IMG/VR virus record: IMGVR_UViG_3300027628_000015
Strand: one strand, 5' to 3'
Length of the DNA stretch: 64,000 nucleotides
Source of the DNA: an uncultured virus (IMG/VR IMGVR_UViG_3300027628_000015)
Taxonomy: Duplodnaviria > Heunggongvirae > Uroviricota > Caudoviricetes > Herelleviridae
Under the pieces are notes generated by a model. It made no database searches, had not been told where the DNA came from, and worked only from the letters and a program-made list of their open reading frames with translations. Position 1 is the first letter of the stretch; the number at the start of each line of letters is the position of its first letter. Below, one piece after another: positions 1 to 64,000 of the stretch. The translations under genes were made by a program, and so were the position numbers.

Positions 1-120
1 AGGCTATGAGTTACAGAGAAGTTAGAGGCTTGGGAGGGCTTGTAACAATCTGACAGCTACTACTTTACTAATCTGATCTTTGGGAGGAGAGACGATTAAG
101 AAAGGAGGAGTACAAGTATA

Positions 121-360
121 ATGGATTATAGTAAGTTAACCGATGAAGAGCTTTTACATAATTTTTCAGTACTGCATGACATAGAAGCTAATGAGGAATG
201 GTTCAGACGATATGGTATCAATTTACCTTACCGTTTAGATGTATTTGGGAGAATACTAAACTGTATCTCATTACAGATCATGCCAGAGAAAATGTGTGAC
301 AAGCTTATCAGAGAACAGGCAAATGAAGTTCGTACGCAAAGACAGCTAGGTAGGGAATAA
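121..360 (+). CDS. hypothetical protein
   Basis: 79-aa ORF with strong RBS AAAGGAGG upstream. Confidence 0.8.
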   Translation: MDYSKLTDEELLHNFSVLHDIEANEEWFRRYGINLPYRLDVFGRILNCISLQIMPEKMCDKLIREQANEVRTQRQLGRE

Positions 361-374
361 AGGAGACCTAGCAA

Positions 375-608
375 ATGGCAGAAAGAATATACACTTTCCG
401 TATTAAATTAAAAGAAGCGTTAGAAGAAGCAAACATGACTCAAAGTGAGCTTGCTGAATTAACTGGTTTACGTAGGGCAACTATCTCAGAGATAGCTCAG
501 AACTCTCGTACCGTTATGAATAAGTCTCATTTAGGTAAGATCATGGATGCACTTGACCTTACAGATATGAATGACATCTTAGAGTTAGTTATAGAAGAAA
601 CATTGTAG
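375..608 (+). CDS. XRE/Cro-family HTH transcriptional regulator
   Basis: LKEALEEANMTQSELAELTGLRRATISEI HTH signature; RBS AAGGAG. Confidence 0.85.
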   Translation: MAERIYTFRIKLKEALEEANMTQSELAELTGLRRATISEIAQNSRTVMNKSHLGKIMDALDLTDMNDILELVIEETL

Positions 609-626
609 CCAAAGGGAGGGGAGACA

Positions 627-896
627 ATGGCTGAAGATTTACGATTGTTAGCTGCTGAAGCAAACGAGGAAATGCTATTTGCAGACGGTTTTGACGATGC
701 AATTGTAGGGTACATAGAGAAAGCGTGTAGCGTTCCAGTTGCGTTGTATGATACAGGCTTATGTATTGCAATTCTAATGGAGGAAGGCATGACCGAAGAA
801 GACGCATATGATCATTTCTACTACAATGTAGTGGGGTCTTATGTGGGAGATAACACTCCAGTATTCGGTACCTTCTTTAAAGAGGAGGATAAGTAA
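627..896 (+). CDS. conserved phage hypothetical protein
   Basis: ORF with RBS GGGAGGGG; ADGFDDAIVG...YNVVGSYVGxxTP motif typical of phage proteins. Confidence 0.75.
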   Translation: MAEDLRLLAAEANEEMLFADGFDDAIVGYIEKACSVPVALYDTGLCIAILMEEGMTEEDAYDHFYYNVVGSYVGDNTPVFGTFFKEEDK

Positions 897-899
897 GCT

Positions 900-1148
900 A
901 TGGAACTCGTCATACTCGAACTAGAAGAACAGCTACGATACGCAGAAGGTGGGGACCCTGAGTATGCTGAGCAGCTTAGACAGGCAATCAAAAAATTAAA
1001 GGAATCTGAGGAGGATAATCAAATGGAAAAATGCCCGAACTGTAACACGTACCTAGTAGGCTGCCCTTGTTGTAGTGAATCGTTTTGTCCTGATTGTTAT
1101 GCCACCGAAACAGAGCTAGAAGAAGCGGAGGAAGAAGACAATGAATGA
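900..1148 (+). CDS. small acidic Cys-rich (zinc-finger-like) protein
   Basis: CPNC...CPCC...CPDC; RBS GAGGAGG. Confidence 0.7.
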   Translation: MELVILELEEQLRYAEGGDPEYAEQLRQAIKKLKESEEDNQMEKCPNCNTYLVGCPCCSESFCPDCYATETELEEAEEEDNE

Positions 1149-1398
1149 TTTCTCATTAACAGGCTTACAAGCACTTGCACAACAGTATAAAGACTTAGAA
1201 GTGGACTACCTTATTCTCACAATTGTAGGAGCTACTAAGTACCCGGAGATTATTATTAATCCCCGAGCTAATATTCAGGAGAAAATTGGGTACATATCTC
1301 ATTCGTATAATGAGGACCTTTCGTTAAAGGCTGCACCTCATATTAAGATTGCTAAGTACGAATTTGTAACTGCTGCACAGCTGAGAGATTATTTTTAA
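1141..1398 (+). CDS. hypothetical protein
   Basis: ORF overlapping previous stop, RBS-like GGAGG upstream. Confidence 0.75.
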   Translation: MNDFSLTGLQALAQQYKDLEVDYLILTIVGATKYPEIIINPRANIQEKIGYISHSYNEDLSLKAAPHIKIAKYEFVTAAQLRDYF

Positions 1399-1438
1399 TC
1401 TCCGGCTTTTCTTTTTGCCTCTATAAAGTTACCAATCC

Positions 1439-1447
1439 GCTATATTA
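1439..1447 (+). promoter_or_regulatory. putative late promoter (CTATATTA motif)
   Basis: same motif precedes portal, protease, capsid and tail genes. Confidence 0.6.
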
Positions 1448-1482
1448 TAGCAAGAATACATAAATGATTGGAGGCAAATAAT

Positions 1483-3168
1483 ATGACAAATATTCGTGAC
1501 AACATATACGGCAGCCTTTCAGACCCTCATGAAAAGATTGAGGAATTAGAGGCACAGCTGACAAGTATGTTAGACAAGATTAAAGGCGATCTTGGGACCG
1601 TTTCAAACTTTGAAGCGGAGGGCGCTGATTTAGTCGAAAAAGTTAGGAATGAATTTAATAAAAGAGCATTTAACATCTCTAAATGGGAGTCACTTAAAGT
1701 AGCTGTTTCAGGTGGGTATGATTGGTCCCCGGTTTTCCAAGCTGCTTTTAAGTACATTATGGAGCGTGGCGGAGGGTGTTTATTACTTCCAGATAATAAT
1801 TATACACTTTATGCAGATGTTTATACACACCCTTCTAACCTAAACCCTGCGTTTGTTAACTCTCCGTTAACAATTAAAGGTGTAACACCTGTTACAGCTA
1901 CCCTATACAACACGGTTAAGACTTCTGCTCGTATCATTAAGAAGCAAAACGGAGTTGCATTTGGTGTTAACTACAATGAGACAACATCTGCTGTTCTTAC
2001 AGGTACAGGAGTATACAGAAACCTATATGTGAAAAACTTAGACTTCTATGGTGGAGGTACTTACGACTCTAAATATACAAAAGTAATGAAGACAGTTAAT
2101 GCAGTAAAAGGTATCGAAAAACATAACTCTGCAATCAACATAGAAGATTGCCATTTTTGGGCTATGGATTGGGGAGTATATGACCCTGAAACGGTAAATT
2201 CAGTGGACAACTATTGCGATCAGTCTACGTACCGTAGATTAGGCTTTGACAGCATGGGTACAGGATGGATTCAAGCTTACCGTTCTGATTCTTCTATTTT
2301 CGAGGGTATTTACGGTTACGATATGGCTATGTCTTGTCAATATGGTATCCGAGTTAAGAAAGGTGAAGCATTTAACATCAAAGGCGTATTATGTGCTGGT
2401 AAAGCTATGCACCTTGCCCCTAACTTTAAAATGGTAAGCATGGAGTACTGTAACGTTGTTACGCTTGAAGATACGTACATGGAACGTATCGAGGGTACAG
2501 GTATCTTCTTAGATAATAACAAAAACATTACTATTAAAGATATAGGCGTAAGACATTATGGTAGAACATACATTAAAGGTACAAACAACCGTAATGTTAA
2601 AATCGTTGGTCTATATGCCCATGTTGAAGAGGGTAAAATACTTTCATCAAGTGATATAGGCGATTACACAACTTACTCTACTTCTACATTGCCTGTTGAG
2701 CTGGACTTTGACTCTACAAACATTAACATACGTTATGAGAACACATTCTTTAGAAACGGTGTTCACAGCGGCGGAACGTTTACGGAGACAACAGCTCGTT
2801 TAACTCCTAGACTGAACACTGCATCAAAAGCAATGTATCAGATTGGAGATCAGTACGTATTTGATGTAATCTACGATGGCTCTAAGTTCGTAGTAAATGC
2901 AGGCGGAGCACAGATTCCTTTCGGCTCTCTATTCGCTTCTGCTAACCCTACATTCAATACGTCAACAGGAGAGCTAACATTCCCTGTAGATGGAGCTCTT
3001 GAACACATCCAAGCAGCTCACGTTTCAGGAAGACGTTCAGCTTCTGGAGTTATTAACCAAGCATTTAAAATCAGTACTGCTCCACTAGTAGTTAGAGTAT
3101 ACGATACAACAATGACTTTAATTACTAACCCGACTGATGTAGCATTCTCTGTTACGCTTCACATTTAA
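1483..3168 (+). CDS. right-handed beta-helix (pectin-lyase-like) tailspike/depolymerase
   Basis: YDWSPVFQAAF...GGGCLLLP cap motif, repeated beta-helix strands rich in N/G/I; ATG 1483 follows GGAGG. Confidence 0.7.
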   Translation: MTNIRDNIYGSLSDPHEKIEELEAQLTSMLDKIKGDLGTVSNFEAEGADLVEKVRNEFNKRAFNISKWESLKVAVSGGYDWSPVFQAAFKYIMERGGGCLLLPDNNYTLYADVYTHPSNLNPAFVNSPLTIKGVTPVTATLYNTVKTSARIIKKQNGVAFGVNYNETTSAVLTGTGVYRNLYVKNLDFYGGGTYDSKYTKVMKTVNAVKGIEKHNSAINIEDCHFWAMDWGVYDPETVNSVDNYCDQSTYRRLGFDSMGTGWIQAYRSDSSIFEGIYGYDMAMSCQYGIRVKKGEAFNIKGVLCAGKAMHLAPNFKMVSMEYCNVVTLEDTYMERIEGTGIFLDNNKNITIKDIGVRHYGRTYIKGTNNRNVKIVGLYAHVEEGKILSSSDIGDYTTYSTSTLPVELDFDSTNINIRYENTFFRNGVHSGGTFTETTARLTPRLNTASKAMYQIGDQYVFDVIYDGSKFVVNAGGAQIPFGSLFASANPTFNTSTGELTFPVDGALEHIQAAHVSGRRSASGVINQAFKISTAPLVVRVYDTTMTLITNPTDVAFSVTLHI

Positions 3169-3170
3169 TA

Positions 3171-3197
3171 GGACATCCTCCGGGATGTCTTTTTTTT
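3171..3197 (+). terminator. intrinsic terminator
   Basis: GGACATCC-TCC-GGGATGTCT followed by T-run. Confidence 0.85.
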
Positions 3198-3498
3198 GTC
3201 TTTTTGTCTTTTTGTCCTATTTTCAGAGGGTTCAAGAAAGTAAAAAAGTAACAAACTAGTGTATACTAGAAGTATAGAGTAAATAGCCTGTAGGGTATAT
3301 TTCTTAAACGACCCTTTTTTGTTTAAGATTTCCAGTAGTATCTTGTCGAACAAACACTAACAGTTTAGTGGAGTTTTCGGCTAAATTTAAGAAATATTCA
3401 AAATATGATGAACGATTTACTATATTAGAGAAAAGCCCCAAAATAAGCGGCTTACAGCCGTTCAAGAAATAAACCAGTTTGAAAGGATTGAATATAAA

Positions 3499-4230
3499 AT
3501 GGCAGATAAAAAAGATATGAAAAAGAAGAATATCAGTTCCAGCTCAGTACTCGTACAACTATACAATAACCGTAAGCTAGCTACCAAAGTAGATAACATG
3601 TTAGATGAGGGACAAACGTACGACTATATTATTGAGTTCTGTAAAGAGAATGGCTTAAGTATCTCTAAAGCTTCCCTTACTAATTATAAAAAGAAACGTG
3701 AAGAAGCTATTGAGACAGGTAAGCCATTGTTACAGCTACTTGACAAACGTGCTAAAGACAATGTAACATACATTACACATAAAGAAGTAGACGCATTTAA
3801 AAAGAAAAAGAGTGCAGATACAGAAGACAGTGAGCACGTTGCACAGGTACATAGCTTAGATAAGATCGGCAATATCTATAATGACTTAGAATTTCTAGAT
3901 GAGATTATCGCTAAGAGTGCTCGAGGTCTGAAAGAGTTCCCTGTAGTTGATACACCGCTCGGAATGAAAGCGATCGAGCTTAAAGCTAAGATTACAGGTA
4001 ACCAATTAAACGGTTTATCAGTTGCTGGTCTTAGAGAGATTAAGCTTCGTCAACAGGCTAGAGAGTCTGCATTAATGGAAGTTATTATGAAGTTCGTACC
4101 TGAAGACAAGCATGACGAGCTATTTGAATTTATGGATGAAGCAGAGCAAAGCTTCTATGAAAATCTTGATTTAACTGAAGAAGATAAACGAATTACGTCC
4201 GCATTAAAACAAAGCGGAATTGACATGTAA
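3499..4230 (+). CDS. conserved phage protein with N-terminal HTH (DUF3486/Mu gp27-like pattern)
   Basis: VDNMLDEGQTYDYIIEFCKENGLSISKASLTNY; late-promoter motif at about 3419-3427. Confidence 0.6.
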   Translation: MADKKDMKKKNISSSSVLVQLYNNRKLATKVDNMLDEGQTYDYIIEFCKENGLSISKASLTNYKKKREEAIETGKPLLQLLDKRAKDNVTYITHKEVDAFKKKKSADTEDSEHVAQVHSLDKIGNIYNDLEFLDEIIAKSARGLKEFPVVDTPLGMKAIELKAKITGNQLNGLSVAGLREIKLRQQARESALMEVIMKFVPEDKHDELFEFMDEAEQSFYENLDLTEEDKRITSALKQSGIDM

Positions 4231-4245
4231 AGGAGAGACACAAAA

Positions 4246-4722
4246 ATGGCTATTGTAGACTCTACACAGTATACACTCATTCCGTTTGTATCTTATAAGA
4301 CATTAAATGATAAGATACAGGCGCTATTGAATGGAGAAATTTTATTCATTAAGAAGTTTGAAAAGAATGAGGGCGCAGATGTATTAGCCCGGCTGGAGCA
4401 AAAGAAGTTTACTGTCTCTCAGATTTCATATGATATCAGTGTAAATGATTCGGACCCTCGATACTGGGTTACATTTAATCTAGGTCTGAATGATCTTTCC
4501 TTATTTACATGCTACAGATTCTCAGAAGATGTATTCGGTAAAGAGCATAAGTATATGATTAACGATGTGGTTAGTTATATAAGTGAAGACGGGCGTACAG
4601 ATACAGCGATTGTAGAGGAAGTGTATCAGCATAATATAGACCCGGATAAGTTTGCTTATAGACTGTCACGGGATGAAGGTTTATACGTTGAAGAAGAGTT
4701 AATTAAAAACGTTTATATGTAA
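4246..4722 (+). CDS. hypothetical protein
   Basis: 158-aa ORF, RBS AAAGGAGAG. Confidence 0.8.
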   Translation: MAIVDSTQYTLIPFVSYKTLNDKIQALLNGEILFIKKFEKNEGADVLARLEQKKFTVSQISYDISVNDSDPRYWVTFNLGLNDLSLFTCYRFSEDVFGKEHKYMINDVVSYISEDGRTDTAIVEEVYQHNIDPDKFAYRLSRDEGLYVEEELIKNVYM

Positions 4723-4725
4723 GAG

Positions 4726-4758
4726 ATACAGGGTCTAATAAACCCTGTATTTTTTTTT
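4726..4758 (+). terminator. intrinsic terminator
   Basis: GATACAGGGT...ACCCTGTATT plus T-run. Confidence 0.85.
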
Positions 4759-4769
4759 GCAAAAAGTTG

Positions 4770-4798
4770 TTGACTTTCGGACAATCCCGGTGTATGAT
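4770..4798 (+). promoter_or_regulatory. sigmaA-type early promoter
   Basis: TTGACT-17-TATGAT. Confidence 0.8.
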
Positions 4799-4899
4799 AG
4801 GTTTATAGAAAGTTACAGCAAGAACTTACATAAGATACAGGCTTTGACATTTGGGAGGATGACCTAGCCTACACTATTATCAAATGGGAGGAAAAGAAG

Positions 4900-5238
4900 A
4901 TGAAGAATGATATTAACGTTACAATGGAGCAAGTTCATAAATTAGCAGGTCGTTGGGTACGGCTGCATCGAATGGCAACACAGTCTATGAAGCAAGAAGA
5001 CGAGCAAAAGTGGAAGCTAAGCTACGGTAAGTTAAGTGAATTGCAACACGCTATTAATATAATTGACCGAGACCTATACGTAACTGTTAAAAGTAAAGTT
5101 CATACTAGCTTAGTAAAAGAGTATGGCTCTGAGGAAAACTTTAAAGAAATGAATAAGAAGTGGGACCAGTGGAGACAGAAGCTTACCCATAAAGAATGGA
5201 GAAAAAGCATAGGTCTTCCAGAGGAGGCGGAGAGATGA
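4900..5238 (+). CDS. hypothetical protein (paralog of next gene)
   Basis: RBS GGGAGG; shares GSEE.(F/Y)KE.NK.W..W motif with 5235..5540. Confidence 0.8.
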   Translation: MKNDINVTMEQVHKLAGRWVRLHRMATQSMKQEDEQKWKLSYGKLSELQHAINIIDRDLYVTVKSKVHTSLVKEYGSEENFKEMNKKWDQWRQKLTHKEWRKSIGLPEEAER

Positions 5239-5540
5239 TGAACTTCGAATTAACTGATAGGCAAATTAAACTTATTGTAGATCAGCAAGTAATGTGGTCG
5301 CTAGCAGCTTCGGAGGCTATAGCCAAAAAGGATGAGCACCAATGGGACATGTGCATTAAAAGCATGCAAGCTATTCGATTCACTATGCATTGTGTAAGTG
5401 AAGAATTAGAAGAGCATGTACGCCAAAAGGTCCGCCAACGTTTAGTAGAAATCGATGGCTCTGAAGAAGAGTATAAAGAGAATAATAAAATATGGCATGA
5501 ATGGCAAAGAGAACTTCGGAAAAGAAGGGGCGGAAAATAA
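5235..5540 (+). CDS. hypothetical protein (paralog of previous gene)
   Basis: ATGA overlap, RBS GAGGAGG. Confidence 0.8.
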   Translation: MMNFELTDRQIKLIVDQQVMWSLAASEAIAKKDEHQWDMCIKSMQAIRFTMHCVSEELEEHVRQKVRQRLVEIDGSEEEYKENNKIWHEWQRELRKRRGGK

Positions 5541-5541
5541 A

Positions 5542-5871
5542 ATGACTATATATGACCCTCGGGTAGAAGGCAAAGCACACCATATCTGTCACATGATTGG
5601 GGAAGAAACAGGTAAGCCAGCTTCAGATAAGCTTCGTTCAGACGTTTTTCTTACAACTCGAGCAGTAGCCGCTTATTGGAAAGACCCTCGAGATATCGAA
5701 TTAGCTAAGAAAGCTGAATACAAGCTCCATGAACTACTCGAAGGTATACGTAGACTCAAGCCTAACACTAATGAAGAGATTAATATGATCATCTCATTAG
5801 TAATGGAAGGAGAAAGCATTAGAAACATCATACCATTTGATTCACCATATAGAGAGGAGAAGATCGGATAA
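5542..5871 (+). CDS. hypothetical protein
   Basis: start MTIYDP directly after previous stop. Confidence 0.7.
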   Translation: MTIYDPRVEGKAHHICHMIGEETGKPASDKLRSDVFLTTRAVAAYWKDPRDIELAKKAEYKLHELLEGIRRLKPNTNEEINMIISLVMEGESIRNIIPFDSPYREEKIG

Positions 5872-6074
5872 TGGGATACGAAAAAGGTTCATTAATATAC
5901 TACAATGAAAAGTTTTGGTTGTTTGAGGGTTACTCTAGTAATAAGGAACACTATGCAACCTATAAGCTACGAGGTTTAGGTGGAGAGCTAGTAGAAGCGT
6001 TAGCGAGTGAGTGTGAGTACCTTGTAAGTCCAAGCGAAGTAAAATTTATTCGAGAGTCTGAGGAGGAAAATTAA
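5871..6074 (+). CDS. hypothetical protein
   Basis: coupled ORF, RBS GAGGAG. Confidence 0.75.
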   Translation: MGYEKGSLIYYNEKFWLFEGYSSNKEHYATYKLRGLGGELVEALASECEYLVSPSEVKFIRESEEEN

Positions 6075-6075
6075 A

Positions 6076-6420
6076 ATGAGTGAACTGAAAAAGGACTACT
6101 TCCCTAATAGTATGGGCGATCTTGCAACATTTATGGATAAAGCCAGAGCACATGCAACAGATTATAATACAGGAGCTGAGGCATTATCTAGCGCTACGGT
6201 TGCTTTCTTCAATTACTTTGCTAGTGAGCTAGGCGTTACCGGCTTTCAAGCTAGCTGCGCTCAGCTTCAGTTTATCGGAACATTAAGACGTATGGAAAGC
6301 TTTATTATTGTTAATGCAGATAACCTTAAGTGGAATACTCGAGAAGAAATATTAGCTAAAGCGGATAAGTTCTTAAAGGACTTTGAAGAGCACAATAAGA
6401 AAAAGGAGGACGAAAAGTAA
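6076..6420 (+). CDS. hypothetical protein
   Basis: RBS GAGGAGG. Confidence 0.8.
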   Translation: MSELKKDYFPNSMGDLATFMDKARAHATDYNTGAEALSSATVAFFNYFASELGVTGFQASCAQLQFIGTLRRMESFIIVNADNLKWNTREEILAKADKFLKDFEEHNKKKEDEK

Positions 6421-6674
6421 TGGAATTATATGTAGTATGTCATAATGAATCTCTTATTGACGAGGGAGATGTTACTTACCCTATAGCGGTGTTTGATAGC
6501 TACGACAAGGTAGAGGCGCTTGCCGGAGCTATAGGGTACCCTAAGTATAGAGAAGATACTGAAGAGTTCAGACCTGCCGAAGAGGATTGGTTCAAGGGTC
6601 GTAAGCTGTATGGACAGTTCTTAACTGTAAATAAATTAACATTAAATAGGGCGGATTTAACCGATGAAGTATAA
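6420..6674 (+). CDS. hypothetical protein
   Basis: coupled ORF, RBS GGAGG. Confidence 0.75.
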   Translation: MELYVVCHNESLIDEGDVTYPIAVFDSYDKVEALAGAIGYPKYREDTEEFRPAEEDWFKGRKLYGQFLTVNKLTLNRADLTDEV

Positions 6675-6915
6675 TGAAGCTAAAAAGGCTATCCAGCAGT
6701 TACATGCTGCTGGGTGGCAAAAACATAGACCCGGATTCCCTTTTTACCATAAGAAATGGAAGTTAGGTATGCTGGACTACAATCAGTTACTTTCATTTGA
6801 TGAGATTATATATTCTGCTTTTGAAATAGATTGGATTCTTCAGAAGTATGAAGAGAAGGCGGAGCATAATTTAAGGCAGGCAATGTCTATATATTCAACG
6901 GGAGGGGAAATATAA
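6664..6915 (+). CDS. hypothetical protein
   Basis: ORF within operon. Confidence 0.7.
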   Translation: MKYNEAKKAIQQLHAAGWQKHRPGFPFYHKKWKLGMLDYNQLLSFDEIIYSAFEIDWILQKYEEKAEHNLRQAMSIYSTGGEI

Positions 6916-7208
6916 TGCAATCAGCTTTTATTGCACTACAACCTAATGGACTCTACTGCCGTTTTTCTCCTATAGTAGAGTGTCTTACACATATCAACAT
7001 GACCAAAGAAGATTACTTAAACAACTTTACAGGAACTGTAAAAGATCGTAAAGAGGCGGAAGCTACATTATTATACGAGGTACGCCCGTTCTCAGAAGTA
7101 AGCAGACTTACTACTACACAGAACATGACCAAGGCGGAGTTTAGACGTGTATTCACTCACGTTATTCTTCCGCAAAATAGTATATTCGTATTTAAGTTGG
7201 CACTTTAA
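6915..7208 (+). CDS. hypothetical protein
   Basis: RBS GGAGGGG; QPNGLYCRFS motif. Confidence 0.8.
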   Translation: MQSAFIALQPNGLYCRFSPIVECLTHINMTKEDYLNNFTGTVKDRKEAEATLLYEVRPFSEVSRLTTTQNMTKAEFRRVFTHVILPQNSIFVFKLAL

Positions 7209-7222
7209 GGGAGGAACAATCA

Positions 7223-7408
7223 ATGGAAAGTAGAAAAGAAAAGCACACTCAGAGAAAGAAGAATAACAACGTACTAATGATTAACATTCTGCTGCTACTA
7301 TTCTTCACGATCATTATTTATTTACTTGGGTATAGCCAAGGCAAAGCTTCATCAAATGCTCAAGGTGTGGAGACAGGTGTGCAGACTGTTTCTGTAATAG
7401 AAGAATAA
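7223..7408 (+). CDS. small membrane protein
   Basis: basic N-terminus plus one hydrophobic helix; RBS GGGAGG. Confidence 0.75.
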   Translation: MESRKEKHTQRKKNNNVLMINILLLLFFTIIIYLLGYSQGKASSNAQGVETGVQTVSVIEE

Positions 7409-7525
7409 AAAAAAGGTATCGGCAGAGAGTCCGATACCTTCCTATTACAGATAATAGGATAACAGGGCACAAAATTTGAATAAGGAAGAGAACACAGCCT
7501 CTTGAACTCCGTTGAGGGAGAACAT
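7408..7525 (-). ncRNA. candidate small RNA with pyrimidine-rich anti-SD motifs
   Basis: minus-strand TTGACA (7559-7554) and TG-n-TAAGCT (7535-7530); minus-strand terminator 7407-7440. Confidence 0.45.
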
Positions 7526-7586
7526 CCTTAGCTTAACATATGTATCAAATACCTGTCAATAGAACAAAAAGTTTATAAAAAAAGTC

Positions 7587-7615
7587 TTGACGTATATAGG
7601 AAATGCTGGTATATT
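7587..7615 (+). promoter_or_regulatory. sigmaA-type early promoter (divergent from the minus-strand promoter)
   Basis: TTGACG-17-TATATT. Confidence 0.75.
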
Positions 7616-7654
7616 TAAACTATAAAATACAGACACAATAAAGGAGAGGTTACA

Positions 7655-7879
7655 ATGGCAAAAGCATTCTCTTGGGATTCAGAACAATTACTAGATACAA
7701 TCGAGGAAACTGAAAAGAAACATCATGACGTAAGCATCTGTACGCTACGTGATAAGGAATATGTATCGATCGCTGAAAAGCAAATGACAAACGAAGGATG
7801 GAAGTTTAAAAAGAATCGTACAATGCCTTTAGATGTATTCAAAGCAGCACAAGGTATTGTGGAAGGAGCAGGCAAATGA
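7655..7879 (+). CDS. small protein, possible PC4/YdbC-like ssDNA-binding fold
   Basis: VSI...KEYVSIAE...EGWK pattern; RBS AAAGGAGAGG. Confidence 0.55.
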   Translation: MAKAFSWDSEQLLDTIEETEKKHHDVSICTLRDKEYVSIAEKQMTNEGWKFKKNRTMPLDVFKAAQGIVEGAGK

Positions 7880-8100
7880 AGAATGGGGACGTAATTGTAA
7901 ATATTCCGGGTCGCTTAACAGTGACCTATAAGGCTCATATTGCAGGTTATGTAGATACTTATATCTTTAAGGAAACTGTGGACGGTGGGAGCTACGATAC
8001 ACAGTTTACAGGAACTACAGGGGAACTATTTAAGTTTGTTACAAAGCATATTCAGGGACATAACGATCATGCTAAAATATTCGGTGGTACAATTTACTAA
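7876..8100 (+). CDS. hypothetical protein
   Basis: ATGA overlap, RBS AAGGAG. Confidence 0.75.
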   Translation: MKNGDVIVNIPGRLTVTYKAHIAGYVDTYIFKETVDGGSYDTQFTGTTGELFKFVTKHIQGHNDHAKIFGGTIY

Positions 8101-8116
8101 AATTTTTAAAAAGGGG

Positions 8117-8146
8117 TTGACTTAATGTCAACCTCTATGGTAAACT
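8117..8146 (+). promoter_or_regulatory. early promoter with TTGA-N7-TCAA palindrome
   Basis: GGGGTTGACTTAATGTCAACCTC...TGGTAAACT. Confidence 0.75.
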
Positions 8147-8169
8147 TAACCTAACAAAATAAGAGGAGG

Positions 8170-8451
8170 ATGGAAACTATGAACCGAGAACAAGGTAAAA
8201 GCAAAATTGAGCAGTTAATTGAAGAACAAGCGGAAGCTGCACGTCAAGAACGTATGAAGGAGATTAAAGCGGAGCCAGAAGTTCCAGCTCCATTATCTGA
8301 TCTAATGAATTTAAGCACCGATGAGCTGCTAGATGTATACAATGACTATATGTCAATGCATAAAGAGTTGGGTGATGAAGATTACAAACATTATGCTCAA
8401 ATGGTTATAGGTATTTTAAAAGCAAAAACTAAGAATAAGGCAAGCCGGTAA
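8170..8451 (+). CDS. hypothetical protein
   Basis: ORF after promoter, RBS GAGGAGG (start may be 8179). Confidence 0.75.
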   Translation: METMNREQGKSKIEQLIEEQAEAARQERMKEIKAEPEVPAPLSDLMNLSTDELLDVYNDYMSMHKELGDEDYKHYAQMVIGILKAKTKNKASR

Positions 8452-8485
8452 TCTAATACACTCTCACTATAAGGAGGAAAAGGCA

Positions 8486-8644
8486 GTGACAGTAGAGGAT
8501 TTAATTAAAAAGTTACAGGAGATTGAAGATAAGACTAAAGAAGTTTGTTACGATGATGAGGAGTGGGGTCGGCGCAAAGTAGATGATGTAGTTATCGATC
8601 TCAGTTTTCATGATGAACCTGTTATGTTAAAAAACTTTTGGTAG
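8486..8644 (+). CDS. small hypothetical protein (52 aa, not in ORF track)
   Basis: GTG start after AAGGAGG; MTVEDLIKKLQEI... Confidence 0.7.
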   Translation: MTVEDLIKKLQEIEDKTKEVCYDDEEWGRRKVDDVVIDLSFHDEPVMLKNFW

Positions 8645-8655
8645 GAGGAAGCACA

Positions 8656-8826
8656 GTGGCTAAATGGAAAGGTAAAGAAGTATCTAGTAAACGATTATTC
8701 GATCTAAAGGAGGCAGCCGCAAGACGTAAGCAGATAGTTAGACCTGTTGGAGATGTTCAGTTCTATATGGACGGTAAGCTTATTGCAAATGGTAGCTCAT
8801 TAAAATATGTAACTATTGAAAAATAA
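8656..8826 (+). CDS. small hypothetical protein
   Basis: GTG start after AGGAGG. Confidence 0.65.
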   Translation: MAKWKGKEVSSKRLFDLKEAAARRKQIVRPVGDVQFYMDGKLIANGSSLKYVTIEK

Positions 8827-8847
8827 ATGTTATAGCCTTGAAGGGAG

Positions 8848-9117
8848 GTGAAACCAATGCGTTACGAAGCAGTAAGAGCTATTTTCATTATCGCTACAGT
8901 TAGTGGAGTGTTAATACTGGCTATATTATTCGGTCCTATCGGCTTAGTATTCGGTATACTTTGTGCAATAGCTGGTATTTATGGATGGGTAGATAAAGGT
9001 AGAGAAATGGAGGAAGAAGAGACTCAGCAGTATGAAGCTGAGCAAGAACGTATCAGACAGTTAGAAGAAGAGAATAAAAAGCTCCGCAAAGAGAAATACG
9101 GAGATAAATATAAATAA
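8848..9117 (+). CDS. two-TM membrane protein with coiled-coil tail
   Basis: two hydrophobic segments; RBS AGGGAGG. Confidence 0.75.
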   Translation: MKPMRYEAVRAIFIIATVSGVLILAILFGPIGLVFGILCAIAGIYGWVDKGREMEEEETQQYEAEQERIRQLEEENKKLRKEKYGDKYK

Positions 9118-9137
9118 TATTTTTTTTTAAAACTGTA

Positions 9138-9166
9138 TTGACTTTAAAGCAACAAAATGTTATTCT
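9138..9166 (+). promoter_or_regulatory. early promoter
   Basis: TTGACT-17-TATTCT with extended TG. Confidence 0.75.
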
Positions 9167-9210
9167 GTACATAGGAAGTAGGTTACAGAATAACTAAGGA
9201 GGTACATTAA

Positions 9211-9393
9211 ATGAACTTTACAGCTCAGAATACACAACTAGATGCAAAGCTTCAGGAAGGGTTAGCAATGTATATGCAAATCGGTTCTTATGAAAGTAAG
9301 ATCAATAAATATGCTAACCCTTATAATCCTAATCATTGGGATAAGTACACTCGGTTAAAACGTAAAATCCTACAGTGGCAGCAGACAATATAA
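9211..9393 (+). CDS. hypothetical protein
   Basis: RBS AAGGAGG. Confidence 0.75.
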   Translation: MNFTAQNTQLDAKLQEGLAMYMQIGSYESKINKYANPYNPNHWDKYTRLKRKILQWQQTI

Positions 9394-9410
9394 AATAGGA
9401 GATGTTGAAA

Positions 9411-9581
9411 TTGGCACCAAATGATAACCGCTTTGAAGGGCTTAGCAAAAAACAACTAGATAAGGAGCTAAGCTTTTACAAGCATTGGTATACGCAAACG
9501 ATCTGTAGAAACACTCGAGCATACATTAGATCACGTATACAGGAGCTAGAACAGCTTATTATTCAAAAGGAGGAGAAGTAA
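9411..9581 (+). CDS. small hypothetical protein (56 aa, not in ORF track)
   Basis: TTG start after AGGAG, ends EEK-stop. Confidence 0.65.
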   Translation: MAPNDNRFEGLSKKQLDKELSFYKHWYTQTICRNTRAYIRSRIQELEQLIIQKEEK

Positions 9582-9770
9582 ATGGATGGACATACGATTC
9601 TATTAGTAACAGCGGTCGGAGGGATACTTGCAATAGCTCTCCGAGTTACATATCTTATAGGCTATCGAGATGGGTCAGACGATGCAGCAAATGCAATACT
9701 GGATAAAATGGAAGAAACATTTGACCTACCTAAAGGAGATAGAGTAGGGAAACGAGGAGGAAGAAAATAA
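9582..9770 (+). CDS. small membrane protein
   Basis: N-terminal TM helix; RBS GGAGGAG. Confidence 0.75.
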   Translation: MDGHTILLVTAVGGILAIALRVTYLIGYRDGSDDAANAILDKMEETFDLPKGDRVGKRGGRK

Positions 9771-10213
9771 TGAATAACAAAGAAGCTAAAAAGAAATTGG
9801 ACGCAATATGCAATAAATATATAGGTAAGCATGAAGACGTTGATACATTAGTCTACGTTATGAAAGATGTACATGATCTACTTCAAGATAAAGTAGCTAT
9901 CGAGGATTGGACAGTATCTAAGTTAGATAGATATGGCTCAACAGTTATAGCAATAAGTGGGCATGGGGATTTAATGGCTATCTATTCTAATCATATGAAT
10001 GTTATCTATAAAATAGAGACGAATACGTTTATGTTTGATAAGTTATTCCCTGAAGATAAACTACCGCCAATTGAAGAAGCATTCAAGGAGTTGTTAAATA
10101 AATACACTAAGTTAGCTACTAAGCATATTTATGATACTTGCTTGTTTGATTCAGTAGAGGAATTAAATAAACTTAAGAAGGAATTGGAAGAGTACGAAAA
10201 ATATATCAATTAA
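9770..10213 (+). CDS. hypothetical protein
   Basis: RBS GAGGAGG; N-terminal similarity to 10466..11017. Confidence 0.8.
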   Translation: MNNKEAKKKLDAICNKYIGKHEDVDTLVYVMKDVHDLLQDKVAIEDWTVSKLDRYGSTVIAISGHGDLMAIYSNHMNVIYKIETNTFMFDKLFPEDKLPPIEEAFKELLNKYTKLATKHIYDTCLFDSVEELNKLKKELEEYEKYIN

Positions 10214-10216
10214 GGG

Positions 10217-10245
10217 TTGACGTAAAGTCAACTATTTGCTATACT
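10217..10245 (+). promoter_or_regulatory. early promoter with palindrome
   Basis: TTGACG-17-TATACT; GTTGACGTAAAGTCAAC. Confidence 0.85.
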
Positions 10246-10272
10246 AGATTTATAGACAAGGAGGGGAGAGCA

Positions 10273-10464
10273 TTGGAACCATACAATATAATGGGAGTAT
10301 ATATGGTTTACATGACCCGAACAAAGAATGGGTTTCACGGTCACTACGATAATCTTAAAACAAATATCCGTTACACATTCGATGCTCCGGGAAGAACAAA
10401 GAAACAGATCATTAAAACATTCTGGGATGCAGCTAAAAATTATAATAAACAGGAGGTAAGTTAA
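10273..10464 (+). CDS. hypothetical protein
   Basis: TTG after AAGGAGGGG. Confidence 0.7.
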   Translation: MEPYNIMGVYMVYMTRTKNGFHGHYDNLKTNIRYTFDAPGRTKKQIIKTFWDAAKNYNKQEVS

Positions 10465-10465
10465 T

Positions 10466-11017
10466 ATGAATTATGATCAAGCGATAAAGACGGTAATAAG
10501 AATTTCAGATCAGTATAGAAAAAAGATGTCTACGCTTAAAAATGTTAAACCTATGATGCGTGAGCTAAAAGAAGAGTTAGCAGGTATAGTAGACTTAAGT
10601 GGCTGGATATTTACTCACAATATTGTAATGACTAAAGGGTGGGTTAAAAGCGTTAAAGGTGATACACTATTTGAGTTCGAGAAGCAGGAAGACAACCACT
10701 TTAAGATTATCCTTGTATTTAAAGGTTGGGACGCTATCTTACCTACAGACGAACAGTTATTTAAGATTACAGCTAAGCAGCATACACTTAATGTTCTCAA
10801 GAAAGTTACAGAGGCAATCGAAAATGAAGACTGGAAGGCGTTAGAGCAATTAACTGAGCGATCAGCTGCTGGAGATGGATATGGAGACGATAACATCTAT
10901 ATAGATTTTACTCCACATACAGACTCGGACCACTGGAATGAGCGTTATGATATATCCGATATGGAGTCTATGATACGTAACGGATATGAATTTAACGTAA
11001 CAGAGGAGGAAAAGTAA
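10466..11017 (+). CDS. hypothetical protein
   Basis: RBS AGGAGG. Confidence 0.8.
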   Translation: MNYDQAIKTVIRISDQYRKKMSTLKNVKPMMRELKEELAGIVDLSGWIFTHNIVMTKGWVKSVKGDTLFEFEKQEDNHFKIILVFKGWDAILPTDEQLFKITAKQHTLNVLKKVTEAIENEDWKALEQLTERSAAGDGYGDDNIYIDFTPHTDSDHWNERYDISDMESMIRNGYEFNVTEEEK

Positions 11018-11320
11018 ATGGCTAAACATTACAATACGATAAATGAGGCGGTATACGCTTTAAATAATATACTAGACGTGTTCGTTGATCGTTTCTGTAC
11101 ATTTGAAAATGGTTGTGAGATTGTATCTGATATTACAGCGTACACTCCATTCGATACGTCTGATTGGGGAGTGTACCACGAAGATGGAGTACTTACTTTC
11201 TATAATAATGATGCAGAAGTAGTTATGCAGGTATTTGGGGATAACAACAACAGAATCTACAACTGGAAATTTTCTATATCCACTATCCAAAATATGACCG
11301 GCTTAAAGGAGGAAGAGTAG
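11018..11320 (+). CDS. hypothetical protein
   Basis: GAGGAGGAAAAGTAAATG junction. Confidence 0.8.
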   Translation: MAKHYNTINEAVYALNNILDVFVDRFCTFENGCEIVSDITAYTPFDTSDWGVYHEDGVLTFYNNDAEVVMQVFGDNNNRIYNWKFSISTIQNMTGLKEEE

Positions 11321-11542
11321 ATGACTACATGTAAAGATAAATGTCCATTCTTCAAACGTAAAGTACAAGGGACTGATTGGTACGGCTTTAAATGTACAGC
11401 TAACTTCGCTCATGGAGAAACTATGGGGCGTATAGGTGAATGGTCTAAGGAAAAGAGAGACAAAATTCTTGAAGAGAAGTGTCATGGAGATTACCAAAAC
11501 TGCCGCACATTTCAGCATGTTACTACTAAGGAGGAAAAATAA
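11321..11542 (+). CDS. small Cys-rich protein
   Basis: CPFF...C...C...C; junction motif. Confidence 0.75.
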   Translation: MTTCKDKCPFFKRKVQGTDWYGFKCTANFAHGETMGRIGEWSKEKRDKILEEKCHGDYQNCRTFQHVTTKEEK

Positions 11543-11740
11543 ATGGCTTATGAAAACATTAATCAATTAGTTGAAATGCTTAACTTATTTAATTCTGGTA
11601 ACCGTATGATGACTTATAAAGAGATAAACATGCTGGATGACTTGTTAACGGATGCTAGAGCTGATCTAGAGAATCTAAGACGAGCAAATAAAATCCAGAA
11701 TGATGCAATCAATAAGTTTTATGCTCGAAGAAATGATTAG
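11543..11740 (+). CDS. hypothetical coiled-coil protein
   Basis: junction motif. Confidence 0.75.
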   Translation: MAYENINQLVEMLNLFNSGNRMMTYKEINMLDDLLTDARADLENLRRANKIQNDAINKFYARRND

Positions 11741-11761
11741 TTAATATAAGGAGGGGAAGGA

Positions 11762-13123
11762 ATGCCATACGCACAAACTAACCTGCCACCTCCGCTTTCA
11801 ACTACAGAGAACTATCAACTACTTAAACTACTACAAGCGGACCCGGAGGATGATGAGGTAAGAGGTAAACTTATAGAAGGAAACATACGGCTAGTTATTC
11901 ATATCGCTAATAAGTTCTTCAATATAGGTACAGTTGACGAACTTACTAGTATAGGTACGATAGGATTAATCAAAGCCGCTAACAGCTTCAACTTAGATAA
12001 GAAAGTAAAGTTTGCTACATACGCCAGCACTTGTATTACTAACGAGATACTTATGTATGCAAGGAAAACAAATAAAGACCGGGTAGTTACGTCTCTGGAT
12101 ACTGTTCTCTCCTCTGATATGGACGGAGGAGAGCTTACCTTAATGGATGTGATATCTGATGAAACTATAGAAGACTTCTCCACTTCTTTCGTAGAACATG
12201 ATAACATGGAAGATGTAAAGGAGGCAATAGCTCAATTACCTGAACAGCAGCAAGAGGTACTTAAACTATACTACTCTGGAGAGCTTACCCAGACAGAAGT
12301 AGGTAAAGAACTAGGATTCAGTCAATCATATATGTCTAGGCTCCGTAATAGAGCCTTGAAAAGCGTTAGAAAGATTATTGATAAGAAGTATAAAGGTGAT
12401 GTAGTAACAGCTCATCACGTACCTAATAGAAGTATTAAAAGGGAGGAAAAGGAAATGGCAAAAGATAATAAAATTAAAAGTGTATATAGAAATGTAGAGG
12501 TTAAAACTATAGCGGAGCAAAAAGCAGTAGACTTACTTAAAGATACTCGAGATAATTATAAAGATGTAAGTGCAAAAACAGGTGTTAGCTACGCTAGAGT
12601 AGTAACGCTAGGTAAAGATTCCCGTTCTGAGTCTCTTCGTAAAGAATTAAAAGCTGAGCAGGTTAGATTAAATAGATTGAAAGCAAACAATAACAATAAA
12701 GTAAATAAATCTACAAATATAGTAGCACACCAGCCCGAGCTAACTAAAACTCCATCCGAAACATTAGGTAAATCTATATCTCATAAGGTAGAAGAGCAAC
12801 TGGCTAACAATCTTGGCGGCTCGATACAGCCTGTTTCTAGTGCTACGGCTGAAGTAGAAGGGATTAATTTTATTAATTTATCTGAAGAGACTAGAAAGAA
12901 ATGGTTTAAGAGTGCTGAGCCATCTATAGGAGCTCCACAGTATTCAGAAGAGTCGAAGAAAGGTGTTATTAAGCGATCATGCTTTATCGATGCTGCTACT
13001 AAAGGTGAGGCTGTATCAGTTAAAGACTTCTTGGATGAATTAAAGCGTGTAGGTGCTGTAGTAGACCCAGATATCGATGCAGAAGTTACATTCGAAATAA
13101 AAATTAAAGCAGTTCAAAAATAA
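11762..13123 (+). CDS. sporulation SigE/SigK-like sigma-70 factor with ~220-aa C-terminal extension
   Basis: LPPPLS; LIEGNIRLVIHIANKF; SIGTIGLIKA; ATYASTCITNEILMY; TQTEVGKELGFSQSYMSRL. Confidence 0.9.
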   Translation: MPYAQTNLPPPLSTTENYQLLKLLQADPEDDEVRGKLIEGNIRLVIHIANKFFNIGTVDELTSIGTIGLIKAANSFNLDKKVKFATYASTCITNEILMYARKTNKDRVVTSLDTVLSSDMDGGELTLMDVISDETIEDFSTSFVEHDNMEDVKEAIAQLPEQQQEVLKLYYSGELTQTEVGKELGFSQSYMSRLRNRALKSVRKIIDKKYKGDVVTAHHVPNRSIKREEKEMAKDNKIKSVYRNVEVKTIAEQKAVDLLKDTRDNYKDVSAKTGVSYARVVTLGKDSRSESLRKELKAEQVRLNRLKANNNNKVNKSTNIVAHQPELTKTPSETLGKSISHKVEEQLANNLGGSIQPVSSATAEVEGINFINLSEETRKKWFKSAEPSIGAPQYSEESKKGVIKRSCFIDAATKGEAVSVKDFLDELKRVGAVVDPDIDAEVTFEIKIKAVQK

Positions 13124-13135
13124 TTAAAAACAGGG

Positions 13136-13164
13136 TTGACTTTTTGTCAACCTTCCTCTATACT
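13136..13164 (+). promoter_or_regulatory. early promoter with palindrome
   Basis: TTGACT-17-TATACT; GGTTGACTTTTTGTCAACC. Confidence 0.85.
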
Positions 13165-13193
13165 TAAGATATACCAAACGAGGAGGAAAGTAA

Positions 13194-13439
13194 ATGAGTA
13201 TAAGATACGATTTTAGTGGTAATCCGCTTCCTTTAACTAAACTGATCGATGAGATTGATTGGGCAGGCGTTCCCTTCGAAGTAGCATTTAACTCTTGGGT
13301 CCATCATAATAGACATATGAAATGGGAGAGTAAGGATGGGTCAGAACGTAAACTATATCGTACAGACAGACCAGTATGGTTCCACAAAGAGCATGTGCAG
13401 TCAGGTAATTGGTTTATAGAAATAAAGGAGGAAAAATAA
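13194..13439 (+). CDS. hypothetical protein
   Basis: RBS GAGGAGG. Confidence 0.75.
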   Translation: MSIRYDFSGNPLPLTKLIDEIDWAGVPFEVAFNSWVHHNRHMKWESKDGSERKLYRTDRPVWFHKEHVQSGNWFIEIKEEK

Positions 13440-13440
13440 C

Positions 13441-13704
13441 ATGAGTGTTAATGAACGTATGTTAAAGGATATAGAAACTACTTCATGTCTGTGCGGAGGT
13501 ACAGCTAAACGAAGACCTCAAAACATTACCCTAAGATGGAAGGGAAAGCATATTACTATAGAGGATGTCCCTTCCTACATATGTGAAAGAAATGATAAGC
13601 ATGTTAGGCTCAGCATTCAGGTAAAGAGATGTATGAGATCAATAATGAATGAAGCTTATCGTAATGGCTGGAACCGTGTAATGTATAGAGAGGTGGAACT
13701 GTAA
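13441..13704 (+). CDS. YgiT/MqsA-type zinc-finger protein
   Basis: CLCGG...ITLRWKGKHITIEDVPSYIC pattern. Confidence 0.7.
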   Translation: MSVNERMLKDIETTSCLCGGTAKRRPQNITLRWKGKHITIEDVPSYICERNDKHVRLSIQVKRCMRSIMNEAYRNGWNRVMYREVEL

Positions 13705-13893
13705 ATGACTAGCCAACGTAAATATGTACGCTTAGATCATATTCAGGAACTATTAAAGCTTATTGGTACTCGAGACAGCTTTAATGATTGGACTTATGAG
13801 TATGACAAAGCTAATCAGAAAGTATCTAATACAGTAGCATTCATTAAACGTAATGCCAAAACACTTGATGAGCTTACTAAGGAGGAAAAATAA
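13705..13893 (+). CDS. hypothetical protein
   Basis: stop-start junction. Confidence 0.7.
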   Translation: MTSQRKYVRLDHIQELLKLIGTRDSFNDWTYEYDKANQKVSNTVAFIKRNAKTLDELTKEEK

Positions 13894-13894
13894 T

Positions 13895-14140
13895 ATGAAC
13901 AAAATTGAACAGTTTGCAGATGCAATCGCTACGTTAACAAGAGAAGCAGGGTCCAAAGAAGAAGCAGCATTAGCTATTATGAGTTATCTAGCTGGTAATT
14001 ATTACGTGTTAGATGTAGATTATATAGTTGACGATGACGATTTTTTCTATAATAATGATATCTTCCATGAAGACAATGAAACAACAGAACATCTTGAAGA
14101 GGCATTAGGCAGTAAGCCCGATTATAAGGAAGAAGAGTAA
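13895..14140 (+). CDS. hypothetical protein (paralog of next)
   Basis: SKEEA...YL.GNYY..DV...FHED shared with 14141..14365. Confidence 0.8.
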   Translation: MNKIEQFADAIATLTREAGSKEEAALAIMSYLAGNYYVLDVDYIVDDDDFFYNNDIFHEDNETTEHLEEALGSKPDYKEEE

Positions 14141-14365
14141 ATGGAAAGAAGTACAGTTGTAGTAGAAGAGATTGCTGAAATAACTAAAGCAGCCAATTCC
14201 AAAGAAGAAGCAATGTTACAGGTCATTAAATATCTATCAGGTAACTACTACCTGATAGACGTATTCTCTGTAAAGAGAGAACATGGAGCTCGTTTTCATG
14301 TAATGGATGAGTTCCACGAAGATACAATGCCTACACTATCTGAATTACTCGAGGAGGAAGAGTAA
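14141..14365 (+). CDS. hypothetical protein (paralog of previous)
   Basis: same shared motif. Confidence 0.8.
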   Translation: MERSTVVVEEIAEITKAANSKEEAMLQVIKYLSGNYYLIDVFSVKREHGARFHVMDEFHEDTMPTLSELLEEEE

Positions 14366-14677
14366 ATGAGAAAAGAATATTCATTCACCGAAGAGTCAAT
14401 AGTCATTAAAACTCCAAGAGGTTACCTATATGATGTATGGGAACACCTTAATGATGAACAAGAGAACTTTGAATTTACAGATGACATTCGCTATGCTCAA
14501 AAGTTCTACCCACACCTAAGAGTTACTAAAGCCCCTAAGTACTTATATCATTTAGAGACAGGAGCTTCAATAGATACAATCGAAGAAGCGGCAGCATACC
14601 TAAATGGAAAACTACAAAAGCTCACAATGACCCAAACAAGAGTATATGAAGTTACAGACACAGAGGAGGGAAAGTAA
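14366..14677 (+). CDS. hypothetical protein
   Basis: junction motif. Confidence 0.75.
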   Translation: MRKEYSFTEESIVIKTPRGYLYDVWEHLNDEQENFEFTDDIRYAQKFYPHLRVTKAPKYLYHLETGASIDTIEEAAAYLNGKLQKLTMTQTRVYEVTDTEEGK

Positions 14678-14899
14678 ATGAGTAAAAAAGTATTGAATGG
14701 TCAAAGTCTAGATCATGTATCAGCAATTATCGATGGACTGTTAGATAGAGTCCGTGAGTTTAAGGTAGGAAAAGATGGAGTAACATCTATTCAGGTATTT
14801 ACCAATAACCCTAACTACCCATTTGTACTACATGTTACACGTAATGGAGAAAAGTATAAGTATCATTCACCGGCAATTCGTATAAAGGAGGGAAAGTAA
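14678..14899 (+). CDS. hypothetical protein
   Basis: junction motif. Confidence 0.75.
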   Translation: MSKKVLNGQSLDHVSAIIDGLLDRVREFKVGKDGVTSIQVFTNNPNYPFVLHVTRNGEKYKYHSPAIRIKEGK

Positions 14900-14900
14900 T

Positions 14901-15233
14901 ATGTTTAATAAAAATGATGTAACATTCGAACGTTTCCTATACTTTATAAGAGTATATATAGCAGATACTATTAGTCAGCTTGAGGAGGAATCCAAAGAGT
15001 GTAACAGAAAAGCTAAAAAGCTGAAAGAAAAGGCAGATAAAGACTTAACCATTGAAGATATTGCAGATACTTTATTAAAAGACAGTGAAGCTACTGGAGG
15101 AATAGTACAGCTAGGGAAATTGTTAGCTCAAATTGAAAGTACTTTAGCAATGCACCCTCACCTATATAAGAAAATGAAAAAGGTAGTAGCTGAAGAAAAG
15201 AAGAAAGCAACATATAAGGAGGAAAGTAAATGA
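14901..15233 (+). CDS. hypothetical protein
   Basis: junction motif. Confidence 0.75.
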   Translation: MFNKNDVTFERFLYFIRVYIADTISQLEEESKECNRKAKKLKEKADKDLTIEDIADTLLKDSEATGGIVQLGKLLAQIESTLAMHPHLYKKMKKVVAEEKKKATYKEESK

Positions 15234-15541
15234 ATGAGGATATGGAAGATTTCAATAGTATAGGAACCACAACAGGAAGGCTTAGTTCAACAAAGCCAAA
15301 TATAGCAGGAACACCTAAAACCGAAACTAAAACATATTGGAGAGAAATATCATTCAGTACAGCTGTTAGTATATGGTCAGGTCGTAGAGTAACGATTAAA
15401 TGTGAAATTGAAGCAGATAACGGTTACGGAGAAAAAGAAAGGGTAGAGCTTATGTTTCCGGGTAACCTACCTTTAAATGGATTATCTCATACAATGGCAA
15501 ATCAAGGTAAATGGTATGCATTAGAAATGGAGGAAAAGTAA
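15230..15541 (+). CDS. hypothetical protein
   Basis: junction motif. Confidence 0.75.
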   Translation: MNEDMEDFNSIGTTTGRLSSTKPNIAGTPKTETKTYWREISFSTAVSIWSGRRVTIKCEIEADNGYGEKERVELMFPGNLPLNGLSHTMANQGKWYALEMEEK

Positions 15542-16120
15542 ATGAAAGCTATTTCATTCTCAATGTACTTAGACACATCTAAAAACATTCGATCAATTAG
15601 AGAGGACTTAGAAAAGGTAGGATTCAAAGAAGAAGCTACTAACACTAACTACCTAATTAAATATCCTCACCCTAGACTAATGAAGATATCTGAAATACCA
15701 TTAGAGATCGTAGCCTATGAGAAGTTCGGTTTCTTATATATGAATGTATCAGAAGCAAACCCTGAAATGGTACCAAGACGTTATGACTCATTAAAAGAAT
15801 TTGATGTATTCGATATGTTTATGTCCACTTCAATAGGTCCAATGATTACAGAACTAAACCTAGATGTAGCAGAGTTAAACATTAAGACATATACAGACTA
15901 TTCAGCTACACTACTACAGAACAAGTGGACTCCAGTAGAGAACGGTCTCATTAGAGATATGTATGAGTGTAAAGAAATAGAAGAGACCGTATACTTTAAT
16001 AAAACTCCTATAGGTAGTGATCGTGATATATGGGCGTATGTATGTACACCTAATGAACCTATGCCACTAGGAGAACATCTTAAGATATTAGATAGATCAG
16101 GCTTTGACTTAGCAGAATAA
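15542..16120 (+). CDS. hypothetical protein
   Basis: junction motif, 192 aa. Confidence 0.8.
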   Translation: MKAISFSMYLDTSKNIRSIREDLEKVGFKEEATNTNYLIKYPHPRLMKISEIPLEIVAYEKFGFLYMNVSEANPEMVPRRYDSLKEFDVFDMFMSTSIGPMITELNLDVAELNIKTYTDYSATLLQNKWTPVENGLIRDMYECKEIEETVYFNKTPIGSDRDIWAYVCTPNEPMPLGEHLKILDRSGFDLAE

Positions 16121-16135
16121 AAGGAGGAAAAGTAA

Positions 16136-16390
16136 ATGAATAAAGACTTAAATGTATCATGGACCACTATAGAATATATAGAGTATGCAGCAGGAAATAA
16201 TATAAGAGCCTTTGGCTTAGACACAAATACTCGTAAAGGTCCAGTAACTCGTATAGAAGTAAATGCTTCAGAAGATGTAAATGGATACCGTATCAGAATC
16301 TACACAGATAAGAATGAAGTTACTCCATATAAAACAATATTCACTAACTATGTAGAGATGACTCATTGCTATGATAAGGAGAAAAAGTAA
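16136..16390 (+). CDS. hypothetical protein
   Basis: AAGGAGGAAAAGTAAATG. Confidence 0.75.
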   Translation: MNKDLNVSWTTIEYIEYAAGNNIRAFGLDTNTRKGPVTRIEVNASEDVNGYRIRIYTDKNEVTPYKTIFTNYVEMTHCYDKEKK

Positions 16391-16537
16391 TTGTCAAGTA
16401 GTAAAGGAATCCCTATGAGTAAAGAGTGTATAGACTGTAAGCTACCTATACCACGTTATATATACTATGTAAATGATAAGTTGTGTCATAAGTGTAGATA
16501 TGAGAGAGCATGCCTTAAAAGAAGGGAAGGAAAGTAA
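16391..16537 (+). CDS. small zinc-finger-like protein (48 aa, not in ORF track)
   Basis: TTG directly after stop; CIDC...CHKC; ends EGK-stop. Confidence 0.6.
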   Translation: MSSSKGIPMSKECIDCKLPIPRYIYYVNDKLCHKCRYERACLKRREGK

Positions 16538-16750
16538 ATGAAAATGCTTATAGAATTAGATAAAGAAGATTTAGTAGCACTAGTAAAAGGTTCATCCCCT
16601 AACTCTAGTATAATGAGTCATCCTATTATTAAAGAGCATGGGACATTTAATGGTTCTCAAGATAGATGGGATTGGAACTATAAGCTGTCTAATCTTACTG
16701 AAGAACAGTTACTAACTATATATAGTATGTGTAAACAAAGTTGGAAGTAG
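16538..16750 (+). CDS. hypothetical protein
   Basis: junction motif. Confidence 0.75.
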   Translation: MKMLIELDKEDLVALVKGSSPNSSIMSHPIIKEHGTFNGSQDRWDWNYKLSNLTEEQLLTIYSMCKQSWK

Positions 16751-17070
16751 TAGCTCACCACACTATACACTAAACACTTTAACACACTAAAGCTAGGTAG
16801 ACAACAGTGAGCCCCGGGAATGCATCTCGACCCCTTGTCTACCTAGAGTATAATTGTCGCATCTTTCAGAATTGTTTGCCGCTGGGACACAATTCTAACA
16901 ATTCACACTATTCTAAATATTCTAATAATAGCCGCTAATTGTCTATATACTATAGGAAACGTCACAGACTTTAAAATATTCTATACTATATAGGCAATAT
17001 TTTTAAATAATGGGTTGACGTAAAGTCAATGGCATGGTATACTAGGTATATAGATAAGGAGGAGATATTA

Positions 17071-17361
17071 ATGAGTAAACGCTTAGCGATTTATAATAAG
17101 CACATGGAAGCGTATGAGACATTTGTTCAAGGAGTAGCGGAAGGCGTATATAAGATAGGTAACACATACAGTAGCTCCCTACAATTCAGCAAACAGTACC
17201 TAGGCAGTAACTACTCATACCTAATGAAGCAGGTAGGGAAGACTGAAAAGCAGTTGCACAAGGATGTTATAGCCGCTGTCAATAGCTATGTTATTACTAA
17301 CCTAGATGTTATGGTTTATGGTCAGAAAGTTCACCAGATCAATAAGTTGGTATTAAGTTAA
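17071..17361 (+). CDS. early hypothetical protein
   Basis: ATG after AAGGAGGAG. Confidence 0.8.
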   Translation: MSKRLAIYNKHMEAYETFVQGVAEGVYKIGNTYSSSLQFSKQYLGSNYSYLMKQVGKTEKQLHKDVIAAVNSYVITNLDVMVYGQKVHQINKLVLS

Positions 17362-17421
17362 AATAACGGTTGACTTTAAATCAACCACATGCTATACTTA
17401 GTATATAAGGAGGAGATAGTA

Positions 17422-17595
17422 ATGGCAAAGTTTGAGAAGGTATATGTGCTGCAAGTATTCAATGTAAATGGTGTATTGATCGGTGAAGATGACTGGAGCC
17501 GTATAGAGCCGGGTGAGTTAGCTATTGAAGAAGCACTCAGTAAGTATATACATGCGGAGTATGCAGTCATCGAGGAACGTTTCAGAAAACTATAA
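17422..17595 (+). CDS. early hypothetical protein
   Basis: ATG after AAGGAGGAG. Confidence 0.75.
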   Translation: MAKFEKVYVLQVFNVNGVLIGEDDWSRIEPGELAIEEALSKYIHAEYAVIEERFRKL

Positions 17596-17598
17596 GGA

Positions 17599-17796
17599 GT
17601 GATCATCATGTCAGAACAGCATAGAGCGTTCGATGAAATATATTATCTATTAGTAGCTCACGATATGAGCCCTACAGATGCCCAGATAACCGTTATAGAT
17701 TACTTTATGGGGCAAGCGGCTATCATGGCACAGGAAGAGCCCTCAGAGGGTGAAATGGAAGCTATACAGTTAGTCGAAGAATTGTTAGAAAATTAA
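17599..17796 (+). CDS. small acidic hypothetical protein
   Basis: RBS AAGGAG (start probably 17608). Confidence 0.7.
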   Translation: MIIMSEQHRAFDEIYYLLVAHDMSPTDAQITVIDYFMGQAAIMAQEEPSEGEMEAIQLVEELLEN

Positions 17797-17924
17797 TTAA
17801 AAGGTATTGACTTTACGTCAACCGCATGCTATAATTGTATTATAGATAAGGTTAGTAATTCCCGGTAAGTTACTATAGTAGCTCACTGGTTATATAAAAA
17901 CACAAATTGGGGAGGAACATTATT

Positions 17925-18497
17925 ATGATTACAATTGGAGTATTAATAGGTTTGGCTGCTGTGGTGCTTTATATCTCAGGTATTAAGAAGTTAATTAAGG
18001 AGAAGCGGAAGGCTATACTGCCTCTTATACTAGGTACCTTGTTAGCATTCATGGGTGCAGGGTTTATGGCTACTGGTGCTGGCAGTAACGTTAAGGATGA
18101 AGCAGTAGTAACAGATAGTAGTAGCTCACCAGACAAGGAAGAGCCAGCCGCTAAGGAAGAGAAGAAAGAAGAAGTAGCTCCTGAGAAAGTTGAAGAAGAT
18201 GTAGTAGCTCCCGAGCCGGAACCCGAGCCGGAACCCGAAGTAGTATTAGAGCCTGTTACACTTGGTTCTGGTAAGTTTTCAGTAGGTGATGATATTCCAG
18301 CTGGTCGCTATGTAGTAACTACTCAGGAACGTGGAGGAAACTTTGCTACGTATGATAGCTGGGGCTTACTAGATGCTAATGAAATGTTAGGGACCGCTCC
18401 AGACTACTATGTAAATAACATTACAGTGAATCTTGAAGAAGGTGGGCAGGTCGAGATCAGCGGATTAAATGCAGTTCTCTTTACACCTAAGCAATAA
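17925..18497 (+). CDS. two-TM membrane protein with Pro/Glu linker and C-terminal beta domain
   Basis: two TM helices, PEPEPEPE linker, LGSGKFSVGDDIPAGRY motif. Confidence 0.8.
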   Translation: MITIGVLIGLAAVVLYISGIKKLIKEKRKAILPLILGTLLAFMGAGFMATGAGSNVKDEAVVTDSSSSPDKEEPAAKEEKKEEVAPEKVEEDVVAPEPEPEPEPEVVLEPVTLGSGKFSVGDDIPAGRYVVTTQERGGNFATYDSWGLLDANEMLGTAPDYYVNNITVNLEEGGQVEISGLNAVLFTPKQ

Positions 18498-18987
18498 CTT
18501 ATATAGTATAATAAAGTAATCACAGTCCGTTAGTCAGTAGCGTTAGTAGCTCACTGGGTAGCGGACTTTTTATATAGTAGCTCACCAGACGGACGAGGAG
18601 CTTGTTCTAGGGGTAGTAGCTCACTACATAGGTAAATACATAGTAGCTCACTAGAAATGCTTAGTAGCTCCCCACACAGGGCTTAAAACAGTAGTAGCTC
18701 CCTACACCGGGCAGTGTGCCGCCGGGCTGGGCTGCTGTTGGGCTATGGTCCCTCATGTATACGTGTATATACTATATAGGAAGAAACACGGTTTTTTAAA
18801 TTTATTGCATTTTGTTGTTGACTTTATATCAATAAGGATGTAAGATAAGAGTATACCAAGTGAGAGGAGATGAAAGCCGCTAAACAAATTAAATAAAAAA
18901 GTTTTAAAAAGTGGTTGACTTTAAATCAACTGCATGATAGAATTAAGGTAGTTAGAAAATATCATATTAAAGGGAGATGTTGTTATA

Positions 18988-19620
18988 ATGAAAAAATTCA
19001 ATGTTGTTGAAAATGCTAAGGTTGTTGCATCGGTTAAATTTAAGGAAGGTATCCGCTTCGCTGTTCAAACTGCTTCTAATGAAGTGAATATGTACGGTCG
19101 TACTAAATACGATGCTTCTTTCTTAGCGGCAATCGTTACTTACAATCCAAAATTTGATAGTGTGCAGGTGTTCACGGTTATCGAGCGTGTTGCAGATATT
19201 AATGATATTGCAGAAGTTAACCACATGGTTAATGACCGCTTGGCACGTATCACTACTGGGCAGGCTTATGAAACTAATGAGCTTGTAACAATCATCATGC
19301 ATAATGAAATGGAGTACTACGGAGGCACAGGCTTTCCAAGTGAAGAAACTAGACAGCTTCGAGCGTTGAAGCTAGAAAACTTCTTTATGAAAAAGTACAT
19401 AGATATTGTGGCTGGGATTTCAGAGGACACAACTTCTATAGAAGAGCTTGACTTGTCAATCCGCTCTTATAACTGCTTGAAACGTGCCGGCGTTGATACA
19501 ATTGGACAGTTGAAAAAGTTAACACGTCCAGAGCTTGCAAGAATCCGCAACCTTGGAGCACGTAGCCAAGCGGAAGTGATCGAGGCACTAGAAGAAAAAT
19601 TTAGTTTCTCGATTGCATAA
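18988..19620 (+). CDS. protein with C-terminal RNA polymerase alpha-CTD (RpoA C-terminal) domain
   Basis: SIEELDLSIRSYNCLKRAGVDTIGQL...RNLGARSQAEV matches RpoA CTD. Confidence 0.9.
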   Translation: MKKFNVVENAKVVASVKFKEGIRFAVQTASNEVNMYGRTKYDASFLAAIVTYNPKFDSVQVFTVIERVADINDIAEVNHMVNDRLARITTGQAYETNELVTIIMHNEMEYYGGTGFPSEETRQLRALKLENFFMKKYIDIVAGISEDTTSIEELDLSIRSYNCLKRAGVDTIGQLKKLTRPELARIRNLGARSQAEVIEALEEKFSFSIA

Positions 19621-19690
19621 AAAAGTTTTAAAAGGTGGTTGACTTTTAATCAACCACCTGATATACTTAAGATAATCCAATAAGGAGACG

Positions 19691-19927
19691 ATGTACATGG
19701 AAAAGTTAATAATGGTTGAAGTGTTCTATGCAGACAATAGGACCGCTAAACTTATTGAAAGTAATGAATGGGTTTATGGTATCTGGTCTAAAGGTGGTGT
19801 TCCATACTACTTACAAAGAACGCTTGCACCGATTCCCCGGAATACTTGGATAGGTTTTAAGTCGTACGAAGTGGATAGTGATTACAATATCATTGAACAC
19901 ATCGAAACACAAGGTAAAACGTGGTAA
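19691..19927 (+). CDS. early hypothetical protein
   Basis: own promoter and RBS AAGGAG. Confidence 0.75.
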   Translation: MYMEKLIMVEVFYADNRTAKLIESNEWVYGIWSKGGVPYYLQRTLAPIPRNTWIGFKSYEVDSDYNIIEHIETQGKTW

Positions 19928-20022
19928 AAAAAAAGTTTTAAAAAGTGGTTGACTTTAAATCAACAGCATGATATACTTAAGATAGTTAATAAAACAAATT
20001 AAATTAAAGGGAGATGTTTTAA

Positions 20023-20412
20023 ATGGCATTATCACAAACATTATTAAATCTTATCGAACGTGCAGAACGTAAAGGCTCAGCGGTTAAACGTGTAAGAGAA
20101 GGCGCTGTAATGGATAGCAGTTCTTGGGGCATGTCACCGCTTGAAAGAAATGAATATATCCGCTCAACGCCTATGATTAATCAATGGGAGGTTGAGTACT
20201 ATATTGAATCATACCCGGTATATGTTGTCAAGCATTATGATACGCTTATCGCTCGTTTTGAATGTGTGGAAGGTGAATGGCAACTAACAAATTATTACGG
20301 TGAAAGCAATTCAGATAGAGACGCTTTAAACGGTCTATGCTCATACTTTGGAGTTAAAAGAGGTTTCCGCTACCGTCCTTCAATTGGTTCATTTGAAGAG
20401 GTGATGAACTAA
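20023..20412 (+). CDS. early hypothetical protein
   Basis: own promoter and RBS AAGGGAG. Confidence 0.8.
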   Translation: MALSQTLLNLIERAERKGSAVKRVREGAVMDSSSWGMSPLERNEYIRSTPMINQWEVEYYIESYPVYVVKHYDTLIARFECVEGEWQLTNYYGESNSDRDALNGLCSYFGVKRGFRYRPSIGSFEEVMN

Positions 20413-20579
20413 TGAAAAAGGTTAAACAGTATAAAGGGTTTATCATTGCAGAATGTAAAGAAGATGACCAGCTACATATCTTCACTAAAGAAGAGTGGAG
20501 CTATGGTAAGGGTCTACGCTACGAAGAGCACTATGCCGGCTCAATGCAAGAAGCAAAAGATTTTATCGATTCTTATTAA
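20412..20579 (+). CDS. small early protein (55 aa, not in ORF track)
   Basis: TAATG overlap, RBS GAGGTG; MKKVKQYKGFIIAE... Confidence 0.7.
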   Translation: MKKVKQYKGFIIAECKEDDQLHIFTKEEWSYGKGLRYEEHYAGSMQEAKDFIDSY

Positions 20580-20658
20580 AAAGTTTTAAAAGGTGGTTGA
20601 CTTTTAATCAACCACCTGATATACTTAAGATAGTTAGAAAATACTTAATAGGGAGCTG

Positions 20659-20958
20659 TTGAACATGGAACAAGTTAAATGGGGCTGGAAAATCATTAAG
20701 GATAATATCTTTAACCCTCGCTGGGATTGGGATAAGGACATGAAAGGAACTGTCAAAGGTGACTACCAAGGCGGAAAACACCGCTACCGTTTGAAAGATG
20801 ATGACGGTAATATCTATTATTATATCTTCTCTGATATCGATGTAAACGAAGGTACGGAAGGACAGCTATTCAGACCGCTTGATTGGGCTATGGCTTATGC
20901 TGGTTGTACTACTATCGAATACAAAGATGCAGAAACTGGAGAATATAAAGTTTTGTAA
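20659..20958 (+). CDS. early hypothetical protein
   Basis: own promoter; RLKDDDGNIYY...PLD...AGCTTIEY motif. Confidence 0.8.
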   Translation: MNMEQVKWGWKIIKDNIFNPRWDWDKDMKGTVKGDYQGGKHRYRLKDDDGNIYYYIFSDIDVNEGTEGQLFRPLDWAMAYAGCTTIEYKDAETGEYKVL

Positions 20959-21047
20959 AAAGTTTTAAAATGTGGTTGACTTTAAATCAACCACATGCTA
21001 TACTTAAGATAGTTAGAAAATACTTAATAAATAAGGAGATGTTGTTA

Positions 21048-21419
21048 ATGTTAAACGTAGTTTGTAATGTATGTGATGGAGATGCTTTTTTATCTGATAG
21101 TGTAAAGTGTGACCCTTGTAATAGCACTGGATGGACTGGAGTTCCTGATAATCAAATTGTATATGTTAATGCTTACCGTGTCACTAGAGAATTTGGAGGA
21201 CATGAAGAAGGCGGCTGGTGGTATGACAACTATGAATGTATAGAAGTCTTCCCTGTCAAAAATAAAGCGGCTGATGTTATGGCTGATGCTTTACTAGAAG
21301 AGCATTCTCACATCGTTCATGGTGATATTTCAAGCGTTTTAGGTGGAGCTGAATTACGTGTCTTAATAGAAGAAAAGCCTAAAGAGAGTGAAACTAGAGA
21401 ACGTCCACACTACGAATAA
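21048..21419 (+). CDS. early protein with CxxCxG zinc-finger and GGxEEGGWWY domain
   Basis: CNVCDG...CDPCNSTG; ATG after AAGGAG. Confidence 0.75.
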   Translation: MLNVVCNVCDGDAFLSDSVKCDPCNSTGWTGVPDNQIVYVNAYRVTREFGGHEEGGWWYDNYECIEVFPVKNKAADVMADALLEEHSHIVHGDISSVLGGAELRVLIEEKPKESETRERPHYE

Positions 21420-21524
21420 AAAAGTTTTAAAAGGTGGTTGACTTTCCATCAACCACCTGCTATAATAAAGGTATAGCAAGGCAGTAATAAAAAAAATACT
21501 TAAATTAAAAGGAGATTGATTATT

Positions 21525-22061
21525 ATGTTAGAAACTAAAGAGCTAAATTTATTAGGTGAATTAAACGATGAGCAAGGCATTCTAGAAGATTTCATTTCAG
21601 ATAATGCAGGTTCAAGCGCTTATATTTGTGACGCAATCACTGAAGCGGCTGACGGTGCGGTGCCTATCTCAAATCATGATATCTGGAAAAGCGCTTATGA
21701 TATCTCAGAGTACATTGAGGACGCAATCAGCGAAGGCTTAGCACCAGTACAAAGCGGTAATGTTGATTTAATTAAAATCTTTACAGCTGGATACTATCAG
21801 TACTACAGCCAAGCGCTTCATACTAACCTAGATATCATGGTATATAATTATATGGCTGAAGAGATTAACACATACTTGGACCGCTTGGACGAAGATATTT
21901 TAGATGAGCTAAACATTGACGATATTGAAAGCCGCTTGGAAGATGAGGCGGACGACTTCGACCATAACAATACATTCGATTTCATAGACGAAATCATTGA
22001 ATCTATCAAAGAATATATTGACGAATTGGTAGAGGAAATTGCAGAGGAAGACGAAGAATAA
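21525..22061 (+). CDS. Ocr-like acidic DNA-mimic anti-restriction protein
   Basis: DAITEAADGAVP..DIW vs T7 Ocr [12 protein letters not shown]..DIF; very acidic, ends EEDEE. Confidence 0.75.
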   Translation: MLETKELNLLGELNDEQGILEDFISDNAGSSAYICDAITEAADGAVPISNHDIWKSAYDISEYIEDAISEGLAPVQSGNVDLIKIFTAGYYQYYSQALHTNLDIMVYNYMAEEINTYLDRLDEDILDELNIDDIESRLEDEADDFDHNNTFDFIDEIIESIKEYIDELVEEIAEEDEE

Positions 22062-22132
22062 ATTTTATAATAGCGGTTGACTTTTAATCAACCGCTATGC
22101 TATACTAAATATAGTTAGAAGGAGTTGACAAA

Positions 22133-22267
22133 ATGGCTCGGTTAGCAAATAAGCTTGGCTTAACAGAAACTCAGATTCTAGCAACATTCATAGCTACTAT
22201 GGTAGGGTTAGCGCTGGTAGTGATAGGATGTAAAGCAATTGGTTTCTATTATATGTTACATAACTAA
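22133..22267 (+). CDS. small membrane peptide (44 aa, not in ORF track)
   Basis: own promoter, RBS AAGGAG, one TM helix. Confidence 0.65.
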   Translation: MARLANKLGLTETQILATFIATMVGLALVVIGCKAIGFYYMLHN

Positions 22268-22282
22268 AAGGAGATGATAGAA

Positions 22283-22432
22283 ATGAGAGTACAAAATAAT
22301 ACGTCCGCTGTTGATATCCTTAAGGCTCTAGAGAAAAATTCTGCTAAGCTTGACAAATACCAAAAGAAGAATGCAAGCATGTTCGCTAAGATTGACAACA
22401 TGTTCAGTAAATTCTTTAAAAAAGTTTTGTAA
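22283..22432 (+). CDS. small basic protein (49 aa, not in ORF track)
   Basis: RBS AAAGGAG; MRVQNNTSAVDILK... Confidence 0.6.
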   Translation: MRVQNNTSAVDILKALEKNSAKLDKYQKKNASMFAKIDNMFSKFFKKVL

Positions 22433-22497
22433 TAGTGTTGACTTTCCGTCAAGGTGATGCTATAATTAAGATATACCAAAGGAAAGGAATTGATAAA

Positions 22498-22869
22498 ATG
22501 TTGGGTTACAAAAACCGCTCGGTTCGTACTCAAAAATCTAAAGTGTATTACAATCTACACAAGCACTTGTTCAGTGTTCAGCAGGAAGGCTTGGTGGTCC
22601 TGCATACAGAGGCTCTGAAGCTGGTAAACGTACACTTCCAAGTGAGTGAGGCAGGCAGACAGAGAGTCCTAGCAGAAGGCAGAAAGAACGTCCACGCTTA
22701 TGTGAACGGAGTCTTCCAAGGTGAATACGCAGGGGAGCCACTAGAAGGCTTTAGAGAGGCTTACTACAATCCGCACAAGGTTGACAGCTTCGTAGATAAG
22801 GAAACGCTGGAGCCGCTATATGAAGCGGATACAGTATACTTAATTGATAGAAGAATATTCTACAAATAA
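22498..22869 (+). CDS. conserved phage hypothetical protein
   Basis: KVYYNLHK...SEAGRQRV...KNVHAYV motif. Confidence 0.8.
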   Translation: MLGYKNRSVRTQKSKVYYNLHKHLFSVQQEGLVVLHTEALKLVNVHFQVSEAGRQRVLAEGRKNVHAYVNGVFQGEYAGEPLEGFREAYYNPHKVDSFVDKETLEPLYEADTVYLIDRRIFYK

Positions 22870-22934
22870 ATATAAATGAGGGTTGACGTAAAGTCAACTC
22901 TCTGCTATAATTAAATTATACCAAAGGAAAGGAT

Positions 22935-23186
22935 TTGATGATTTTGTATCGAACGACAACTGAATTACTAGAAGCAGCTAAGAAACTAAAGGAGGCTGCT
23001 AAGCTTGTCCAAGACGCTACGCAGCATCGAGAGTGGTGGGATAAGAAGGTAGATGTTCTGAGAGCGGTTAATGGAGCTCTAGAGAGCGGAGCCTTCACAG
23101 GTGATGCATATGCAGAGCTGAAGGAAGCAAGGTATATCATAGGATATGCAGAGGCTAAGGCAGGCGGCTACTTCAGCTGGGAATAA
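22935..23186 (+). CDS. early hypothetical protein
   Basis: own promoter and RBS. Confidence 0.75.
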   Translation: MMILYRTTTELLEAAKKLKEAAKLVQDATQHREWWDKKVDVLRAVNGALESGAFTGDAYAELKEARYIIGYAEAKAGGYFSWE

Positions 23187-23213
23187 TAGAGGGAGGATTT
23201 ATTCCTCTCTTTT
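23187..23213 (+). terminator. intrinsic terminator
   Basis: AGAGGGAGGA...TCCTCTCT-TTTT. Confidence 0.7.
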
Positions 23214-23316
23214 ATAGAAAAAGTTTTATATATGTGTTGACTTTACGTCAAGAACATGAGATAATATGTATATAGCAAGGCAATAACAAAATAATATGAA
23301 TAAGGGAGATGTTCAC

Positions 23317-23544
23317 ATGAACGAATTAAAAATTAATATTGAGGCTCTTGAAGACAGAATCGAAAGACTAGAAGAGAAGCTAGACCACGCTAGCACACCA
23401 GAGAGAGCGGAGCTGATAGCAGAACGCTTACAGGATGCACAAACAGAGCTTGAAGGCTTGAGAGAGGATTATGAAGCTCAAATGGAATACGATGGAATGA
23501 ACGCTTGGGAGTATAACGGGATAAGCCAGAAGGATTTCTACTAA
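23317..23544 (+). CDS. acidic coiled-coil early protein
   Basis: own promoter; ATG after AAGGGAG. Confidence 0.75.
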   Translation: MNELKINIEALEDRIERLEEKLDHASTPERAELIAERLQDAQTELEGLREDYEAQMEYDGMNAWEYNGISQKDFY

Positions 23545-23760
23545 GACAAGGGAGGGAGCGACAAGCTTCCTCTTTTTTACATTCTTCGACAAACCCCTCC
23601 CCGTACCATTTTTTACCATAAAGACAAGGGTCCCCCTGTATAGTCTCTACCTAGGGCTCGAATTTTTCCACAAAAATTTTTTCGTAAATATAAGGGTATC
23701 TTAAACGTAAATACAAATACAAATAAAGAGAGGCTATAATAACCTCCCTCACCTTTCCTC

Positions 23761-23823
23761 CTATAACGACAACACAAGCCACAGTAATAGAATAATGATG
23801 ATCGCTCCAAATAACCAGTTCAT
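23761..23823 (-). CDS. 20-aa hydrophobic micropeptide
   Basis: MNWLFGAIIIILLLWLVLSL; RBS AAGGGAG. Confidence 0.5.
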   Translation of the reverse strand: MNWLFGAIIIILLLWLVLSL

Positions 23824-23851
23824 AAGGATAGTCTCACTCCCTTCCGACCCA

Positions 23852-23956
23852 CTACTGATCGGCTGGTAAAAGGATTAAAAAGATGATAAGATATACTGCT
23901 GCTATCAGAACCATTGCCATATCAGATATATGCATATCCTTCTTAGATGTCTTCAT
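23852..23956 (-). CDS. 34-aa membrane micropeptide
   Basis: MKTSKKDMHISDMAMVLIAAVYLIIFLILLPADQ; RBS GGGAGGGGG. Confidence 0.55.
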   Translation of the reverse strand: MKTSKKDMHISDMAMVLIAAVYLIIFLILLPADQ

Positions 23957-24111
23957 ACTCTAACCCCCTCCCGTACTTATATACAGGATTAGTTTACCCC
24001 TCCCCCGTGATTATATAAGTGGGACTCCTAACCAGCCAGAACAGAAAAAAGAGGGTATAAATATATACCCTCAAATTTTACAGGCAAAACTATAGCTTCC
24101 ATATTTTTCCA

Positions 24112-25122
24112 TTACCTCTTACGTAAGAGCAATAAGATCAAACGGAATAGCAGCAATGGAGAAATTGTCTTTACAGGCGGTGGAACTGGCGTTGGTTCCG
24201 TTTCAGGTGCAGGTGATGGAATCGGAACAGGCTCAGGTTCTGGTAAAGGTTCTGGTACCGGGTCCTCTTTTGGGGGCTCTACAGGCTCCTCTACGGTTAG
24301 ATCGAGAATGTGGGTACCTTTGGTATAGTCGGCAATAGCAATGGACTTTAAAAGAGCTACTGCGCCCGTCATATGAGGTGTAGCCATTGACGTTCCACTC
24401 ATACGAGCATATTTACCATTAGGGTACGTAGAGAATACGTCAACTCCCGGAGCTAAGATATCTACCTCACTGTTCGTATTCGAAAACTCTGCTAACATAC
24501 CGCTAAAGTCTACAGCACCTACTTCCATTACTTCAGGATAAGCTCCCGGATATGAAAGTTCTTCTGTAGCTTCGTCCCCGTCCCCTTCGTTACCAGCTGC
24601 TGCAACAATAACAATACCTGCTGCTACCGCTTCCTGAACAGCTTTACGTAAAGCGTAAGAGTGCTGTCCACCTAGAGACATGTTGATCACGTTTACCTTT
24701 TGCTTAACGGCAAAGCGGATAGCGGAGACCGTCCAGTTCATATCCCCTGTTCCGTCATCCTTTAGAGCTTTAAGTGCAAGGATTTTAGCTTTAGGAGCTA
24801 CACCTACGATACCTTCACCAGTATTAGTAGCTGCGATCGTACCTGCTACGTGTGTACCGTGTCCGTGACCGTCCATATAGTCTCCTTTACCAGTGAAGTC
24901 TTTCCCACCGATAATATTGTCTTTCAGGTCCGGGTGGTTATAGTCTACGCCTGTATCGATAATTGCTACAACTACGCCTTTCCCTTCATTCCCTGCATTC
25001 CATTGAGACTGAGCATTGATCATCTTTACTCCGTCTGGAATGGTTTCAGCTGAGAATGTGTGTACAGATTGTACCTTAGTTGGGATAAGTCGAACCTCAC
25101 GATTTCTTTTGAAAATGGACAT
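24112..25122 (-). CDS. S8 subtilisin-family serine protease (ISP-like) with Pro-rich linker and hydrophobic tail
   Basis: catalytic motifs IIDTG, HGTHVAG, GTSMATP; N-terminal RLIP motif. Confidence 0.95.
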   Translation of the reverse strand: MSIFKRNREVRLIPTKVQSVHTFSAETIPDGVKMINAQSQWNAGNEGKGVVVAIIDTGVDYNHPDLKDNIIGGKDFTGKGDYMDGHGHGTHVAGTIAATNTGEGIVGVAPKAKILALKALKDDGTGDMNWTVSAIRFAVKQKVNVINMSLGGQHSYALRKAVQEAVAAGIVIVAAAGNEGDGDEATEELSYPGAYPEVMEVGAVDFSGMLAEFSNTNSEVDILAPGVDVFSTYPNGKYARMSGTSMATPHMTGAVALLKSIAIADYTKGTHILDLTVEEPVEPPKEDPVPEPLPEPEPVPIPSPAPETEPTPVPPPVKTISPLLLFRLILLLLRKR

Positions 25123-25213
25123 AGAAAAACCCCTTTCTGTACGTGTATTAAAATTAATTCGTACACATACAATATAGGGGCTCGACCTAAATATTTGTTA
25201 TAACGTTTTTCTA

Positions 25214-25591
25214 TTATAGGGAATTATGGTCTGTATATTTATTCGGTGTTATACCATAATGATGGATAACTGTTCTCGAGTGGATGAATCCCCTCTCTTT
25301 AGCTCTAACAAGTGCTTTATACATACGATCTCTACCCACGGGGTTATCGGTATGCAAGTAAATACGATTAATGATAAGAGGACTCTTAGTTGCGCCATAT
25401 TCGATAATCCAGTTAACAAGGTCATCTCCAGTAGGGAGAAGATCACCTTCCCAATCCTCCCCTAGATCGTGGTCTAGGGAGAGAATGTTGATCGGGTAGG
25501 CTTTAAGGAACATAATAGCCTCATTAAATGAACGGGCTCCACGGAAGTCGTTTGGGATATCCCTAAGATCATCTACGTATAAGTTAATCAT
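25214..25591 (-). CDS. cyclic-phosphate processing receiver-domain protein
   Basis: LYVDDLR...SLDHDLG...TG.D...HTDNPVGR motifs. Confidence 0.8.
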   Translation of the reverse strand: MINLYVDDLRDIPNDFRGARSFNEAIMFLKAYPINILSLDHDLGEDWEGDLLPTGDDLVNWIIEYGATKSPLIINRIYLHTDNPVGRDRMYKALVRAKERGFIHSRTVIHHYGITPNKYTDHNSL

Positions 25592-25911
25592 TGTGGCTCT
25601 CCCGGATTATAAGGCATAAAACGTTTAGCTCCGTAATCATTATTACCGAAGAACATATCGACCGGGCGGACCCATAGTCTACCGTCCTTGTGAGACTTAT
25701 ATAATACAGTCGGATGATCTAACCCGGAGATATATACATGCTGCATAGGAAGCATAAGTACTTTGACCTCTTCTTCAGTTTCTGTATGTGTTGCTTTAAT
25801 TACGGTACCTACTTGAGTATTAGGATTAAACCCTCCGTAAGGTACAACAACCGCTTTATACGTATATAAACCACCACTAGCGGTATGAATGTAGATATCG
25901 CCTTTTCTCAT
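25588..25911 (-). CDS. DUF1653-like protein
   Basis: YxH..GG.Y...VLY...LWVRPVDMF. Confidence 0.65.
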   Translation of the reverse strand: MRKGDIYIHTASGGLYTYKAVVVPYGGFNPNTQVGTVIKATHTETEEEVKVLMLPMQHVYISGLDHPTVLYKSHKDGRLWVRPVDMFFGNNDYGAKRFMPYNPGEPQ

Positions 25912-26111
25912 TGTAAGTTACCTCGATCTACCATTGTAGCCATAGCACGAATGATAAGATTTAAAGCAACTTTAGCATTGTCAAGGTTATCTATTTCATG
26001 TCCATTAAGAGTAACAGAACCTAATAGGTCATGTGCCTCTAATACAACTTCCTGTCCGCTTTGTGAAACAACTGTAATTGAATTTTGGTTATTAGTAGTA
26101 TACTTTTCCAT
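25908..26111 (-). CDS. hypothetical protein
   Basis: RBS AGGAGGAG. Confidence 0.7.
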   Translation of the reverse strand: MEKYTTNNQNSITVVSQSGQEVVLEAHDLLGSVTLNGHEIDNLDNAKVALNLIIRAMATMVDRGNLQ

Positions 26112-26148
26112 TTACTTCTCCTCCTAAGTAAAATGATATTGTTAAATC

Positions 26149-26763
26149 CTAGATACCTACAAACCCTTGTTTAACTGCTTCAAGATATTTAGCAAATTCA
26201 GCTGTCTTAGAACCTTCACGACCTGCGGAAGTGTTTGTACCAAACATAGCGGAACGTTGTGCTGTACTAATCTCTAACTGCACACCTTTATATGACAGGG
26301 TTCTGTTTACAATGTTCTCGGGCTCACGTCCTGCTAATCCACTGTTCTCTGATACTAACTCACAACTAAACCCTGCTGCTTGTAGTGCCGCAAATACTCT
26401 CTCTTTACGATATGTGTCTGCCCCACCAATAAGAGTATGCTTCGTAGAGCTTGAGTACCCGTGGAATGAGACGCATAGGACTGAACGCTTTACTACCTTT
26501 AATCCCTGCGGCTCATCGAAATGTGTGCTGGTTACGTGCAGGTCTGTATTTCCAGATGATTTAGTACCTTCGAATAGATATAAAGATGAATGAGTATCTT
26601 CTGCAAATGCTTTAGCTAGTTCCGATGTACCTCCCTCGATAGCTCCACCGTGGATAGCAATTGCTACCTTTTGTAACCCTCGGTCCTTTACTGTGATACT
26701 GTAGTCTTTTCCTTCTACGTTAGCTGCTGCTAACTCTTTAAAATTTGCATATAAGTCTGCCAT
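26149..26763 (-). CDS. pghP: poly-gamma-glutamate hydrolase (PghP/DUF867 family)
   Basis: HGGAIEGGTSE, HVTSTHFDEP, SFHG, QLEIS motifs; late-promoter motif at 26805-26813. Confidence 0.9.
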   Translation of the reverse strand: MADLYANFKELAAANVEGKDYSITVKDRGLQKVAIAIHGGAIEGGTSELAKAFAEDTHSSLYLFEGTKSSGNTDLHVTSTHFDEPQGLKVVKRSVLCVSFHGYSSSTKHTLIGGADTYRKERVFAALQAAGFSCELVSENSGLAGREPENIVNRTLSYKGVQLEISTAQRSAMFGTNTSAGREGSKTAEFAKYLEAVKQGFVGI

Positions 26764-26790
26764 TTTCTTTACTCCAATCTATAATGTATT

Positions 26791-26955
26791 TTATTCGTCC
26801 CTATTAATATAGCGAATATGTTCTGCGTCTTTTACCTCTGGTACATACCCGTAATGGAAGAACTTAGTCCACTCTCTTTTAAACTCTTCTAGTTTCTCTG
26901 GGTCCATCTTAGCTGTGTCTATACGAAGTTCGTCTATATCCTTATGTAATGACAA
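26791..26955 (-). CDS. small hypothetical protein (54 aa, not in ORF track)
   Basis: TTG after AGGAGG. Confidence 0.6.
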   Translation of the reverse strand: MSLHKDIDELRIDTAKMDPEKLEEFKREWTKFFHYGYVPEVKDAEHIRYINRDE

Positions 26956-26991
26956 CGGTTTTCCTCCTAACGTGTGTTCTACTTTACGTAA

Positions 26992-27183
26992 TTAAAGTCT
27001 AGGGTCTAAAGGTTGCAAAGGGTTAGTATGTACAACAACTGGTGTCTTTCCTCTGCACGTTTGACAAATATAATCTGATCGTTTAATCTTCTCGAGCTCT
27101 CGCTTATGCTGTAATGATAGCTCTGCTAGTGAGTAAACTGTCACACAGAATACAATGAAACCAATTAGTAGTATAAATACCAT
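26992..27183 (-). CDS. small membrane protein
   Basis: N-terminal TM helix, CxxC. Confidence 0.7.
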   Translation of the reverse strand: MVFILLIGFIVFCVTVYSLAELSLQHKRELEKIKRSDYICQTCRGKTPVVVHTNPLQPLDPRL

Positions 27184-27371
27184 TACTTGCCCTCCATTCG
27201 TTTCCTAGCCTCTAGCTCATGCTTTAGGTTATGGTTAAGGTTATCTGTGTACTTGACTAGCTCTTCCAACTGTTCTAGGGTTATAGGGGTAGGCTTATTA
27301 GGATAAGTATAACTAGGATTTCCATAAGCATGTATCCTAATAAGCTCTATATATCTACTCACATATAACAT
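27183..27371 (-). CDS. hypothetical protein
   Basis: RBS AAGGGGAG. Confidence 0.7.
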   Translation of the reverse strand: MLYVSRYIELIRIHAYGNPSYTYPNKPTPITLEQLEELVKYTDNLNHNLKHELEARKRMEGK

Positions 27372-27383
27372 TACGGCTCCCCC

Positions 27384-27620
27384 TTATTTATAACGTAGAG
27401 CTTTTAATATCTTTCTGAACAATCCTAGCTGCTCTTGCTTATACCCTTCGTAACCAGCATAAGCTACCTCTACTTGAGAGTGTAATTCATCTTTACATTT
27501 GTCACAGATATGGATATCTAATGCATCTCCACTAACCCATTTAATAGTTGCATGGTTAGCTCCACCTTTATCCATACATACATTGTCACATACATCACAG
27601 TAAGTAGTTACTACTTTCAT
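27384..27620 (-). CDS. zinc-finger protein
   Basis: CDVC...ICDKC. Confidence 0.7.
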   Translation of the reverse strand: MKVVTTYCDVCDNVCMDKGGANHATIKWVSGDALDIHICDKCKDELHSQVEVAYAGYEGYKQEQLGLFRKILKALRYK

Positions 27621-27832
27621 TTGTTATTCTCCTCTATAGGGAAGCTAGCAAACGTTAGTGTAACCTTCATAAGTACTTCACTTTCCTTCTTACACTTATC
27701 ACATCTTAAAGTGAACTGATGTTCTGGACCTATTAAGTCTAGTGCCGCATATTTCTCATAATAATAGTCTTCGTGCCCACAATGAGAACAGACCATGATA
27801 TCGTTTGCAATTACTGGTTTAGCTTTAGCCAT
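27617..27832 (-). CDS. zinc-ribbon protein
   Basis: CSHCG...CDKCKK. Confidence 0.7.
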   Translation of the reverse strand: MAKAKPVIANDIMVCSHCGHEDYYYEKYAALDLIGPEHQFTLRCDKCKKESEVLMKVTLTFASFPIEENNK

Positions 27833-27844
27833 TTAATTTTCCTC

Positions 27845-28174
27845 CTATTTACGAGGCGTTAGTGCCCCTAGTATTTTCATACCGCAATCAATACGATGTA
27901 CTAGAGTGTGACAGTTAGGGCAAAGTACTGAAAGGCTTTTAGCTTGTGTAGCTTTATCTAATTGGTGACCGTCCCAGCCTACCCAGCCCTGTTTAGCTGC
28001 TTCCTCTAGTAACTCCGTAATGTCTTGCCCTTTCTTTACTGCTGCACGGATTTTATTCTCCATTGCTTGATGCTCTTGGTAATCGATGTGATGTACCTCT
28101 ACGATATGATAACCGCAGATTTCACATTTGTCTCCGTATGCTTCGATTCCTACTTGTCTGTAATCCGCTGCCAT
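27845..28174 (-). CDS. HNH endonuclease-like protein
   Basis: CEICG...EVHHID...LCPNCH..VH. Confidence 0.75.
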   Translation of the reverse strand: MAADYRQVGIEAYGDKCEICGYHIVEVHHIDYQEHQAMENKIRAAVKKGQDITELLEEAAKQGWVGWDGHQLDKATQAKSLSVLCPNCHTLVHRIDCGMKILGALTPRK

Positions 28175-28240
28175 TTCTTTCTCTCCCTACTATATTTGAT
28201 AGAGCCTCTGCTGAGACCTATCTTAATATAGCTTTACGAA

Positions 28241-28540
28241 CTAAGATAACCTTCCGTACCGGGTGACAAATAATCCCAATGCGTACATTTGTTTATCGGA
28301 TAGTTTTCTGCCTGCTATCCCTTGTATAAAGATGCTTTGAGCTGTTGCCGGGAGCTTATCTATCTTCTTATGAGGAGAGAGGGACTGTAATACGCCCCTT
28401 GTATCTCCCAGTATAGTAGTTAGGTCTACTTGATGAAGGTACTCTCCTACAGCTAACTCCTCTTCTATTTGTGCATCCCTACGTTCCATTGCCCACATTT
28501 GCTCAAACGTAGAATCTATTAAGTCATCTGCATAACTCAT
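28241..28540 (-). CDS. hypothetical protein
   Basis: coupled ORF with RBS. Confidence 0.7.
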   Translation of the reverse strand: MSYADDLIDSTFEQMWAMERRDAQIEEELAVGEYLHQVDLTTILGDTRGVLQSLSPHKKIDKLPATAQSIFIQGIAGRKLSDKQMYALGLFVTRYGRLS

Positions 28541-29334
28541 ACTGCCTCTCCTCTCGGACCTCCAGCTCTTAACTTATGGAGGTGCTTCCAATCTTCTGTA
28601 TAAAGATCGTAGTACGGTACAAATTTATGTCCGAAGTTAACGTGCTGCTCATCCCACCCTTCTGAAAGGTGATCGTGCATATCTGCTACCATGTCTTCGA
28701 TAGTCATTTCTTCTTCCATAATATCAACCATTGAGCCCGGGAAGAGCTCTGTGTACCAGTAGCGTACCTCGTTAATATTCTCAGAGCATACTAGCTCAAA
28801 CAAGCAATTCATTAAGATTTCTTTCATATCACGCTCTCTTCTTGTCAAACCAATCATATGTACATCTTTGATGTCTAAGATTTGAGCTCCTACAGTTACT
28901 TCACCTGACATGTCAACTTCGTGGTCTTCTGGATTGAATCCGTAATCGTATTCCTCGGTCCCTGCAATCATTTCGTATACTAACTGCTCTTGACGAGGAA
29001 TTAAACGACTTTTCTTAGTAGGTACAACTGATTCAACTGTATCGAATGCCATTACCCGGATACCGTCCGTAATTACTGCTGCATACTTCACTTGGATTCT
29101 GTCATGGTTCTTTCTAATGTACGATCTATCTTCGATTGCTTCTAGCATTTCTTTAGGTAGTTCTCCGCAACCATTTTCAATGAAATCCATAAGCTCTTTC
29201 GTTACGTATAGTAAAGGTGTTTGATCAGTTAATTCTACTCCATCTGTTTTATCCCACTCATGAAACGCAATTACGTGGTGCGCCTTCCCCATTCCAGAAA
29301 CCCAATTCGTCCACACATCATGTAAGTATAACAT
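28537..29334 (-). CDS. YjbA/MdfA (DUF3603) family protein
   Basis: MLYLHDVWTNW, FHEW, SYIRKNH, KSRLIPRQEQLVYEM, GLTRRER, YWYTE match B. subtilis YjbA. Confidence 0.9.
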   Translation of the reverse strand: MLYLHDVWTNWVSGMGKAHHVIAFHEWDKTDGVELTDQTPLLYVTKELMDFIENGCGELPKEMLEAIEDRSYIRKNHDRIQVKYAAVITDGIRVMAFDTVESVVPTKKSRLIPRQEQLVYEMIAGTEEYDYGFNPEDHEVDMSGEVTVGAQILDIKDVHMIGLTRRERDMKEILMNCLFELVCSENINEVRYWYTELFPGSMVDIMEEEMTIEDMVADMHDHLSEGWDEQHVNFGHKFVPYYDLYTEDWKHLHKLRAGGPRGEAV

Positions 29335-29848
29335 TATTTTTCCACCCTTCTAGGATTAGTTTTTTCTTATATACATTAAAACTGTACTCAAAACCAACGT
29401 CCTCAGAGCCTTTTAATTGGAAGTATCTGTCCCAAGGCTCCTTATCAAATTCGGGGAAAAATGCGTCTGCTTCAAACTTTTTATCGATCTCTGTAAGATA
29501 TAGACGGTTCGTATAAGGTAGAAACTCTCGGTAGATTGTTTCTCCTCCGATAATCATTAGCTCTGTATCATACCTAAACTCATAGAATATTTGAGCTATA
29601 TCGGTCCTTACCAATACGTCCGGGTGTGGATTATAATTAGGGTCCCTAGTTAATACTACATTTAGTCTCCCTTTTAACGGTTTACCAATGCTTTCAAATG
29701 TCTTTCTTCCCATAACTATTGTTTTATTTTTGGTATGCTTCTTGAACCAGTTAAAGTCTTCTTTGATATGCCATAATAGCTTATTGTCTAGACCCAGTTC
29801 ACCTCGCTTTCCAATAGCTGCGATCATTGCCACATGCAACTGTATCAC
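29318..29848 (-). CDS. dfrA: dihydrofolate reductase
   Basis: LLWHIKED, MGRKTFESIGKPL.GR, IIGG, DAFFP. Confidence 0.95.
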   Translation of the reverse strand: MIQLHVAMIAAIGKRGELGLDNKLLWHIKEDFNWFKKHTKNKTIVMGRKTFESIGKPLKGRLNVVLTRDPNYNPHPDVLVRTDIAQIFYEFRYDTELMIIGGETIYREFLPYTNRLYLTEIDKKFEADAFFPEFDKEPWDRYFQLKGSEDVGFEYSFNVYKKKLILEGWKNNVILT

Positions 29849-29872
29849 CTCCCCTCGGTTACTCTAGCATTC

Positions 29873-30067
29873 TTACTTAAGCCAAAGTTCGTCTAGGAAG
29901 TCGATGTATTGGTTAAGCTGCGTTTCATTTAGAGCGTTAATTTCCTTTTGCCCTAAACCGAAAGCCTCTTCTGATTCTCTGATAAACTCTCGTACCGTTT
30001 GCTCGTTAGTAGAGCCGGGTACTAATTCTGTAAATGGTGCGTCTAAGTTTCTGTGAGTGAATAGCAT
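29873..30067 (-). CDS. hypothetical protein
   Basis: RBS GGAGGAG. Confidence 0.7.
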   Translation of the reverse strand: MLFTHRNLDAPFTELVPGSTNEQTVREFIRESEEAFGLGQKEINALNETQLNQYIDFLDELWLK

Positions 30068-30070
30068 CTA

Positions 30071-30313
30071 TTATTCTCCTCCCTGTACTAACTCTGCGGT
30101 ACATTTAATTGTATAAGCTGAATCGTCTGATAACTCTATGAAAAATCCGTTCTCACCGAGACTAGAATTTACTACTTTAAATATTGTTTGATCTTCATGA
30201 ATACGTCTCATATGCTCCTCGAAGTACTCTTTAACAGTACCTTCAAACTCTTCTGTAACCTCTTGTTCGTGACCTTTTACCTGCCACTGTTTTAATTTAA
30301 ACTCGTTTTTCAT
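30071..30313 (-). CDS. hypothetical protein
   Basis: ATG (MKNEF) after GGGAGG; sigmaA promoter at about 30346-30374. Confidence 0.7.
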   Translation of the reverse strand: MKNEFKLKQWQVKGHEQEVTEEFEGTVKEYFEEHMRRIHEDQTIFKVVNSSLGENGFFIELSDDSAYTIKCTAELVQGGE

Positions 30314-30381
30314 ATTATTTCCTCCCTTTCCTTTGCTTGTATTAAGTCTATAACATTGTCTGTAACTTGTCAATAACTTTT

Positions 30382-30969
30382 TTACTTTAATTTTTCACCT
30401 GTGATGTTGAACATAACCATATCTATGTTATAGTATAGCGCTTCTAGCGTAGTATCGTTTTGGATAACGTAGTCCACATCAAAGTCTTTTACATGCTTCT
30501 CTGTTTCAAAATTAAGATTATTTTCGTCAAACTCATCTCCAGCAGCTTTCATACGCTCAATACGTACCTCTAGTGGAGCCTCTACTCGAATAATGATATA
30601 ACCTTCTGCACGTAATCTCTCTAATTCATTAGGCTGGCGTAGGTCTGTAATTAGAGGAGAGAATACAGCTTCAGAGCCTGTAATGTTATAATTCTGGGCA
30701 ACTCGTCTAATTTTGTTAATCTGATCAAAGCAAAGGTTAACCCAAACGTCTTCTCCGTGCGTATATCGTTTATATTGACCGTGTAACTGATAGCCTCTTA
30801 CAGGCTTAGGGAATTGAGGGATATGTGGGTTTTGTAAATGGAAATCCTTCTTTAATTCGTCAGCAAAGGCGAACGGATAGAGGATGTATTTATCCTCTAG
30901 GTACTCCGCTACCGTATCTTTCCCAGTTCTCATTTCACCACATAAGGCAATCTTAGTCTCTTTTTTCAT
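30382..30969 (-). CDS. deoxynucleoside monophosphate kinase
   Basis: GEMRTGKDT P-loop, FAD.LK, ITDLRQPNE. Confidence 0.85.
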   Translation of the reverse strand: MKKETKIALCGEMRTGKDTVAEYLEDKYILYPFAFADELKKDFHLQNPHIPQFPKPVRGYQLHGQYKRYTHGEDVWVNLCFDQINKIRRVAQNYNITGSEAVFSPLITDLRQPNELERLRAEGYIIIRVEAPLEVRIERMKAAGDEFDENNLNFETEKHVKDFDVDYVIQNDTTLEALYYNIDMVMFNITGEKLK

Positions 30970-30989
30970 TTTAATGTTCCTCCCTGTTT

Positions 30990-31898
30990 TTAGTTTCCTA
31001 CTGATAATTTACCTTTGATTGTTGGATGGGGGCTATAGTCAATTAGCTCAATATCATCCATTGTGTAATCTTCAATTCTATCATGTACAGTTTTCACGAT
31101 CAGCTTAGGCATCGGTCGTGGTGTACGAGATAGCTGTAACTTAATTTGCTCTTCGTGGTTAGAGTAGATATGAGCATCACCAAATGTATGAATGAACTTT
31201 CCTACCTCTAAGCCGGTCATCTTAGCGATAATGTGTACTAATAGTGCATAGCTAGCGATATTAAACGGTACACCTAAGAAGAAATCCGCTGAACGCTGAT
31301 ACATCTTGCAGCTTAGCTCTCCATCCTGTACGTAGAATTGGAATAGTACATGACATGGAGGTAAAGCCATGCTTGGGATTTTTGCCGGATTCCACGCTGT
31401 AACTAGCAATCTACGTGAGTCCGGGTTATTTTTGATCTGTTCAATAACATCCTGTAACTGGTCGATATGTTCAGTAGACGTTAGACCCGGAAAATCTTCT
31501 GAAGTAGGTGTATTAACTTCCCAACTGCGCCACTGTTTCCCGTAGATAGGTCCTAAGTCGTATCCTAAGTCTTTAACCATTTCTACAAACTCATCTTTTG
31601 TTAGTTCACCACCATATTTACTTTTATAATCTCGATAACCGTCATCGGTCCAGATGTTAACGTTTTTCTCTAGTAAACTTTTAAGGTCTGTATCTCCTCT
31701 AGCAAACCAGAACAATTCTTCTCCGACAATACGCATAGGGATAGCTTTATTTGTTAGTGCTGGGAATCCCTCTTTTAGGTCAAATTCCATTTGTGGTCCA
31801 AATAGAGAGATAGTTCCTGTTCCCGTTCGGTCTCCTTTACGTTTACCCTCGTTTAAAATTCGTGCTGCCATATTGTTATAGACTAAATCTGCATGCAT
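30990..31898 (-). CDS. thyA: thymidylate synthase
   Basis: DRTGTGT, LGPIYGKQWR, ALPPCH, YQRSAD.FLGVPFNIASY. Confidence 0.97.
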   Translation of the reverse strand: MHADLVYNNMAARILNEGKRKGDRTGTGTISLFGPQMEFDLKEGFPALTNKAIPMRIVGEELFWFARGDTDLKSLLEKNVNIWTDDGYRDYKSKYGGELTKDEFVEMVKDLGYDLGPIYGKQWRSWEVNTPTSEDFPGLTSTEHIDQLQDVIEQIKNNPDSRRLLVTAWNPAKIPSMALPPCHVLFQFYVQDGELSCKMYQRSADFFLGVPFNIASYALLVHIIAKMTGLEVGKFIHTFGDAHIYSNHEEQIKLQLSRTPRPMPKLIVKTVHDRIEDYTMDDIELIDYSPHPTIKGKLSVGN

Positions 31899-31900
31899 TA

Positions 31901-32635
31901 TTAATGTCCTCCTAGTTCTTCAATTAAGTTTGCTTTTACATTTTGTTCAAAGATGTGGTCGATATAATCTACTAGATCATCATGTCTGTAATGGGAGTGG
32001 AATTTAGGTCTTAATTGCTCAGCCATGACGTACCATTGACCCATTTGCTCTTTAATAAACTTTTCACTAGTAAGACCTTGTTTCATTCTAAGTAGATGAT
32101 CTCTAGCGCCCTTATCAATATGCTCGTCATACCATAAGCAGCTAGCATAATCGGTATAGTCTTTTTTATAATAATCATAGATAGTCTGCATTACTCTGAA
32201 CCCGTTAGCTGCATCCTTCTTCGCTTTTACTTCATCCCCTCTATCCATCTTCTTTTTATATAACTTCATAGCGTTATGGAAGATTCCGAACGAAGCGTCA
32301 AACAGATGAGATAGATTAACTCGAGTAATTTCCTCACGGATACCATATAAGTCATTCCAGATAGGGTCCTCGTTATGACTAACCTTTACTGAATATAAAA
32401 CTTCAATTGTATTTGGGTTACTCTTAATCAATCCTTCTCTCAATCTTCTAACATCATTCCAAGAATTATCTACAGCCTCTGTAACCTTACTTGGTTTACT
32501 CCAATCGGCTCTCTTATACAAGTCCTCAAATGTTGGGTAATAGTATGTGATATAGTCCTCGTCAGAAGCTAGAGTCATTAAGTTATAGTTAGCGGACCCA
32601 TACTGTGCGCTGAAAGCTACTTTATTGTTCAACAT
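31901..32635 (-). CDS. Pol-beta superfamily nucleotidyltransferase (RlaP/YcgL-like)
   Basis: YGSANYNL...SDED motif; KSNPNTIEVL. Confidence 0.75.
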   Translation of the reverse strand: MLNNKVAFSAQYGSANYNLMTLASDEDYITYYYPTFEDLYKRADWSKPSKVTEAVDNSWNDVRRLREGLIKSNPNTIEVLYSVKVSHNEDPIWNDLYGIREEITRVNLSHLFDASFGIFHNAMKLYKKKMDRGDEVKAKKDAANGFRVMQTIYDYYKKDYTDYASCLWYDEHIDKGARDHLLRMKQGLTSEKFIKEQMGQWYVMAEQLRPKFHSHYRHDDLVDYIDHIFEQNVKANLIEELGGH

Positions 32636-32870
32636 CGAATTGTTCCTCCTCTTTGATCTTCTCTTTTAACCATGCTGGAAAGAAAGCTGCTTCTTTAACT
32701 TCAATATGTGCTGTAGTTTCCTTACATCTGAAGCAGTACATATGTTTAATATGATTTCTTTCTTTCATCTTTCCTCTCTTCCTATGTATAGGAACAATAT
32801 TCTCACAAATTTCACACTCTAAATGCGTTTGTTGCGTTCTGGTTTTAGCACCTGAAGCCATTTTATACAC
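32622..32870 (-). CDS. ribosomal protein L33-like zinc-ribbon protein
   Basis: LECEIC...MYCFRCKETTAHIEVK. Confidence 0.65.
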   Translation of the reverse strand: MYKMASGAKTRTQQTHLECEICENIVPIHRKRGKMKERNHIKHMYCFRCKETTAHIEVKEAAFFPAWLKEKIKEEEQFDVEQ

Positions 32871-32995
32871 CCCCGTTTTTTAGTAAGGTTGATAGCTTGT
32901 TGACTCTCTATCAACCTTGTAACTTGATTATATAATACAAACCCTTGCTTGTCAATACAATTTCTGAAAATTTTGGAAAGGCTGTAACTTTTTTT

Positions 32996-33553
32996 TTAAA
33001 GCTTGGTTTCATACAGCTTTTTATTACGAAGAATCTTCTCGTAGCAAGCCTCAATCACTAATGAGTCATAAAGTGCATTATGTTTCTTCCCATTGATCGG
33101 CTTATCAATAAATGCTTCACGGCTGATATCTGGGTCAATGCCAAACATTTTAAATAGAGTGCAAATATCATAAAAGATATAGTCTACATTTTTAGGGATA
33201 GCAAATGCCCCACCCAACATAGCATTTAATAGCACTCCATCGTAGCTTAGACAATCTCCCCAAAATTCTACGTGATCGAATTGTTTTAACCATTTCTGTA
33301 ACTCTTCTTTTACCATTCGGGCATTACCTTTTAAGACAGTATATAATCCAAGGGTACGCACAAAATGAGGTTCGTTATTGAAACTTAAGTTATCTATTAC
33401 ATTTTCCTGAATCCAGTTATCTACTTGGCGTGTATCGTAGTCGGTAAACTCAGCATAGAATTGGTGACCACTAGTTGCCGTTATCCCTAAGCTAATCGGT
33501 GTGGTGTGTTGATGTAACCCGGTAAATTCAAAATCAAAGAAAAGTTTAGTCAT
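32996..33553 (-). CDS. DEDDh 3'-5' exoribonuclease (RNase AS/Rv2179c-like)
   Basis: FFDFEFTG...ISLG...HNALYD. Confidence 0.85.
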   Translation of the reverse strand: MTKLFFDFEFTGLHQHTTPISLGITATSGHQFYAEFTDYDTRQVDNWIQENVIDNLSFNNEPHFVRTLGLYTVLKGNARMVKEELQKWLKQFDHVEFWGDCLSYDGVLLNAMLGGAFAIPKNVDYIFYDICTLFKMFGIDPDISREAFIDKPINGKKHNALYDSLVIEACYEKILRNKKLYETKL

Positions 33554-33648
33554 TGTTTTCTCCTCCTATATTAACTCTGTAACTTTACTGTATGATATGC
33601 AAAAAATAGCAGCCAAGAGGCTTGACTGCTAGATTTTGGGCTGCCTAT

Positions 33649-34602
33649 TTATTTTTTAAGGTGCAAAATGCGTCTCTTAAACGCTAGTACGATTCCTTTA
33701 TCGCTTAGCTCATCGATCTCATGCTTTGAGTTTGCTGGTAAGCTAGAAAGGTAGAAGCGCAATACCTCGATATCGTCTTCCGTAAACTCTTTAACATTTG
33801 CATAACTTTCTTCAATAAAGTCTAACGTAGAGTTAACTTGGAACGATACCATGTTACTAACATTCGTTACATACTCAAGAAGGTTTTCACTTTTATTCTG
33901 TTTAAAAGCTACCCCATCCGTGTAACCCTCCATTTCAAACCCGTCCATCTTCATTGAAAAGACCTTAAGCGGCTCCTCTGCTGTAGCGCACTCATTAAGA
34001 CAGTTACATGTTTTACAGTAATCTTTGTTAACTACCACTCCGGCTAAGAATCCGCCTGTTACAGGTACTGTATCAAGTGTATAACCCATCTCCTGAATCT
34101 TGTCAAGGAATTGTTCGTAACATAGACCGTCAAACATATAATCTAAGTATTCTCCTTCTTCCTCTTCCGGCTGTGATTTATCCACCTCACAAGCACATGT
34201 ACTCGGTGTACATTTTGTAGCGCAAATACCTTTATTAAAATTTTCTTCTTTAGCTTTACTACGTTCCGCTGCTTCTTCAATACGAGATTGGATATAGTTC
34301 TCAACAACCGTGTTATCAAAGTAGCCTTTTAATGGAGGAATTTTAGTTTTCTCTGGGTCCATATTCTCATCCGATTCTAAGCTATCGTCTGAAAGATTGA
34401 CTGCTGTAAGAAGCTCTTTGGCAAAGTCAACTAATTCTTCTACCGCTTCGTGGAACCCTGCTTGTTTAGCTGTTAACTCTGAAAGCTTCATGTCTTTCTT
34501 GTTATTAATGTACGTACTATTTTCGTACATTGAACGGATATAACGAAGCTGATTTTCTACATTTCTAAATTTTTTATAAATTTCTACTGCATGTTCAGCC
34601 AT
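33649..34602 (-). CDS. hypothetical protein
   Basis: 317-aa ORF, RBS AGGAGG. Confidence 0.8.
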   Translation of the reverse strand: MAEHAVEIYKKFRNVENQLRYIRSMYENSTYINNKKDMKLSELTAKQAGFHEAVEELVDFAKELLTAVNLSDDSLESDENMDPEKTKIPPLKGYFDNTVVENYIQSRIEEAAERSKAKEENFNKGICATKCTPSTCACEVDKSQPEEEEGEYLDYMFDGLCYEQFLDKIQEMGYTLDTVPVTGGFLAGVVVNKDYCKTCNCLNECATAEEPLKVFSMKMDGFEMEGYTDGVAFKQNKSENLLEYVTNVSNMVSFQVNSTLDFIEESYANVKEFTEDDIEVLRFYLSSLPANSKHEIDELSDKGIVLAFKRRILHLKK

Positions 34603-35355
34603 TTATTCATTTCCTCCTATTGTCATCATCTTGATTGTTTCTTGGATTTCATCTGCGTGTGCCGCAAAAGAACCTCTATAGTTTTTCAATAGCGTATGCT
34701 CTTTAGTTTTAGTACCTCTATAGTGCTGAATAAAGATTTCAAATGGCAGTAAGCCATTGATTCGTTGTATTTTAGGGTCATCTAATTGTTGAGTACTACC
34801 GATTGTAGTAATCTTACAGCTATCAGCGCAACGTGTGTAAATAGTATGTAGCTCATGAAGACTCATGTTCTGCGCTTCGTCTAAGATAACAAAAGCATTT
34901 TCATATGTTACTCCACGCTCGTAAGATGTAGTTATAGCCTCAGCTTTAATGCCTTGGAACTCCTCGTCATCGTCATCATCTCGGTTTCTCTCTCCAGCCC
35001 ATACCTCAAATAGACCCGGCTGTACCTTATCTAAGGCACTAATAAACGGTTTCATAAAAGGTCTTTCTTTGTCTTTTACTCCACCCGGTAAGAATCCTTG
35101 GTCTCTAGTTGCGACTGCATTTCTTATGTAAACGATTTTATCATAGTCTGTAGCTTTTTCGACCTCGTACGCTCCGGCTAAGACAGCTAGTGTAGTTTTA
35201 CCTGTCCCACTCTTAGAGTCACAGAATACAGCCTGCACCTCTTCTTTAGGAGCCCACAGTGATTGCATGTATGCTAGTTGGTGTTCATCACCAAATACGT
35301 TAAATCCTTTTTCGATTAACCATTTATATCTGATATCTTTATAAACACTAGCCAA
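34603..35355 (-). CDS. phoH: PhoH-family ATPase
   Basis: SGTGKT, GFLPG, ERG.T, VILDEAQN; TTG start after GAGAGG. Confidence 0.9.
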   Translation of the reverse strand: MASVYKDIRYKWLIEKGFNVFGDEHQLAYMQSLWAPKEEVQAVFCDSKSGTGKTTLAVLAGAYEVEKATDYDKIVYIRNAVATRDQGFLPGGVKDKERPFMKPFISALDKVQPGLFEVWAGERNRDDDDDEEFQGIKAEAITTSYERGVTYENAFVILDEAQNMSLHELHTIYTRCADSCKITTIGSTQQLDDPKIQRINGLLPFEIFIQHYRGTKTKEHTLLKNYRGSFAAHADEIQETIKMMTIGGNE

Positions 35356-35506
35356 TACAATCAACCTCTCTGAATGATATATTTTGTGGTATCTTACTTT
35401 CATTATAGCATAAAAATGGGAGGTTTTTATGCTACGAGCTACATTTGGGAGGTTTTGTAACTTAACTCTAATATACACTATATCCTATAGCCTGTCAATA
35501 TAAAAT

Positions 35507-35536
35507 AAAAAAAACTTCCCGAAGGAAGTTTTTTTT
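35507..35536. terminator. bidirectional intrinsic terminator
   Basis: A-run-CTTCC-CGAA-GGAAG-T-run. Confidence 0.85.
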
Positions 35537-35537
35537 A

Positions 35538-36722
35538 TTATTTATAGTACCAGCCTTTTTGATCGAGGAACTTCTTAACTGATACTAGGTCTAGACCGCC
35601 TACAGAAATCGTAGAGCTTGGGTTACCTGTAACGTATACGTTAAGTTGTGAACCGATCTTAGCCTCTTTAAGGAATGTGCGGAACTCAGCTTCCATTGCC
35701 TCTGCTAGTCCACCTGTTGTGATTGTAACAAGTAAAGCTTCTACTTCTTTAGCCGATACAAAACCACCGGGAACAGCATAGGCGTTACCGTCTTCAGTGT
35801 AACCATAGACAGAAAAAATAGTGTCCTTAGTTAACGTACGGAATGCTCCAGATAAGTTTGCGTATTTATATACACTGATATCTTTTAGCGCCTTAACTTG
35901 GAATGAGTACTTGTCTCCTAAACTTGTTACTTTAGGTAAGTCCTCAGCTTTAGGTGTCTTCGCTTCTAGAATACGGCTTGCCAGCTTAGTAGTTGTATCT
36001 TTACCAACGATACCGTCTGCTGTCAGTCCATTATCTTTCTGGAATGCTTTAACAGCTGCAATCATTTCGTCTCCGTAGCTACCGTCTGCACCATACTTAG
36101 GTAACTTGTAACCTAATGTTAACAAGTCTTGCTGTAACTTCTTAACCTCTGCCCCAGAATCACCTTTTTGATAGATTCCCGGACTGTTGGCTGGTGCTGA
36201 TACAGAAGATGTATTTGGTTTGTATGCAGGGAATTTAGGTACCATACCGCTGTATACTTGCCTGTCCGTTAAACCAGCAGTCATTTGGAAGTGAGGGTAG
36301 TCTTTAAAGCTCTTCCAATCTCCGCCCCATTCAAAGCCTAATTTCTTAGCCTCTTCTACAACTTCCATCCAGTCTGCTTTGCCATCCCCATCGAAGTCTT
36401 TGCCCATTTCCCAAACAACTTTCGTACCATCTGTGGACTTAAGCGCAAAGTCAATAGCATAACCATAGTTATGCATAGAGTATCCGCCACGGGCATTGGT
36501 TACTTTGTCCTCACTTGGCTCTGCTTTCACGCCACTTAAACCTACAGCATTTAACTGTGCTTGAGTACGACCCTTTGCATACAACTTATTCTGCTCCGCT
36601 TTTGTACGAAGCGCTTGAGTGATCGTAATAGTATATGGACCAGTTAAACGTTTATTAGCGTTAGCAATTAGTTCTTCGGCTTTTGCTTTTACATATGGAT
36701 GAAGACCTTCTAAACTAGCCAT
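35538..36722 (-). CDS. endolysin: M15 L-Ala-D-Glu peptidase plus peptidoglycan-binding domain
   Basis: R...EQ..LYA.GR, SMHNYGYAID, WGGDW..F.DYPHFQ; GDSGAEVKKLQQ.L...ADG..G. Confidence 0.92.
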   Translation of the reverse strand: MASLEGLHPYVKAKAEELIANANKRLTGPYTITITQALRTKAEQNKLYAKGRTQAQLNAVGLSGVKAEPSEDKVTNARGGYSMHNYGYAIDFALKSTDGTKVVWEMGKDFDGDGKADWMEVVEEAKKLGFEWGGDWKSFKDYPHFQMTAGLTDRQVYSGMVPKFPAYKPNTSSVSAPANSPGIYQKGDSGAEVKKLQQDLLTLGYKLPKYGADGSYGDEMIAAVKAFQKDNGLTADGIVGKDTTTKLASRILEAKTPKAEDLPKVTSLGDKYSFQVKALKDISVYKYANLSGAFRTLTKDTIFSVYGYTEDGNAYAVPGGFVSAKEVEALLVTITTGGLAEAMEAEFRTFLKEAKIGSQLNVYVTGNPSSTISVGGLDLVSVKKFLDQKGWYYK

Positions 36723-36769
36723 GTAAATTGCTCCTTTCAAATTATGTTCTCTTTTAATATAAGACCAGA

Positions 36770-37093
36770 TTAGTTATTTACTAACCTAGTCTCGATTTCC
36801 CTAATAATGGAATCAAAAACGGTATCTGAGCTAAACGTAAATACGAAGGTAACTCCAGAGAATTTACCTACGCTAACTTGCTCAGCTGTCACAGGGCATT
36901 GCCACTCTTTAGCAGCGTTAATGAACTTAGCAGCTTTGATAAACTCCTCAGTTTCTTTAGCTTGGTCCTTCATAAGCTCTACGGGAATAAAGATTTCATG
37001 CTCTGTCTTCATTCGACCGACAGTTTGCCTTTCTTTGAAGAACTCCACTGTATCTTTTAAAGAATGGAGGAGAGTTTTTCTCCCTCCACTCAT
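36770..37093 (-). CDS. hypothetical protein
   Basis: coupled ORF in late terminase operon. Confidence 0.75.
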   Translation of the reverse strand: MSGGRKTLLHSLKDTVEFFKERQTVGRMKTEHEIFIPVELMKDQAKETEEFIKAAKFINAAKEWQCPVTAEQVSVGKFSGVTFVFTFSSDTVFDSIIREIETRLVNN

Positions 37094-37878
37094 TCCGCTG
37101 CTTCCTCTTCTTCAGGTTGAGGGAACGTATTTTCTAGCCATGCAGGGAAGTTATCCTTCTGAATGAAACTGATAATAAATGCGATCTCTCCGCCCTCTAG
37201 CCCAGAGTTGATAGGAGATACACCTGTTGGTGGGTTTCCTGTGTTGTCATCTGTGATAACTACTACGTCATCTCCAAGGTCAATTACTTCTCCGGCTGCT
37301 ACTAAATCTGCAAATTTTTCTACAAGAACTTTGTACTCTGCGCCGCAGTCAATTGATTTTCTAAAGATTCTCTTATGTAGTTCCGGGTCCTCAGATGAGT
37401 GACTTACGAGCTGCAAGAAATTTGTATCTTTTGACTCGTCTGAAGATTTGGCAATTAAGAAGTTATAGTCCTTAAATGTTTTCCTAGCCAAATGCACCAA
37501 CATGTCTAAAATTTCCGCATAATCTCGATCTGTTGGCTTATTAGTTAATAAACCTGTTAATGTTAAACCCTTTTTCTCTTCAGCGAAGAATCGTTCCGTT
37601 AATGGTGGTGGTACCGCTACCGTAAATTCGTGATCTAATCTATTTTTATTATTACCTTTGTCCATATTCATCTTATTAACTTCCTCCTCGATTATAATGT
37701 CTTTTAGTTCATTAACAACATTCTCTATTGTCTGTTTATACAGCTTGACCTCTTTTTTAGCTGATCTTACTGCCATAAGGAATCCAAAAGCCAGTAATAG
37801 CGTATATCCTACTACCGTTACTATCATTATAACATAGATTCTATCAATCACTCTCGTTACCGCTCTCTCCAAATACAT
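37090..37878 (-). CDS. conserved membrane-anchored protein
   Basis: N-terminal TM helix; syntenic downstream of terminase. Confidence 0.75.
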   Translation of the reverse strand: MYLERAVTRVIDRIYVIMIVTVVGYTLLLAFGFLMAVRSAKKEVKLYKQTIENVVNELKDIIIEEEVNKMNMDKGNNKNRLDHEFTVAVPPPLTERFFAEEKKGLTLTGLLTNKPTDRDYAEILDMLVHLARKTFKDYNFLIAKSSDESKDTNFLQLVSHSSEDPELHKRIFRKSIDCGAEYKVLVEKFADLVAAGEVIDLGDDVVVITDDNTGNPPTGVSPINSGLEGGEIAFIISFIQKDNFPAWLENTFPQPEEEEAAE

Positions 37879-38752
37879 CTTGAAGATCAGCTGCGTCTAC
37901 ACTCCATTGGTTCCCGTCCTGCTCTAATCCAAACTTTGCAAATACAGGACGAGCTTGTGGGTTGTCTTCTACTTTTACGCCCTTATTCTCACTAACTGCT
38001 AGCTTAATAAGCTCTGAGAATCCTCGAGCGGCAATGCCCGGAACTTGACCGTTGGTCTTGTAGAAATCCATTACAAGGTATTCACCTTCTTTGGAGTATC
38101 CTACTATTCCAGCAATCTCTCCGTCTGGACCATTTAATTCTAAATAATAATCTGAGCTATCCTGAAACTGTTGACCTTGGGATAAGCCTTTAGCTGCCTG
38201 TTTGAGCTTAGCAACCTTCTTCGTATCCTTTGTATCACTATCAGCGTGAATCTTACCTCTAAGCTCTCGAGCGTGGCTTACAGTGGCATTGGGAGTACTT
38301 CTGCCTTCACTGTTTCCTTCGTTCGGTTCACTTCCGCTTTTGCCCGGGTCTTCGTACACAGTAATCTCAGTCTCTTTTCCATTTCTCATGACCTTACGTT
38401 TTACTGGTACTAGCTTACTGTAGTCTTTAGCTTTAACAAGTTCCTCTGGGAGGGAGTCACAAGATTTAGCGTAAAGGTACATATCGTACATTGTATCAAA
38501 CCCGTACATGCTTAGTAGCCCTTGATACGTCTTGGACAGTTGATCGTTTCTTTCGATAACGTCATCTAGACCTTTAACCTTTGTCATTAGCTTGACAAAC
38601 TTTGTATCGAATTGAGCGTCTTGTAATCCTGTAGCAGGCTGATTTTGTACTTCTGTAGCGATCTTAGTAAGTTTCTCAACTAGGCTAGCCATGCCAGATT
38701 CGGATAGACTATATTTTGCCTTTTTCACTGCTATAACCTCCTTTATACACAT
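37844..38752 (-). CDS. conserved protein downstream of terminase (probable virion protein)
   Basis: KDYSKLVPVKRKV.RNGK motif; start probably GTG about 38728. Confidence 0.7.
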   Translation of the reverse strand: MCIKEVIAVKKAKYSLSESGMASLVEKLTKIATEVQNQPATGLQDAQFDTKFVKLMTKVKGLDDVIERNDQLSKTYQGLLSMYGFDTMYDMYLYAKSCDSLPEELVKAKDYSKLVPVKRKVMRNGKETEITVYEDPGKSGSEPNEGNSEGRSTPNATVSHARELRGKIHADSDTKDTKKVAKLKQAAKGLSQGQQFQDSSDYYLELNGPDGEIAGIVGYSKEGEYLVMDFYKTNGQVPGIAARGFSELIKLAVSENKGVKVEDNPQARPVFAKFGLEQDGNQWSVDAADLQDVFGESGNESD

Positions 38753-38809
38753 TGTAGCATGTCTGTATTATACTGTCAATAAAAAAGAGAGGAAAAAATT
38801 TCTTCCTCT

Positions 38810-40606
38810 CTAGTACCCTCGTCCAAAAATATCTGTAGCTTGTGGCATAGCATTCTGTACGACTGTGTAGTTGAAAGCATTTTCTTGTGTGCCAACAATA
38901 AACGGCTCGAGAACATGTTCCATACCTACCATTGAGTACACAGAAGATTGGGCAAAGTGATCGTCACCTTTATTCGTGATGATTTGGTATACTTCTGCTG
39001 TCTTCTCGTCTTCTTCATCTCGAATAACAACGTTTTTCCAGTGTTGCTTATACAAGTCTAGCTCTCTATCTGGGCGATAGAAACCTAATCGATTCATCTT
39101 CATATCTGAAATGTGACGCTTATTTTGTGTAAGCTTATCGATTGTAACTAGTGACTTAGGCTCTGACCATGAAGGCTGAATCTGCCCCGTAGAGCGTGGG
39201 TTAGGGTTTACCTTAACTCCATACACTTTACCATAACCAAAGTGCTGAATAAGCTTCTCAACGTAGTTACCGCTATCTCCGATGTCTGCACAGATAATAT
39301 CCGGGCTGTATGGAATAAGCTGGTTAATGATTTCCTCTAGGTCCGCCTCAATATTGGCTACGCCTCGGGAGCGCTCCACAGAAAAGATACGAATAAGGTC
39401 AATCATACCGTTATCTCTGAATCCTCGAATAGTAATCCAGTGTCGGTTACCCCAATCGATACCTACAGAGATAAATCGATAGTCCCCTCGATTCATAAGT
39501 GGTTCTGGTAAATCTTCTCGGATGTTTTTGTTAATATCGTCATCCACAACAGCAAGCGCTAAATCTTGAAATGGAAACCCTAAAACGTAGTTGTAGAAAT
39601 GCTGCTTCGACTTAGCTTCAAGTTCTTTACGTTTCAGCTGGTCCGCAGAGATAAATACAGCGTTCATTTGAGTGATAAGATATCCTCGAGTTCCGCCGCC
39701 ATCTTGAGTACGGGTAGGGTATAAAGGAACCCATGAGCCGTTATACCAGCGGTCTAGAACTTTACCACACTTTTGACAGACGAATCGGAATGTTCCGTCT
39801 TTTACTGTTTGAGCTAGCAAGTCTACTCCACTCTCATCGGTACATTCAATATTTTTCTCGTAATCTAGCTGCTGCGTATAACCGCAGTGATCACACTTAT
39901 GCATATACACATGCTGGTCTGACTTGTCATATAGTTCATGAATCCCGTAGTTCGGAACCGTAGGTGTTGACCAACGGCGTAAGATTTTAAAGTTAGAAGA
40001 TGACATAGACTCAATAGCTGAGATTTCTGCTGAAGCAGATACACGGTCATACTCATCCAGAGATAAGTAGTCGATATCGACACCCTCTACTGCTGCACCT
40101 TTAGAAGATGAACGGAACAGTAAGAAGCTATTTCTAATTTTTTTCTTTTCCAATGAGTCAACATTTTTATCGGTAATAGTCGAATAGTACCCAGCCTCCA
40201 ACAGAGGATTAATCCGGGTACTAACGAAGTCCTTCATTTGTCGGTTCGTAGGGAATGTATATAAACATTTAACCCCGGCGTAGCTGTGTAGATCGGCAAA
40301 GTGAATCATTTCTGCTACACCAATCTCAGATAGTCCTAGCTGACGAGACTTGATAACCGCCTTATTTGCATGCTGGTCATTGATCATCTGTACTTGCCAA
40401 GGTCGGTGAGATTGATATTTTGCAGAATCTCTTCCGCTAATATGGAAGGTAATCGGGTGGTTCTTAACCTTGTGATGCTTTAAAAGATAAGACGAAGGGT
40501 TGAGCATAGTGATTACATAAGCTAGTTCTTCTTTTGTTAGGTCTGTTCGTCCAAATGTCTGCTTAGCGACATTGGCGATTAGTTTTCCATCGATGTTGTT
40601 AATCAT
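38810..40606 (-). CDS. terL: terminase large subunit
   Basis: KSRQLGLSE, LSLDEYD, STPT, GIDWG, DHFAQ. Confidence 0.95.
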   Translation of the reverse strand: MINNIDGKLIANVAKQTFGRTDLTKEELAYVITMLNPSSYLLKHHKVKNHPITFHISGRDSAKYQSHRPWQVQMINDQHANKAVIKSRQLGLSEIGVAEMIHFADLHSYAGVKCLYTFPTNRQMKDFVSTRINPLLEAGYYSTITDKNVDSLEKKKIRNSFLLFRSSSKGAAVEGVDIDYLSLDEYDRVSASAEISAIESMSSSNFKILRRWSTPTVPNYGIHELYDKSDQHVYMHKCDHCGYTQQLDYEKNIECTDESGVDLLAQTVKDGTFRFVCQKCGKVLDRWYNGSWVPLYPTRTQDGGGTRGYLITQMNAVFISADQLKRKELEAKSKQHFYNYVLGFPFQDLALAVVDDDINKNIREDLPEPLMNRGDYRFISVGIDWGNRHWITIRGFRDNGMIDLIRIFSVERSRGVANIEADLEEIINQLIPYSPDIICADIGDSGNYVEKLIQHFGYGKVYGVKVNPNPRSTGQIQPSWSEPKSLVTIDKLTQNKRHISDMKMNRLGFYRPDRELDLYKQHWKNVVIRDEEDEKTAEVYQIITNKGDDHFAQSSVYSMVGMEHVLEPFIVGTQENAFNYTVVQNAMPQATDIFGRGY

Positions 40607-41022
40607 TAGAACGCACTCTCATTTTCTTTATTTTGAGCCATGTCAAACTTGTGTAATAGCTCAGCCACATCTTCAGTTGATAAATCTGTAACATCTAATC
40701 GTCCCTCTTCGTCTGCTGTAATTTTACCCTCTTGGATGCCCTCTTCTAAAGCCTTATCCTGCTTCATGTTGATCTCAGGAAGCGCAGATTGTCCCATTTT
40801 ACCCTCCATTGCTTCTGTAATTCCATTAATCTCCTTATACATCCCATACACACGGGTTAAGTCCGCCATGTTGTCAATCGGAATATCTCCCGACTGTAGG
40901 CGTTGAATAAACTTGAGTAAAGAAAGTGACAAGCTGTCATTTAGTAAGTCACGTACTTCACTTTCACTTGACATTCCTTTTTTCTTTTGCATCTTTTTTC
41001 TGATGTTATCCGCCATCGACAT
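40606..41022 (-). CDS. conserved protein immediately upstream of terL (putative small terminase)
   Basis: position and size as in Herelleviridae. Confidence 0.55.
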   Translation of the reverse strand: MSMADNIRKKMQKKKGMSSESEVRDLLNDSLSLSLLKFIQRLQSGDIPIDNMADLTRVYGMYKEINGITEAMEGKMGQSALPEINMKQDKALEEGIQEGKITADEEGRLDVTDLSTEDVAELLHKFDMAQNKENESAF

Positions 41023-41296
41023 TGATTAACTCCCCTTTCTTCGCTAATGTTCTGTAACAAGACGCTACGTCTTTACAGATATCAACTTTAAAATACTCGT
41101 TTAAATGGAAGTGAACATGTGAAACGGAAGTAATGTACTTTCCTTCTTTAATAACTAAAGAGGAAAGGGGGCGGCTACACACGACACATAGTCGAGGTGT
41201 ATGCACCCGTTTGTCCCCTTTGTTGAAGTCATGGTACTTTTCCGCTAGCTGATATAGGTTTTTCCGTTTTGCAACTATCTCTTTTTTAGTTATCAA
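41006..41296 (-). CDS. small Cys/His protein
   Basis: CVVCSRPL...C...C; TTG after GAGGAGG. Confidence 0.7.
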   Translation of the reverse strand: MITKKEIVAKRKNLYQLAEKYHDFNKGDKRVHTPRLCVVCSRPLSSLVIKEGKYITSVSHVHFHLNEYFKVDICKDVASCYRTLAKKGELINVDGG

Positions 41297-41840
41297 GTTC
41301 CTCCTCATCCTCCTCATCGAAGTACTCCTCGTCTTCTTCGGTAAGATCGTCTTCTCCAAAATTAGAATCAAGATAATCGTTATACGCTTGTAAACGTTCC
41401 TCTAGGAAAGTATCTTCGTTAAATTCTTCGTCACCCATAACGGCTGCATACATATACGGTAGCTCTAATATTGTTTGGCTGACAATTCGAGTGATAGCTT
41501 CTGTAGAAAAAGATACCCCGTATCTGAGAAACTGGTTAAATACAAACGTCTCAAATTTAGTATGTAGCTTTTCGATAATCTCCGCTTCTAGTAAATCGCT
41601 TTCAGCTTGTAAGTGAGCATAATCGTAAGCCATTGTTGTAGTCGTTATTGTTACGATCGTCTCTAGGTCTGTAACCAGTTGATTTACAAATGGCATATCC
41701 GGGTACATCTTTTCCCCTTTAACAAGGACAGGCGCTAATAGTTCCGAGTCCGTAACTACTTGTGGTGTAAGCTCCTCTACGGCAAAATTCTGTGCAAAAC
41801 TACGGTAACTCTCCATCTCTTGATCAGTTAATCCAAACAT
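41286..41840 (-). CDS. acidic hypothetical protein
   Basis: 184-aa ORF in late operon. Confidence 0.75.
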   Translation of the reverse strand: MFGLTDQEMESYRSFAQNFAVEELTPQVVTDSELLAPVLVKGEKMYPDMPFVNQLVTDLETIVTITTTTMAYDYAHLQAESDLLEAEIIEKLHTKFETFVFNQFLRYGVSFSTEAITRIVSQTILELPYMYAAVMGDEEFNEDTFLEERLQAYNDYLDSNFGEDDLTEEDEEYFDEEDEEELDN

Positions 41841-41851
41841 AAAATTGGCAC

Positions 41852-42142
41852 CTACCCTTCTTTTTTCTCGTCCGTCTTCTCTGGTTCCTCTGGCAACTTC
41901 TTCAGAACTACTCCCGTCAGTTCCTGTAATTCCTCCTCCACCCGTTGTTTCTTTTTTAGCAAGTGCCTATTATATAGCCAAACTACAGCTACGGCTAATG
42001 CAGCTCCTGCAATAATGTGTGTTGTTAACGGATGGGGGATAGGGTGTATGAGCTCTGAAAAGCCGTAAACGGTTGTCATTGCGACCGCTTCCGCAAAGAA
42101 TACGAGTAATATTTTAATAACTAAGTGATTTCGATTTAGCAT
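41852..42142 (-). CDS. two-TM membrane protein
   Basis: two hydrophobic helices; RBS AGGAGGG. Confidence 0.75.
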   Translation of the reverse strand: MLNRNHLVIKILLVFFAEAVAMTTVYGFSELIHPIPHPLTTHIIAGAALAVAVVWLYNRHLLKKKQRVEEELQELTGVVLKKLPEEPEKTDEKKEG

Positions 42143-42176
42143 GTGTGCAACCCTCCTGTTATTTTGTCCTTGACTA

Positions 42177-42232
42177 TAATATAGTGGATTGTGGAAACTT
42201 TATGAAAAATCTCACTGCAAAGTCCTATATTA
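42177..42232. promoter_or_regulatory. divergent late promoters
   Basis: TAATATAG (minus, 42177-42184) and CTATATTA (plus, 42225-42232). Confidence 0.6.
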
Positions 42233-42263
42233 GGAAGAGAATCAGAAGTCGGAGAGGGTATAA

Positions 42264-42563
42264 ATGATTATATATTCTATTATTATTACTGTAGCCTTGT
42301 ATATCCTTATGGGCTACCTATCATTCATTACCGCCTCAATCCTCTATAATGGGTTGCGGTTCAAACTTCCTCTTTCAATTTTAAGGTCAATTGTGTTTAT
42401 AGGAATATCCTATATCTCTATTATATCAGATGTTATACTGTTCGGTTATGCGCTGTACAGCTCGGTTCTTATCAAGAATGGGATGTTATTTTTATTAGTC
42501 GTGTCAACACTCGTACCAGCCGTTGACAGAAAGGAGAGTCATTATGAGCATAAAGGAGAATAA
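42264..42563 (+). CDS. three-TM membrane protein
   Basis: hydrophobic throughout. Confidence 0.7.
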   Translation: MIIYSIIITVALYILMGYLSFITASILYNGLRFKLPLSILRSIVFIGISYISIISDVILFGYALYSSVLIKNGMLFLLVVSTLVPAVDRKESHYEHKGE

Positions 42564-42900
42564 ATATCACAATACAGTCAAACTAGAGTTTCGTGATCTA
42601 GTAGCTAATTTCACACAGAGGGACAGATCGCAGTATCATATGTTTACTATTCACCGCCTGCTCTCCTTGGGACTGCTTATTGATTTTACATATCGGTACT
42701 GTACAAACAGTACACCAGACAAATATATTAGAATAGAGTTAGACTTAAAAGAGCACGGTCGAGTGCTATTTAAAATCAATACAGAGTCTAATTATGGGAG
42801 CGTAGCAGACGATATCAGCATGAAGGTATTAGAGAATTTCTTAGTAAATTTTGATACAGGACTTGATGATAAAGGGAAAAGAGGGAGTTTTGGTCTTTGA
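42544..42900 (+). CDS. hypothetical protein
   Basis: ATG after AAAGGAGAG. Confidence 0.7.
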   Translation: MSIKENKYHNTVKLEFRDLVANFTQRDRSQYHMFTIHRLLSLGLLIDFTYRYCTNSTPDKYIRIELDLKEHGRVLFKINTESNYGSVADDISMKVLENFLVNFDTGLDDKGKRGSFGL

Positions 42901-42913
42901 TAATTAAAGAAAG

Positions 42914-43255
42914 GTGGGGGTTCTAGTGGCTTACCAAAATCATGAGCTTATTCACAAGCTTAAAGGTATTGAAGATACAATCCAAAACCAAGAAACAGAT
43001 ACTACAGAGCTTAAGGTGGTTGTAAACGAACTTAAGGCAATTGTACAATCTCTTGACAAGGACATGGCAATTCAACTCGAGAAACAGTCCCACCTGTTTT
43101 ATCGGGTGGAGCAACTACAAAAAGAAATAGAGCTGTTAGAGGCTAAGGATGTTAAGACAGGTGATAAGCAAAGAGCTTTAATCGAGAATGCGCTTATGGC
43201 TTTCCTTGGTGGATTAATCACGTACGTCTTCAGCTTAGTTGGTGGAGGCAAATAA
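42914..43255 (+). CDS. coiled-coil protein with C-terminal TM helix (XhlA/holin-like topology)
   Basis: heptad pattern then ALMAFLGGLITYVFSLV. Confidence 0.6.
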   Translation: MGVLVAYQNHELIHKLKGIEDTIQNQETDTTELKVVVNELKAIVQSLDKDMAIQLEKQSHLFYRVEQLQKEIELLEAKDVKTGDKQRALIENALMAFLGGLITYVFSLVGGGK

Positions 43256-43264
43256 AATTGAAAG

Positions 43265-43510
43265 GTGTGGAAGGTAATGAGAGAAAAGGTTATTGAATTA
43301 ACAATGCAAAGCGGAGTAAAATTTTATGTACCTTCAGAAGATTTAAACAGCCTTGGCGTTCCTGAATCTCCTGATAGCTATGTGGGGAATCATTTAGTGG
43401 GTAGTCGAGGACCTATGCTTCGAGTGTTAACTGCTTTAGATGCTACAGGTGAAGAAAGATTTGTAAACCCTGCTCAGATCGAGAGTATGAAGGTTACGTA
43501 CCTATCGTAA
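43265..43510 (+). CDS. hypothetical protein
   Basis: ORF followed by terminator at about 43511-43542. Confidence 0.7.
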   Translation: MWKVMREKVIELTMQSGVKFYVPSEDLNSLGVPESPDSYVGNHLVGSRGPMLRVLTALDATGEERFVNPAQIESMKVTYLS

Positions 43511-43713
43511 AAGGACTAGAATTTATCTAGTCCTCTTTTTTATGTATATTCTAGTAGGTAACTTTAAATCCGTATATTTCAAGTACTGCCTGAGTAGTTG
43601 CCCAATTCAAGTGTGCTAATCGCTCTAAATAATCAAAATATTCACACATTTTATTACCCTCCTTGTCAACTTTGTCCTATTTTAGAGTAAAGTAAGACCC
43701 GGAATAATCCGGG

Positions 43714-43902
43714 TTAAGCGTTCGTACATCTATCACATAGCAGCCTGTGTAGTCCGCAGAGAGCACACGGTTCGATTTCCGATAGTTGACCCTCATGTGC
43801 CATATGGTAGCTTGTAAGGGTCTTATCGTCCTCGATACGGTGCAGCGCACAATGATTAATAGGTATTTCTTGATTACAAACTCCACATTTACTTTCCTTC
43901 AT
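43714..43902 (-). CDS. small Cys-rich protein
   Basis: CGVC, CALC, CDRC; coupled to upstream stop. Confidence 0.6.
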   Translation of the reverse strand: MKESKCGVCNQEIPINHCALHRIEDDKTLTSYHMAHEGQLSEIEPCALCGLHRLLCDRCTNA

Positions 43903-44090
43903 TATTCTTCCTCCCCAAAGTCATATACTATTCTTCCCGGTGAAAAATACTGAATGAGCCTATTTCCTTGCTTTACCTTTTTCTTACACATCATTCGATC
44001 ATGACTGTTAACGATAATTACTTCCCCTACATCATATTCGTAAGGTGTTTTCTCTGGAGCTCCTGAACCATATACAGCATATTTCTCCAT
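43902..44090 (-). CDS. hypothetical protein
   Basis: RBS AAGGAGGAG. Confidence 0.7.
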   Translation of the reverse strand: MEKYAVYGSGAPEKTPYEYDVGEVIIVNSHDRMMCKKKVKQGNRLIQYFSPGRIVYDFGEEE

Positions 44091-44091
44091 A

Positions 44092-44358
44092 TTAATGCTC
44101 CTCCTTGACTGATCTGTTTTCTAACTCTTCAATTTCCTCTGGTGTAAGGTCATCGAAGAGATCACGATAGCCAACTCCAAACATATCCTCTAGTGCTCTT
44201 AATGTTTTCTGTCTTGGAAACTTTTCTCCATTCTCCCAGTAGCTTACTGAAGAGTAGTTAACACTTTTACCCATTTCTTTTGCTAATCGATCTGCCAGTG
44301 TATAAATAGTAAGTCCTGCATCTGTTCTGTATTTTTTCAATCTCTTCGGTGTTTTCAT
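44092..44358 (-). CDS. XRE-family HTH transcriptional regulator
   Basis: LKKYRTDAGLTIYTLA...SVSYWENGEKFP. Confidence 0.9.
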   Translation of the reverse strand: MKTPKRLKKYRTDAGLTIYTLADRLAKEMGKSVNYSSVSYWENGEKFPRQKTLRALEDMFGVGYRDLFDDLTPEEIEELENRSVKEEH

Positions 44359-44406
44359 TATTTATCTCTCCTTAATATTATTTGGTGTGTTTTTGTTGTT
44401 AATTAC

Positions 44407-44435
44407 ATCTTAGCACCTTATTGATTAAATGTCAA
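44407..44435 (-). promoter_or_regulatory. sigmaA promoter of the XRE gene with TTGA-N7-TCAA palindrome
   Basis: TTGACA-17-TAAGAT; TTGATTAAATGTCAA at 44421-44435. Confidence 0.8.
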
Positions 44436-44489
44436 CATCATTTTATAAAAAAGCTTTTGAAGATGTGTTTCTTTTATTGTACCTTATAC

Positions 44490-44985
44490 TCCTGAAACAA
44501 TCAATAAATGGTTAGAAATTATTTTGTCCTATTTTAATCGTAGTGATACCAAGGGTTTAGAGGTAATTCCTGATACAAATGTGCCTATTTTATTTTAAGT
44601 ACTCTGTATTATATATTTATAATATTATTATATATAAATTAATTATTAATAAATAAAATTAAATATAAGGGTTGAGCTAAAAGCTAAAATAGGACAAAAT
44701 GGATTCCTGACAAATAGTTTCCCTTTCAGGTACAATATCTCTGATCTAGAGTAGATATAGAAATGAATCCTGAACAGTGGTTAAAAGTTTTTGTCCTATT
44801 TAGAACCCTTGATACATAAGGGTTTATAGAGTATTCCTGAGAAAAAGTGTCCTATTTTATTTTAACTGCTCTCTATTATATATTTATATACTATATATTA
44901 ATAAATAAATAATTTATATATTAGATTAATAAATAAAGTATAATAAAAAAGACGGTCGAGCTAAAATTAAAATGTGACAAAAAAA
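44490..44985. repeat. imperfect tandem duplication with TGTCCTATTT motifs and AT-only cores; candidate replication origin
   Basis: two units about 270 bp apart: TTTTGTCCTATTT...GATAC..AAGGGTTTA...ATTCCTGA...CCTATTTTATTTTAA...AT tract...GAGCTAAAA. Confidence 0.7.
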
Positions 44986-45281
44986 GTTGGAAAAGTTATA
45001 GACAAATGCTTGCCTTACCATAGAGAGTGTGTTATAGTAAGTATAGGCTTAGATTGACAATAAATACACACCATATTAGCTTGTTCAGGAATACGACTAA
45101 AAAGGTCTCTCCCCTGATGATTCTTTCTATAGTAGAAATGAACAAGCTAAACTTTTTTCAATAAAAACAACGATTGTACGTTTAAGTAACTACATTGTTG
45201 GTTATAATATAAATATAGAGCCTAGAAGTATTTCATACTTCGTTCCTCCCTTTCCTAACGGCTCTTTTTTATTATTTTATT

Positions 45282-45376
45282 GGACGGTTACTCAAGTATG
45301 GCTGAAGAGGACTGTTTGCTAAACAGTTAGTCGGTGGTAGCACCGAGCAGAGGTTCGAATCCTCTACCGTCCGCCA
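45282..45376 (+). tRNA. tRNA-Ser(GCT)
   Basis: ACTGT-TTGCTAA-ACAGT, long variable arm, CCA. Confidence 0.92.
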
Positions 45377-45596
45377 TTTACAGGCTATTCATTGAGTACA
45401 CGAACTATTGTCTTCGTGTGTTGAATGAGGGTTCTGTTCTTAGGCTTTCGAATATCTCTCGTCTAAATATGTAGGATAAGCTGGGTTTACTGTTTTAACC
45501 CTGAAGTGATCTAGTTCAGGCGTGACTACGTTGATAGTAGCGCTGCTGGAGACTTGACGCTGAAATTAGAAAGCTTCTAAAGAAACTGTTTACTAT

Positions 45597-45673
45597 TACA
45601 GGGTAGCCAAATTTGGTAAGGCATCGCACTTTGACTGCGTGTATTGTTGGTTCGAGTCCAGCCCCTGTAGCCA
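45597..45673 (+). tRNA. tRNA-Gln(TTG)
   Basis: CGCA-CTTTGAC-TGCG, GGTTCGAGTCC, CCA. Confidence 0.9.
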
Positions 45674-45677
45674 TTAT

Positions 45678-45753
45678 TGTCCCGTAGCTCAGTCGGTAGA
45701 GCAATCGGCTGTTAACCGATCGGTCGTAGGTTCGAGTCCTACCGGGGCAGCCA
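45678..45753 (+). tRNA. tRNA-Asn(GTT)
   Basis: ATCGG-CTGTTAA-CCGAT, CCA. Confidence 0.95.
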
Positions 45754-45754
45754 T

Positions 45755-45828
45755 ATGGATGTGGTGTAGTGGTAACTCCCTGCATTTGGGATGCAGTGTC
45801 GCAGGTTCGATTCCTGCCATCCGTACCA
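45755..45828 (+). tRNA. tRNA-Pro(TGG)
   Basis: CTGCA-TTTGGGA-TGCAG, CCA. Confidence 0.9.
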
Positions 45829-45838
45829 TTCTTATTAT

Positions 45839-45897
45839 GTCGGATAGGTCAAAAAGGTGGTACCACCTAGAGGTGAAATTCCCTCCATCCGGCTCCA
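45839..45897 (+). pseudogene. truncated tRNA-like element
   Basis: 7-bp acceptor GTCGGAT/ATCCGGC plus TCCA, T-like arm, no normal D/anticodon arms. Confidence 0.55.
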
Positions 45898-45898
45898 T

Positions 45899-45973
45899 TG
45901 TCTCGTAGCTCAGCGGTAGAGCAACGTCTTGATAAGGCGTAGGTCGTTAGTTCGAATCTAACCGGGACAACCA
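45899..45973 (+). tRNA. tRNA-Ile(GAT)
   Basis: ACGTC-TTGATAA-GGCGT, CCA. Confidence 0.92.
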
Positions 45974-45984
45974 AATTATATTAT

Positions 45985-46058
45985 GGCTCTGTGGTGAAGC
46001 GGCTTAACACACCCGGCTTTCTACCGGGGATACGCCAGTTCGAATCTGGTCAGAGCTA
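45985..46058 (+). tRNA. tRNA-Glu(TTC), CCA not encoded
   Basis: CCCGG-CTTTCTA-CCGGG. Confidence 0.9.
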
Positions 46059-46060
46059 TT

Positions 46061-46136
46061 CTCCCATTGGTCTAAAGGTCTATGACTCTTGCCTTCCAAG
46101 CAAGCAGTCCCGGTTCGAGTCCGGGATGGGGGTCCA
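46061..46136 (+). tRNA. tRNA-Gly(TCC)
   Basis: CTTGC-CTTCCAA-GCAAG, TCCA. Confidence 0.9.
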
Positions 46137-46179
46137 ATTATGGCGGAGGTTGTGGGACATCTCACTCCCCCGTCAACGT

Positions 46180-46253
46180 ATCTGTTTGGTGTAATGGTAG
46201 CACAGGGGTCTCCAAAACCCTTAGTCTGGGTTCAAATCCTAGAGCAGGTGCCA
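46180..46253 (+). tRNA. tRNA-Trp(CCA)
   Basis: GGGGT-CTCCAAA-ACCCT, CCA. Confidence 0.9.
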
Positions 46254-46258
46254 ATCAT

Positions 46259-46329
46259 GGCTCATTAGTGTAGCGGTAACACGACTGACTGTCTATCAGT
46301 TATCCTCGGTTCAAATCCGGGATGGGTCG
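46259..46329 (+). tRNA. tRNA-Asp(GTC), CCA not encoded
   Basis: ACTGA-CTGTCTA-TCAGT. Confidence 0.88.
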
Positions 46330-46358
46330 TTTATTACAATCATTGGAGGGAACGCTAT

Positions 46359-47003
46359 TTGGCTTTAAATGAAGAACTATTAAGCAAGTTTACTCAAAAC
46401 GAACGTGGAGACTTATACTTTGACGGTAAGCTATTATTGCAGCTAGATACTACAGCCCCAGAGCAAGTCACGAACATTGAGATTATCGAGCTTACTAGCT
46501 CTAGTGTAAAAGTATCATTCACGCCTTCTGTTTCAGAGGATGTTGATTACTATGAGGTTTATTACACCGAGCCAGCAAGTTACCCTATCCAAACAATTAA
46601 AACAACAGAAAATGTTGTAGAATTTGTTGGTCTAAACGAACTAAGCAACTACGAGTTGTACATTATATCAGTGGATAAATCAGCAAATAAATCTTCAACA
46701 ACATTTACAGACTTTACGACCCCACCTTCAGATAGTGAGCAGCCTCCAGTAGTATACCGTGCGATCATTGATAATCGTATGAACTACCCCGGCTATGAGT
46801 TATATTTTAACTTTAAAAACTTTTTCCTAGCTGAAACGTTGGAAGTCTACTTTAACGATGAGCTGAAAGAAACAATAAACGGCTCGAGTGGCACATACTA
46901 TCATGGTATTCCAGCTGAGGTAGGTAACTACACAGTAAAGGTTGTAGCTAAAAACCAATATGGAGAGACTACTAGATCAATTACTGGTTACTGGGATTAT
47001 TAA
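46359..47003 (+). CDS. fibronectin type III (Ig-like) domain protein
   Basis: DTTAPEQVTN...SSSVKVSF...YEVYY...GL...NY...VDKSANKS. Confidence 0.8.
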   Translation: MALNEELLSKFTQNERGDLYFDGKLLLQLDTTAPEQVTNIEIIELTSSSVKVSFTPSVSEDVDYYEVYYTEPASYPIQTIKTTENVVEFVGLNELSNYELYIISVDKSANKSSTTFTDFTTPPSDSEQPPVVYRAIIDNRMNYPGYELYFNFKNFFLAETLEVYFNDELKETINGSSGTYYHGIPAEVGNYTVKVVAKNQYGETTRSITGYWDY

Positions 47004-47207
47004 TTAATTAGATTGGTTCCGATAGCAGGGATATGATGTATCGGTACTAAACTAGTACGCTTGGTACATGCCGGGTAGGTAGTTTAGTAGGTAGGGAGAG
47101 AATGGATGGAGCCCCTACAAACAGCGCTTAGTGGACTTACTGGTGTTCTAGTCCCGAAAAAGACGAAGACTCCTTGGGAGAGTAGGTGGTTAAACTTTCC
47201 TTTTAAT

Positions 47208-47293
47208 GCCGAGATGGTGGAACGGGAGACACGCCAGATTTAGGCTCTGGTGCCCTTAGCGGTGTGAGGGTTCAAATCCCTCTCTCGGCACCA
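47208..47293 (+). tRNA. tRNA-Leu(TAG)
   Basis: CCAGA-TTTAGGC-TCTGG, variable arm, CCA. Confidence 0.92.
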
Positions 47294-47299
47294 TATTAC

Positions 47300-47373
47300 G
47301 CCTGAATAGCTCAGTAGGTTAGAGCGGCTGCCTTGTAAGCAGCAGGTCGTGGGTTCGATTCCTACTTCAGGCA
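47300..47373 (+). tRNA. tRNA-Thr(TGT), CCA not encoded
   Basis: GCTGC-CTTGTAA-GCAGC. Confidence 0.92.
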
Positions 47374-47387
47374 TACTCTCTGTTTTA

Positions 47388-47418
47388 GACCTGTGAGGTG
47401 ACGCTCACAGGTTTTTTT
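47388..47418 (+). terminator. terminator of tRNA operon
   Basis: ACCTGTGAG...CTCACAGGT plus T-run. Confidence 0.85.
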
Positions 47419-47536
47419 ATATGAAGTCCTATATTAATAAGGTATACGTACGGTGCAGCTTAATGTCGGCTTTTGTATGGTATAATTAAAATAGAGACTT
47501 ATTTGTTCTATATTATACACAGAAAGAAGGGCGGCT

Positions 47537-47863
47537 ATGGCATCTTTCAGTCAAGATAGAAAATGGATGGAAGCAAAACGAGTCGTAGGTCATCTAAGTT
47601 GGCTTGAAGTGATCGCCTATTACCGAGAGATTCAAGGTACCAACGTATTTGTCTATTCGATTGTAGATGGAGAAAAACGACTTATAGTAGATGTACTCAG
47701 TGACGATAGCGTATTGTTGCTTGGAAAGAACGGAGTACTAACGGATACATACACAAACGTATTAAATAGCAGGAAAGTTTTTAAATATTCGGAATGTTCT
47801 GAGATTAAGATTTACGATCTTGGAGCAGAACAAATTGAGATAGCAGTAGAAAGTCACAATTAG
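47537..47863 (+). CDS. conserved protein upstream of portal
   Basis: late-promoter motifs at 47430 and 47509. Confidence 0.75.
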   Translation: MASFSQDRKWMEAKRVVGHLSWLEVIAYYREIQGTNVFVYSIVDGEKRLIVDVLSDDSVLLLGKNGVLTDTYTNVLNSRKVFKYSECSEIKIYDLGAEQIEIAVESHN

Positions 47864-47881
47864 AATGGAAGTGATATAGAA

Positions 47882-49534
47882 ATGGGAAGATTTGATTGGT
47901 TACCTTGGATGAAACCTAGCCAGCCAGAGACGTTAGTATCTGAGCATGATAACATCTCTACTCGAATTAAGCTACTCGAAGATGAAGCAATTCAGAAGAG
48001 TAAGAATCCGGGAAGAGCAAAAGCGTACGAAGAGCCGTTAATTGGTGCCTTTAGTATGAACCCGGACTTTAAAGAAGCTCCATCTATTTCAGGGACCCAC
48101 AACTTATTACAGACCCTTAAAATCTGGTCCCGAAAGAATATCATCTTAAACGCCATTATCAATACACGGGTAAACCAAGTGTCCACATTCTGTACACCAG
48201 CTCGTTATAACGATAAAGGTATTGGTTATGAAGTTCGATTGAAGGACCCACTAAAGAAGATGACTTCTCATGACGAGAAGAATATTGAGCGTATTGAGTC
48301 TTTCCTAGAGCATACAGGTAAAGATACAGATGATTTCACAAAGGATAACTTCGCTACTTTTGTCAAGAAACTGGTCCGGGACCGATTGACATATGACAAA
48401 ATAAATTTCGAACTTATCTATGATTCTGCTGGACAATTAAACAGATTTAAAGCAGTAGATTCCTCTACGATATATGTAGCTGTAGATGATAAAGGGCATG
48501 AACCAAAAGGGAAGAATGCAGATAGATATGTACAAGTTATCGATCAGCAAAAGGTAGCTTCTTTCAAAGCAAAAGAGATGGCTTGGGAAGTACATAACCC
48601 ACGTACAGACATTACCGTAGGGCGTTATGGCTATCCAGAGTTAGAGATTGCGCTTAACCACTTAATGTATCACCAAAATACAGAGTCATTCAATGCTCGT
48701 TTCTTTGCTCAAGGTGGTACGACTCGAGGCTTGTTACAGATTAAAACAGGACAAGAACAGTCTAACCAAGCTCTATCTGCATTCAGACGTGAATGGACTT
48801 CTATGTTTAGTGGATTAAATGGGGCATGGAAAATCCCGGTTATCACGGCGGAAGATGTTAAATTCGTTAACATGACACAATCATCTAAAGATATGGAATT
48901 TGAGAAATGGTTGAACTATTTGATCAACGTAATCTGTTCTATCTTTAGTATTGACCCGTCTGAAATTAACTTCCCGAACCGTGGAGGGGCAACGGGTAGC
49001 TCTGGTAACACATTAAATGAAGGTAACTCTTCAGAGAAGTATCGTAACTCAAAGGATAAGGGGTTAGAGCCTCTATTAAAATTCATCGAGGATGCTATCA
49101 ATAAATATATCGTTTCTCAATTCGGAGATAAATATGTTTTTAACTTTGTCGGTGGAGACACTAAGACAGAACTTGAAATTATTTCTATCCTTGAAGCTAA
49201 AGCTAAGATCGGTTACACAATCAATGACGTTCGAGCTGAGCTTGGATTACCTCCTATCGAAGGTGGAGACGTTACATTGGCTGGAGTACACGTACAGCGT
49301 CTCGGTCAGATGTTACAAGAGCAGCAAATGGAAGTACAGCGCCAGATGGAAATGCACCAGTTTGTAGCGCAGCAGACAGGCTATAACGGTAACTTGGATA
49401 ATGTTAATGGTAAAGATACCTATAACAAACAAGTAGGCAAGGACGGGCAGCTGAAGGCTGAGAACAACACTAACTCTACGCCGCAAGGCGGAAAGAAAGA
49501 CGATGGCTCCGCAGTGAATGATTGGGAAGTTTAA
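47882..49534 (+). CDS. portal protein
   Basis: RDRLTYDKINFE, GYPELE, FF.QGGTTRGLL, DMEFEKW; synteny. Confidence 0.92.
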   Translation: MGRFDWLPWMKPSQPETLVSEHDNISTRIKLLEDEAIQKSKNPGRAKAYEEPLIGAFSMNPDFKEAPSISGTHNLLQTLKIWSRKNIILNAIINTRVNQVSTFCTPARYNDKGIGYEVRLKDPLKKMTSHDEKNIERIESFLEHTGKDTDDFTKDNFATFVKKLVRDRLTYDKINFELIYDSAGQLNRFKAVDSSTIYVAVDDKGHEPKGKNADRYVQVIDQQKVASFKAKEMAWEVHNPRTDITVGRYGYPELEIALNHLMYHQNTESFNARFFAQGGTTRGLLQIKTGQEQSNQALSAFRREWTSMFSGLNGAWKIPVITAEDVKFVNMTQSSKDMEFEKWLNYLINVICSIFSIDPSEINFPNRGGATGSSGNTLNEGNSSEKYRNSKDKGLEPLLKFIEDAINKYIVSQFGDKYVFNFVGGDTKTELEIISILEAKAKIGYTINDVRAELGLPPIEGGDVTLAGVHVQRLGQMLQEQQMEVQRQMEMHQFVAQQTGYNGNLDNVNGKDTYNKQVGKDGQLKAENNTNSTPQGGKKDDGSAVNDWEV

Positions 49535-49651
49535 AACTTCCCTTCATCATTTTACTAACTAAGTAGTGCTTCTGCTATATTAATAGCAGTAATGCGACTG
49601 TAACTAAGGTCATAACAAGAAGTATGATATAATAGAAGGGAGGGAACAGCC

Positions 49652-50467
49652 CTGAAGACGCAAGAAGGTAGAATCGATCTGTTTGTTCCTATTGATATAG
49701 AGAAATCTATTCAAAAGAGTAATGAGAATGATACCGAAAAGTCTTGGTATCTACGTGGCTATGCTACAACTCCTGACTTGGACCTACAAGACGATATCAT
49801 AGACCCGTCAGGTCTCGATATAAGCCATTTCCTAGAACACGGTTACATCAATTACGAACACCACCAAGGAAATGAATATATTATCGGGGCACCTACAAAA
49901 GAGTCTTATATTGACCCTAATGTTGGGCTGTATGTAGAAGCTAAACTTTACAAAAACAATCCGTATGCTAAAACCATGTGGGACCTAGCTAATAACATTG
50001 CCAAGTCTGGTATTGGAAGAAAGTTAGGATTCTCGATCGAAGGCTTTGCTAAAGAACGAGATAAAAATGACCCTCGTATCATTAAGAGTACATACATCAC
50101 TAACGTAGCGGTAACTACTAACCCAGCTAATCCCGAGGCAACATGGGACGCTTTCATGAAAAGCTACATTGCTGGTTATGGTATTTCACCTGACACTCAA
50201 ATCGATGCCGGGGCGTTAAGAGCGGAATCATTTGCTCGTAGTTTACACAATCTATCCTACGCTTACAAAGCGATTAAAGACCCGAAAGAGTTTGGTCGTG
50301 TATGGAAAGAAGTAGGTTCATATCTAGACTCTATGGAACGCTCTAATCCTGAGAGTATGGTAATGTTCCTTCAGTTATCTAAGGGATATTCAAGAGCAGA
50401 GGCTGTCGCTAAGATCGATAAGCTAATGCAAGAAATGAATAATGGAAAGGAGCAAGACAATGGCTGA
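49652..50467 (+). CDS. prohead protease (CTG start proposed)
   Basis: GYATTPDLDLQDD, GYINYEH, GFSIEG, VAVTTNPANP; RBS AAGGGAGGG 7 nt before CTG. Confidence 0.88.
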   Translation: MKTQEGRIDLFVPIDIEKSIQKSNENDTEKSWYLRGYATTPDLDLQDDIIDPSGLDISHFLEHGYINYEHHQGNEYIIGAPTKESYIDPNVGLYVEAKLYKNNPYAKTMWDLANNIAKSGIGRKLGFSIEGFAKERDKNDPRIIKSTYITNVAVTTNPANPEATWDAFMKSYIAGYGISPDTQIDAGALRAESFARSLHNLSYAYKAIKDPKEFGRVWKEVGSYLDSMERSNPESMVMFLQLSKGYSRAEAVAKIDKLMQEMNNGKEQDNG

Positions 50468-51434
50468 AAAAGTAACGTTTCAAAAATTAACTGAAGATTT
50501 AGACAAGCTTAATAACGAAGAGCTAGAAAAGTCGGAAGAGCAAGCACCTGAAGAAGGTAAAGAGGGTAAAGAGCCTGAAGTAAAAGAGGTTCCCGAAGTA
50601 CAGCCAGAAGCTGAGCCCGTTAAACCTGAAGCAGAGCCAGAGGTTAAGCCAGAAGCAGAACCCGAAGCTAAAGTTGAACAAGAGCCAGAAGCAGAGCCTA
50701 AAGCTGATGAAGACGAAGAAGTTGAAAAGTCTTCAAAAAAGAAAAAGGAAGATGCTGAAAAAGCAGCTGGTGAAGAAGAAAAGCCTAAAACAGGTGAAGA
50801 CGCTAAGGATGCTAAAGCAAAAGCTAAAAAGAAAGACGAAGAGAAAGTAGAGAAGTCTGAAGATTCTGAAATTGGAATCACTGAACAAGACTTTATCGAT
50901 GCTTTTGAAGTTGTCGCTAAATCTGTTAGCTCTTTAAAATCTGAGCACTCATCTGTAGTAGAAGAACTTGCTACTATCAAGAAATCTCTATCTGACATTC
51001 TATCTCTATTGAACACTGAACAGGTTTCTAAATCTGAAGGTGAAGAGAAAGAAGAAGATAAAGAGGAAGATAAGAAAGATGAAAAACCTACTGAAGAGCC
51101 TTTAAAAGCTGAAGACATTGAAAAGAGTGTCAAGGTGGAAGAGGAGCCAGAAGGTAAAGCAGTAGAGTTTGTTTCTAAATCTACTGAAGGCGTAGCTGTC
51201 CCAGAAGCTCCAGAAGCTTCAGAGGGAGCACAGGCTGAGGAAGAGCAAGAGCCTGAATTTAATGCAGTCGATCATGTTAAAGAGGTTGTAGGATATTACA
51301 CGAACCCAGCTAATAACCTTAGCGTTGGTACACGTACAGAAATTCGTTACGCTATCGACCGTGTAAAACGTAACCAAGGTACAGAGACTGATATTGAATT
51401 ATTCAAAGAAATTGTTAATTTTAACAAAAATTAA
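50460..51434 (+). CDS. acidic/charged protein between protease and capsid (scaffold-like)
   Basis: E/K/P-rich, repeated (E/S)KS; synteny. Confidence 0.7.
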   Translation: MAEKVTFQKLTEDLDKLNNEELEKSEEQAPEEGKEGKEPEVKEVPEVQPEAEPVKPEAEPEVKPEAEPEAKVEQEPEAEPKADEDEEVEKSSKKKKEDAEKAAGEEEKPKTGEDAKDAKAKAKKKDEEKVEKSEDSEIGITEQDFIDAFEVVAKSVSSLKSEHSSVVEELATIKKSLSDILSLLNTEQVSKSEGEEKEEDKEEDKKDEKPTEEPLKAEDIEKSVKVEEEPEGKAVEFVSKSTEGVAVPEAPEASEGAQAEEEQEPEFNAVDHVKEVVGYYTNPANNLSVGTRTEIRYAIDRVKRNQGTETDIELFKEIVNFNKN

Positions 51435-51586
51435 GAAAAACCAGTACCAAGTGCTATATTAATGTCATGAACACCTGATATAGGTTTTCGATAGAGAGGT
51501 TCCTCCTCCTAACCTCTCTATCTTTCTTAATGTAGGTAATAAGTATTTTTAACTATAAAACTCAATTTAGAAGGGACGATACATAA

Positions 51587-53002
51587 ATGGCAGACAAAAA
51601 TAACCGCCAACTTCCAAAAGCAGCGGAAGACAAGATCGATGAAGTATTAGCTAAAACCTTTACTACGGGAGTAGGTATTACACCAGATACACAGCCGGAC
51701 GCATCTGCTCTACGCCGTGAATTTTTAGATGACCAGATTACAGTATTAACTTATGATAACTCGGATTTTACGATTTACCCAGCAATTACAAAACGTCAAG
51801 TTAACAACACTGTAGTAAAATATGCAGTATTTAATCAACATGGTCGTACAGGGCACAGCCGTTTCGTTCGTGAAGTCGGAGTAGCCAGCATCAATGACCC
51901 TAACATCCGTCAAAAAACCGTGCAAATGAAATTCTTAAGTGATACTAAACAACAATCACTTGCTGCTGGTTTAGTTAACAACATTGCAGACCCAATGACT
52001 ATCCTAACAGAAGATGCTATTAGCGTAATTGTGAAAAGTATCGAATGGGCAATTTTCTACGGAGATGCAGCATTAACAGCGGATACAGACGAGCAAGCAG
52101 GATTAGAGTTCGATGGCTTACACAAGTTAATCGATCAAAAAACAAACGTAATGGACTTACGTGGACGCTCACTTACAGAGACTGATTTAAGTAAAGCGGC
52201 TGTAATTATCGGTAAAGGTTACGGAAAAGCGACAGATGCATTTATGCCTATCGGTGTACAAGCAGATTTCTCTAACAACTTCCTAGACCGTCAACGTGCT
52301 ATCATGCCAACAGCTCAAGGTGGAATGTCAACGGGTATCGCTGTAACTGAGTTCCTTTCTAGCCGTGGTACTATCAAGCTTCATGGTTCAACAATCATGG
52401 AAAATGATAACGTGTTAGTAGAGAACCGTTTACCGCAACAAAACGCTCCAGTACCTCCACAATCTGTGGCAGCTGTAGTTAAGAGTGCCGCTGGTGGTAA
52501 ATTCCGTCCAGAAGATATCGCTACTCAGTCTTATAAAGTAGTAGTATATTCTGACGAAGCTGAGTCTGTTGCTTCAGATGCTGTTACAGCAGCTGTAACT
52601 AAATCAGACGATGCAGTAGAGTTAACTGTAACTTTACAACCAATGTATCAAGCACAACCACAATTTATCGTAGTTTATCGTCAAGGTGCTGAAACTGGTC
52701 ATTACTTCCAGATCGCTCGTATCCCAGTTTCTAAAGCTAACGATAGCAACCAAATTGTGTTCGTTGACAAAAACGAAACTATTCCAGAAACTACAGATGT
52801 ATTCGTAGGAGAACTTTCTCCACAAGTTCTTAGCTTGTTAGAATTACTTCCTATGATGAAGCTACCATTAGCTCAAATGAATGCTACTGTAACGTTCTCT
52901 GTATTATGGTATGGAGCTCTAGCGTTATACGCTCCTAAGAAATGGGTTCGTATTAAGAACGTTAAATACATCCCAGCTCTAGCAGCTGACGTAACACTAT
53001 AA
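51587..53002 (+). CDS. major capsid protein
   Basis: KTFTTG.GITPDTQ.DA.ALRREFLDDQIT, Herelleviridae MCP. Confidence 0.96.
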   Translation: MADKNNRQLPKAAEDKIDEVLAKTFTTGVGITPDTQPDASALRREFLDDQITVLTYDNSDFTIYPAITKRQVNNTVVKYAVFNQHGRTGHSRFVREVGVASINDPNIRQKTVQMKFLSDTKQQSLAAGLVNNIADPMTILTEDAISVIVKSIEWAIFYGDAALTADTDEQAGLEFDGLHKLIDQKTNVMDLRGRSLTETDLSKAAVIIGKGYGKATDAFMPIGVQADFSNNFLDRQRAIMPTAQGGMSTGIAVTEFLSSRGTIKLHGSTIMENDNVLVENRLPQQNAPVPPQSVAAVVKSAAGGKFRPEDIATQSYKVVVYSDEAESVASDAVTAAVTKSDDAVELTVTLQPMYQAQPQFIVVYRQGAETGHYFQIARIPVSKANDSNQIVFVDKNETIPETTDVFVGELSPQVLSLLELLPMMKLPLAQMNATVTFSVLWYGALALYAPKKWVRIKNVKYIPALAADVTL

Positions 53003-53040
53003 GCTGACAATATCATATAGCTAACTGAATAAACAAGTAA

Positions 53041-53076
53041 ATAAGGGGCAGACAAAAATCTGCTCCTTATTTTTTT
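53041..53076 (+). terminator. intrinsic terminator after MCP
   Basis: ATAAGGGGCAGA...TCTGCTCCTTAT plus T-run. Confidence 0.85.
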
Positions 53077-53110
53077 ACAAAAATGACGATCTGAAAAGGA
53101 GAGAAATTAA

Positions 53111-53350
53111 ATGTTAATCAATGAAACTTTAGCAAATAAAAAACTAGCAACTCCATACGGTGAGATCACATTCAATGAGAAAGGTGAATCTAAGGACCTT
53201 AAGGGAGAGCAGGAGAAGGTTTTAGGTAACCTACCGGGCTTTACTATTAAAAACGAAACAAAAGCTCCTGCAAAGAAAGCAGAGCCTAAAGAGGAAGAAA
53301 AGGTAGAAGCAAAAGCGGCTCCTAAGAAGACTGCTGCAAAGAAAAACTAA
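53111..53350 (+). CDS. small conserved head-region protein
   Basis: synteny after MCP; Lys/Ala/Pro tail. Confidence 0.75.
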   Translation: MLINETLANKKLATPYGEITFNEKGESKDLKGEQEKVLGNLPGFTIKNETKAPAKKAEPKEEEKVEAKAAPKKTAAKKN

Positions 53351-53371
53351 TGAAAGGTAAGGGGATAAATT

Positions 53372-54238
53372 ATGGCAGAGAACTTTGGTAACCCTTACGA
53401 TCACAATAACCCAAAAGCTATCGATATCGCAGATGTGAATAAATATACATTGGATGACTACGGATTATCGGTAGATGCTGTTAAACTAAATCACTTCGGC
53501 GTACAGGTTACAGACCCTCGTACAGGTGAACATTTGCCAGATGCTTTCTATAAAGCAAAGATCGAAGCAGCAGTAGCTCAAGCTGAGAAGATGTTGGATA
53601 TTGTTATCTTGCCAAGACTTCTTCAGGAGCATCATGACTTCTACTCTAATGATTATGGTAGTTACACATTCATCCATACATTCCATAAGCCGATCTTACA
53701 AGTAGAGGCAGTAACACTAGAGTATGGAGCTGGGACGCTTTACAAGTACCCTACTAAATGGTGGAGAGTCTATAACCTTCCGGGGCACCTACAAATGATG
53801 CCAAATACTTTATTATCTGGAGGCTCAGATGGCTTATCGTTATTCCAAGCGTATTCTGCATACCCGATGATTACAGGTATACCGGGCACAGTAGGTAATG
53901 ACTTTGCTCCTCAAATGCTACATGTAAATTATGTGGCAGGCATGCTTCCACCGACTAGAAGTGGGGTAACTGCGCCGAACGAGATGCACCCGGACTTATG
54001 GAATATGATCGTTAAGTTAGCACTTAAAGAAGTATTCGAACAGTGGGGACGCTTAATTATCGGAGCCGGGATTGCTAACATGTCTATCAGTATTGATGGG
54101 GTAAGCCAATCTATCGATACAACTCAAAGTGCTATGTATGGCGGAGCTAGTGCCGACATCATGCAGCTAGATCAAGATATTCAGAATCTATACAAAGGAT
54201 TAAAGTCTTATTATGGGAACAATTTAGGACTTATCTAA
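53372..54238 (+). CDS. head-tail adaptor/neck protein
   Basis: WGRLIIGAGIA...SIDGVSQS; synteny. Confidence 0.75.
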   Translation: MAENFGNPYDHNNPKAIDIADVNKYTLDDYGLSVDAVKLNHFGVQVTDPRTGEHLPDAFYKAKIEAAVAQAEKMLDIVILPRLLQEHHDFYSNDYGSYTFIHTFHKPILQVEAVTLEYGAGTLYKYPTKWWRVYNLPGHLQMMPNTLLSGGSDGLSLFQAYSAYPMITGIPGTVGNDFAPQMLHVNYVAGMLPPTRSGVTAPNEMHPDLWNMIVKLALKEVFEQWGRLIIGAGIANMSISIDGVSQSIDTTQSAMYGGASADIMQLDQDIQNLYKGLKSYYGNNLGLI

Positions 54239-54252
54239 AGGAGGGGTAACAA

Positions 54253-55044
54253 ATGGCAGAAAAACCGGGCATTTTAGGTAACATGTCCACCGCTGGATTG
54301 CGTACAGATATGTTAGACGTAACAACTAGTTCCATGTCTATCCCTACCCTTTGGGAAAAGTCTTATCTCTGTCCTTGTAGACATAAAGCAACAAAGCAGC
54401 CTAATCAAGCTTGTAACAGATGCCACGGGAGAGGGATTGCATATCTCCCTCCCCAATCTGTAAAAATTATTATCCAATCCCAAGAGAAGGGTGTTTTTAA
54501 CGGTGACCTAGGCTTAATGGATGCAGGAACAGCTATTGGTACTCCAGCGGACAGAACATTTAGGGCAGCATTCAGAGATCGTATTACGGTCCCTACAGCG
54601 CTTGTATCACAGTCGTTCCTATTTGACGTTTCAGATAGACGCATAAAAAACGGATTCTATATGGTTTATGACGTTAAAGAGATTGAATTTGCTACTACAG
54701 TCGATTCAGAATTAGTTGAAGGTGTAGACTACACAATCGATATCCATAAAAATCTATTCTTCCCTAAAGAACATTTGGCAGGGAAAATGGTCTCTATTAA
54801 TATCTTAACAACCTTGCGCTATATGGTTGCCGATCTTCTCAAGGAACATCGTTATGCACCTGACCAAGCTAACAAGCTAGTAAGAACCCCTCAAAAACTA
54901 TTACTTAAACGAGAAGACTTGTTTATAGATAAGGAGTCGTTCGAGGTAGGCGTGAATGACGAAGAGGTAGGGGAAATGGTCGATACGAAGAGAAAACCTT
55001 CCACAGACGGGCTTAATGGCTTCTTTAGAAATGGTGGTAACTAA
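54253..55044 (+). CDS. head closure/neck protein
   Basis: WEKSYLCPC...C..CHGRG; synteny. Confidence 0.7.
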   Translation: MAEKPGILGNMSTAGLRTDMLDVTTSSMSIPTLWEKSYLCPCRHKATKQPNQACNRCHGRGIAYLPPQSVKIIIQSQEKGVFNGDLGLMDAGTAIGTPADRTFRAAFRDRITVPTALVSQSFLFDVSDRRIKNGFYMVYDVKEIEFATTVDSELVEGVDYTIDIHKNLFFPKEHLAGKMVSINILTTLRYMVADLLKEHRYAPDQANKLVRTPQKLLLKREDLFIDKESFEVGVNDEEVGEMVDTKRKPSTDGLNGFFRNGGN

Positions 55045-55667
55045 TGGGTAGAAAACCTAAGCTATTTCAAAGTAAGCAAAGTATTAAGTCCGCTATGGAG
55101 CGGATTGGTAATACATTAGTGGAGAAGACGTTAGATGCAGGAATGCAGGCAATTAAGGAGCAAAAGCCAGATAATATCAAAGCTAAACGTATGCCTAAGT
55201 ATTTGGAAGTTACAGAGGAACGTATGAACAAGCTAGGAGTTATTGACTTGAAACCTTTCTTTTCTAAAAGCTCACACAAGATTAGGAAGAAGGGTGGGGG
55301 CTGGTATATACGAGTACCTATTCCTAGACGAAAGAAGAATATGTCTAGCCGTATGTACAATCAGTTACGGTCTATTAATATAGCTCCAGACCAACAGCGT
55401 ACAGTCATCTCAGACTACCTATACGATAGAAGACGTGAATCAAGCTCCTCGATGCTCAACTATGAGCCAAAGAGTTATAATGTAAATAAGCAGCGTACAG
55501 GTAAGCGTAAGCATACGTACGTAGCATACAGAACTGTATCAAATGAATCTCCGCCGAGTAGCTGGATTTTAAATAGAGACAAGGTAAATGAATCCGATAC
55601 GTCTAAAACATTTATTAAGAATGTAGAACGATTAATGAAATGGAAGATGAAAAACGGGTGGGATTGA
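55044..55667 (+). CDS. neck/tail completion protein
   Basis: basic, Y..YRTVS..S...SW; synteny. Confidence 0.65.
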   Translation: MGRKPKLFQSKQSIKSAMERIGNTLVEKTLDAGMQAIKEQKPDNIKAKRMPKYLEVTEERMNKLGVIDLKPFFSKSSHKIRKKGGGWYIRVPIPRRKKNMSSRMYNQLRSINIAPDQQRTVISDYLYDRRRESSSSMLNYEPKSYNVNKQRTGKRKHTYVAYRTVSNESPPSSWILNRDKVNESDTSKTFIKNVERLMKWKMKNGWD

Positions 55668-55690
55668 TCAGTATAGGAGGGAAGTAAACC

Positions 55691-56539
55691 ATGCTACCTA
55701 GTATTGATACGTATTTATATAACGAATTAGAAGAGAAAATGCAAATTATCTTATCGAACCGCTATATTATAGAGGAAATATTAAAAAGCATTCAACCAGA
55801 TATAGCTAAGAACTTTATGAGGGCGTATACGGGCGATAACGCTAGAGAAATTCCTATCGTATACACAATGCCCCAAGATAAAGAAACCCAACAGGGGGCT
55901 ATCTATATCGGTCTTAGAGAAGGTGCAGAATCAAAGACAAGCCTAGGAAACATTGAAGGTATCTACGAATTTAAAGAAGATGGAATGGAAAGAGAATACT
56001 CTACCATTCAGGCAGAGGAAGGCAACAAACGCTGCTACTTCGAAGTTACATACAAGATCGGAGACCTAAACAATGTAGAGGGTATTGAGTTTGCACTAAG
56101 CGATAACGTTCATATTGAGCAGAATCGTATTTACTTTACTTACGACCCAGCACTAGTAGGAAGTACTCACAGAGTTAACTACATATCAGCAGCAGGAGAG
56201 GAAGTAGGTCTAAAAAAGGGTTTCACCGCTACAGAGATGTACTCCATTCTAGTTGTCTCAACCAATATGGATACAGTCCGATGTATTGACTTAATTGTAA
56301 AAGCTATATTGATTTTAATGCGTAGCAATGATGAAGAGCTTAGCAGCTTTTTACTACAAAAATTGCAGTTCGGTCAAATAGAGGAAGTTCCAGTAGGTAC
56401 AGATGACAACCCGGAGATTTTATATGGTAGAGAATCCATTGTAACTTACACAACCTCCTACAGTTTGGATGCTCCAATGCTAGATACAGTATTGAAGGAA
56501 ATTAATCTTAAAATTAACTACGATACGGAGGGACGTTAA
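55691..56539 (+). CDS. tail terminator/completion-like virion protein
   Basis: synteny before sheath. Confidence 0.6.
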   Translation: MLPSIDTYLYNELEEKMQIILSNRYIIEEILKSIQPDIAKNFMRAYTGDNAREIPIVYTMPQDKETQQGAIYIGLREGAESKTSLGNIEGIYEFKEDGMEREYSTIQAEEGNKRCYFEVTYKIGDLNNVEGIEFALSDNVHIEQNRIYFTYDPALVGSTHRVNYISAAGEEVGLKKGFTATEMYSILVVSTNMDTVRCIDLIVKAILILMRSNDEELSSFLLQKLQFGQIEEVPVGTDDNPEILYGRESIVTYTTSYSLDAPMLDTVLKEINLKINYDTEGR

Positions 56540-56540
56540 A

Positions 56541-56780
56541 ATGGCTGAAAAGAATAAAAAAGATGTAGAAGTTTCTGAGAAAAAGGAACAGGAGCAAAAA
56601 GAAGTAGAAGCTCCAAAACCTTATATCCATGTAGACACATTCTTACAAACTGCTATCCCGTTGTTTGGTTTATCTAAAGTACAGGCAGCAGGTTTTAAGG
56701 CTATGATGCAAGGTCGGCAGTACCAAACTGACGAGCAAGTATTCGTAGATGAGCTAAAGAAACACTTCAAAATTGACTAA
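56541..56780 (+). CDS. small conserved protein before tail sheath
   Basis: Y.HVDTFL...AGFKA. Confidence 0.7.
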   Translation: MAEKNKKDVEVSEKKEQEQKEVEAPKPYIHVDTFLQTAIPLFGLSKVQAAGFKAMMQGRQYQTDEQVFVDELKKHFKID

Positions 56781-56810
56781 ATTATTTAAGTAGAGAGGAT
56801 GACATAAATT

Positions 56811-58520
56811 ATGGCAACATCTTACGGTTTCGATCGTCAACGCCCAAGAACAGAAATTTTCTTGGATGCTAGTTCTTTAGGAGCTGCAAACACTCGTTCA
56901 GAAAAGCCTCTAGTGCTTATCGGTTCAGCTAATGGTGGAGAGCCAAACGTACCACACGTTATCTCTAACTTTGCTCAAGCTCGAGAATTATTCCGTAGTG
57001 GAGAGCTATTAGACGCAATCGAGATGGCATGGAACCCTTCTCCAAACATTTCAGGAGCAGGTAAAATCATTGCTATTCGTTCTGATCAAGCTACACAAGC
57101 AAAATTAACTCAAGGTGCTTTAACATTCACTTCTAAGCTTTACGGTGTGGACGCTAACTCTATTCAGGTAGAAATGGCAGACAATACGCTTACAGGCTCT
57201 AAACGTGTCTCTGTGTACTTCACAAAAGAGCGTTATGAAAAAGTGTATGATAACATCGGTAATATCTTCACTGTACGTTACACAGGTACAAGCGCTGTGG
57301 CTACAGTAGAGGTACAAGTAGATTCTTCTTCTAAATTAGCTACTAAGTTAATTCTTAAAGCTGGTGCAGACGCAGGAAGCGCTACTGCTGTTCGTACGTA
57401 CGAGCTAGGAGTAGGTGTTTATGAAGACGTTCACGTACTAGTAAACGATATCAATAACCTGCCAGATTTCGAAGCTAAGATGATTGTGCTAGGTGGTAAC
57501 AAAAACATCGATACACAATATCTTGATGCTCTACCAGCAGGCGATATCAAAGGTAAAGACGTAACTGTAAAAGCTATCGGTGCAGATTTACAAGCGCAAT
57601 TAGCTAATGATAGCTATGTAGAGGTTAGTGTAGATCGTACTCAAGCAGTACCAGCTACAGTTACACTTTCTAGCTTATCAGGTGCAAAAACAGAACCAGC
57701 TCCTGCTTCATGGGCTAGCCTATACGAAGCAATCAATGGTTTAGATGCTTACTACATTACGCCTCTAACATCTGATGCAGCTATCCACGGAGAGCTTTCT
57801 CAGTATTTAAGAGACGAGTCTAATGCTGGTATGCATCAACGAGGAATTGTTGGTGGAGGATTAGGAGAGTCTGAAGACGAACTTCGTTCTCGTCAAATGA
57901 ACCTTCGTAATTCCCGTGTAGGAGTAGTAGGTGACTCAGGTACACGCCGTATGGCAGATGGACGAGTTTATAACTTCCCTGCTTACATGTACGCTGCGTT
58001 AGTTGCAGGTATCGCTAGTGGACTAGAAATCGGAGAGCCATTGACTTACAAAAAAGTCAACATCGAAGGTCTAGACCGCAAGTTTACTGGAGATCAGCTT
58101 GACCAATTAAACAACTCAGGAATCATCATGACGGAGTTTGTACGTACTCGTACGTCATCTCACTTCCGTATTGTATCTGACCCAACTACTTACAATGTAT
58201 CCACTGAGCCAGTACAAAACCGTATCTCTTTAGGAGAGGTTTCTGACTTCTTAACTACAGAGCTTCGTGAAGTACTGGATAACGAGTTTATTGGTACACG
58301 TATCCGTAGCACTTCAGCTTCTATCATCAAAAACCGTGTTGAGTCTTTCCTAGATCAACAAAAGAAAGTTAACGGTCTAATTGTTGATTATAGCCCGGAT
58401 GACGTACAAGTTGTTATCTCTGGTAACACAGCTCGTATCAACTTGACAGTTCAACCTTCTCAAGGTCTAGATTTCATCAACGTGTTTATCACATACGAGG
58501 ATAATGAACTAACAGCTTAA
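56811..58520 (+). CDS. contractile tail sheath protein
   Basis: RP.TEI...IGSA.GG.P, FRSGELLDAIE.AW. Confidence 0.95.
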   Translation: MATSYGFDRQRPRTEIFLDASSLGAANTRSEKPLVLIGSANGGEPNVPHVISNFAQARELFRSGELLDAIEMAWNPSPNISGAGKIIAIRSDQATQAKLTQGALTFTSKLYGVDANSIQVEMADNTLTGSKRVSVYFTKERYEKVYDNIGNIFTVRYTGTSAVATVEVQVDSSSKLATKLILKAGADAGSATAVRTYELGVGVYEDVHVLVNDINNLPDFEAKMIVLGGNKNIDTQYLDALPAGDIKGKDVTVKAIGADLQAQLANDSYVEVSVDRTQAVPATVTLSSLSGAKTEPAPASWASLYEAINGLDAYYITPLTSDAAIHGELSQYLRDESNAGMHQRGIVGGGLGESEDELRSRQMNLRNSRVGVVGDSGTRRMADGRVYNFPAYMYAALVAGIASGLEIGEPLTYKKVNIEGLDRKFTGDQLDQLNNSGIIMTEFVRTRTSSHFRIVSDPTTYNVSTEPVQNRISLGEVSDFLTTELREVLDNEFIGTRIRSTSASIIKNRVESFLDQQKKVNGLIVDYSPDDVQVVISGNTARINLTVQPSQGLDFINVFITYEDNELTA

Positions 58521-58586
58521 TAGATTTAACACAAAGTAGGAGGTAAAATCTCCTACTAATTTACTAAAGAATTGGAGTGAAATTGG

Positions 58587-59012
58587 ATGGCATCTGTAAC
58601 TAACCAGACAGTACAATCCGCTAATACGGTTTACTTTATGATCAAGAATGTGCCGATTGCTCGAGCTCAATCAATTTCTGCGGAACGTAGTTTCGGTACT
58701 ACAGGGGTATACCAAATCGGTTCTATCATGCCTCAAGAGCACGTTTACTTGAGATATGAGGGTTCTGTAACAGTAGAACGTTTCCGTATGAAGAAAGAAA
58801 ACTTAGCTTCTCTAGGCTTTGCGGCTTTAGGAGAAGAAGTTCTAAAAATGGATATTATGGACATCGTATTATATGACAACTACACTCAGGAAGTCGTGGT
58901 AGCCTACCGAGGCTGTAGTATTGATACGTATAGTGAAAGTACAAGTGTTGGAGAAATCTCATCTGAGAGTGCTCGTTTCTACTTCCTAACTTCTGCTAAC
59001 GTACGAGGATAA
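58587..59012 (+). CDS. tail tube protein
   Basis: QTVQSANTV...RSFGTTGVYQIGSIMPQEHVYLRYEG. Confidence 0.93.
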   Translation: MASVTNQTVQSANTVYFMIKNVPIARAQSISAERSFGTTGVYQIGSIMPQEHVYLRYEGSVTVERFRMKKENLASLGFAALGEEVLKMDIMDIVLYDNYTQEVVVAYRGCSIDTYSESTSVGEISSESARFYFLTSANVRG

Positions 59013-59014
59013 TA

Positions 59015-59038
59015 GAGAACCCTTCGGGGTTCTTTTTT
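59015..59038 (+). terminator. intrinsic terminator
   Basis: AGAACCC-TTCG-GGGTTCT-TTTT. Confidence 0.9.
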
Positions 59039-59092
59039 ACTATACAAATGCTATATTATACAGGTACTACATAAAAGAACGGAGGTAAAATA

Positions 59093-60685
59093 ATGTCAAA
59101 TAACATTAGAGATAACATCTATGAGTCTTTTCCAGACCCTAATAGAAAAATAGAGGCTCTTCAAAAAGATGTAGATAGCTACAACGACCAATTACAAGAT
59201 ATTGCTGTAAATATTAAAAAGTTCCCAAGGGAAGCAGGGGAGACAGATGATACCAATAGATTTAAACGTGCTATTGACTATTTATCATCTCTAGGTGGAG
59301 GGACATTAAACCTGAGATTAGAGAAATATTCCCTTAATAGCTTTACTATCCCTGAGAGTGTGACTATTAAAGGTATCTCTAATAAAGACCCGTGGAAAAC
59401 AACAAAGACAAGTATCTTAGAATTTATCGGAACGGCTACTAGCGTTTTTATTGACATAAACTCTTATCATAACAGGAGAGCTAGACTACTAAATGTAAAT
59501 GTAGTGAATAAGAACTCAAGTAGAACAAATTCCGTGACTGCTGTAAGGGTTAAGCTAGCTACTAACTTGTGGGGGGCGGCAGCAGACATCGAGAAGAATA
59601 CATTTTACGGTTTTGGTAAGGCTATTCTACATCAAATGACATACCAAAGTTTAGTAAACAGTTGTCAGATGTGGGAGTGTGGCACAGCAATCTCATTCAA
59701 CCCGAAAGTTGAAGGCGCTACACAAACTCCAGCATCTTCATTCGGTAACGTCAATCTTGTAGAAAAAACAAATGCAATACAATGTAACATCGGTATTGAG
59801 TTTGCAGGGGATACACTAAATACTGTAAGAAACTGTGACTTTGAAAAATGTTACGTTGGTATCTATACACATGCATTAGGTGGTGGATTTAATAAGCCGC
59901 AGCAACATGTTTTTGAGAATTGTTGGTTTGAGCGTAATGGGTGGGCAAGTGACGCTGATTATACTAATAACGTTAGTCCACGTTACCTAATCTGTAACTC
60001 AGATATGGATGCTAATTTTAATGCATTAGGGACAAATGTAGCTGAAATCCCTAAATTTATTAACTGTCGTGACGATTTCAACGTTTTCCCTCAAGTCCCT
60101 AATCATAATACAAACTACCAAATCTATACAATTAGAGATGAGGGAACAACAAAAAGATACGCTACAGATGACACGATCTTAAACATGTATAAGCTACCTA
60201 GTTATTTGATGTATCGAACTACAGCCGGTAAGAATAATGCATGGAGAGATACTTTTTCAGTAGGGAATAAGGGAACAGTGGCAAAGCTTAACTTTAATGG
60301 ATATGAATATCGAGACGATACAGCTAAGACAGGAGCAAGAACATACACAATAGATTATTCATCCATTGTTAAAGCAGACCCTTCAGTAACTCAAAATGTT
60401 TTCTCTAGTACAGCGATTGTAACTGTATTTGCTAGACGAGTAGGTTATGGAACATATACAGCTATGTTTATGTTAACTGACATCGATGAGAATACAGCAC
60501 CGTATATTTTAAAGATGGGCGAAGATAATGCTGCCTCTATTCTATCTAGCTGTGCTATAACTTCATCTATTGTAAGTCAAGCCAAACAGCTAAGTATAAA
60601 TCTAACAGGCGTTACAGATACGGTTATCGTAAAAATAAACTATCTACCTAATGGGTTAATGAGGGGAGCAGGAACTCCTAGTTAA
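59093..60685 (+). CDS. second beta-helix (pectate lyase 3-like) tailspike/depolymerase
   Basis: VNIKKF...ETDDT.RFKRAID...GGGTL cap; late-promoter motif at 59051-59058. Confidence 0.75.
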   Translation: MSNNIRDNIYESFPDPNRKIEALQKDVDSYNDQLQDIAVNIKKFPREAGETDDTNRFKRAIDYLSSLGGGTLNLRLEKYSLNSFTIPESVTIKGISNKDPWKTTKTSILEFIGTATSVFIDINSYHNRRARLLNVNVVNKNSSRTNSVTAVRVKLATNLWGAAADIEKNTFYGFGKAILHQMTYQSLVNSCQMWECGTAISFNPKVEGATQTPASSFGNVNLVEKTNAIQCNIGIEFAGDTLNTVRNCDFEKCYVGIYTHALGGGFNKPQQHVFENCWFERNGWASDADYTNNVSPRYLICNSDMDANFNALGTNVAEIPKFINCRDDFNVFPQVPNHNTNYQIYTIRDEGTTKRYATDDTILNMYKLPSYLMYRTTAGKNNAWRDTFSVGNKGTVAKLNFNGYEYRDDTAKTGARTYTIDYSSIVKADPSVTQNVFSSTAIVTVFARRVGYGTYTAMFMLTDIDENTAPYILKMGEDNAASILSSCAITSSIVSQAKQLSINLTGVTDTVIVKINYLPNGLMRGAGTPS

Positions 60686-60742
60686 CCAAGTTTAAGGCAT
60701 CCGAAAGGGTGTCTTTTTTTTTCTTTATAACTCTTCCTATAT

Positions 60743-60759
60743 ATTACAGTTAGTTTACA
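60743..60759 (-). promoter_or_regulatory. WalR (YycF) box
   Basis: TGTAAA-CTAAC-TGTAAT = TGTWAH-N5-TGTWAH. Confidence 0.65.
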
Positions 60760-60839
60760 ATACTGTAACATTCCGGGTTTTTGCTATAAAGTGTGTTACA
60801 TTAGTATAGTAATGGAAACCAGAGAGGGGAAAGAAAATT

Positions 60840-61439
60840 ATGGGACTTAAGAAGCTTTTAGTAACAGGCGTAGCTACGTGTGGGCTATTACTTGGTGGAG
60901 GTATTGCCGCTAGCGCAGCTGAAAATCAGAGTGTAGTAGACTATTTATATGTAAAAGGTGAAGATTATAGATTTAACCACCGTGCAGAATTAGCAGGTCA
61001 ATACGGTATCACAGGATATAAAGGTACCGCTGATCAAAATATTGCTTTACTAGGAAAATTACAAGGAACTCCAGTTGCTGCTCCTGCTCAAACACAAGAG
61101 GCAGCTCCAGCAGTTAAAGCAGCTACAACTACAGAAGCACAACCTAGCGGAAAAACTATGACAATGACCGCTACAGCATATACAGCAAATTGCGCTGGAT
61201 GTTCAGGGGTTACATATACAGGTATCAACCTAAAAGCTAATCCGAACCAAAAGGTAATTGCAGTGGACCCTAGAGTAATTCCTTTAGGTTCTAAAGTTTA
61301 TGTAGAAGGATACGGAACAGCTATCGCAGCTGACACAGGCGGAGCAATTAAAGGTAATCGGATTGATCTTTTCATTGCTAGCCAATCAGCAGCTATGGCA
61401 TATGGAATTAAAACAGTAAAGGTGACAATCCTTAATTAA
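60840..61439 (+). CDS. secreted 3D-domain (YocH-like) cell-wall protein with DUF3597-like domain
   Basis: signal peptide ending ASA; ATAYT...IAVDPRVIPLGS...AADTGGAIKGNRIDLF. Confidence 0.92.
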   Translation: MGLKKLLVTGVATCGLLLGGGIAASAAENQSVVDYLYVKGEDYRFNHRAELAGQYGITGYKGTADQNIALLGKLQGTPVAAPAQTQEAAPAVKAATTTEAQPSGKTMTMTATAYTANCAGCSGVTYTGINLKANPNQKVIAVDPRVIPLGSKVYVEGYGTAIAADTGGAIKGNRIDLFIASQSAAMAYGIKTVKVTILN

Positions 61440-61489
61440 TAGAGAAGACATCCGAGAGGGTGTCTTTTTTTTATGTTTAAAATTTGTAG

Positions 61490-61518
61490 TTGACTTAAAG
61501 AAAATCTAGTTTTATACT
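61490..61518 (+). promoter_or_regulatory. sigmaA promoter inside tail module
   Basis: TTGACT-17-TATACT after terminator at about 61446-61472. Confidence 0.8.
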
Positions 61519-61550
61519 AAAGTTGCAAATATTTAATAGGAGTTGTTGAC

Positions 61551-61715
61551 ATGGCACTTAAAGAGAAACTTACTGACGAACTAATGGAGCAGTTTGCGGA
61601 AGAGTTCCGTAGATTACGTGAAATGACGTTCGAGCAGTATGTAGCTGAGCAAATGCGATTAAGGGAATTAGAACACACGAAACTTGAAAAGTTAAAAAAT
61701 GGATGGGGGAACTAA
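61551..61715 (+). CDS. small helical protein (54 aa, not in ORF track)
   Basis: ATG after AGGAG; MALKEKLTDELMEQFAEEFRR... Confidence 0.7.
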   Translation: MALKEKLTDELMEQFAEEFRRLREMTFEQYVAEQMRLRELEHTKLEKLKNGWGN

Positions 61716-61718
61716 CAA

Positions 61719-62417
61719 ATGAGTATAACATTTACTGAAAGAAAAGCATTAGAGGAATATATCGAATACATTAAAGAAGAGAGAGCTCGACAAGAAGCTA
61801 GACATGCGGAACAAATGGACAAGTTAATGGACGAGTATAAATCTACTATCCAACGTTTAAGTAAATTAGATGAGATCGATAACGTACATCCCATTCAAGC
61901 AGCAGTCGTTACTCCAACTAAAACAACTTCTAAAGAAGATATCGTAAAATTAATTGAAGAGTCTGAAGAGGAAGAACAGGTAAAAGACCCGGAGCCAGAA
62001 GTAAAGGAAGTCACTCAGGTCCCAAATGAACCTAAGCAAGAACAAACTAAAGAGGAATCATTAGCTGAGGCAGTGGAACGTTTTAACAAACGATTCTTCG
62101 AACCGTTAAAAGAAGAGATTGACAATAAGCCAATCAATTATGATTCAGCAAAAGAAGCAGTAAAGGAACATGAGTATAAAAAATCTCGTAAATATCGTTC
62201 AAGAACATCTTCTCAGAGGGATGTACGGACAATCACTACGGAAATTGTTTCCTATTTAAAACAGGCTGGCATTCCTATTAAAACTTCTCAAATTATTAAA
62301 CATTTAAAAAACAAGGGTCATAAGATGTCTTCACCTTATGCACTCATTTATCAAGCAAAAAATTATGACCCAAAAATTCAATCTGCTGGTTTTGGTTACT
62401 ACCAGTACAAATTTTAA
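61719..62417 (+). CDS. Rok-like protein (N-terminal coiled coil plus C-terminal winged helix)
   Basis: F.ER.AL...L..LD N-terminus and LK....IK.S.....P......G.Y C-terminus resemble B. subtilis Rok. Confidence 0.65.
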   Translation: MSITFTERKALEEYIEYIKEERARQEARHAEQMDKLMDEYKSTIQRLSKLDEIDNVHPIQAAVVTPTKTTSKEDIVKLIEESEEEEQVKDPEPEVKEVTQVPNEPKQEQTKEESLAEAVERFNKRFFEPLKEEIDNKPINYDSAKEAVKEHEYKKSRKYRSRTSSQRDVRTITTEIVSYLKQAGIPIKTSQIIKHLKNKGHKMSSPYALIYQAKNYDPKIQSAGFGYYQYKF

Positions 62418-62519
62418 GCTGCTACTCATGTAGTAGCTTTTTTCTATGCTATAATAAAGATAGATTAACTAAGTACTGCTATATTACTAGTAGAGACTAA
62501 TACATAGGAGGATTGAAAA

Positions 62520-62948
62520 ATGTCTGAAAATTATGAAAACCAGATCGAGGACTTAATGCCTAAACAAGACCTTACCCCTGAAGAACGTGAAGCAAACTTA
62601 AGCTTACAGAAGAAGAAAGCAGTAGATCGTATCGTCCGAGGAGTAAATGATACGTTTATTAAAGATTATACATTTGAAGATTTAGACTTAAAATTCACTA
62701 TTAAAATTAAAGCGCCTAACGCATTAGATATCGGTAAAATTCAAGCCCGTGCAGCTGCTTACTTAGGTGGAATGAATACATACCTAGATAACTACACAAA
62801 CACAGTGTATCAAACTCTAGCAACAATTCGTACCACAGGAATTGAAGTACCAAAAGTATTAGCAAATGACGAGGACATATATAATCTAGATATTCTATTT
62901 CAGATTGGGGTCGATTTCAAGCAGTGGCTTGACAACTTTCGACTTTGA
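62520..62948 (+). CDS. tail assembly chaperone
   Basis: position before tape measure; late-promoter motif at 62479. Confidence 0.8.
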   Translation: MSENYENQIEDLMPKQDLTPEEREANLSLQKKKAVDRIVRGVNDTFIKDYTFEDLDLKFTIKIKAPNALDIGKIQARAAAYLGGMNTYLDNYTNTVYQTLATIRTTGIEVPKVLANDEDIYNLDILFQIGVDFKQWLDNFRL

Positions 62949-63588
62949 GATAGAGAAGCTTGGTGGATTAAAAGCGCTATCTCGGACTCCATATATGCGG
63001 AACTTGTGGGCACTAATGAAGACTTTCAATACAATGCCTACAAACCCGGATTTTCTTGCTTTAACAGATAGGCAAGTAGATTTAATGATCTATTCATTAA
63101 ATGAAGATCACAGAGAAATGGAGCTTGCTCGTAAAGGACTTACTGTTGATTCTGAACACTACGATTCTAACTTTGAAGAAGAAGTATGGAACAGACAAGT
63201 CGGTGATTGGGAAATTCTTAAAGATGGACATGACCCTGATGATATTGCTAGACAGGTGGAAGAGCTTACTCGAGCTGAAGATCGTAAGAACCTCGCAATG
63301 AAATTTGACAGCCTAGAAGAGTATAACGATTACTTAGCCGCAGGTGGAAAAACAGTTCGTGAGACTGAAGTAGAGCAATATATTAACAAACAAATCCAAG
63401 CAGCAGAAGAAATGGCTCGAAGACTTTCAGCAACAGGAGAAAAGAAAAAACTTGTGGACGATCAAGATAGACCTGAGACAGATTCAGCTCTTAGTGATCA
63501 TTTACCTGACATTGATAAAGCAGCGATTGACAAATCGATTGCCCTATTTAATGCTCAAGATGATGATGACGATTTTAGTGCTTTGTAA
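62938..63588 (+). CDS. tail assembly chaperone C-terminal extension (+1 frameshift)
   Basis: overlapping +1 frame, TTT CGA CTT TGA at junction, no good RBS. Confidence 0.7.
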   Translation, partial: FDFEIEKLGGLKALSRTPYMRNLWALMKTFNTMPTNPDFLALTDRQVDLMIYSLNEDHREMELARKGLTVDSEHYDSNFEEEVWNRQVGDWEILKDGHDPDDIARQVEELTRAEDRKNLAMKFDSLEEYNDYLAAGGKTVRETEVEQYINKQIQAAEEMARRLSATGEKKKLVDDQDRPETDSALSDHLPDIDKAAIDKSIALFNAQDDDDDFSAL

Positions 63589-63649
63589 AGGGGTAGGAGT
63601 TCAACTCCTGCTCCATTTTTTATAATGATGAAGGGAGAGTGATTTACAC

Positions 63650-64000
63650 ATGGCTAAAGAACAATTTATTTTTGATGTCGATGCGGAAACCAGTAAGGCG
63701 GTCTCTAAGCTAGAGAAAATTGAAAGGCTAATGAATAAACTAAATAGTGTACATATTAAAGGTGTAGACAATTATTCTACAACCAATCAAAAAGATATGG
63801 ACAAAAATATGCGTTCCATGAGACAGCTTACTAAACTCTATAGTGAGATGGACCGTGACCTTACAAATCTTCAAGCTAAGATGAGAAAAATGTCCGATGG
63901 GCTTGAAGTACCTACAGGTGCTACACAAGAGCAACGTGAGGAAATCGAAAAGCTAAAGCAGGCTATCGTTGATCAAACAGAAACAGCAATTAAACAACAG
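63650..64000 (+). CDS. tape measure protein, N-terminal part (runs off window)
   Basis: MAKEQFIFDVDAETSKAV..., helical; RBS AAGGGAG; synteny. Confidence 0.8.
   Translation, partial: MAKEQFIFDVDAETSKAVSKLEKIERLMNKLNSVHIKGVDNYSTTNQKDMDKNMRSMRQLTKLYSEMDRDLTNLQAKMRKMSDGLEVPTGATQEQREEIEKLKQAIVDQTETAIKQQ

Follow-up and report, generated by a model that had tools for sequence, protein, structure and literature searches.

A phage sporulation-type sigma factor fused in one ORF to an HTH module, with a retained and probably functional internal start at the join

Some genes encode two proteins in a single reading frame by means of an internal SD and start codon; in E. coli CheA-S, ClpB-80 and IF2-beta, in T7 gene 4B and in lambda Nu3, the short product has been demonstrated. 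The gene described here resembles these nested genes in that one ORF holds an internal ribosome-binding site (RBS) and an in-frame start, which would give a full-length and a C-terminal protein, although the short product is putative in our case. Unlike in those genes, its internal start coincides with a true gene junction in relatives.

Phage-borne sporulation-type sigma factors are described, in the available text of two studies, as reprogramming Bacillus hosts (PMC9429907, PMC2716549). The lytic Bacillus myophage SPO1 encodes gp2.21, a sigma of a sporulation-like, sigK type (available text of PMC9429907), and our locus is similar on that description in that a lytic Herelleviridae phage carries a homologue of a mother-cell-type sporulation sigma; the tblastn match in SPO1-like phages covers sigma residues 57-197 only. 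The sigma genes of phage Eldridge have been tested, and in the available text ELDg169 activated sporulation genes in B. subtilis (Schwartz et al. 2022, PMC9429907); the words "C-terminal", "extension" and "fusion" occur zero times each in the main text of that paper. The available text of Schuch and Fischetti 2009 (PMC2716549) treats bcp25 and bcp26 alone, and "bcp24" does not occur in it. We found no description of a module accompanying the sigma factor in the literature searched, including the available text of PMC9429907 and PMC2716549. Fused C-terminal regulatory domains are described for ECF sigma factors (available text of 10.1101/2019.12.11.873521), and the likeness, to the extent of that text, is that a sigma is extended C-terminally by a non-sigma domain. 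Unlike the ECF proteins, the one reported here is a phage sporulation-type, group-3-like sigma, and its extension consists of an HTH, a disordered tether and a small C-terminal domain (CTD), with its own RBS. From the comparisons below, we regard the gene as a conserved sigma-module fusion with a retained internal start that is probably functional, kin to both extended sigma factors and nested in-frame genes.

The window, by which we mean the whole 64,000-nt stretch of DNA that was analyzed (IMG/VR record IMGVR_UViG_3300027628_000015), is part of a Bacillus myophage genome of the Herelleviridae/Bastillevirinae. Among named phages, vB_BmeM-Goe8 is its closest relative (90% nucleotide identity across the gene's first 483 nt). 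The ORF at 11762-13123 closes a run of small plus-strand genes, and the genes for terminase, portal, capsid and sheath come later in the window. Junctions between the small genes are stereotyped, with the SD inside the preceding gene's last codons and TAA abutting ATG. About 20 small genes are packed with this junction between about 9200 and 16750, and because the junction SD sits in their last codons, many of the encoded proteins end in EEK, EEE or EGK. The junction motif GAGGAAAAGTAAATG has exact copies at 11006, 15530 and 16124 and, with up to two mismatches, 16 matches in the window vs. 0.34 expected (100 shuffles). An earlier note on this DNA, made from its letters alone, had singled out GAG GAA AAG GAA ATG (E E K E M) at 12443-12457 as a copy of this motif altered by one base. 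The string is indeed present and in frame within the ORF, and its one difference from GAGGAAAAGTAAATG is G for T at position 12452. Of the ORF's codons, 231 (11762-12454) precede the internal ATG and 222 (12455-13120) run from it to the stop; we refer to the two parts as the sigma domain and the module (Table 1). The palindrome GGTTGAC-N5-GTCAACC, or a near variant, recurs at 8115-8133, 10215-10233, 13134-13152 and 17366-17388, where it lies between operons of the small-gene block and shares bases with the -35 hexamer (TTGAC) of sigma-A-like promoter sites; it may serve as a common operator or as a terminator/promoter unit.

Table 1. Features of the fused sigma-module gene and its surroundings (window coordinates).
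Feature	Position	Strand	Remarks
SD core GGAGG of the sigma gene	11750..11754	+	7 nt before ATG 11762; duplex with 16S tail -12.2 kcal/mol
Full ORF, sigma domain plus HTH-linker-CTD module, 453 aa	11762..13123	+	Stop TAA 13121-13123; fused homologues known
Sigma domain, 231 aa	11762..12454	+	SigE/SigK-like, without pro-sequence; Pfam, NCBIfam, Foldseek
Sigma region 2, aa 37-104	11870-12073	+	Pfam PF04542
Sigma region 4, aa 155-204	12224-12373	+	Pfam PF04545
Joint between region 4 and module, ~aa 212-231, variable, predicted disordered	12398..12454	+	pLDDT <50 for residues 212-244; sequence and length vary in relatives
Candidate internal ribosome-binding site, AGGGAGGAAAAG	12440..12451	+	GGAGG core 12442-12446; in-frame reading R E E K
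GAA codon where the junction motif has TAA	12452..12454	+	AAA in Goe8 and relatives' contigs, AAT in f2b1
Internal ATG in frame, where a free 222-aa product may start	12455..12457	+	Met invariant in both relatives' alignments; GTG aligned in Moonbeam
Module N-terminal domain, module aa 9-85: beta-hairpin, three-helix HTH, long basic helix	12479..12709	+	AF2 pLDDT 81-96
Low-complexity variable linker, module aa 86-179	12710..12991	+	pLDDT mostly <50; unalignable, length-variable in relatives
Conserved C-terminal domain, module aa 180-222	12992..13120	+	Kept in fused and split forms; pLDDT 62-75; no family match
Palindrome GGTTGAC-N5-GTCAACC overlapping promoter-like TTGACT-17-TATACT	13134..13164	+	Operon end/next operon start

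The first part of the protein is a sigma-70 family factor by Pfam gathering scores, with 47.9 bits for PF04542 (cut-off 24) and 48.4 bits for PF04545 (cut-off 24.1), and its domains are modeled at pLDDT 76-90. Foldseek returned 162 matches at E <= 0.001, led by sigmaS, SigA, SigB, SigD, SigH and WhiG. Membership in the ECF group is not indicated (PF07638, 13.3 bits vs. cut-off 21.1). The best curated NCBIfam matches of residues 1-231 are SigE and then SigK, both sporulation sigmas, at scores below the equivalog cut-offs: 184.9 bits vs. 339 and 175.3 vs. 348.6 for SigE (NF006158/TIGR02835) and 165.1 vs. 252 for SigK. The pro-sequence of pro-sigma E is absent, the SigE alignment beginning at profile position 35 of 241 with protein residue 6. 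By these profile scores, the sigma domain is SigE/K-like and is an equivalog of neither. A search of bacterial-genome contigs matched sigma genes in 596 of 600 stretches; the best 80 of these 600 lack the extension, since they align solely to residues 1-246 (41-48% identity). Among phage families, the sigma part matches PHROG 351 at E 1.4e-44 (profile 485-729) and the module matches the same family at E 1.5e-4 (profile 749-926), while the module also matches PHROG 8794 (E 4e-7).

The module (222 aa) comprises a small HTH domain, a disordered linker of ~95-100 aa and a CTD of ~45 aa. The HTH that had been proposed from the sequence (YKDVSAKTGVSYARV, module residues 35-49) falls on predicted helices H35-42 and H46-56, where the model's pLDDT exceeds 90. 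Residues 232-453 match no Pfam or NCBIfam family (HTH Pfam matches are sub-threshold), the modeled fold has no Foldseek match at E <= 0.001, and a PDB sequence profile search with the module gave nothing below E 0.09. VIA-align of the model retrieved generic HTH domains alone, with Z up to 4.9; these cover model residues 4-64, leaving the CTD effectively outside. ESM Atlas matches are unnamed clusters of 157-166 aa (0.89-0.90). We also considered a SpoIIID-type HTH and rejected it: none of 10 module sequences matches PF12116 at E <= 5, and hhalign against Priestia SpoIIID gave a probability of 10% across 42 columns. The predicted HTH suggests DNA binding, and the modeled long tether with its CTD suggests a second contact.

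Relatives carry the two parts both fused and split. The close relatives are fused, as are Eldridge, Moonbeam, P59 and IMG/VR contig L015; the genes Eldridge_0172, Moonbeam 165, P59 168 and Goe8 c02260 and the one in f2b1 share the window's fusion, together with its SD and start at the join. Eldridge_0172 is presumably ELDg169 of Schwartz et al. 2022. The sigma partners differ: the window's group has a SigE/K-like one, and Eldridge, Moonbeam and P59 have a SigF/G-like one. A module search of 1.84 billion representatives gave 10 proteins, nine of which are sigma fusions, 420-605 aa long, that match in their C-terminal part. We rejected the tenth, P0014 (199 aa), as a split allele: only 22 nt of its contig (L012) precede the ATG, and the frame is open across them, so it says nothing on split vs. 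fused. Among 325 candidates, no homologue of 122-389 aa was found. Viral-contig scans with the module alone and with P0014 alone gave no relatives, while a scan with the relatives' alignment gave Goe8, the f2b1-like contig L004 and an unrelated two-HTH ORF (L005), and a metagenome scan with a smaller relatives' alignment gave L012 as its sole match. L005:2202-2887 holds a GIY-YIG-like ORF and, downstream of it, one of 111 aa whose two HTH repeats resemble the module HTH; this pair may be a split homing endonuclease. In Eldridge and Moonbeam, a second sigma gene adjoins the fused one and has an HTH-only C-terminal extension, without CTD and without SD/Met, and another 164-kb phage encodes a sigma plus HTH of 328 aa, also without CTD; loci of such HTH-only sigma extensions are L006:1-810, L007:1-812 and L016:685-1671.

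The window's gene is a mosaic. The N-terminal half of its sigma domain is 98-99% identical to those of Goe8 and P0004, while the C-terminal half is 95% identical to P0005 and 56-58% to Goe8 and P0004; for the module, identity is 92-100% with P0004 and P0005 and 44-54% with Goe8. Compared with P0004 alone, the module is 92-96% identical and the sigma C-terminal half 58%. With one mosaic breakpoint at the join and the module present on two sigma types, the join acts, by the evidence of these alignments, as a module boundary.

In the Caeruleovirus phages Bc431v3, Kioshi, Bcp1, BM15 and Deep Blue, tblastn against phage genomes located the module as a separate gene of 163-166 aa. In the five phages inspected, its ATG follows the stop of a sigma gene (249-253 aa) by one base, at a junction reading ...GGAGGAGTTTAAT ATG or a near variant, with GGAGG or GGGAG 8 nt upstream of the ATG. 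In the Nitunavirus phage Grass, the sigma gene includes a first HTH, and 18 bases beyond its stop comes a separate gene for a 138-aa HTH-CTD protein. As in other fusion/fission pairs, both halves thus exist as adjacent separate genes, in five Caeruleovirus phages and in Grass. The tblastn list has 41 records, 37 with at least 80% coverage, mostly under features named "hypothetical protein" or "sigma factor". Named stand-alone counterparts are Bc431v3 orf107, Kioshi 203, Bcp1_201, BM10_207, Blue_087 and Grass_167 (PHROG 8794; RefSeq name "sigma factor"). They share with our module its three-part architecture, the conserved HTH and CTD, the location immediately downstream of a sporulation-type sigma gene and an SD placed 8 nt ahead of the ATG. 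They differ in that the Caeruleovirus sigma gene ends (TAA or TGA) one base ahead of the ATG, which is in another frame, and in that their sigma partner is SigB/F/G-like whereas that of the window is SigE/K-like. The earlier note had described a sigma joined to a formerly separate gene. The distinct module, a separate gene at a like junction in related phages, agrees with this description, but the history it implies is only one of two: in a crude NJ tree (Biopython; 145 of 371 columns, midpoint root, no support values) the split forms make up one clade, so one fission is as parsimonious as two fusions.

Evidence for an internal start is found in the nucleotides at the join. The SD is intact, as the earlier note had reported. 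Its GGAGG at 12442-12446 lies 8 nt before the in-frame ATG 12455, and SD and ATG are conserved at the nucleotide level. Its predicted duplex with the 16S tail (-11.9 kcal/mol) is close to that of the gene's own RBS (-12.2). On both strands of the window, there are 49 sites with GGAGG, 5-9 nt and ATG followed by at least 40 open codons; 46 of these look like gene starts because an in-frame stop occurs within 27 codons upstream. Only three lie deep in an ORF: 12442 (235 codons, the deepest), 1010 (42) and 40807 on the minus strand (76). Two further in-frame SD-plus-ATG sites inside ORFs are the one at 1010-1028 (gene 900-1148) and one at 12143, which is common to Goe8 and has 11-nt spacing. A search for an internal promoter upstream of 12455 found none above chance (35 sites vs. 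37.3 expected).

The same arrangement recurs in the relatives. A GGAGG/AGGAG core stands 8-9 nt before an in-frame start at the join in all eight complete fused genes with DNA (window, Goe8, f2b1, L004, P59, Eldridge, Moonbeam and L015), which represent about four independent lineages only; seven of them have ATG there, and Moonbeam has GTG at the aligned codon. L012, whose contig is cut at its end, has this SD and start as well. Across 3,965 codons, the join accounts for 8 of only 12 in-frame SD-start sites of this kind. The peptide at the join differs by lineage (REEKEM, EEEKDM, KETITM, EEEMDTV) while the SD and start are retained, and AGG GAG GAA is identical in all four group-A sequences (window, Goe8, f2b1 and L004), where the rare AGG makes up 5.9% of Arg codons and the probability of AGG GAG GAA given R E E is 0.014 per lineage under the window's codon usage. 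We infer that selection at the join acts on nucleotides. The 60 nt around ATG 12455 fold at 0.0 kcal/mol, among the weakest 1.2% of the gene's windows, and local folding at the join is weaker than the gene mean in 8/8 fused genes; low GC (0.25) alone may explain this weak folding. As in nested in-frame genes, then, an SD core is found 5-10 nt before an in-frame start and is conserved in relatives beyond chance.

Three other explanations of the locus were weighed against a maintained fusion with an internal start. The ORF might really be two genes, joined by a sequencing or assembly error at 12452, to which we assign a negligible probability: a depth-290 contig of the likely source run has 0 differences from the window, though it is possibly the window's own source and so not independent, and independent relatives likewise lack a stop at the aligned codon, the contigs of relatives from another run (X2) having A at 12452 (codon AAA) and T in none. 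Contigs of four public runs were compared with the gene, and those of X3 (RNA) and X4 covered only small parts of it. Alternatively, a recent change of TAA to GAA might have fused genes that are still separate in close relatives, as the position of the site one base off the local junction motif would suggest and as the earlier note had implied. This did not hold up. All six close homologues (Goe8, P0004, P0005, P0006, f2b1 and L004) are fused, and TAA at the codon aligned with 12452-12454 is found in no close relative: the join reads AGG GAG GAA AAG AAA ATG in Goe8, AGG GAG GAA AAT AAT ATG in f2b1 and IMG/VR contig L004, and REE(K/N)KM at the peptide level in P0004-P0006, with Lys at the aligned codon. 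A single transition from AAA is the simplest origin of the GAA in the window, and we consider the recent change very unlikely. The fused state is old, since phages whose sigma domains are only ~50% identical (window vs. f2b1, with a 15-residue indel beside the join site) share the fusion. On the strength of these relatives, we conclude that ORF 11762-13123 is an authentic, evolutionarily maintained sigma-module fusion.

The alternative that deserves the most weight accepts this fusion and holds that the 453-aa protein is the sole product, with the SD-like string and Met kept for another reason, such as a role of the joint peptide, inter-domain ribosome pausing or slow decay of an old junction. 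Glu and Lys codons make SD-like sequences easily, so that E/K-rich linkers readily encode such purine-rich strings, and elongating ribosomes crossing the site could limit internal initiation. AF2 places a low-confidence helix over residues 223-232. A protein-pattern survey (24 rows, with two 90%-identity clusters collapsed to give 19 distinct fused proteins) points both ways: an acidic pair plus Met stands at the join in 15 of the 19, and the pattern is missing in four: Grass166, with Met but no SD; Moonbeam, with GTG; and P0009/P0016 and P0011, available as protein only, with no Met. Against the single product, the peptide varies, yet the SD core, the 8-9 nt spacing and a start-capable codon persist, even through the ATG-to-GTG change in Moonbeam; the rare AGG is kept throughout group A; and the join holds two-thirds of all such sites in the 3,965 codons. 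Passive retention is unlikely because the fusion is old, with its partners' sigma domains so far diverged and an indel beside the site. We consider the single product possible, though unlikely, and prefer the reading in which the internal start is used.

In the preferred reading, a sporulation-type (SigE/SigK-like) phage sigma is joined to an HTH-linker-CTD module in one ORF, and ribosomes would most likely also initiate at the internal ATG 12455, because a full-strength RBS, an ATG and unstructured, A-rich mRNA come together at the join. Internal initiation yielding a free 222-aa protein is thus likely, in our estimate with moderate confidence. One mRNA would then give a 453-aa protein with sigma and module tethered, plus the free 222-aa module, and, more speculatively, the cis (tethered) and trans (free) forms may set the module dose. 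It is a doubtful further step to a two-in-one regulator, in which a tethered sigma partner and an excess of free partner compete with or complement each other (e.g., at the same DNA or RNAP site) and so tune or time the sigma. Sigma fusions in general may keep an internal start at the join.

Among the phages compared, the module always accompanies sporulation-type phage sigma genes, either fused or as the next, tightly coupled gene, and so regular an association argues for a joint function of module and sigma. Being fused to, or translationally coupled with, two sigma types would mark it as an obligatory partner of the sigma; speculatively, it could be a DNA-binding or RNAP-associated accessory. 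Experiments that clone the sigma part alone and those that clone the whole ORF may test different things. The join would also be an example of a gene boundary at which a one-base change can turn the fused state into the split one, or back, with both products retained.

Two further loci in the window are worth recording. The ORF at 21516-22058 matches the ocr-like anti-restriction family phrog_2568 (E 1.3e-35). The overlapping ORFs 62520-62945 and 62905-63585 both match the tail assembly chaperone family phrog_4988 (profile 2-138 and 134-349, respectively) and are the usual tail assembly chaperone frameshift pair.

Follow-up and report, generated by a model that had tools for sequence, protein, structure and literature searches.

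Precise tools for acting against bacterial RNA polymerase (RNAP) have repeatedly come from phages, as exemplified by AsiA, Gp2 and gp67. According to the available passages of PMC3694059, gp67 of Staphylococcus phage G1 keeps the alpha subunit's C-terminal domain (alpha-CTD) from binding the UP elements of rRNA promoters, and an escape from it was proposed for phage promoters whose -10 is extended. The available passages of PMC8501982 list E254, L256, L258, V260, R261, Y263, N264, K267 and R268 as the alpha-CTD residues at the Spx interface, and state that the same alpha-CTD face serves both Spx and sigma contacts. Our literature search did not find phage mimicry of the alpha-CTD itself described, nor any publication on the 210-aa protein reported here; a search on vB_BmeM-Goe8 or Goe8 returned no paper on its gene Goe8_c00050, and those parts of a jumbo-phage comparison that were available (PMC7824862) held no passage on the alpha-CTD.

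The window, which means the whole stretch of 64,000 nt analyzed here (IMG/VR record IMGVR_UViG_3300027628_000015), belongs to a Herelleviridae phage with ~88% identity to Bacillus phage vB_BmeM-Goe8 (Goe8). On its + strand, positions 18988..19620 form a CDS of 210 aa with an ATG start, borne out as an ORF, whose product has three parts, namely an N-domain of orphan fold, a linker that is short and flexible, and a genuine alpha-CTD. The features of the locus are the following:

16816..23650, no strand given: counterpart of Goe8's terminal repeat (early, host-takeover region), end approximate
18818..18846, + strand: P1, upstream promoter-like site TTGACT-17-TAAGAT, 9/12, no TGn, conserved in Goe8
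18897..18914, + strand: UP-like A/T tract AAAAGTTTTAAAAAGTGG, directly 5′ of the P2 -35
18915..18943, + strand: P2, main promoter TTGACT-17-TAGAAT, 10/12, TGn extended -10, conserved in Goe8
18970..18976, + strand: Shine-Dalgarno AAGGGAG, 11 nt 5′ of the ATG, read from the sequence
18988..19620, + strand: CDS of orphan N-domain, short linker and alpha-CTD, 210 aa, from Pfam, PDB matches and the AlphaFold model
18988..19416, + strand: N-domain, aa 1-143, confident alpha/beta model without known family or fold
19417..19434, + strand: linker, ~aa 144-149 (~7 residues), short and flexible
19435..19602, + strand: alpha-CTD, aa 150-205, with DNA-contact, acidic and Spx-contact positions kept (including Y161)
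19639..19667, + strand: promoter of the next early gene, beginning 19 nt past the stop codon, without an intervening terminator

The CDS is a real gene under purifying selection on both halves: against the Goe8 orthologue dN/dS is 0.087 at a dS of 0.27; taken separately, the N-domain gives 0.089 and the linker together with the CTD 0.084.

An earlier note on this DNA had read the last ~65 aa as an intact alpha-CTD, and both domain and structure searches bear this out. Residues 147-203 match PF03118 (RNA_pol_A_CTD) with an E-value of 4e-21 and 74.9 bits against a cut-off of 23.8, and RNAP alpha chains account for 46 of the 47 distinct PDB sequences matched at E <= 0.01, with 1z3e_B at the top (E 2.4e-13). 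The AlphaFold model of residues 148-210 has the compact helical fold with two helix-hairpin-helix motifs characteristic of alpha-CTDs and superposes on 1z3e_B, a Spx-bound alpha-CTD, with Z 10.8 and an rmsd of 1.9 A over 62 residues at 45% identity; further alpha-CTD structures follow in the same fold search at Z 7.9-8.8. The phage domain is ~50% identical (31/61) to alpha-CTDs of Bacillota, which share 84-97% among themselves, and its conservation forms a mosaic where residues 150-168 (loop and helix-1 face) are identical to RpoA of four Bacillota at 16-18 of 19 positions and residues 169-185 at merely 1-4 of 17.

Numbering was transferred through a PDB alignment of query residues 151-202 with 257-308 of the E. 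coli alpha chain. By this offset R159, N162, C163, G190, R192 and S193 fall on E. coli R265, N268, C269, G296, K298 and S299, which we take to be the DNA-binding “265 determinant”, and the replacement of K298 by R192 is the only non-identical position. R159, G190, S193 and the RNLG motif are invariant in all seven members of the family in which the N-domain is fused to an alpha-CTD, while the K298-equivalent is N in two and the N268-equivalent K in one of them. Acidic E153 and D155 are also kept, with both positions acidic in 5/7 fused members; their equivalents presumably make up the E. coli “261 determinant” contacting sigma region 4. Judged by alignment, what is kept is the loop/helix-1 face and the second hairpin (RNLG..S), the elements with which the host alpha-CTD contacts DNA.

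The nine positions of the Spx interface listed in PMC8501982 map to E152, L154, L156, I158, R159, Y161, N162, K165 and R166, of which eight are identical and one is conservative (V260 to I). Such a host-like face with the Spx positions kept is, from alignment, what a mimic or a decoy should look like. The equivalent of Y263, a residue critical for Spx in B. subtilis, is Y in four, F in two and S in one of the seven fused members, and that of K267 is N in one. Since F occurs naturally at this place in a host RpoA (L010), the S is the sole clear loss; given the variation between Y, F and S, Spx titration cannot account for the family as a whole.

The claim that the first ~140 aa do not resemble the alpha-NTD stands as well. 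No alpha-NTD family of Pfam (RNA_pol_L / RNA_pol_A_bac) was matched in the 210-aa protein at E <= 1, and none of the 50 top-ranking folds that match the N-domain model is an RNAP alpha-NTD. This model is confident (pLDDT 90.6, pTM 0.85) and places helices 16-33, 74-90 and 119-142 on a three-stranded sheet of 44-53, 58-66 and 98-104. We found no Pfam or PHROG family for the N-domain; Foldseek against the PDB gave nothing at E <= 0.001, its profile matched PDB sequences only at E 0.95 or worse, and the ESM Atlas gave no usable feature match, with all structure rows at TM < 0.5 by query. The best fold match is a de novo designed protein at Z 5.5. Two labels were discarded: DUF6808, which reached only E 0.04-0.05, under its cut-off, in 3 of 14 members, and the source label “UPF0305 family” of relative P0013, which is not among the families that Pfam listed for members. 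In the full-length model pLDDT falls below 50 at residues 145-151, and by alignment the linker varies in length among relatives (+15 residues in P0005, +5 in P0006).

A full-length RpoA has ~310-330 aa and carries its alpha-CTD on a linker after the NTD, whereas this protein has 210 aa and an unrelated alpha/beta N-domain. Full-length rpoA models of NCBIfam give 44-65 bits against cut-offs of 228-523 and are matched by their C-terminal ends alone; the equivalog TIGR02027 gives 64.3 bits against 227.8, at model positions 235-291 of 298 only. Because it has no alpha-NTD, the phage protein cannot be an alpha subunit, which corrects the misleading database name “RNA polymerase subunit alpha” that the Goe8 orthologue received automatically.

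This orthologue, Goe8_c00050 (QDP42789.1), is 95.7% identical over 210 aa, lies at the same position behind the same promoters and is the fifth CDS of the terminal repeat. Among 1.84 billion proteins the N-domain family has 11 representatives, some fused to an alpha-CTD and some free-standing, and a MKKF start is common to all its members. Six relatives, with identities as low as 36%, keep the fusion; one of these lies on a phage contig of 72% A+T. Free-standing forms of 137 aa are BS_SP10_049 of phage SP-10 and its SBSphiC counterpart, with 31-32% identity over residues 1-143; the sole BFVD fold match of the N-domain is a 137-aa protein (TM 0.79-0.82), which is probably BS_SP10_049. We considered a split gene and dropped the idea, as the SP-10 gene after the free-standing N-domain is not an alpha-CTD. 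In an N-domain tree of 20 sequences (19 different; P0007 is C-terminally cut, and P0009, from a 670-nt contig, may be incomplete), the fused proteins are intermixed with the free-standing ones; 6 of the 16 inner branches are open, and several branches are long. Contig searches returned the 161,583-nt record alone for the 210-aa protein, one 140.9-kb contig for relative P0004 and no matches for P0006, while the alignment of N-domains contained no conserved stretch usable as a query; tblastn reaches close relatives only, and these counts are no measure of the frequency of phage alpha-CTDs. The other “phage” alpha-CTD matches that we examined, namely the four UNVERIFIED records L005, L006, L007 and L010, were set aside as bacterial DNA with full-length RpoA frames of 314-332 residues. 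Contigs 85-99% similar to parts of 18700-20500 occur in one transcriptomic and three soil metatranscriptomic runs, and in run X10 a contig of 3,176 nt spans 18700-19647 with 66 differences; all of these come from phage relatives, and their presence does not equal transcription.

Two tandem strong promoters had been proposed to drive the gene. Both sites exist and are conserved in Goe8, but only P2 is of the strong type found in the array. Its -35 lies within an inverted repeat, GGTTGA-N7-TCAAC, the 26 bases 5′ of it are 92% A+T compared with 61% window-wide, and the AAAAGTTTTAAAAAGTGG tract there presumably resembles the UP-element consensus. An upstream element, AAAAGTTTTAAAA-N-GTGGTTGAC, recurs in six exact copies at 18897-21442 where none is expected by chance, and the gene heads the sub-array of six promoters that share it. 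To this extent it is the first gene of a dense early array, as had been claimed, but seven similar + strand promoters lie upstream at 7587-17807, plus a weaker one at 4770, and the Goe8 orthologue is preceded by four CDSs. A + strand scan of the window gave 19 promoter-like sites, 15 of them with TGn and with upstream regions of 77-92% A+T against 61% for the window; by consensus match the gene has a predicted strong promoter of sigma-A type of its own. The structural premise of the earlier note, an intact alpha-CTD on a non-alpha N-domain, encoded early among promoters preceded by A/T tracts, is supported.

The neighbor of the gene encodes an Ocr-like anti-restriction protein, a phage sigma factor gene lies 6 kb upstream, and six copies of a conserved repeat, TAGTAGCTC, are found 280-450 nt upstream; Rfam had no match in 18300-19100 at E <= 1. 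Goe8 1-256 matches window 16816-17073 and Goe8 6204-8585 matches 22419-24771. The two ends of the Goe8 record agree over all of the 6,588 nt compared, 1-6588 and 154148-160735 being 100% identical, and the gene occurs twice in its 161,583 nt, at 1959-2588 and 156106-156735. By Goe8 orthology the gene is placed in the long terminal repeat, which in the window appears as a single collapsed copy. The tandem promoters, strong Shine-Dalgarno and terminal-repeat setting suggest that the gene is expressed early and highly.

The protein probably lets the phage interfere with promoter reading by the host polymerase. As to how, we tentatively favor a trans-acting mimic of the alpha-CTD that would occupy UP-type DNA and disfavor UP-dependent host promoters. 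The free alpha-CTD, made early and in abundance, would mimic in trans that of the host RNAP and may bind the A/T-rich minor groove of UP type just 5′ of the -35, beside sigma A region 4, where it would compete with the tethered alpha-CTDs of the polymerase. Promoters dependent on UP elements, those of host rRNA above all, would be depressed, while phage early promoters may be largely insensitive because of their near-consensus -35 and -10 and the TGn extended -10. The outcome would be like that of G1 gp67, reached through mimicry instead of sigma binding. Because the N-domain is free-standing in SP-10-type phages, it is not a mere scaffold for the alpha-CTD and presumably binds something in its own right; oligomerization for avidity and a host target are both conceivable. 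In favor of the mimic we counted the PF03118 and 1z3e_B identity, the kept DNA-contact positions, mosaic conservation and purifying selection, the terminal-repeat setting, the tandem promoters with strong Shine-Dalgarno, the A/T-rich TGn promoters and the gp67 precedent. Counted against it were the substitutions to N at the K298-equivalent (2/7) and to K at the N268-equivalent (1/7). Because the affinity of an isolated alpha-CTD for UP DNA is weak, it would have to oligomerize or reach a very high copy number in order to compete. The strongest UP-like elements belong to early promoters of the phage itself, so that a DNA competitor might be harmful to the phage as well, or might instead act as an activator or autoregulator. 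Conservation of the helix-1 face does not single out DNA binding either, because the face also serves Spx and sigma.

That one face binds UP DNA, adjoins sigma A and contacts Spx means that sequence alone cannot separate a DNA competitor from a decoy or an adaptor. As a decoy, the first option of the earlier note, which we regard as somewhat doubtful, the free alpha-CTD would sequester Spx or other regulators of this kind docking on helix 1, so that the host stress programme would be disabled or the alpha-CTDs of the polymerase would be freed for the phage UP-like elements. All nine interface residues of PMC8501982 are retained, the top match by both sequence and fold is the alpha-CTD chain of a Spx complex, and a host-like face beside a drifted remainder suits a protein-contact mimic; the family, however, tolerates F or S for Y263 in three of the seven fused members and N for K267 in one, and the invariant RNLG..S hairpin is not part of the Spx interface as given in the available passages of PMC8501982, its conservation being more readily accounted for by DNA binding or by stability of the fold. 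In an adaptor, or “extra alpha tail”, which was the second option of that note, the N-domain would dock on the core polymerase, sigma A or the phage sigma and the alpha-CTD would read AAAAGTTTTAAAA, raising phage transcription. This is unlikely in our estimate, even though a globular domain, flexible linker and alpha-CTD copy alpha's own design, E153 and D155 are kept (both acidic in 5/7), the six identical UP-like elements begin at the gene, a free-standing N-domain in other phages implies binding by itself and the gene of a phage sigma factor lies 6 kb upstream. Pfam, PDB and fold searches gave the N-domain no similarity to the alpha-NTD or known RNAP-binding proteins, the linker is short (~7 residues) and of variable length, and the early promoters are already near consensus and would require little help.

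Two further explanations do without host transcription. The alpha-CTD might serve as a mere helix-hairpin-helix module of an ordinary phage DNA-binding protein, acting in replication, packaging or on the six conserved TAGTAGCTC copies 280-450 nt 5′ of the gene; alpha-CTD-type domains are indeed found in gp26 of Microbacterium phage Mazun, named “DNA binding protein” (PF03118, E 1.7e-13), and in the defense kinase PglW (PADLOC, E 1.2e-5). We consider this quite improbable, as 16-18 identities in 19 positions of the helix-1 face are far above what a generic module requires, and Mazun gp26 and the PHROG alpha-CTD-like families are much more diverged. A captured rpoA fragment without function, i.e. 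annotation noise, would agree with the purely automatic name of the Goe8 homologue but is very improbable given a dN/dS of 0.087 at dS 0.27, a fusion kept in six relatives to 36% identity, including the one on the 72%-A+T phage contig, and promoters and a Shine-Dalgarno of its own.

Put broadly, it is possible, though we hold it tentatively, that a detached alpha-CTD with a host-like helix 1, carried on a host-docking domain of new fold, reprograms transcription in the first minutes of infection, by outcompeting the alpha-CTDs of the polymerase at UP elements of host rRNA promoters or by sequestering Spx-type anti-alpha regulators. If so, it would be the first case of a virus wielding an alpha-CTD mimic as a weapon in host takeover, and the construction of early promoters from an extended -10 plus UP-like tracts would be explained. 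The N-domain would be a new small domain for a host target and the founder of a new family of proteins that bind RNAP or regulators, and competition of the UP-element or Spx type would provide simple genetic access to UP-dependent transcription and to the Spx pathway of Bacillota.

Among described systems, Goe8_c00050 is the orthologue, known by its automatic annotation only, and BS_SP10_049 of SP-10 shares the N-domain but lacks an alpha-CTD, which its next gene does not supply. Mazun gp26 with three relatives and PHROG 28674 (“RNA polymerase”) likewise join a phage alpha-CTD to a phage-specific N-terminal part; their N-domains, however, are unrelated, and their alpha-CTDs are far more diverged with a helix 1 that is not host-like. 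With gp67 the protein shares, going by the available passages of PMC3694059, the character of a Herelleviridae early protein under a consensus promoter whose proposed target is the alpha-CTD/UP-element step. The Pfam and PHROG scans of the 210-aa protein named no gp67-type family, and the likeness is proposed as functional analogy only: gp67 binds sigma A region 4, whereas the 210-aa protein would mimic the alpha-CTD. The alpha-CTD of RpoA (PF03118; 1z3e chain B) is the same domain by sequence and fold, with DNA-, sigma- and Spx-contact positions kept in the phage copy, from which it differs by the drift of phage helices 2-4 and a different C-terminal tail.

The open reading frame at 18988..19620 is a genuine gene, and its product (the window protein) joins an orphan N-domain through a short linker to the C-terminal domain of an RNA polymerase alpha subunit (alpha-CTD). 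Its main features are listed below, some of them by comparison with the closely related Bacillus phage vB_BmeM-Goe8 (Goe8).

Features of the gene and its surroundings
18988..19620, + strand: coding sequence of the window protein, 210 aa, ATG start
11 nt 5′ of the ATG, + strand: ribosome-binding site AAGGGAG, read from the sequence
18818-18846, + strand: tandem promoter 1, 9/12 consensus, no extended -10 (TGn), conserved in Goe8
18915-18943, + strand: tandem promoter 2 (main), 10/12 consensus, TGn, conserved in Goe8
about 16816-23650: stretch equivalent to the Goe8 terminal repeat, from comparison with Goe8
21516-22061, + strand: "ocr-like anti-restriction" gene, 181 aa, very acidic, PHROG E 1.3e-35
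11762-13123, + strand: sigma-like protein, 453 aa, first ~210 residues resembling SigE/SigK, NCBIfam E 7e-54

Pfam places RNA_pol_A_CTD (PF03118) at residues 147-203 (E 4e-21, 74.9 bits; curated cut-off 23.8), and RNA polymerase alpha chains make up 46 of the 47 distinct PDB sequences matching the protein at E <= 0.01, the top matches being alpha-CTD fragments of 73-79 residues (1z3e_B, E 2.4e-13). The full-length AlphaFold model, built on a 14-sequence alignment (mean pLDDT 82.8, pTM 0.63), consists of two separately folded parts and a short flexible linker, with pLDDT <50 at residues 145-151. As modelled, residues 148-210 superpose on 1z3e_B, the alpha-CTD of a Spx complex, with Z 10.8 and an rmsd of 1.9 A over 62 residues (45% identity), followed by further alpha-CTDs at Z 7.9-8.8. 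The earlier note had read an intact alpha-CTD here behind an N-terminal part unlike the alpha N-terminal domain (alpha-NTD), and both readings hold, the Pfam scan giving no alpha-NTD family even at E <= 1. The NCBIfam models of full-length rpoA were matched by C-terminal ends only and well under their cut-offs (TIGR02027, 64.3 vs 227.8 bits); it follows that the protein is no alpha subunit, and this database name of its orthologue is rejected. As a separate observation, models of the BREX/Pgl kinase PglW match residues 139-201 through an internal segment (~770-857; PADLOC E 1.2e-5, NCBIfam E 8e-4), and this defence protein seems to contain an alpha-CTD-like domain.

The N-domain modelled by itself on a 20-sequence alignment (pLDDT 90.6, pTM 0.85) has strands 44-53, 58-66 and 98-104 with helices 16-33, 74-90 and 119-142 packed on them. 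Foldseek returned nothing from the PDB at E <= 0.001 (lowest E 0.21, TM by query <= 0.36), and an exhaustive VIA search of 48,161 chains gave none at Z 8 and a single one at Z >= 5, the de novo designed protein 7bqc (Z 5.5); these searches with the predicted model found no convincing structural relative, a weak or missing match not being proof of a new fold. The single match in BFVD, a viral protein of 137 aa (30% identity, TM 0.79/0.82), is probably the SP-10 homologue, judged by length and identity. With residues 1-143 as query, an exhaustive HMMER search of 1.84 billion cluster representatives yielded 11 proteins at E <= 0.001, four of 205-220 aa and seven of 134-153 aa; none is longer than 220 aa, and therefore no other fusion partner is seen among them. 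A word-indexed search of 5.8 billion proteins added only two close relatives (97% and 91% identity) and P0014. Of the 14 aligned members, seven have PF03118: P0001-P0006 and the window protein. The family clusters have 1-3 members each, several on contigs of 62-144 kb, Herelleviridae-like in size, and the annotated phages SP-10 (BS_SP10_049, 137 aa) and SBSphiC carry a free-standing N-domain, with no alpha-CTD in the gene that follows it in SP-10. Fused and free forms are interleaved in the N-domain tree, which is poorly resolved and includes one or more "free" rows that are fragments. On a viral contig of 140.9 kb with 72% A+T, a 93% relative of P0004 opens a rightward block and has an extended -10 promoter-like site before it; thus the fusion is maintained in phages whose hosts differ widely in base composition. 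Compared with Goe8, the gene has dS 0.273, dN 0.024 and dN/dS 0.087 (N-domain 0.089, linker and alpha-CTD 0.084). One transcriptomic library and three metatranscriptomic libraries from soil contain contigs with relatives of the region, which is presence in RNA libraries only and not proof of transcription.

The PDB sequence alignments put the E. coli alpha chain at a numbering offset of +106, so that E. coli R265, N268, C269, G296, K298 and S299, which we take to be the DNA-contact residues, correspond to R159, N162, C163, G190, R192 and S193; E153 and D155 match the acidic positions facing sigma region 4. With the offset of +102 to the 314-residue chain 6wvj_A, residue types agree with the positions named in PMC8501982, in which the Spx interface of the B. 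subtilis alpha-CTD comprises E254, L256, L258, V260, R261, Y263, N264, K267 and R268, and Spx holds the alpha-CTD away from promoter DNA through it. The aligned equivalents are E152, L154, L156, I158, R159, Y161, N162, K165 and R166. Set against four RpoA sequences of Bacillota, which were obtained by translating mislabelled "phage" records, the window protein shows identities of 16-18/19 at residues 150-168, 1-4/17 at 169-185, 5/8 at 186-193 and 3-5/10 at 194-203; the whole phage alpha-CTD is ~50% identical (31/61) to host alpha-CTDs, which share 84-97% among themselves. The near identity of 150-168 beside the divergence of 169-185 makes the conservation strikingly mosaic; the phage has thus retained the working face while the remainder drifted. 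R159, G190, S193, R166 and RNLG are invariant in 7/7 aligned fused members; the Y161 position reads Y, Y, Y, Y, F, S, F, with F also in one host RpoA (from record L010), and the K298 equivalent is R in 5/7 and N in 2/7. The phage-collection records L005, L006, L007 and L010 (OR846589, OR844994, OR848276, MT835508), marked UNVERIFIED or UNVERIFIED_ORG, contain full-length bacterial rpoA frames of 314-332 residues and are bacterial DNA filed as phage, which can yield spurious "phage alpha-CTD" matches.

The window represents a myophage genome of the Herelleviridae; genes for terminase, portal, major head protein, tail sheath and nucleotide metabolism are among its PHROG matches. DNA of the gene region is 88% identical to Goe8 (Bastillevirinae, Goettingenvirus), whose recorded host, Bacillus megaterium DSM 319, is the guide to that of the window phage. 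The orthologue Goe8_c00050 ("RNA polymerase subunit alpha", 95.7% identical) occurs twice in the 161,583-nt Goe8 record (1959-2588 and 156106-156735), whose ends are 100% identical across the 6,588 nt compared; this places the gene in a long terminal repeat, by extension from Goe8 presumably also in the window phage. The Goe8 repeat measures 7,436 nt, provided that it extends to the record end. Window 15529-24771 passes from pre-right-repeat Goe8 DNA through one repeat copy into post-left-repeat Goe8 DNA, which suggests that the repeat collapsed in the source assembly. From work on SPO1, terminal repeats of Herelleviridae reportedly carry the earliest, host-takeover genes, and the neighbours agree with such a region, comprising numerous small orphan genes with individual promoters in our scan, and the Ocr-like gene, which lies four genes downstream of that for the window protein and shares its promoter array. 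The sigma-like protein, whose SigE/SigK matches fall under the equivalog cut-offs, has a C-terminal extension of ~240 aa and an array-type promoter of its own close by; sporulation-type sigma factors carried by phages are known. The 490-nt gap 5′ of the gene (92% identical to Goe8, no Rfam match) contains six irregularly spaced direct copies of TAGTAGCTC(A/C)C at 18538-18712, then a G+C-rich stretch; the copies could act as iterons that bind a protein, or mark a site close to the early region of the repeat.

A consensus scan counted 38 promoter-like sites at 17000-23500 vs 19.6 +/- 4.8 in shuffles, and a + strand pattern scan gave 19 sites, 18 of them within 4770-22883 and 15 with TGn, the 26 bases upstream of each being 77-92% A+T vs 61% for the window. 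The two tandem promoters that had been proposed before the gene were recovered as consensus matches, and the main one is the first of six array promoters (18897-21442) sharing the exact element AAAAGTTTTAAAA-N-GTGGTTGAC, with 0 expected by chance. The gene thus heads this sub-array, but the proposal that it opens the early array as a whole fails, since seven array-type promoters (7587-17807) and a weaker one at 4770 lie upstream and the Goe8 orthologue is the 5th CDS of the terminal repeat. The -35 hexamer of array promoters lies within an inverted repeat, GGTTGA-N7-TCAACC, with arms sometimes of 9 nt (e.g., 17366-17388, 19636-19662); on the minus strand a T-run follows the hairpin, one such site being called a terminator by the scan, and therefore the same DNA could terminate antisense transcription. 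Another possibility is an operator bound by a dimeric regulator.

The anatomy points to a detached alpha-CTD that bears the working face of the host domain and is produced early, probably in large amounts. Mimicry of the alpha-CTD, shared by the first three of the readings that follow, we consider likely. Our leading reading of four, favoured tentatively and at less than even chances, is that the window protein would bind UP-type A/T DNA next to sigma A, in competition with the alpha-CTDs of the polymerase itself; this competition would lower UP-dependent host transcription, and phage promoters that combine consensus hexamers with TGn would stay active. Against it, an isolated alpha-CTD binds DNA weakly, and the best UP-like tracts are those of the phage's own promoters. 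It is possible, with somewhat lower probability, that the protein is a decoy for regulators, mainly Spx; the complete Spx interface of the window protein supports this reading for that protein, but the interface is not retained across the fused family. Ranked third and rather doubtful is an adaptor docked on RNAP, which would account for an N-domain existing alone and for a design copying alpha, although no link was found between the N-domain and RNAP. A generic HhH DNA binder is unlikely, and junk, placed with it in fourth rank, is very improbable.

In open-access papers and bioRxiv (main text), we found no description of a phage-encoded alpha-CTD and nothing on Goe8. The domain is already known and the orthologue deposited, but misnamed; new are the architecture and likely role of the window protein, for which those sources gave no published description. 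Phage alpha-CTD proteins are not restricted to the Goe8-like lineage. Microbacterium phage Mazun gp26 ("DNA binding protein", L009 1306-1731 in the phage collection, 141 aa) carries PF03118 (residues 72-127, E 1.7e-13) after a ~70-aa N-part unrelated to the window N-domain, and is an independent fusion common to three related phages, Morrill, Atraxi and TrippleS; PHROG families 34844 and 28674 ("RNA polymerase") also match the alpha-CTD weakly. What distinguishes the window protein is a near host-identical working face combined with an orphan N-domain and an early terminal-repeat setting. For competition at UP DNA, the precedent is gp67 of phage G1, from the same phage family, which according to PMC3694059 stops the alpha-CTD from using UP elements at rRNA promoters, and from which extended -10 phage promoters are proposed to escape.

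What the first reader, a model, noticed from the sequence alone, without database searches (positions are those of the whole stretch)
28537..29334. Phage homolog of YjbA/MdfA, the forespore ClpC adaptor
Seen: long identical blocks to B. subtilis YjbA (LHDVW.NW, SYIRKNH, KSRLIPRQEQLVYEM, YWYTE). Knowledge: YjbA (MdfA) is a sporulation protein that activates ClpCP proteolysis of metabolic enzymes. Inference: the phage redirects or jams host ClpCP, either to remodel metabolism or to interfere with dormancy.
Basis: partly seen in the sequence, partly recalled or inferred. Interest (0 to 1): 0.75.

Follow-up and report, generated by a model that had tools for sequence, protein, structure and literature searches.

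The report
Phage copy of ClpC adaptor MdfA
A large virus of Bacillus megaterium carries a well-kept copy of MdfA, the bacterial protein that switches on the ClpCP protease in developing spores. The virus probably makes it in ordinary growing cells to turn the host's own protease to its advantage.

Summary
Window 28537-29334 (minus strand) is a 265-aa ORF carrying all four quoted motifs. It is a clear YjbA/MdfA (DUF3603) homologue: Pfam 1.2e-55, PDB 8B3S chain A 8e-62, and an AlphaFold model (pLDDT 91.8) matching 8B3S at TM 0.81/0.89. The window is a Goe8-like Bastillevirinae myophage of B. megaterium.

The three acidic residues that contact ClpC in the co-crystal (E53, E116, E161) are all kept. 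The host ClpC N domain keeps Q11, K12, H79 and K85. The gene is under strong purifying selection (dN/dS 0.074 against Goe8). It belongs to one old phage clade, separated from 80 cellular MdfA in 198 of 200 bootstraps. It sits in a conserved ThyA-dNMP kinase-DHFR operon behind the window's only perfect sigma-A promoter, so vegetative expression is expected.

Phage hijacking of ClpC has a precedent in SPO1 Gp53, which is unrelated in sequence. I found no paper mentioning a phage MdfA. This scan has already noted the same idea on another phage genome (e1-5327307). Verdict: a new, viral member of a known family; interest 0.58.

The parts
28537..29334 (-). MdfA/YjbA (DUF3603) homologue, 265 aa. N domain is about residues 1-135, a linker about 136-148 carries a small insertion, and the C-terminal helical bundle is about 149-257.
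   Evidence: ORF; Pfam 1.2e-55; phrog_7257 5.5e-82; PDB 8B3S 8.1e-62; AF2 model pLDDT 91.8, pTM 0.83; Foldseek 8b3s_A E 3.8e-24, TM 0.81/0.89
29176..29178 (-). Codon for E53, equivalent to MdfA E53, which pairs with ClpC H79
   Evidence: Ungapped alignment to 8B3S; residue roles from Massoni et al. 2025, section 10; E in 80 of 80 cellular and 25 of 30 phage-clade sequences
28987..28989 (-). Codon for E116, equivalent to MdfA E116, which pairs with ClpC K85
   Evidence: E in 80 of 80 cellular sequences but only 12 of 30 phage-clade sequences (5 D, 13 Y/F/H/A)
28834..28836 (-). Codon for E167 in the GLTRRE motif, equivalent to MdfA E161, which pairs with ClpC K12
   Evidence: E in 80 of 80 cellular and 30 of 30 phage-clade sequences
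29318..29848 (-). Dihydrofolate reductase gene. Its 3' end overlaps the MdfA-like start by 17 nt, and a GAAGGGTGG Shine-Dalgarno-like stretch lies inside it.
   Evidence: Pfam DHFR_1 4.4e-50; coordinates; sequence; DHFR directly upstream in 13 of 14 phage records fetched
28241..28540 (-). 99-aa ORF of unknown function (phrog_24070). Its start overlaps the MdfA-like stop (ATGA). It is present in some relatives and absent in others.
   Evidence: no Pfam or NCBIfam hit; a contig of a relative skips 28236-28540
30382..30969 (-). dNMP kinase gene of the same leftward gene block
   Evidence: Pfam DNMK 2.8e-13
30990..31898 (-). Thymidylate synthase gene of the same gene block
   Evidence: Pfam 1.3e-107
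32927..32955 (-). Perfect sigma-A-type promoter TTGACA-17-TATAAT with an A-rich upstream stretch. It is the likely start of the transcription unit that includes the MdfA-like gene.
   Evidence: 12 of 12 match; the only exact match in 64 kb, 0.01 expected; sequence; no terminator-like site on the minus strand between it and 25726
24051..24072 (-). Strong terminator-like hairpin (9 pairs plus a T run) at the end of the leftward gene block

Best explanation
The gene encodes a viral MdfA. Shown: it is a two-domain MdfA-fold protein that keeps the ClpC-docking residues. Inferred: it binds the N domain of the host's ClpC at the same surface as bacterial MdfA. Bacterial mdfA is made only in the forespore from a sigma-F promoter. 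The phage copy instead sits in an operon with thymidylate synthase, dNMP kinase and DHFR behind a consensus sigma-A promoter. It should therefore be made by host RNA polymerase in growing, infected cells (inferred). There it would drive ClpC into its active form and send host proteins to ClpP. In B. subtilis, ectopic vegetative MdfA does this: it stops Z-ring formation, and causes filamentation and lysis, in a clpC- and clpP-dependent way. The likely benefit to the phage is shutting down host metabolism and division and releasing amino acids. The C-terminal bundle carries its own phage-conserved residues, so the set of substrates may differ from that of bacterial MdfA (inferred).
For: - Family and fold: Pfam 1.2e-55 and PDB 8B3S 8e-62. 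The AF2 model has pLDDT 91.8. 8b3s_A is its only Foldseek hit with E <= 0.001, at TM 0.81/0.89 and rmsd 2.4 A.
- Contact residues: E53, E116 and E161 (window E167) are kept. Massoni et al. validated these by charge-swap mutations (section 10).
- Host partner: the ClpC N domain of Priestia megaterium has Q11, K12, H79 and K85.
- Selection: dN/dS is 0.074 against Goe8, with 43 synonymous and 16 non-synonymous differences.
- History: one phage clade separates from 80 cellular MdfA in 198 of 200 NJ bootstraps. The host's own MdfA is no closer than any other (41.4% identity).
- Distribution: 91 phage records carry the gene. DHFR lies directly upstream in 13 of the 14 records fetched.
- Expression context: the gene overlaps DHFR by 17 nt. 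The window's only perfect sigma-A promoter lies upstream, with no terminator-like site between. No match to a recalled sigma-F consensus was found.
- Known biology: vegetative MdfA is toxic through ClpCP (Massoni section 6). FtsZ, DivIVA, Hpf and metabolic enzymes depend on MdfA for depletion (Riley section 11).
- Precedent: SPO1 Gp53 binds the ClpC N domain and stimulates its ATPase, and SPO1 lyses clpC mutants later.
- Phage-specific surface: 15 residues are conserved only in the phage group, mostly at positions 197-235.
Against: - Massoni et al. report that AlphaFold-Multimer missed the true interface anyway.
- Only 67 of the 108 columns invariant in cellular MdfA are kept in the window protein.
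- Across the phage clade the E116 position is E in only 12 of 30 sequences, and E53 in 25 of 30. ClpC docking may therefore not be the clade's conserved function.
- Even for B. subtilis MdfA, stimulated proteolysis has not been shown in vitro.
- Transcription and its timing are inferred from consensus motifs only. The RNA-library contigs come from relatives and do not prove transcription.
- The gene is accessory. It was found in 90 records named Bacillus, while 243 records named Bacillus share this capsid type.
Confidence: 0.5

Rival explanations
1. Jammer or competitor. The protein docks on the ClpC N domain but mainly blocks it. It would shut out host adaptors or substrates. That could protect phage proteins from ClpCP, or disable ClpC-dependent programmes such as sporulation, competence and the stress response, rather than delivering new substrates.
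For: The docking residues are kept, while the cell-invariant acidic loop 12-22 and much of the C-terminal bundle are not. The MdfA site overlaps that of cyclic peptides, some of which lower ClpC1 proteolysis (Massoni discussion). Gp53 competes with MecA for ClpC. Deleting clpC strongly impairs sporulation (legend of Fig. 2D).
Against: The full two-domain architecture is kept under strong purifying selection, and the phage group has its own conserved C-domain residues. That looks more like a working adaptor surface than a plug. For SPO1 the authors concluded that modulation of ClpCP, not its inhibition, helps the phage. Bacterial MdfA activates ClpC.
Confidence: 0.2
2. ClpC-independent role. 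The MdfA fold has been reused in phages for something else, perhaps tied to the nucleotide-synthesis enzymes it always travels with. One example would be a scaffold or regulator of the ThyA/DHFR/dNMP-kinase module.
For: ThyA, a dNMP kinase-type gene and DHFR lie immediately upstream in 13 of the 14 phage records fetched (L006 Shbh1 lacks DHFR), across about ten genera, and the gene overlaps DHFR. E116 is replaced in 13 of 30 phage-clade sequences. Phage branches are very long. 41 of 108 cell-invariant columns have changed.
Against: The best-conserved motif of the whole family, GLTRxE including the ClpC K12 contact, is invariant in 30 of 30 phage-clade sequences. The window protein keeps all three contacts. 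No other function of this fold is known; Massoni et al. found no structural homologue of the full protein or its N domain, and Foldseek found none here. Gene neighbourhood in a phage early operon is weak evidence of shared function.
Confidence: 0.2
3. Anti-dormancy purpose. This is a variant of the first two readings. The main selective value would be to stop an infected cell from completing sporulation. It could do this by removing sigma-F, sigma-E, FtsZ or DivIVA through ClpCP, or by tying up ClpC, so that the phage is not locked out by a spore.
For: Sigma-F, sigma-E, FtsZ and DivIVA are higher in spores lacking MdfA (Riley section 11). Related phages carry sporulation-type sigma factors that cut spore yield (Schwartz et al. 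2022, passages). This window encodes a SigE/SigK-like sigma factor at 11762-13123. The gene occurs only in phages of Bacillus-type hosts, not in the Staphylococcus (344), Enterococcus (69) or Listeria (55) records with the same capsid type.
Against: Nothing in the sequence ties expression to sporulating cells. The promoter is sigma-A type, and no sigma-F or sigma-G consensus lies upstream. The host restriction may simply reflect where the gene was captured.
Confidence: 0.1

Closest known systems
Bacillus subtilis MdfA (YjbA, UPF0736/DUF3603), the forespore ClpC adaptor; PDB 8B3S (Massoni et al. 2025, PMC11960690; Riley et al. 2025, PMC11960778)
   Same: Same family and same two-domain fold: 41% identity, TM 0.81/0.89. 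The three ClpC-contact glutamates and the KSRLIPRQ, GLTRxE and YWYTE motifs are kept.
   Different: - It is encoded by a lytic myophage, not a chromosome.
- It sits in a ThyA-dNMP kinase-DHFR operon behind a sigma-A-type promoter instead of a sigma-F promoter.
- It has a 6-residue linker insertion and a C-terminal extension.
- The cell-invariant loop EGEENGYNVC and many C-domain residues are replaced. Eight cell-invariant columns are fixed to another residue in the phage group, and 15 columns are conserved only in the phage group.
- It forms a separate clade (198 of 200 bootstraps).
- Massoni et al. state that MdfA is absent outside the Bacillaceae, and the paper does not mention phages.
[quoted passage not shown] 2019, PMC6873191)
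   Same: It comes from a Herelleviridae phage of Bacillus. It binds mainly the ClpC N domain, stimulates the ATPase and is toxic on expression. ClpCP activity helps the phage. This is the working model proposed here.
   Different: There is no detectable sequence relation: hhalign probability 2% and BLASTP E 6.4. Gp53 competes with MecA, whereas MdfA binds a different face of the N domain. The two genes were not found together. SPO1 has no DUF3603 match (0 of 1). Gp53 has no match in 4 of 5 Bastillevirinae genomes tested, and one marginal hit in TsarBomba at E 0.002.
MecA and McsB, the classical ClpC adaptors (as described in the papers read)
   Same: They bind the ClpC N domain and trigger hexamer formation and ATPase activity.
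   Different: They are unrelated folds that bind different surfaces. MecA is itself degraded and delivers casein in vitro; MdfA does neither.

Membership tests
MdfA/YjbA (DUF3603, UPF0736) | Significant match to the family profile over its full length | tested here: met
   PF12227 1.2e-55, 188.7 bits against a cut-off of 23.7, profile positions 1-207 of 214. NCBIfam has no model that hits.
MdfA/YjbA (DUF3603, UPF0736) | Two-domain fold of 8B3S chain A: beta-rich N domain plus C-terminal helical bundle | tested here: met
   AF2 model pLDDT 91.8, pTM 0.83. Foldseek 8b3s_A E 3.8e-24, TM 0.81/0.89, rmsd 2.4 A over 252 columns; it is the only hit with E <= 0.001.
MdfA/YjbA (DUF3603, UPF0736) | Acidic ClpC-contact residues E53, E116 and E161 | tested here: met
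   All three are present in the window protein (E53, E116, E167). Their roles are taken from Massoni section 10. Across the phage clade they are kept in 25 of 30, 12 of 30 and 30 of 30 sequences.
MdfA/YjbA (DUF3603, UPF0736) | Physical binding to the ClpC N domain and stimulation of ClpC ATPase and oligomerisation | not testable with these tools
The host ClpC N domain does carry Q11, K12, H79 and K85.
MdfA/YjbA (DUF3603, UPF0736) | Forespore-specific, sigma-F-dependent expression (biological role of the bacterial protein) | tested here: not met
   The gene overlaps DHFR by 17 nt and has no intergenic space. A perfect sigma-A consensus lies upstream. A sigma-F consensus recalled from memory gave 0 matches in the window. 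These are motif scans only, not expression data.
SPO1 Gp53-type phage ClpC adaptor-like proteins | Sequence similarity to Gp53 | tested here: not met
   hhalign probability 2.1%. BLASTP E 6.4. tblastn of Gp53 on the window: best E 9.4.

The most novel reading that the evidence does not exclude
Bastillevirinae phages captured the host's forespore ClpC adaptor long ago and turned it into a retargeted viral adaptor. Under this reading the ClpC-docking face is kept, and a phage-specific C-domain surface (residues about 197-235) selects a different set of host proteins, such as division, ribosome-hibernation, sporulation or defence proteins. These would be destroyed by ClpCP in vegetative infected cells. 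Together with the unrelated Gp53 of SPO1, this would show that two Herelleviridae lineages converged independently on the ClpC N domain as a takeover point.
Probability: 0.3. Interest if true: 0.75.

Novelty: new member of a known kind. Interest (0 to 1): 0.58.

Why it matters
MdfA was characterised only in 2025 and is described as confined to spore-forming Bacillaceae. Its direct substrates and its way of choosing them are still open questions.

A conserved viral copy has three uses:
- It would be a second, independent case, after SPO1 Gp53, of a phage taking control of ClpCP through the N domain of ClpC. That domain is also a target of anti-mycobacterial cyclic peptides.
- It is a natural variant series. 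The docking residues are kept while the rest diverges, which can be used to separate ClpC binding from substrate choice in MdfA.
- It offers a handle on how large Bacillus phages reshape host metabolism, division and possibly entry into dormancy.

All the proposed tests can be done in laboratory strains of B. subtilis or P. megaterium.

Tried and rejected
- **Complex prediction.** Complex prediction of the phage protein with the host ClpC N domain was not available, so there is no result either way.
- **Tree programs.** treekit, FastTree and iqtree2 could not be loaded. I used my own neighbour-joining script with Kimura-corrected distances and 200 bootstraps instead. No maximum-likelihood tree and no rooting test were made.
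- **Own assembly.** The window's assembly is not held.
- **RNA evidence.** 16 RNA libraries hold only small shares of the stretch, 0.13 or less. Four of them, once laid, gave only contigs of relatives that are 90-99% alike. One example is a 1220-nt contig over 29001-30217. This does not show transcription of this gene, its strand or its level.
- **Recent capture from the host.** Rejected. P. megaterium MdfA is 41.4% identical, the same as other Bacillaceae.
- **Decaying passenger gene.** Rejected. dN/dS is 0.074.
- **Relation to SPO1 Gp53.** Rejected.
- **Plasmid-borne homologues.** Only 3 of 72,556 records matched, one of them a 5.5-Mb replicon.
- **IMG/VR scan.** It gave 7 loci only; the search is limited by its peptide patterns.
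- **Literature.** DUF3603: 0 papers. yjbA + phage + sporulation: 2 irrelevant papers. MdfA + ClpC + phage: 1 irrelevant paper. 'phage' occurs 0 times in Massoni et al. and Riley et al.. yjbA, mdfA and clpC occur 0 times in the two Schwartz et al. papers.

Full report
**Observation**

The window has an ATG-started ORF of 265 aa at 28537-29334 on the minus strand. HMMER aligns it to PDB 8B3S chain A, the B. subtilis YjbA/MdfA chain of the MdfA-ClpC N-domain co-crystal. The match has E 8.1e-62 (212.5 bits) over residues 1-250. Long identical runs include SYIRKNH and KSRLIPRQEQLVYEM. Pfam DUF3603 (PF12227) scores 1.2e-55 over 207 of 214 profile positions. PHROGs places it in phrog_7257, function unknown. 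NCBIfam has no model for it.

An AlphaFold2 model built on 120 homologues has mean pLDDT 91.8 and pTM 0.83. Its only Foldseek hit in the PDB with E <= 0.001 is 8b3s_A. That hit has E 3.8e-24, TM 0.81/0.89, rmsd 2.4 A and 41% identity.

**Setting**

The 10 kb around the gene is 90.6% identical over 91% of its length to Bacillus phage vB_BmeM-Goe8. Goe8 is a Herelleviridae (Bastillevirinae) phage of B. megaterium DSM 319. Its orthologue is 95.1% identical in protein and is annotated as hypothetical. The window also encodes terminase, portal, prohead protease, capsid and tail proteins.

The gene lies in a leftward block of genes:
- a nucleotidyltransferase-like ORF
- thymidylate synthase (30990-31898)
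- dNMP kinase (30382-30969)
- two small ORFs
- DHFR (29318-29848)
- the MdfA-like gene
- a 99-aa ORF (28241-28540)
- an HNH-like ORF

The MdfA-like start overlaps the DHFR end by 17 nt, behind a GAAGGGTGG ribosome-binding stretch. Its stop overlaps the next start as ATGA.

The only exact TTGACA-17-TATAAT in the 64-kb window lies at 32955-32927 on the minus strand, where 0.01 is expected by chance. No terminator-like hairpin lies on that strand before 25726. The overall count of promoter-like sites equals that of shuffled sequence (50 against 50.2), so only the perfect site carries weight. A sigma-F consensus that I recalled from memory has 0 matches in the window. None of 6 sigma-G-like matches (3.8 in shuffles) lies upstream of the gene.

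I infer that host sigma-A RNA polymerase transcribes the gene in vegetative infected cells. I have no expression data. Sixteen RNA libraries hold small shares of the stretch. The four that I laid gave only contigs of 90-99% similar relatives, which do not prove transcription.

**Distribution and history**

tblastn finds the gene in 91 of 50,697 phage records: 90 named Bacillus and one named 'Phage f2b1'. Every record listed (85 of the 91) is 138-166 kb, apart from a 6.2-kb phiNIT1 fragment (AB469692.1). Identity to the window protein ranges from 95% down to 23%. In the records I saw, nearly all are annotated hypothetical and a few carry DUF3603 or UPF0736 notes.

All 14 records I fetched are Bastillevirinae, from about ten genera. 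ThyA and a dNMP kinase-type gene lie upstream in all 14. DHFR lies directly upstream in 13 of 14; Shbh1 lacks it.

The window's capsid protein matches 755 records at E <= 1e-20: 243 named Bacillus, 344 Staphylococcus, 69 Enterococcus and 55 Listeria. The gene is therefore accessory and restricted to phages of Bacillus-type hosts.

A scan of species-representative genomes found 574 cellular relatives. The best 80 all come from Bacillaceae-type organisms. I aligned three sets:
- these 80 cellular sequences
- the window protein and the 14 phage-record proteins
- 15 metagenomic proteins (P0002-P0015 and P0017)

I call the metagenomic proteins phage-like only because they cluster with phage records; their context is unknown. 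A neighbour-joining tree (249 columns, my own script because the tree programs were unavailable) separates the 30 phage-clade sequences from the 80 cellular ones in 198 of 200 bootstraps. The phage branches are much longer. MdfA of the host species P. megaterium is 41.4% identical to the window protein, the same as other Bacillaceae.

So this is an old, vertically inherited phage gene, not a recent pick-up. Against Goe8 there are 43 synonymous and 16 non-synonymous differences, giving dN/dS 0.074. The gene is under strong purifying selection.

**Does it still look like a ClpC adaptor?**

I read sections 6, 9, 10 and 11 of Massoni et al. 2025 (PMC11960690) and did not see the supplements. They report the following:
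- MdfA binds the ClpC N domain through both of its domains.
- E53, E116 and E161 pair with ClpC H79, K85 and K12.
- Charge reversals break binding and function, and swapped pairs restore them.
- ClpC Q11P and Q11A block MdfA action.
- MdfA induces ClpC oligomers and ATPase activity but not casein degradation in vitro.
- Vegetative expression of mdfA abolishes Z-rings and causes filamentation and lysis unless clpC or clpP is deleted.

In the window protein all three glutamates are present, as E53, E116 and E167. The table shows how often each position is E.

| Position (window numbering) | Cellular sequences | Phage-clade sequences |
|---|---|---|
| E53 | 80 of 80 | 25 of 30 (plus 1 D) |
| E116 | 80 of 80 | 12 of 30 (5 D, 13 Y/F/H/A) |
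| E167 (MdfA E161) | 80 of 80 | 30 of 30 |

The alignment of the most divergent phage sequences at positions 53 and 116 is uncertain.

The ClpC of a P. megaterium genome lies downstream of an McsB-like gene. Its N domain reads MMFGRFTERAQK... and has Q11, K12, H79 and K85.

Of 108 columns that are at least 95% invariant in cellular MdfA, the window protein keeps 67. In the 19 sequences of its own phage group, 53 of these columns are shared, 8 are fixed to a different residue (7 of them in the C domain) and 47 vary. A further 15 columns are conserved only in the phage group, mostly at residues 197-235. The cell-invariant loop FEGEENGYNVC (residues 12-22) and the C-terminal KGQPFFEKLWEME stretch are replaced.

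My reading is that docking is kept and the rest has been remodelled. This would fit a changed substrate or M-domain contact. That last step is inference, because I could not map residues on the 8B3S coordinates.

**Mechanism proposed**

The phage makes an MdfA-type protein in growing cells. It docks on ClpC and activates ClpCP against host proteins. Riley et al. 2025 (PMC11960778; I read section 11 and term passages, and did not see the supplemental list) found 117 proteins raised in spores lacking MdfA. Ninety percent were metabolic enzymes. The rest included sigma-F, sigma-E, sigma-B, RsbW, Hpf, FtsZ and DivIVA. Loss of such proteins in an infected cell would stop division, prevent ribosome hibernation, run down competing metabolism and free amino acids.

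Whether the phage protein promotes proteolysis or mainly blocks other ClpC clients cannot be decided from sequence. A role unrelated to ClpC, linked to the nucleotide-synthesis genes beside it, also remains possible.

**Precedent and novelty**

Mulvenna et al. 2019 (PMC6873191; I read the abstract, term passages and sections 9 and 10) showed that SPO1 Gp53 behaves as an adaptor-like protein:
- It binds mainly the ClpC N domain.
- It stimulates the ATPase and competes with MecA.
- It is toxic on expression.
- SPO1 lyses clpC mutants 10-20 minutes later than wild type.

The idea of a phage adaptor for ClpC is therefore not new. Gp53 is unrelated to the present protein (hhalign probability 2%, BLASTP E 6.4). 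SPO1 has no DUF3603 match. Gp53 has no match in 4 of 5 Bastillevirinae genomes tested, with one marginal hit at E 0.002 in TsarBomba, and none in the window. With so few genomes this either/or pattern is only a hint of analogous roles.

I found no paper that mentions a phage MdfA/YjbA (searches; term look-ups). Massoni et al. state that MdfA is absent outside the Bacillaceae. Subscription-only papers are not covered by these searches. It is not independent evidence.

**Verdict**

This is a genuine, conserved viral member of the MdfA family that keeps the ClpC-docking residues. It very likely acts on ClpC, but that is unproven. Probabilities:

| Reading | Probability |
|---|---|
| Activating or retargeting adaptor | 0.5 |
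| Jammer | 0.2 |
| ClpC-independent role | 0.2 |

The anti-dormancy purpose is a variant of the first two readings. Interest is 0.58.

Noticed in passing
window 11762-13123 (+): A 453-aa sigma factor. Its first ~210 residues score best against the sporulation sigma factors SigE (7e-54) and SigK, below the equivalog cut-offs. A ~240-aa C-terminal extension has no match. Related phages carry sporulation-like sigma factors that lower spore yield (Schwartz et al. 2022).
   Followed up: partly
window 18988-19620 (+): A 210-aa protein whose C-terminal ~60 residues match the C-terminal domain of the RNA polymerase alpha subunit (Pfam 4e-21). It may be a phage decoy or modulator of promoter UP-element or activator contacts.
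   Followed up: no
window 61719-62417 (+): A 232-aa protein ending in a Rok-type winged-helix domain (Pfam 5e-9). Rok is a Bacillus nucleoid-associated repressor.
   Followed up: no
window 24112-25122 (-), 25214-25591 (-), 26149-26763 (-): A subtilase (S8) protease, a cREC_REC 'cyclic-phosphate processing receiver' domain protein, and a poly-gamma-glutamate hydrolase (PghP-like) lie in the same leftward gene block.
   Followed up: no
window 28241-28540 (-): The 99-aa ORF translationally coupled to the MdfA-like gene (phrog_24070) is present in Goe8, f2b1, Mater, Eldridge and BSP38 but not in Nitunavirus phages. An RNA-library contig of a close relative joins 28235 to 28541, so that relative lacks it.
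   Followed up: partly
L005 2501-3295 (phage SIOphi): The SIOphi homologue has an in-frame stop at codon 80 and is annotated as two genes. It is either a broken copy or a sequencing error.
   Followed up: partly
L105 2977-3732 (IMG/VR contig of 59.6 kb): A DUF3603 homologue (Pfam 1.8e-44, 32% identical to the window protein) lies about 2 kb downstream of an MrpR-type tyrosine recombinase. This context is unlike the ThyA-DHFR operon and may be a different kind of mobile element.
   Followed up: partly
L002 (Phage f2b1, MN940411.1): This Bastillevirinae record, whose MdfA-like protein is 57% identical, names Staphylococcus aureus as host. All other carriers are Bacillus phages, so the host label looks doubtful.
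   Followed up: no
L013 5004-5747 and L014 5225-5747 (TsarBomba, BCP78): In the B. cereus-group phages a gene annotated 'sporulation protein' or 'YhbH' lies about 1.7 kb downstream of the MdfA-like gene.
   Followed up: no
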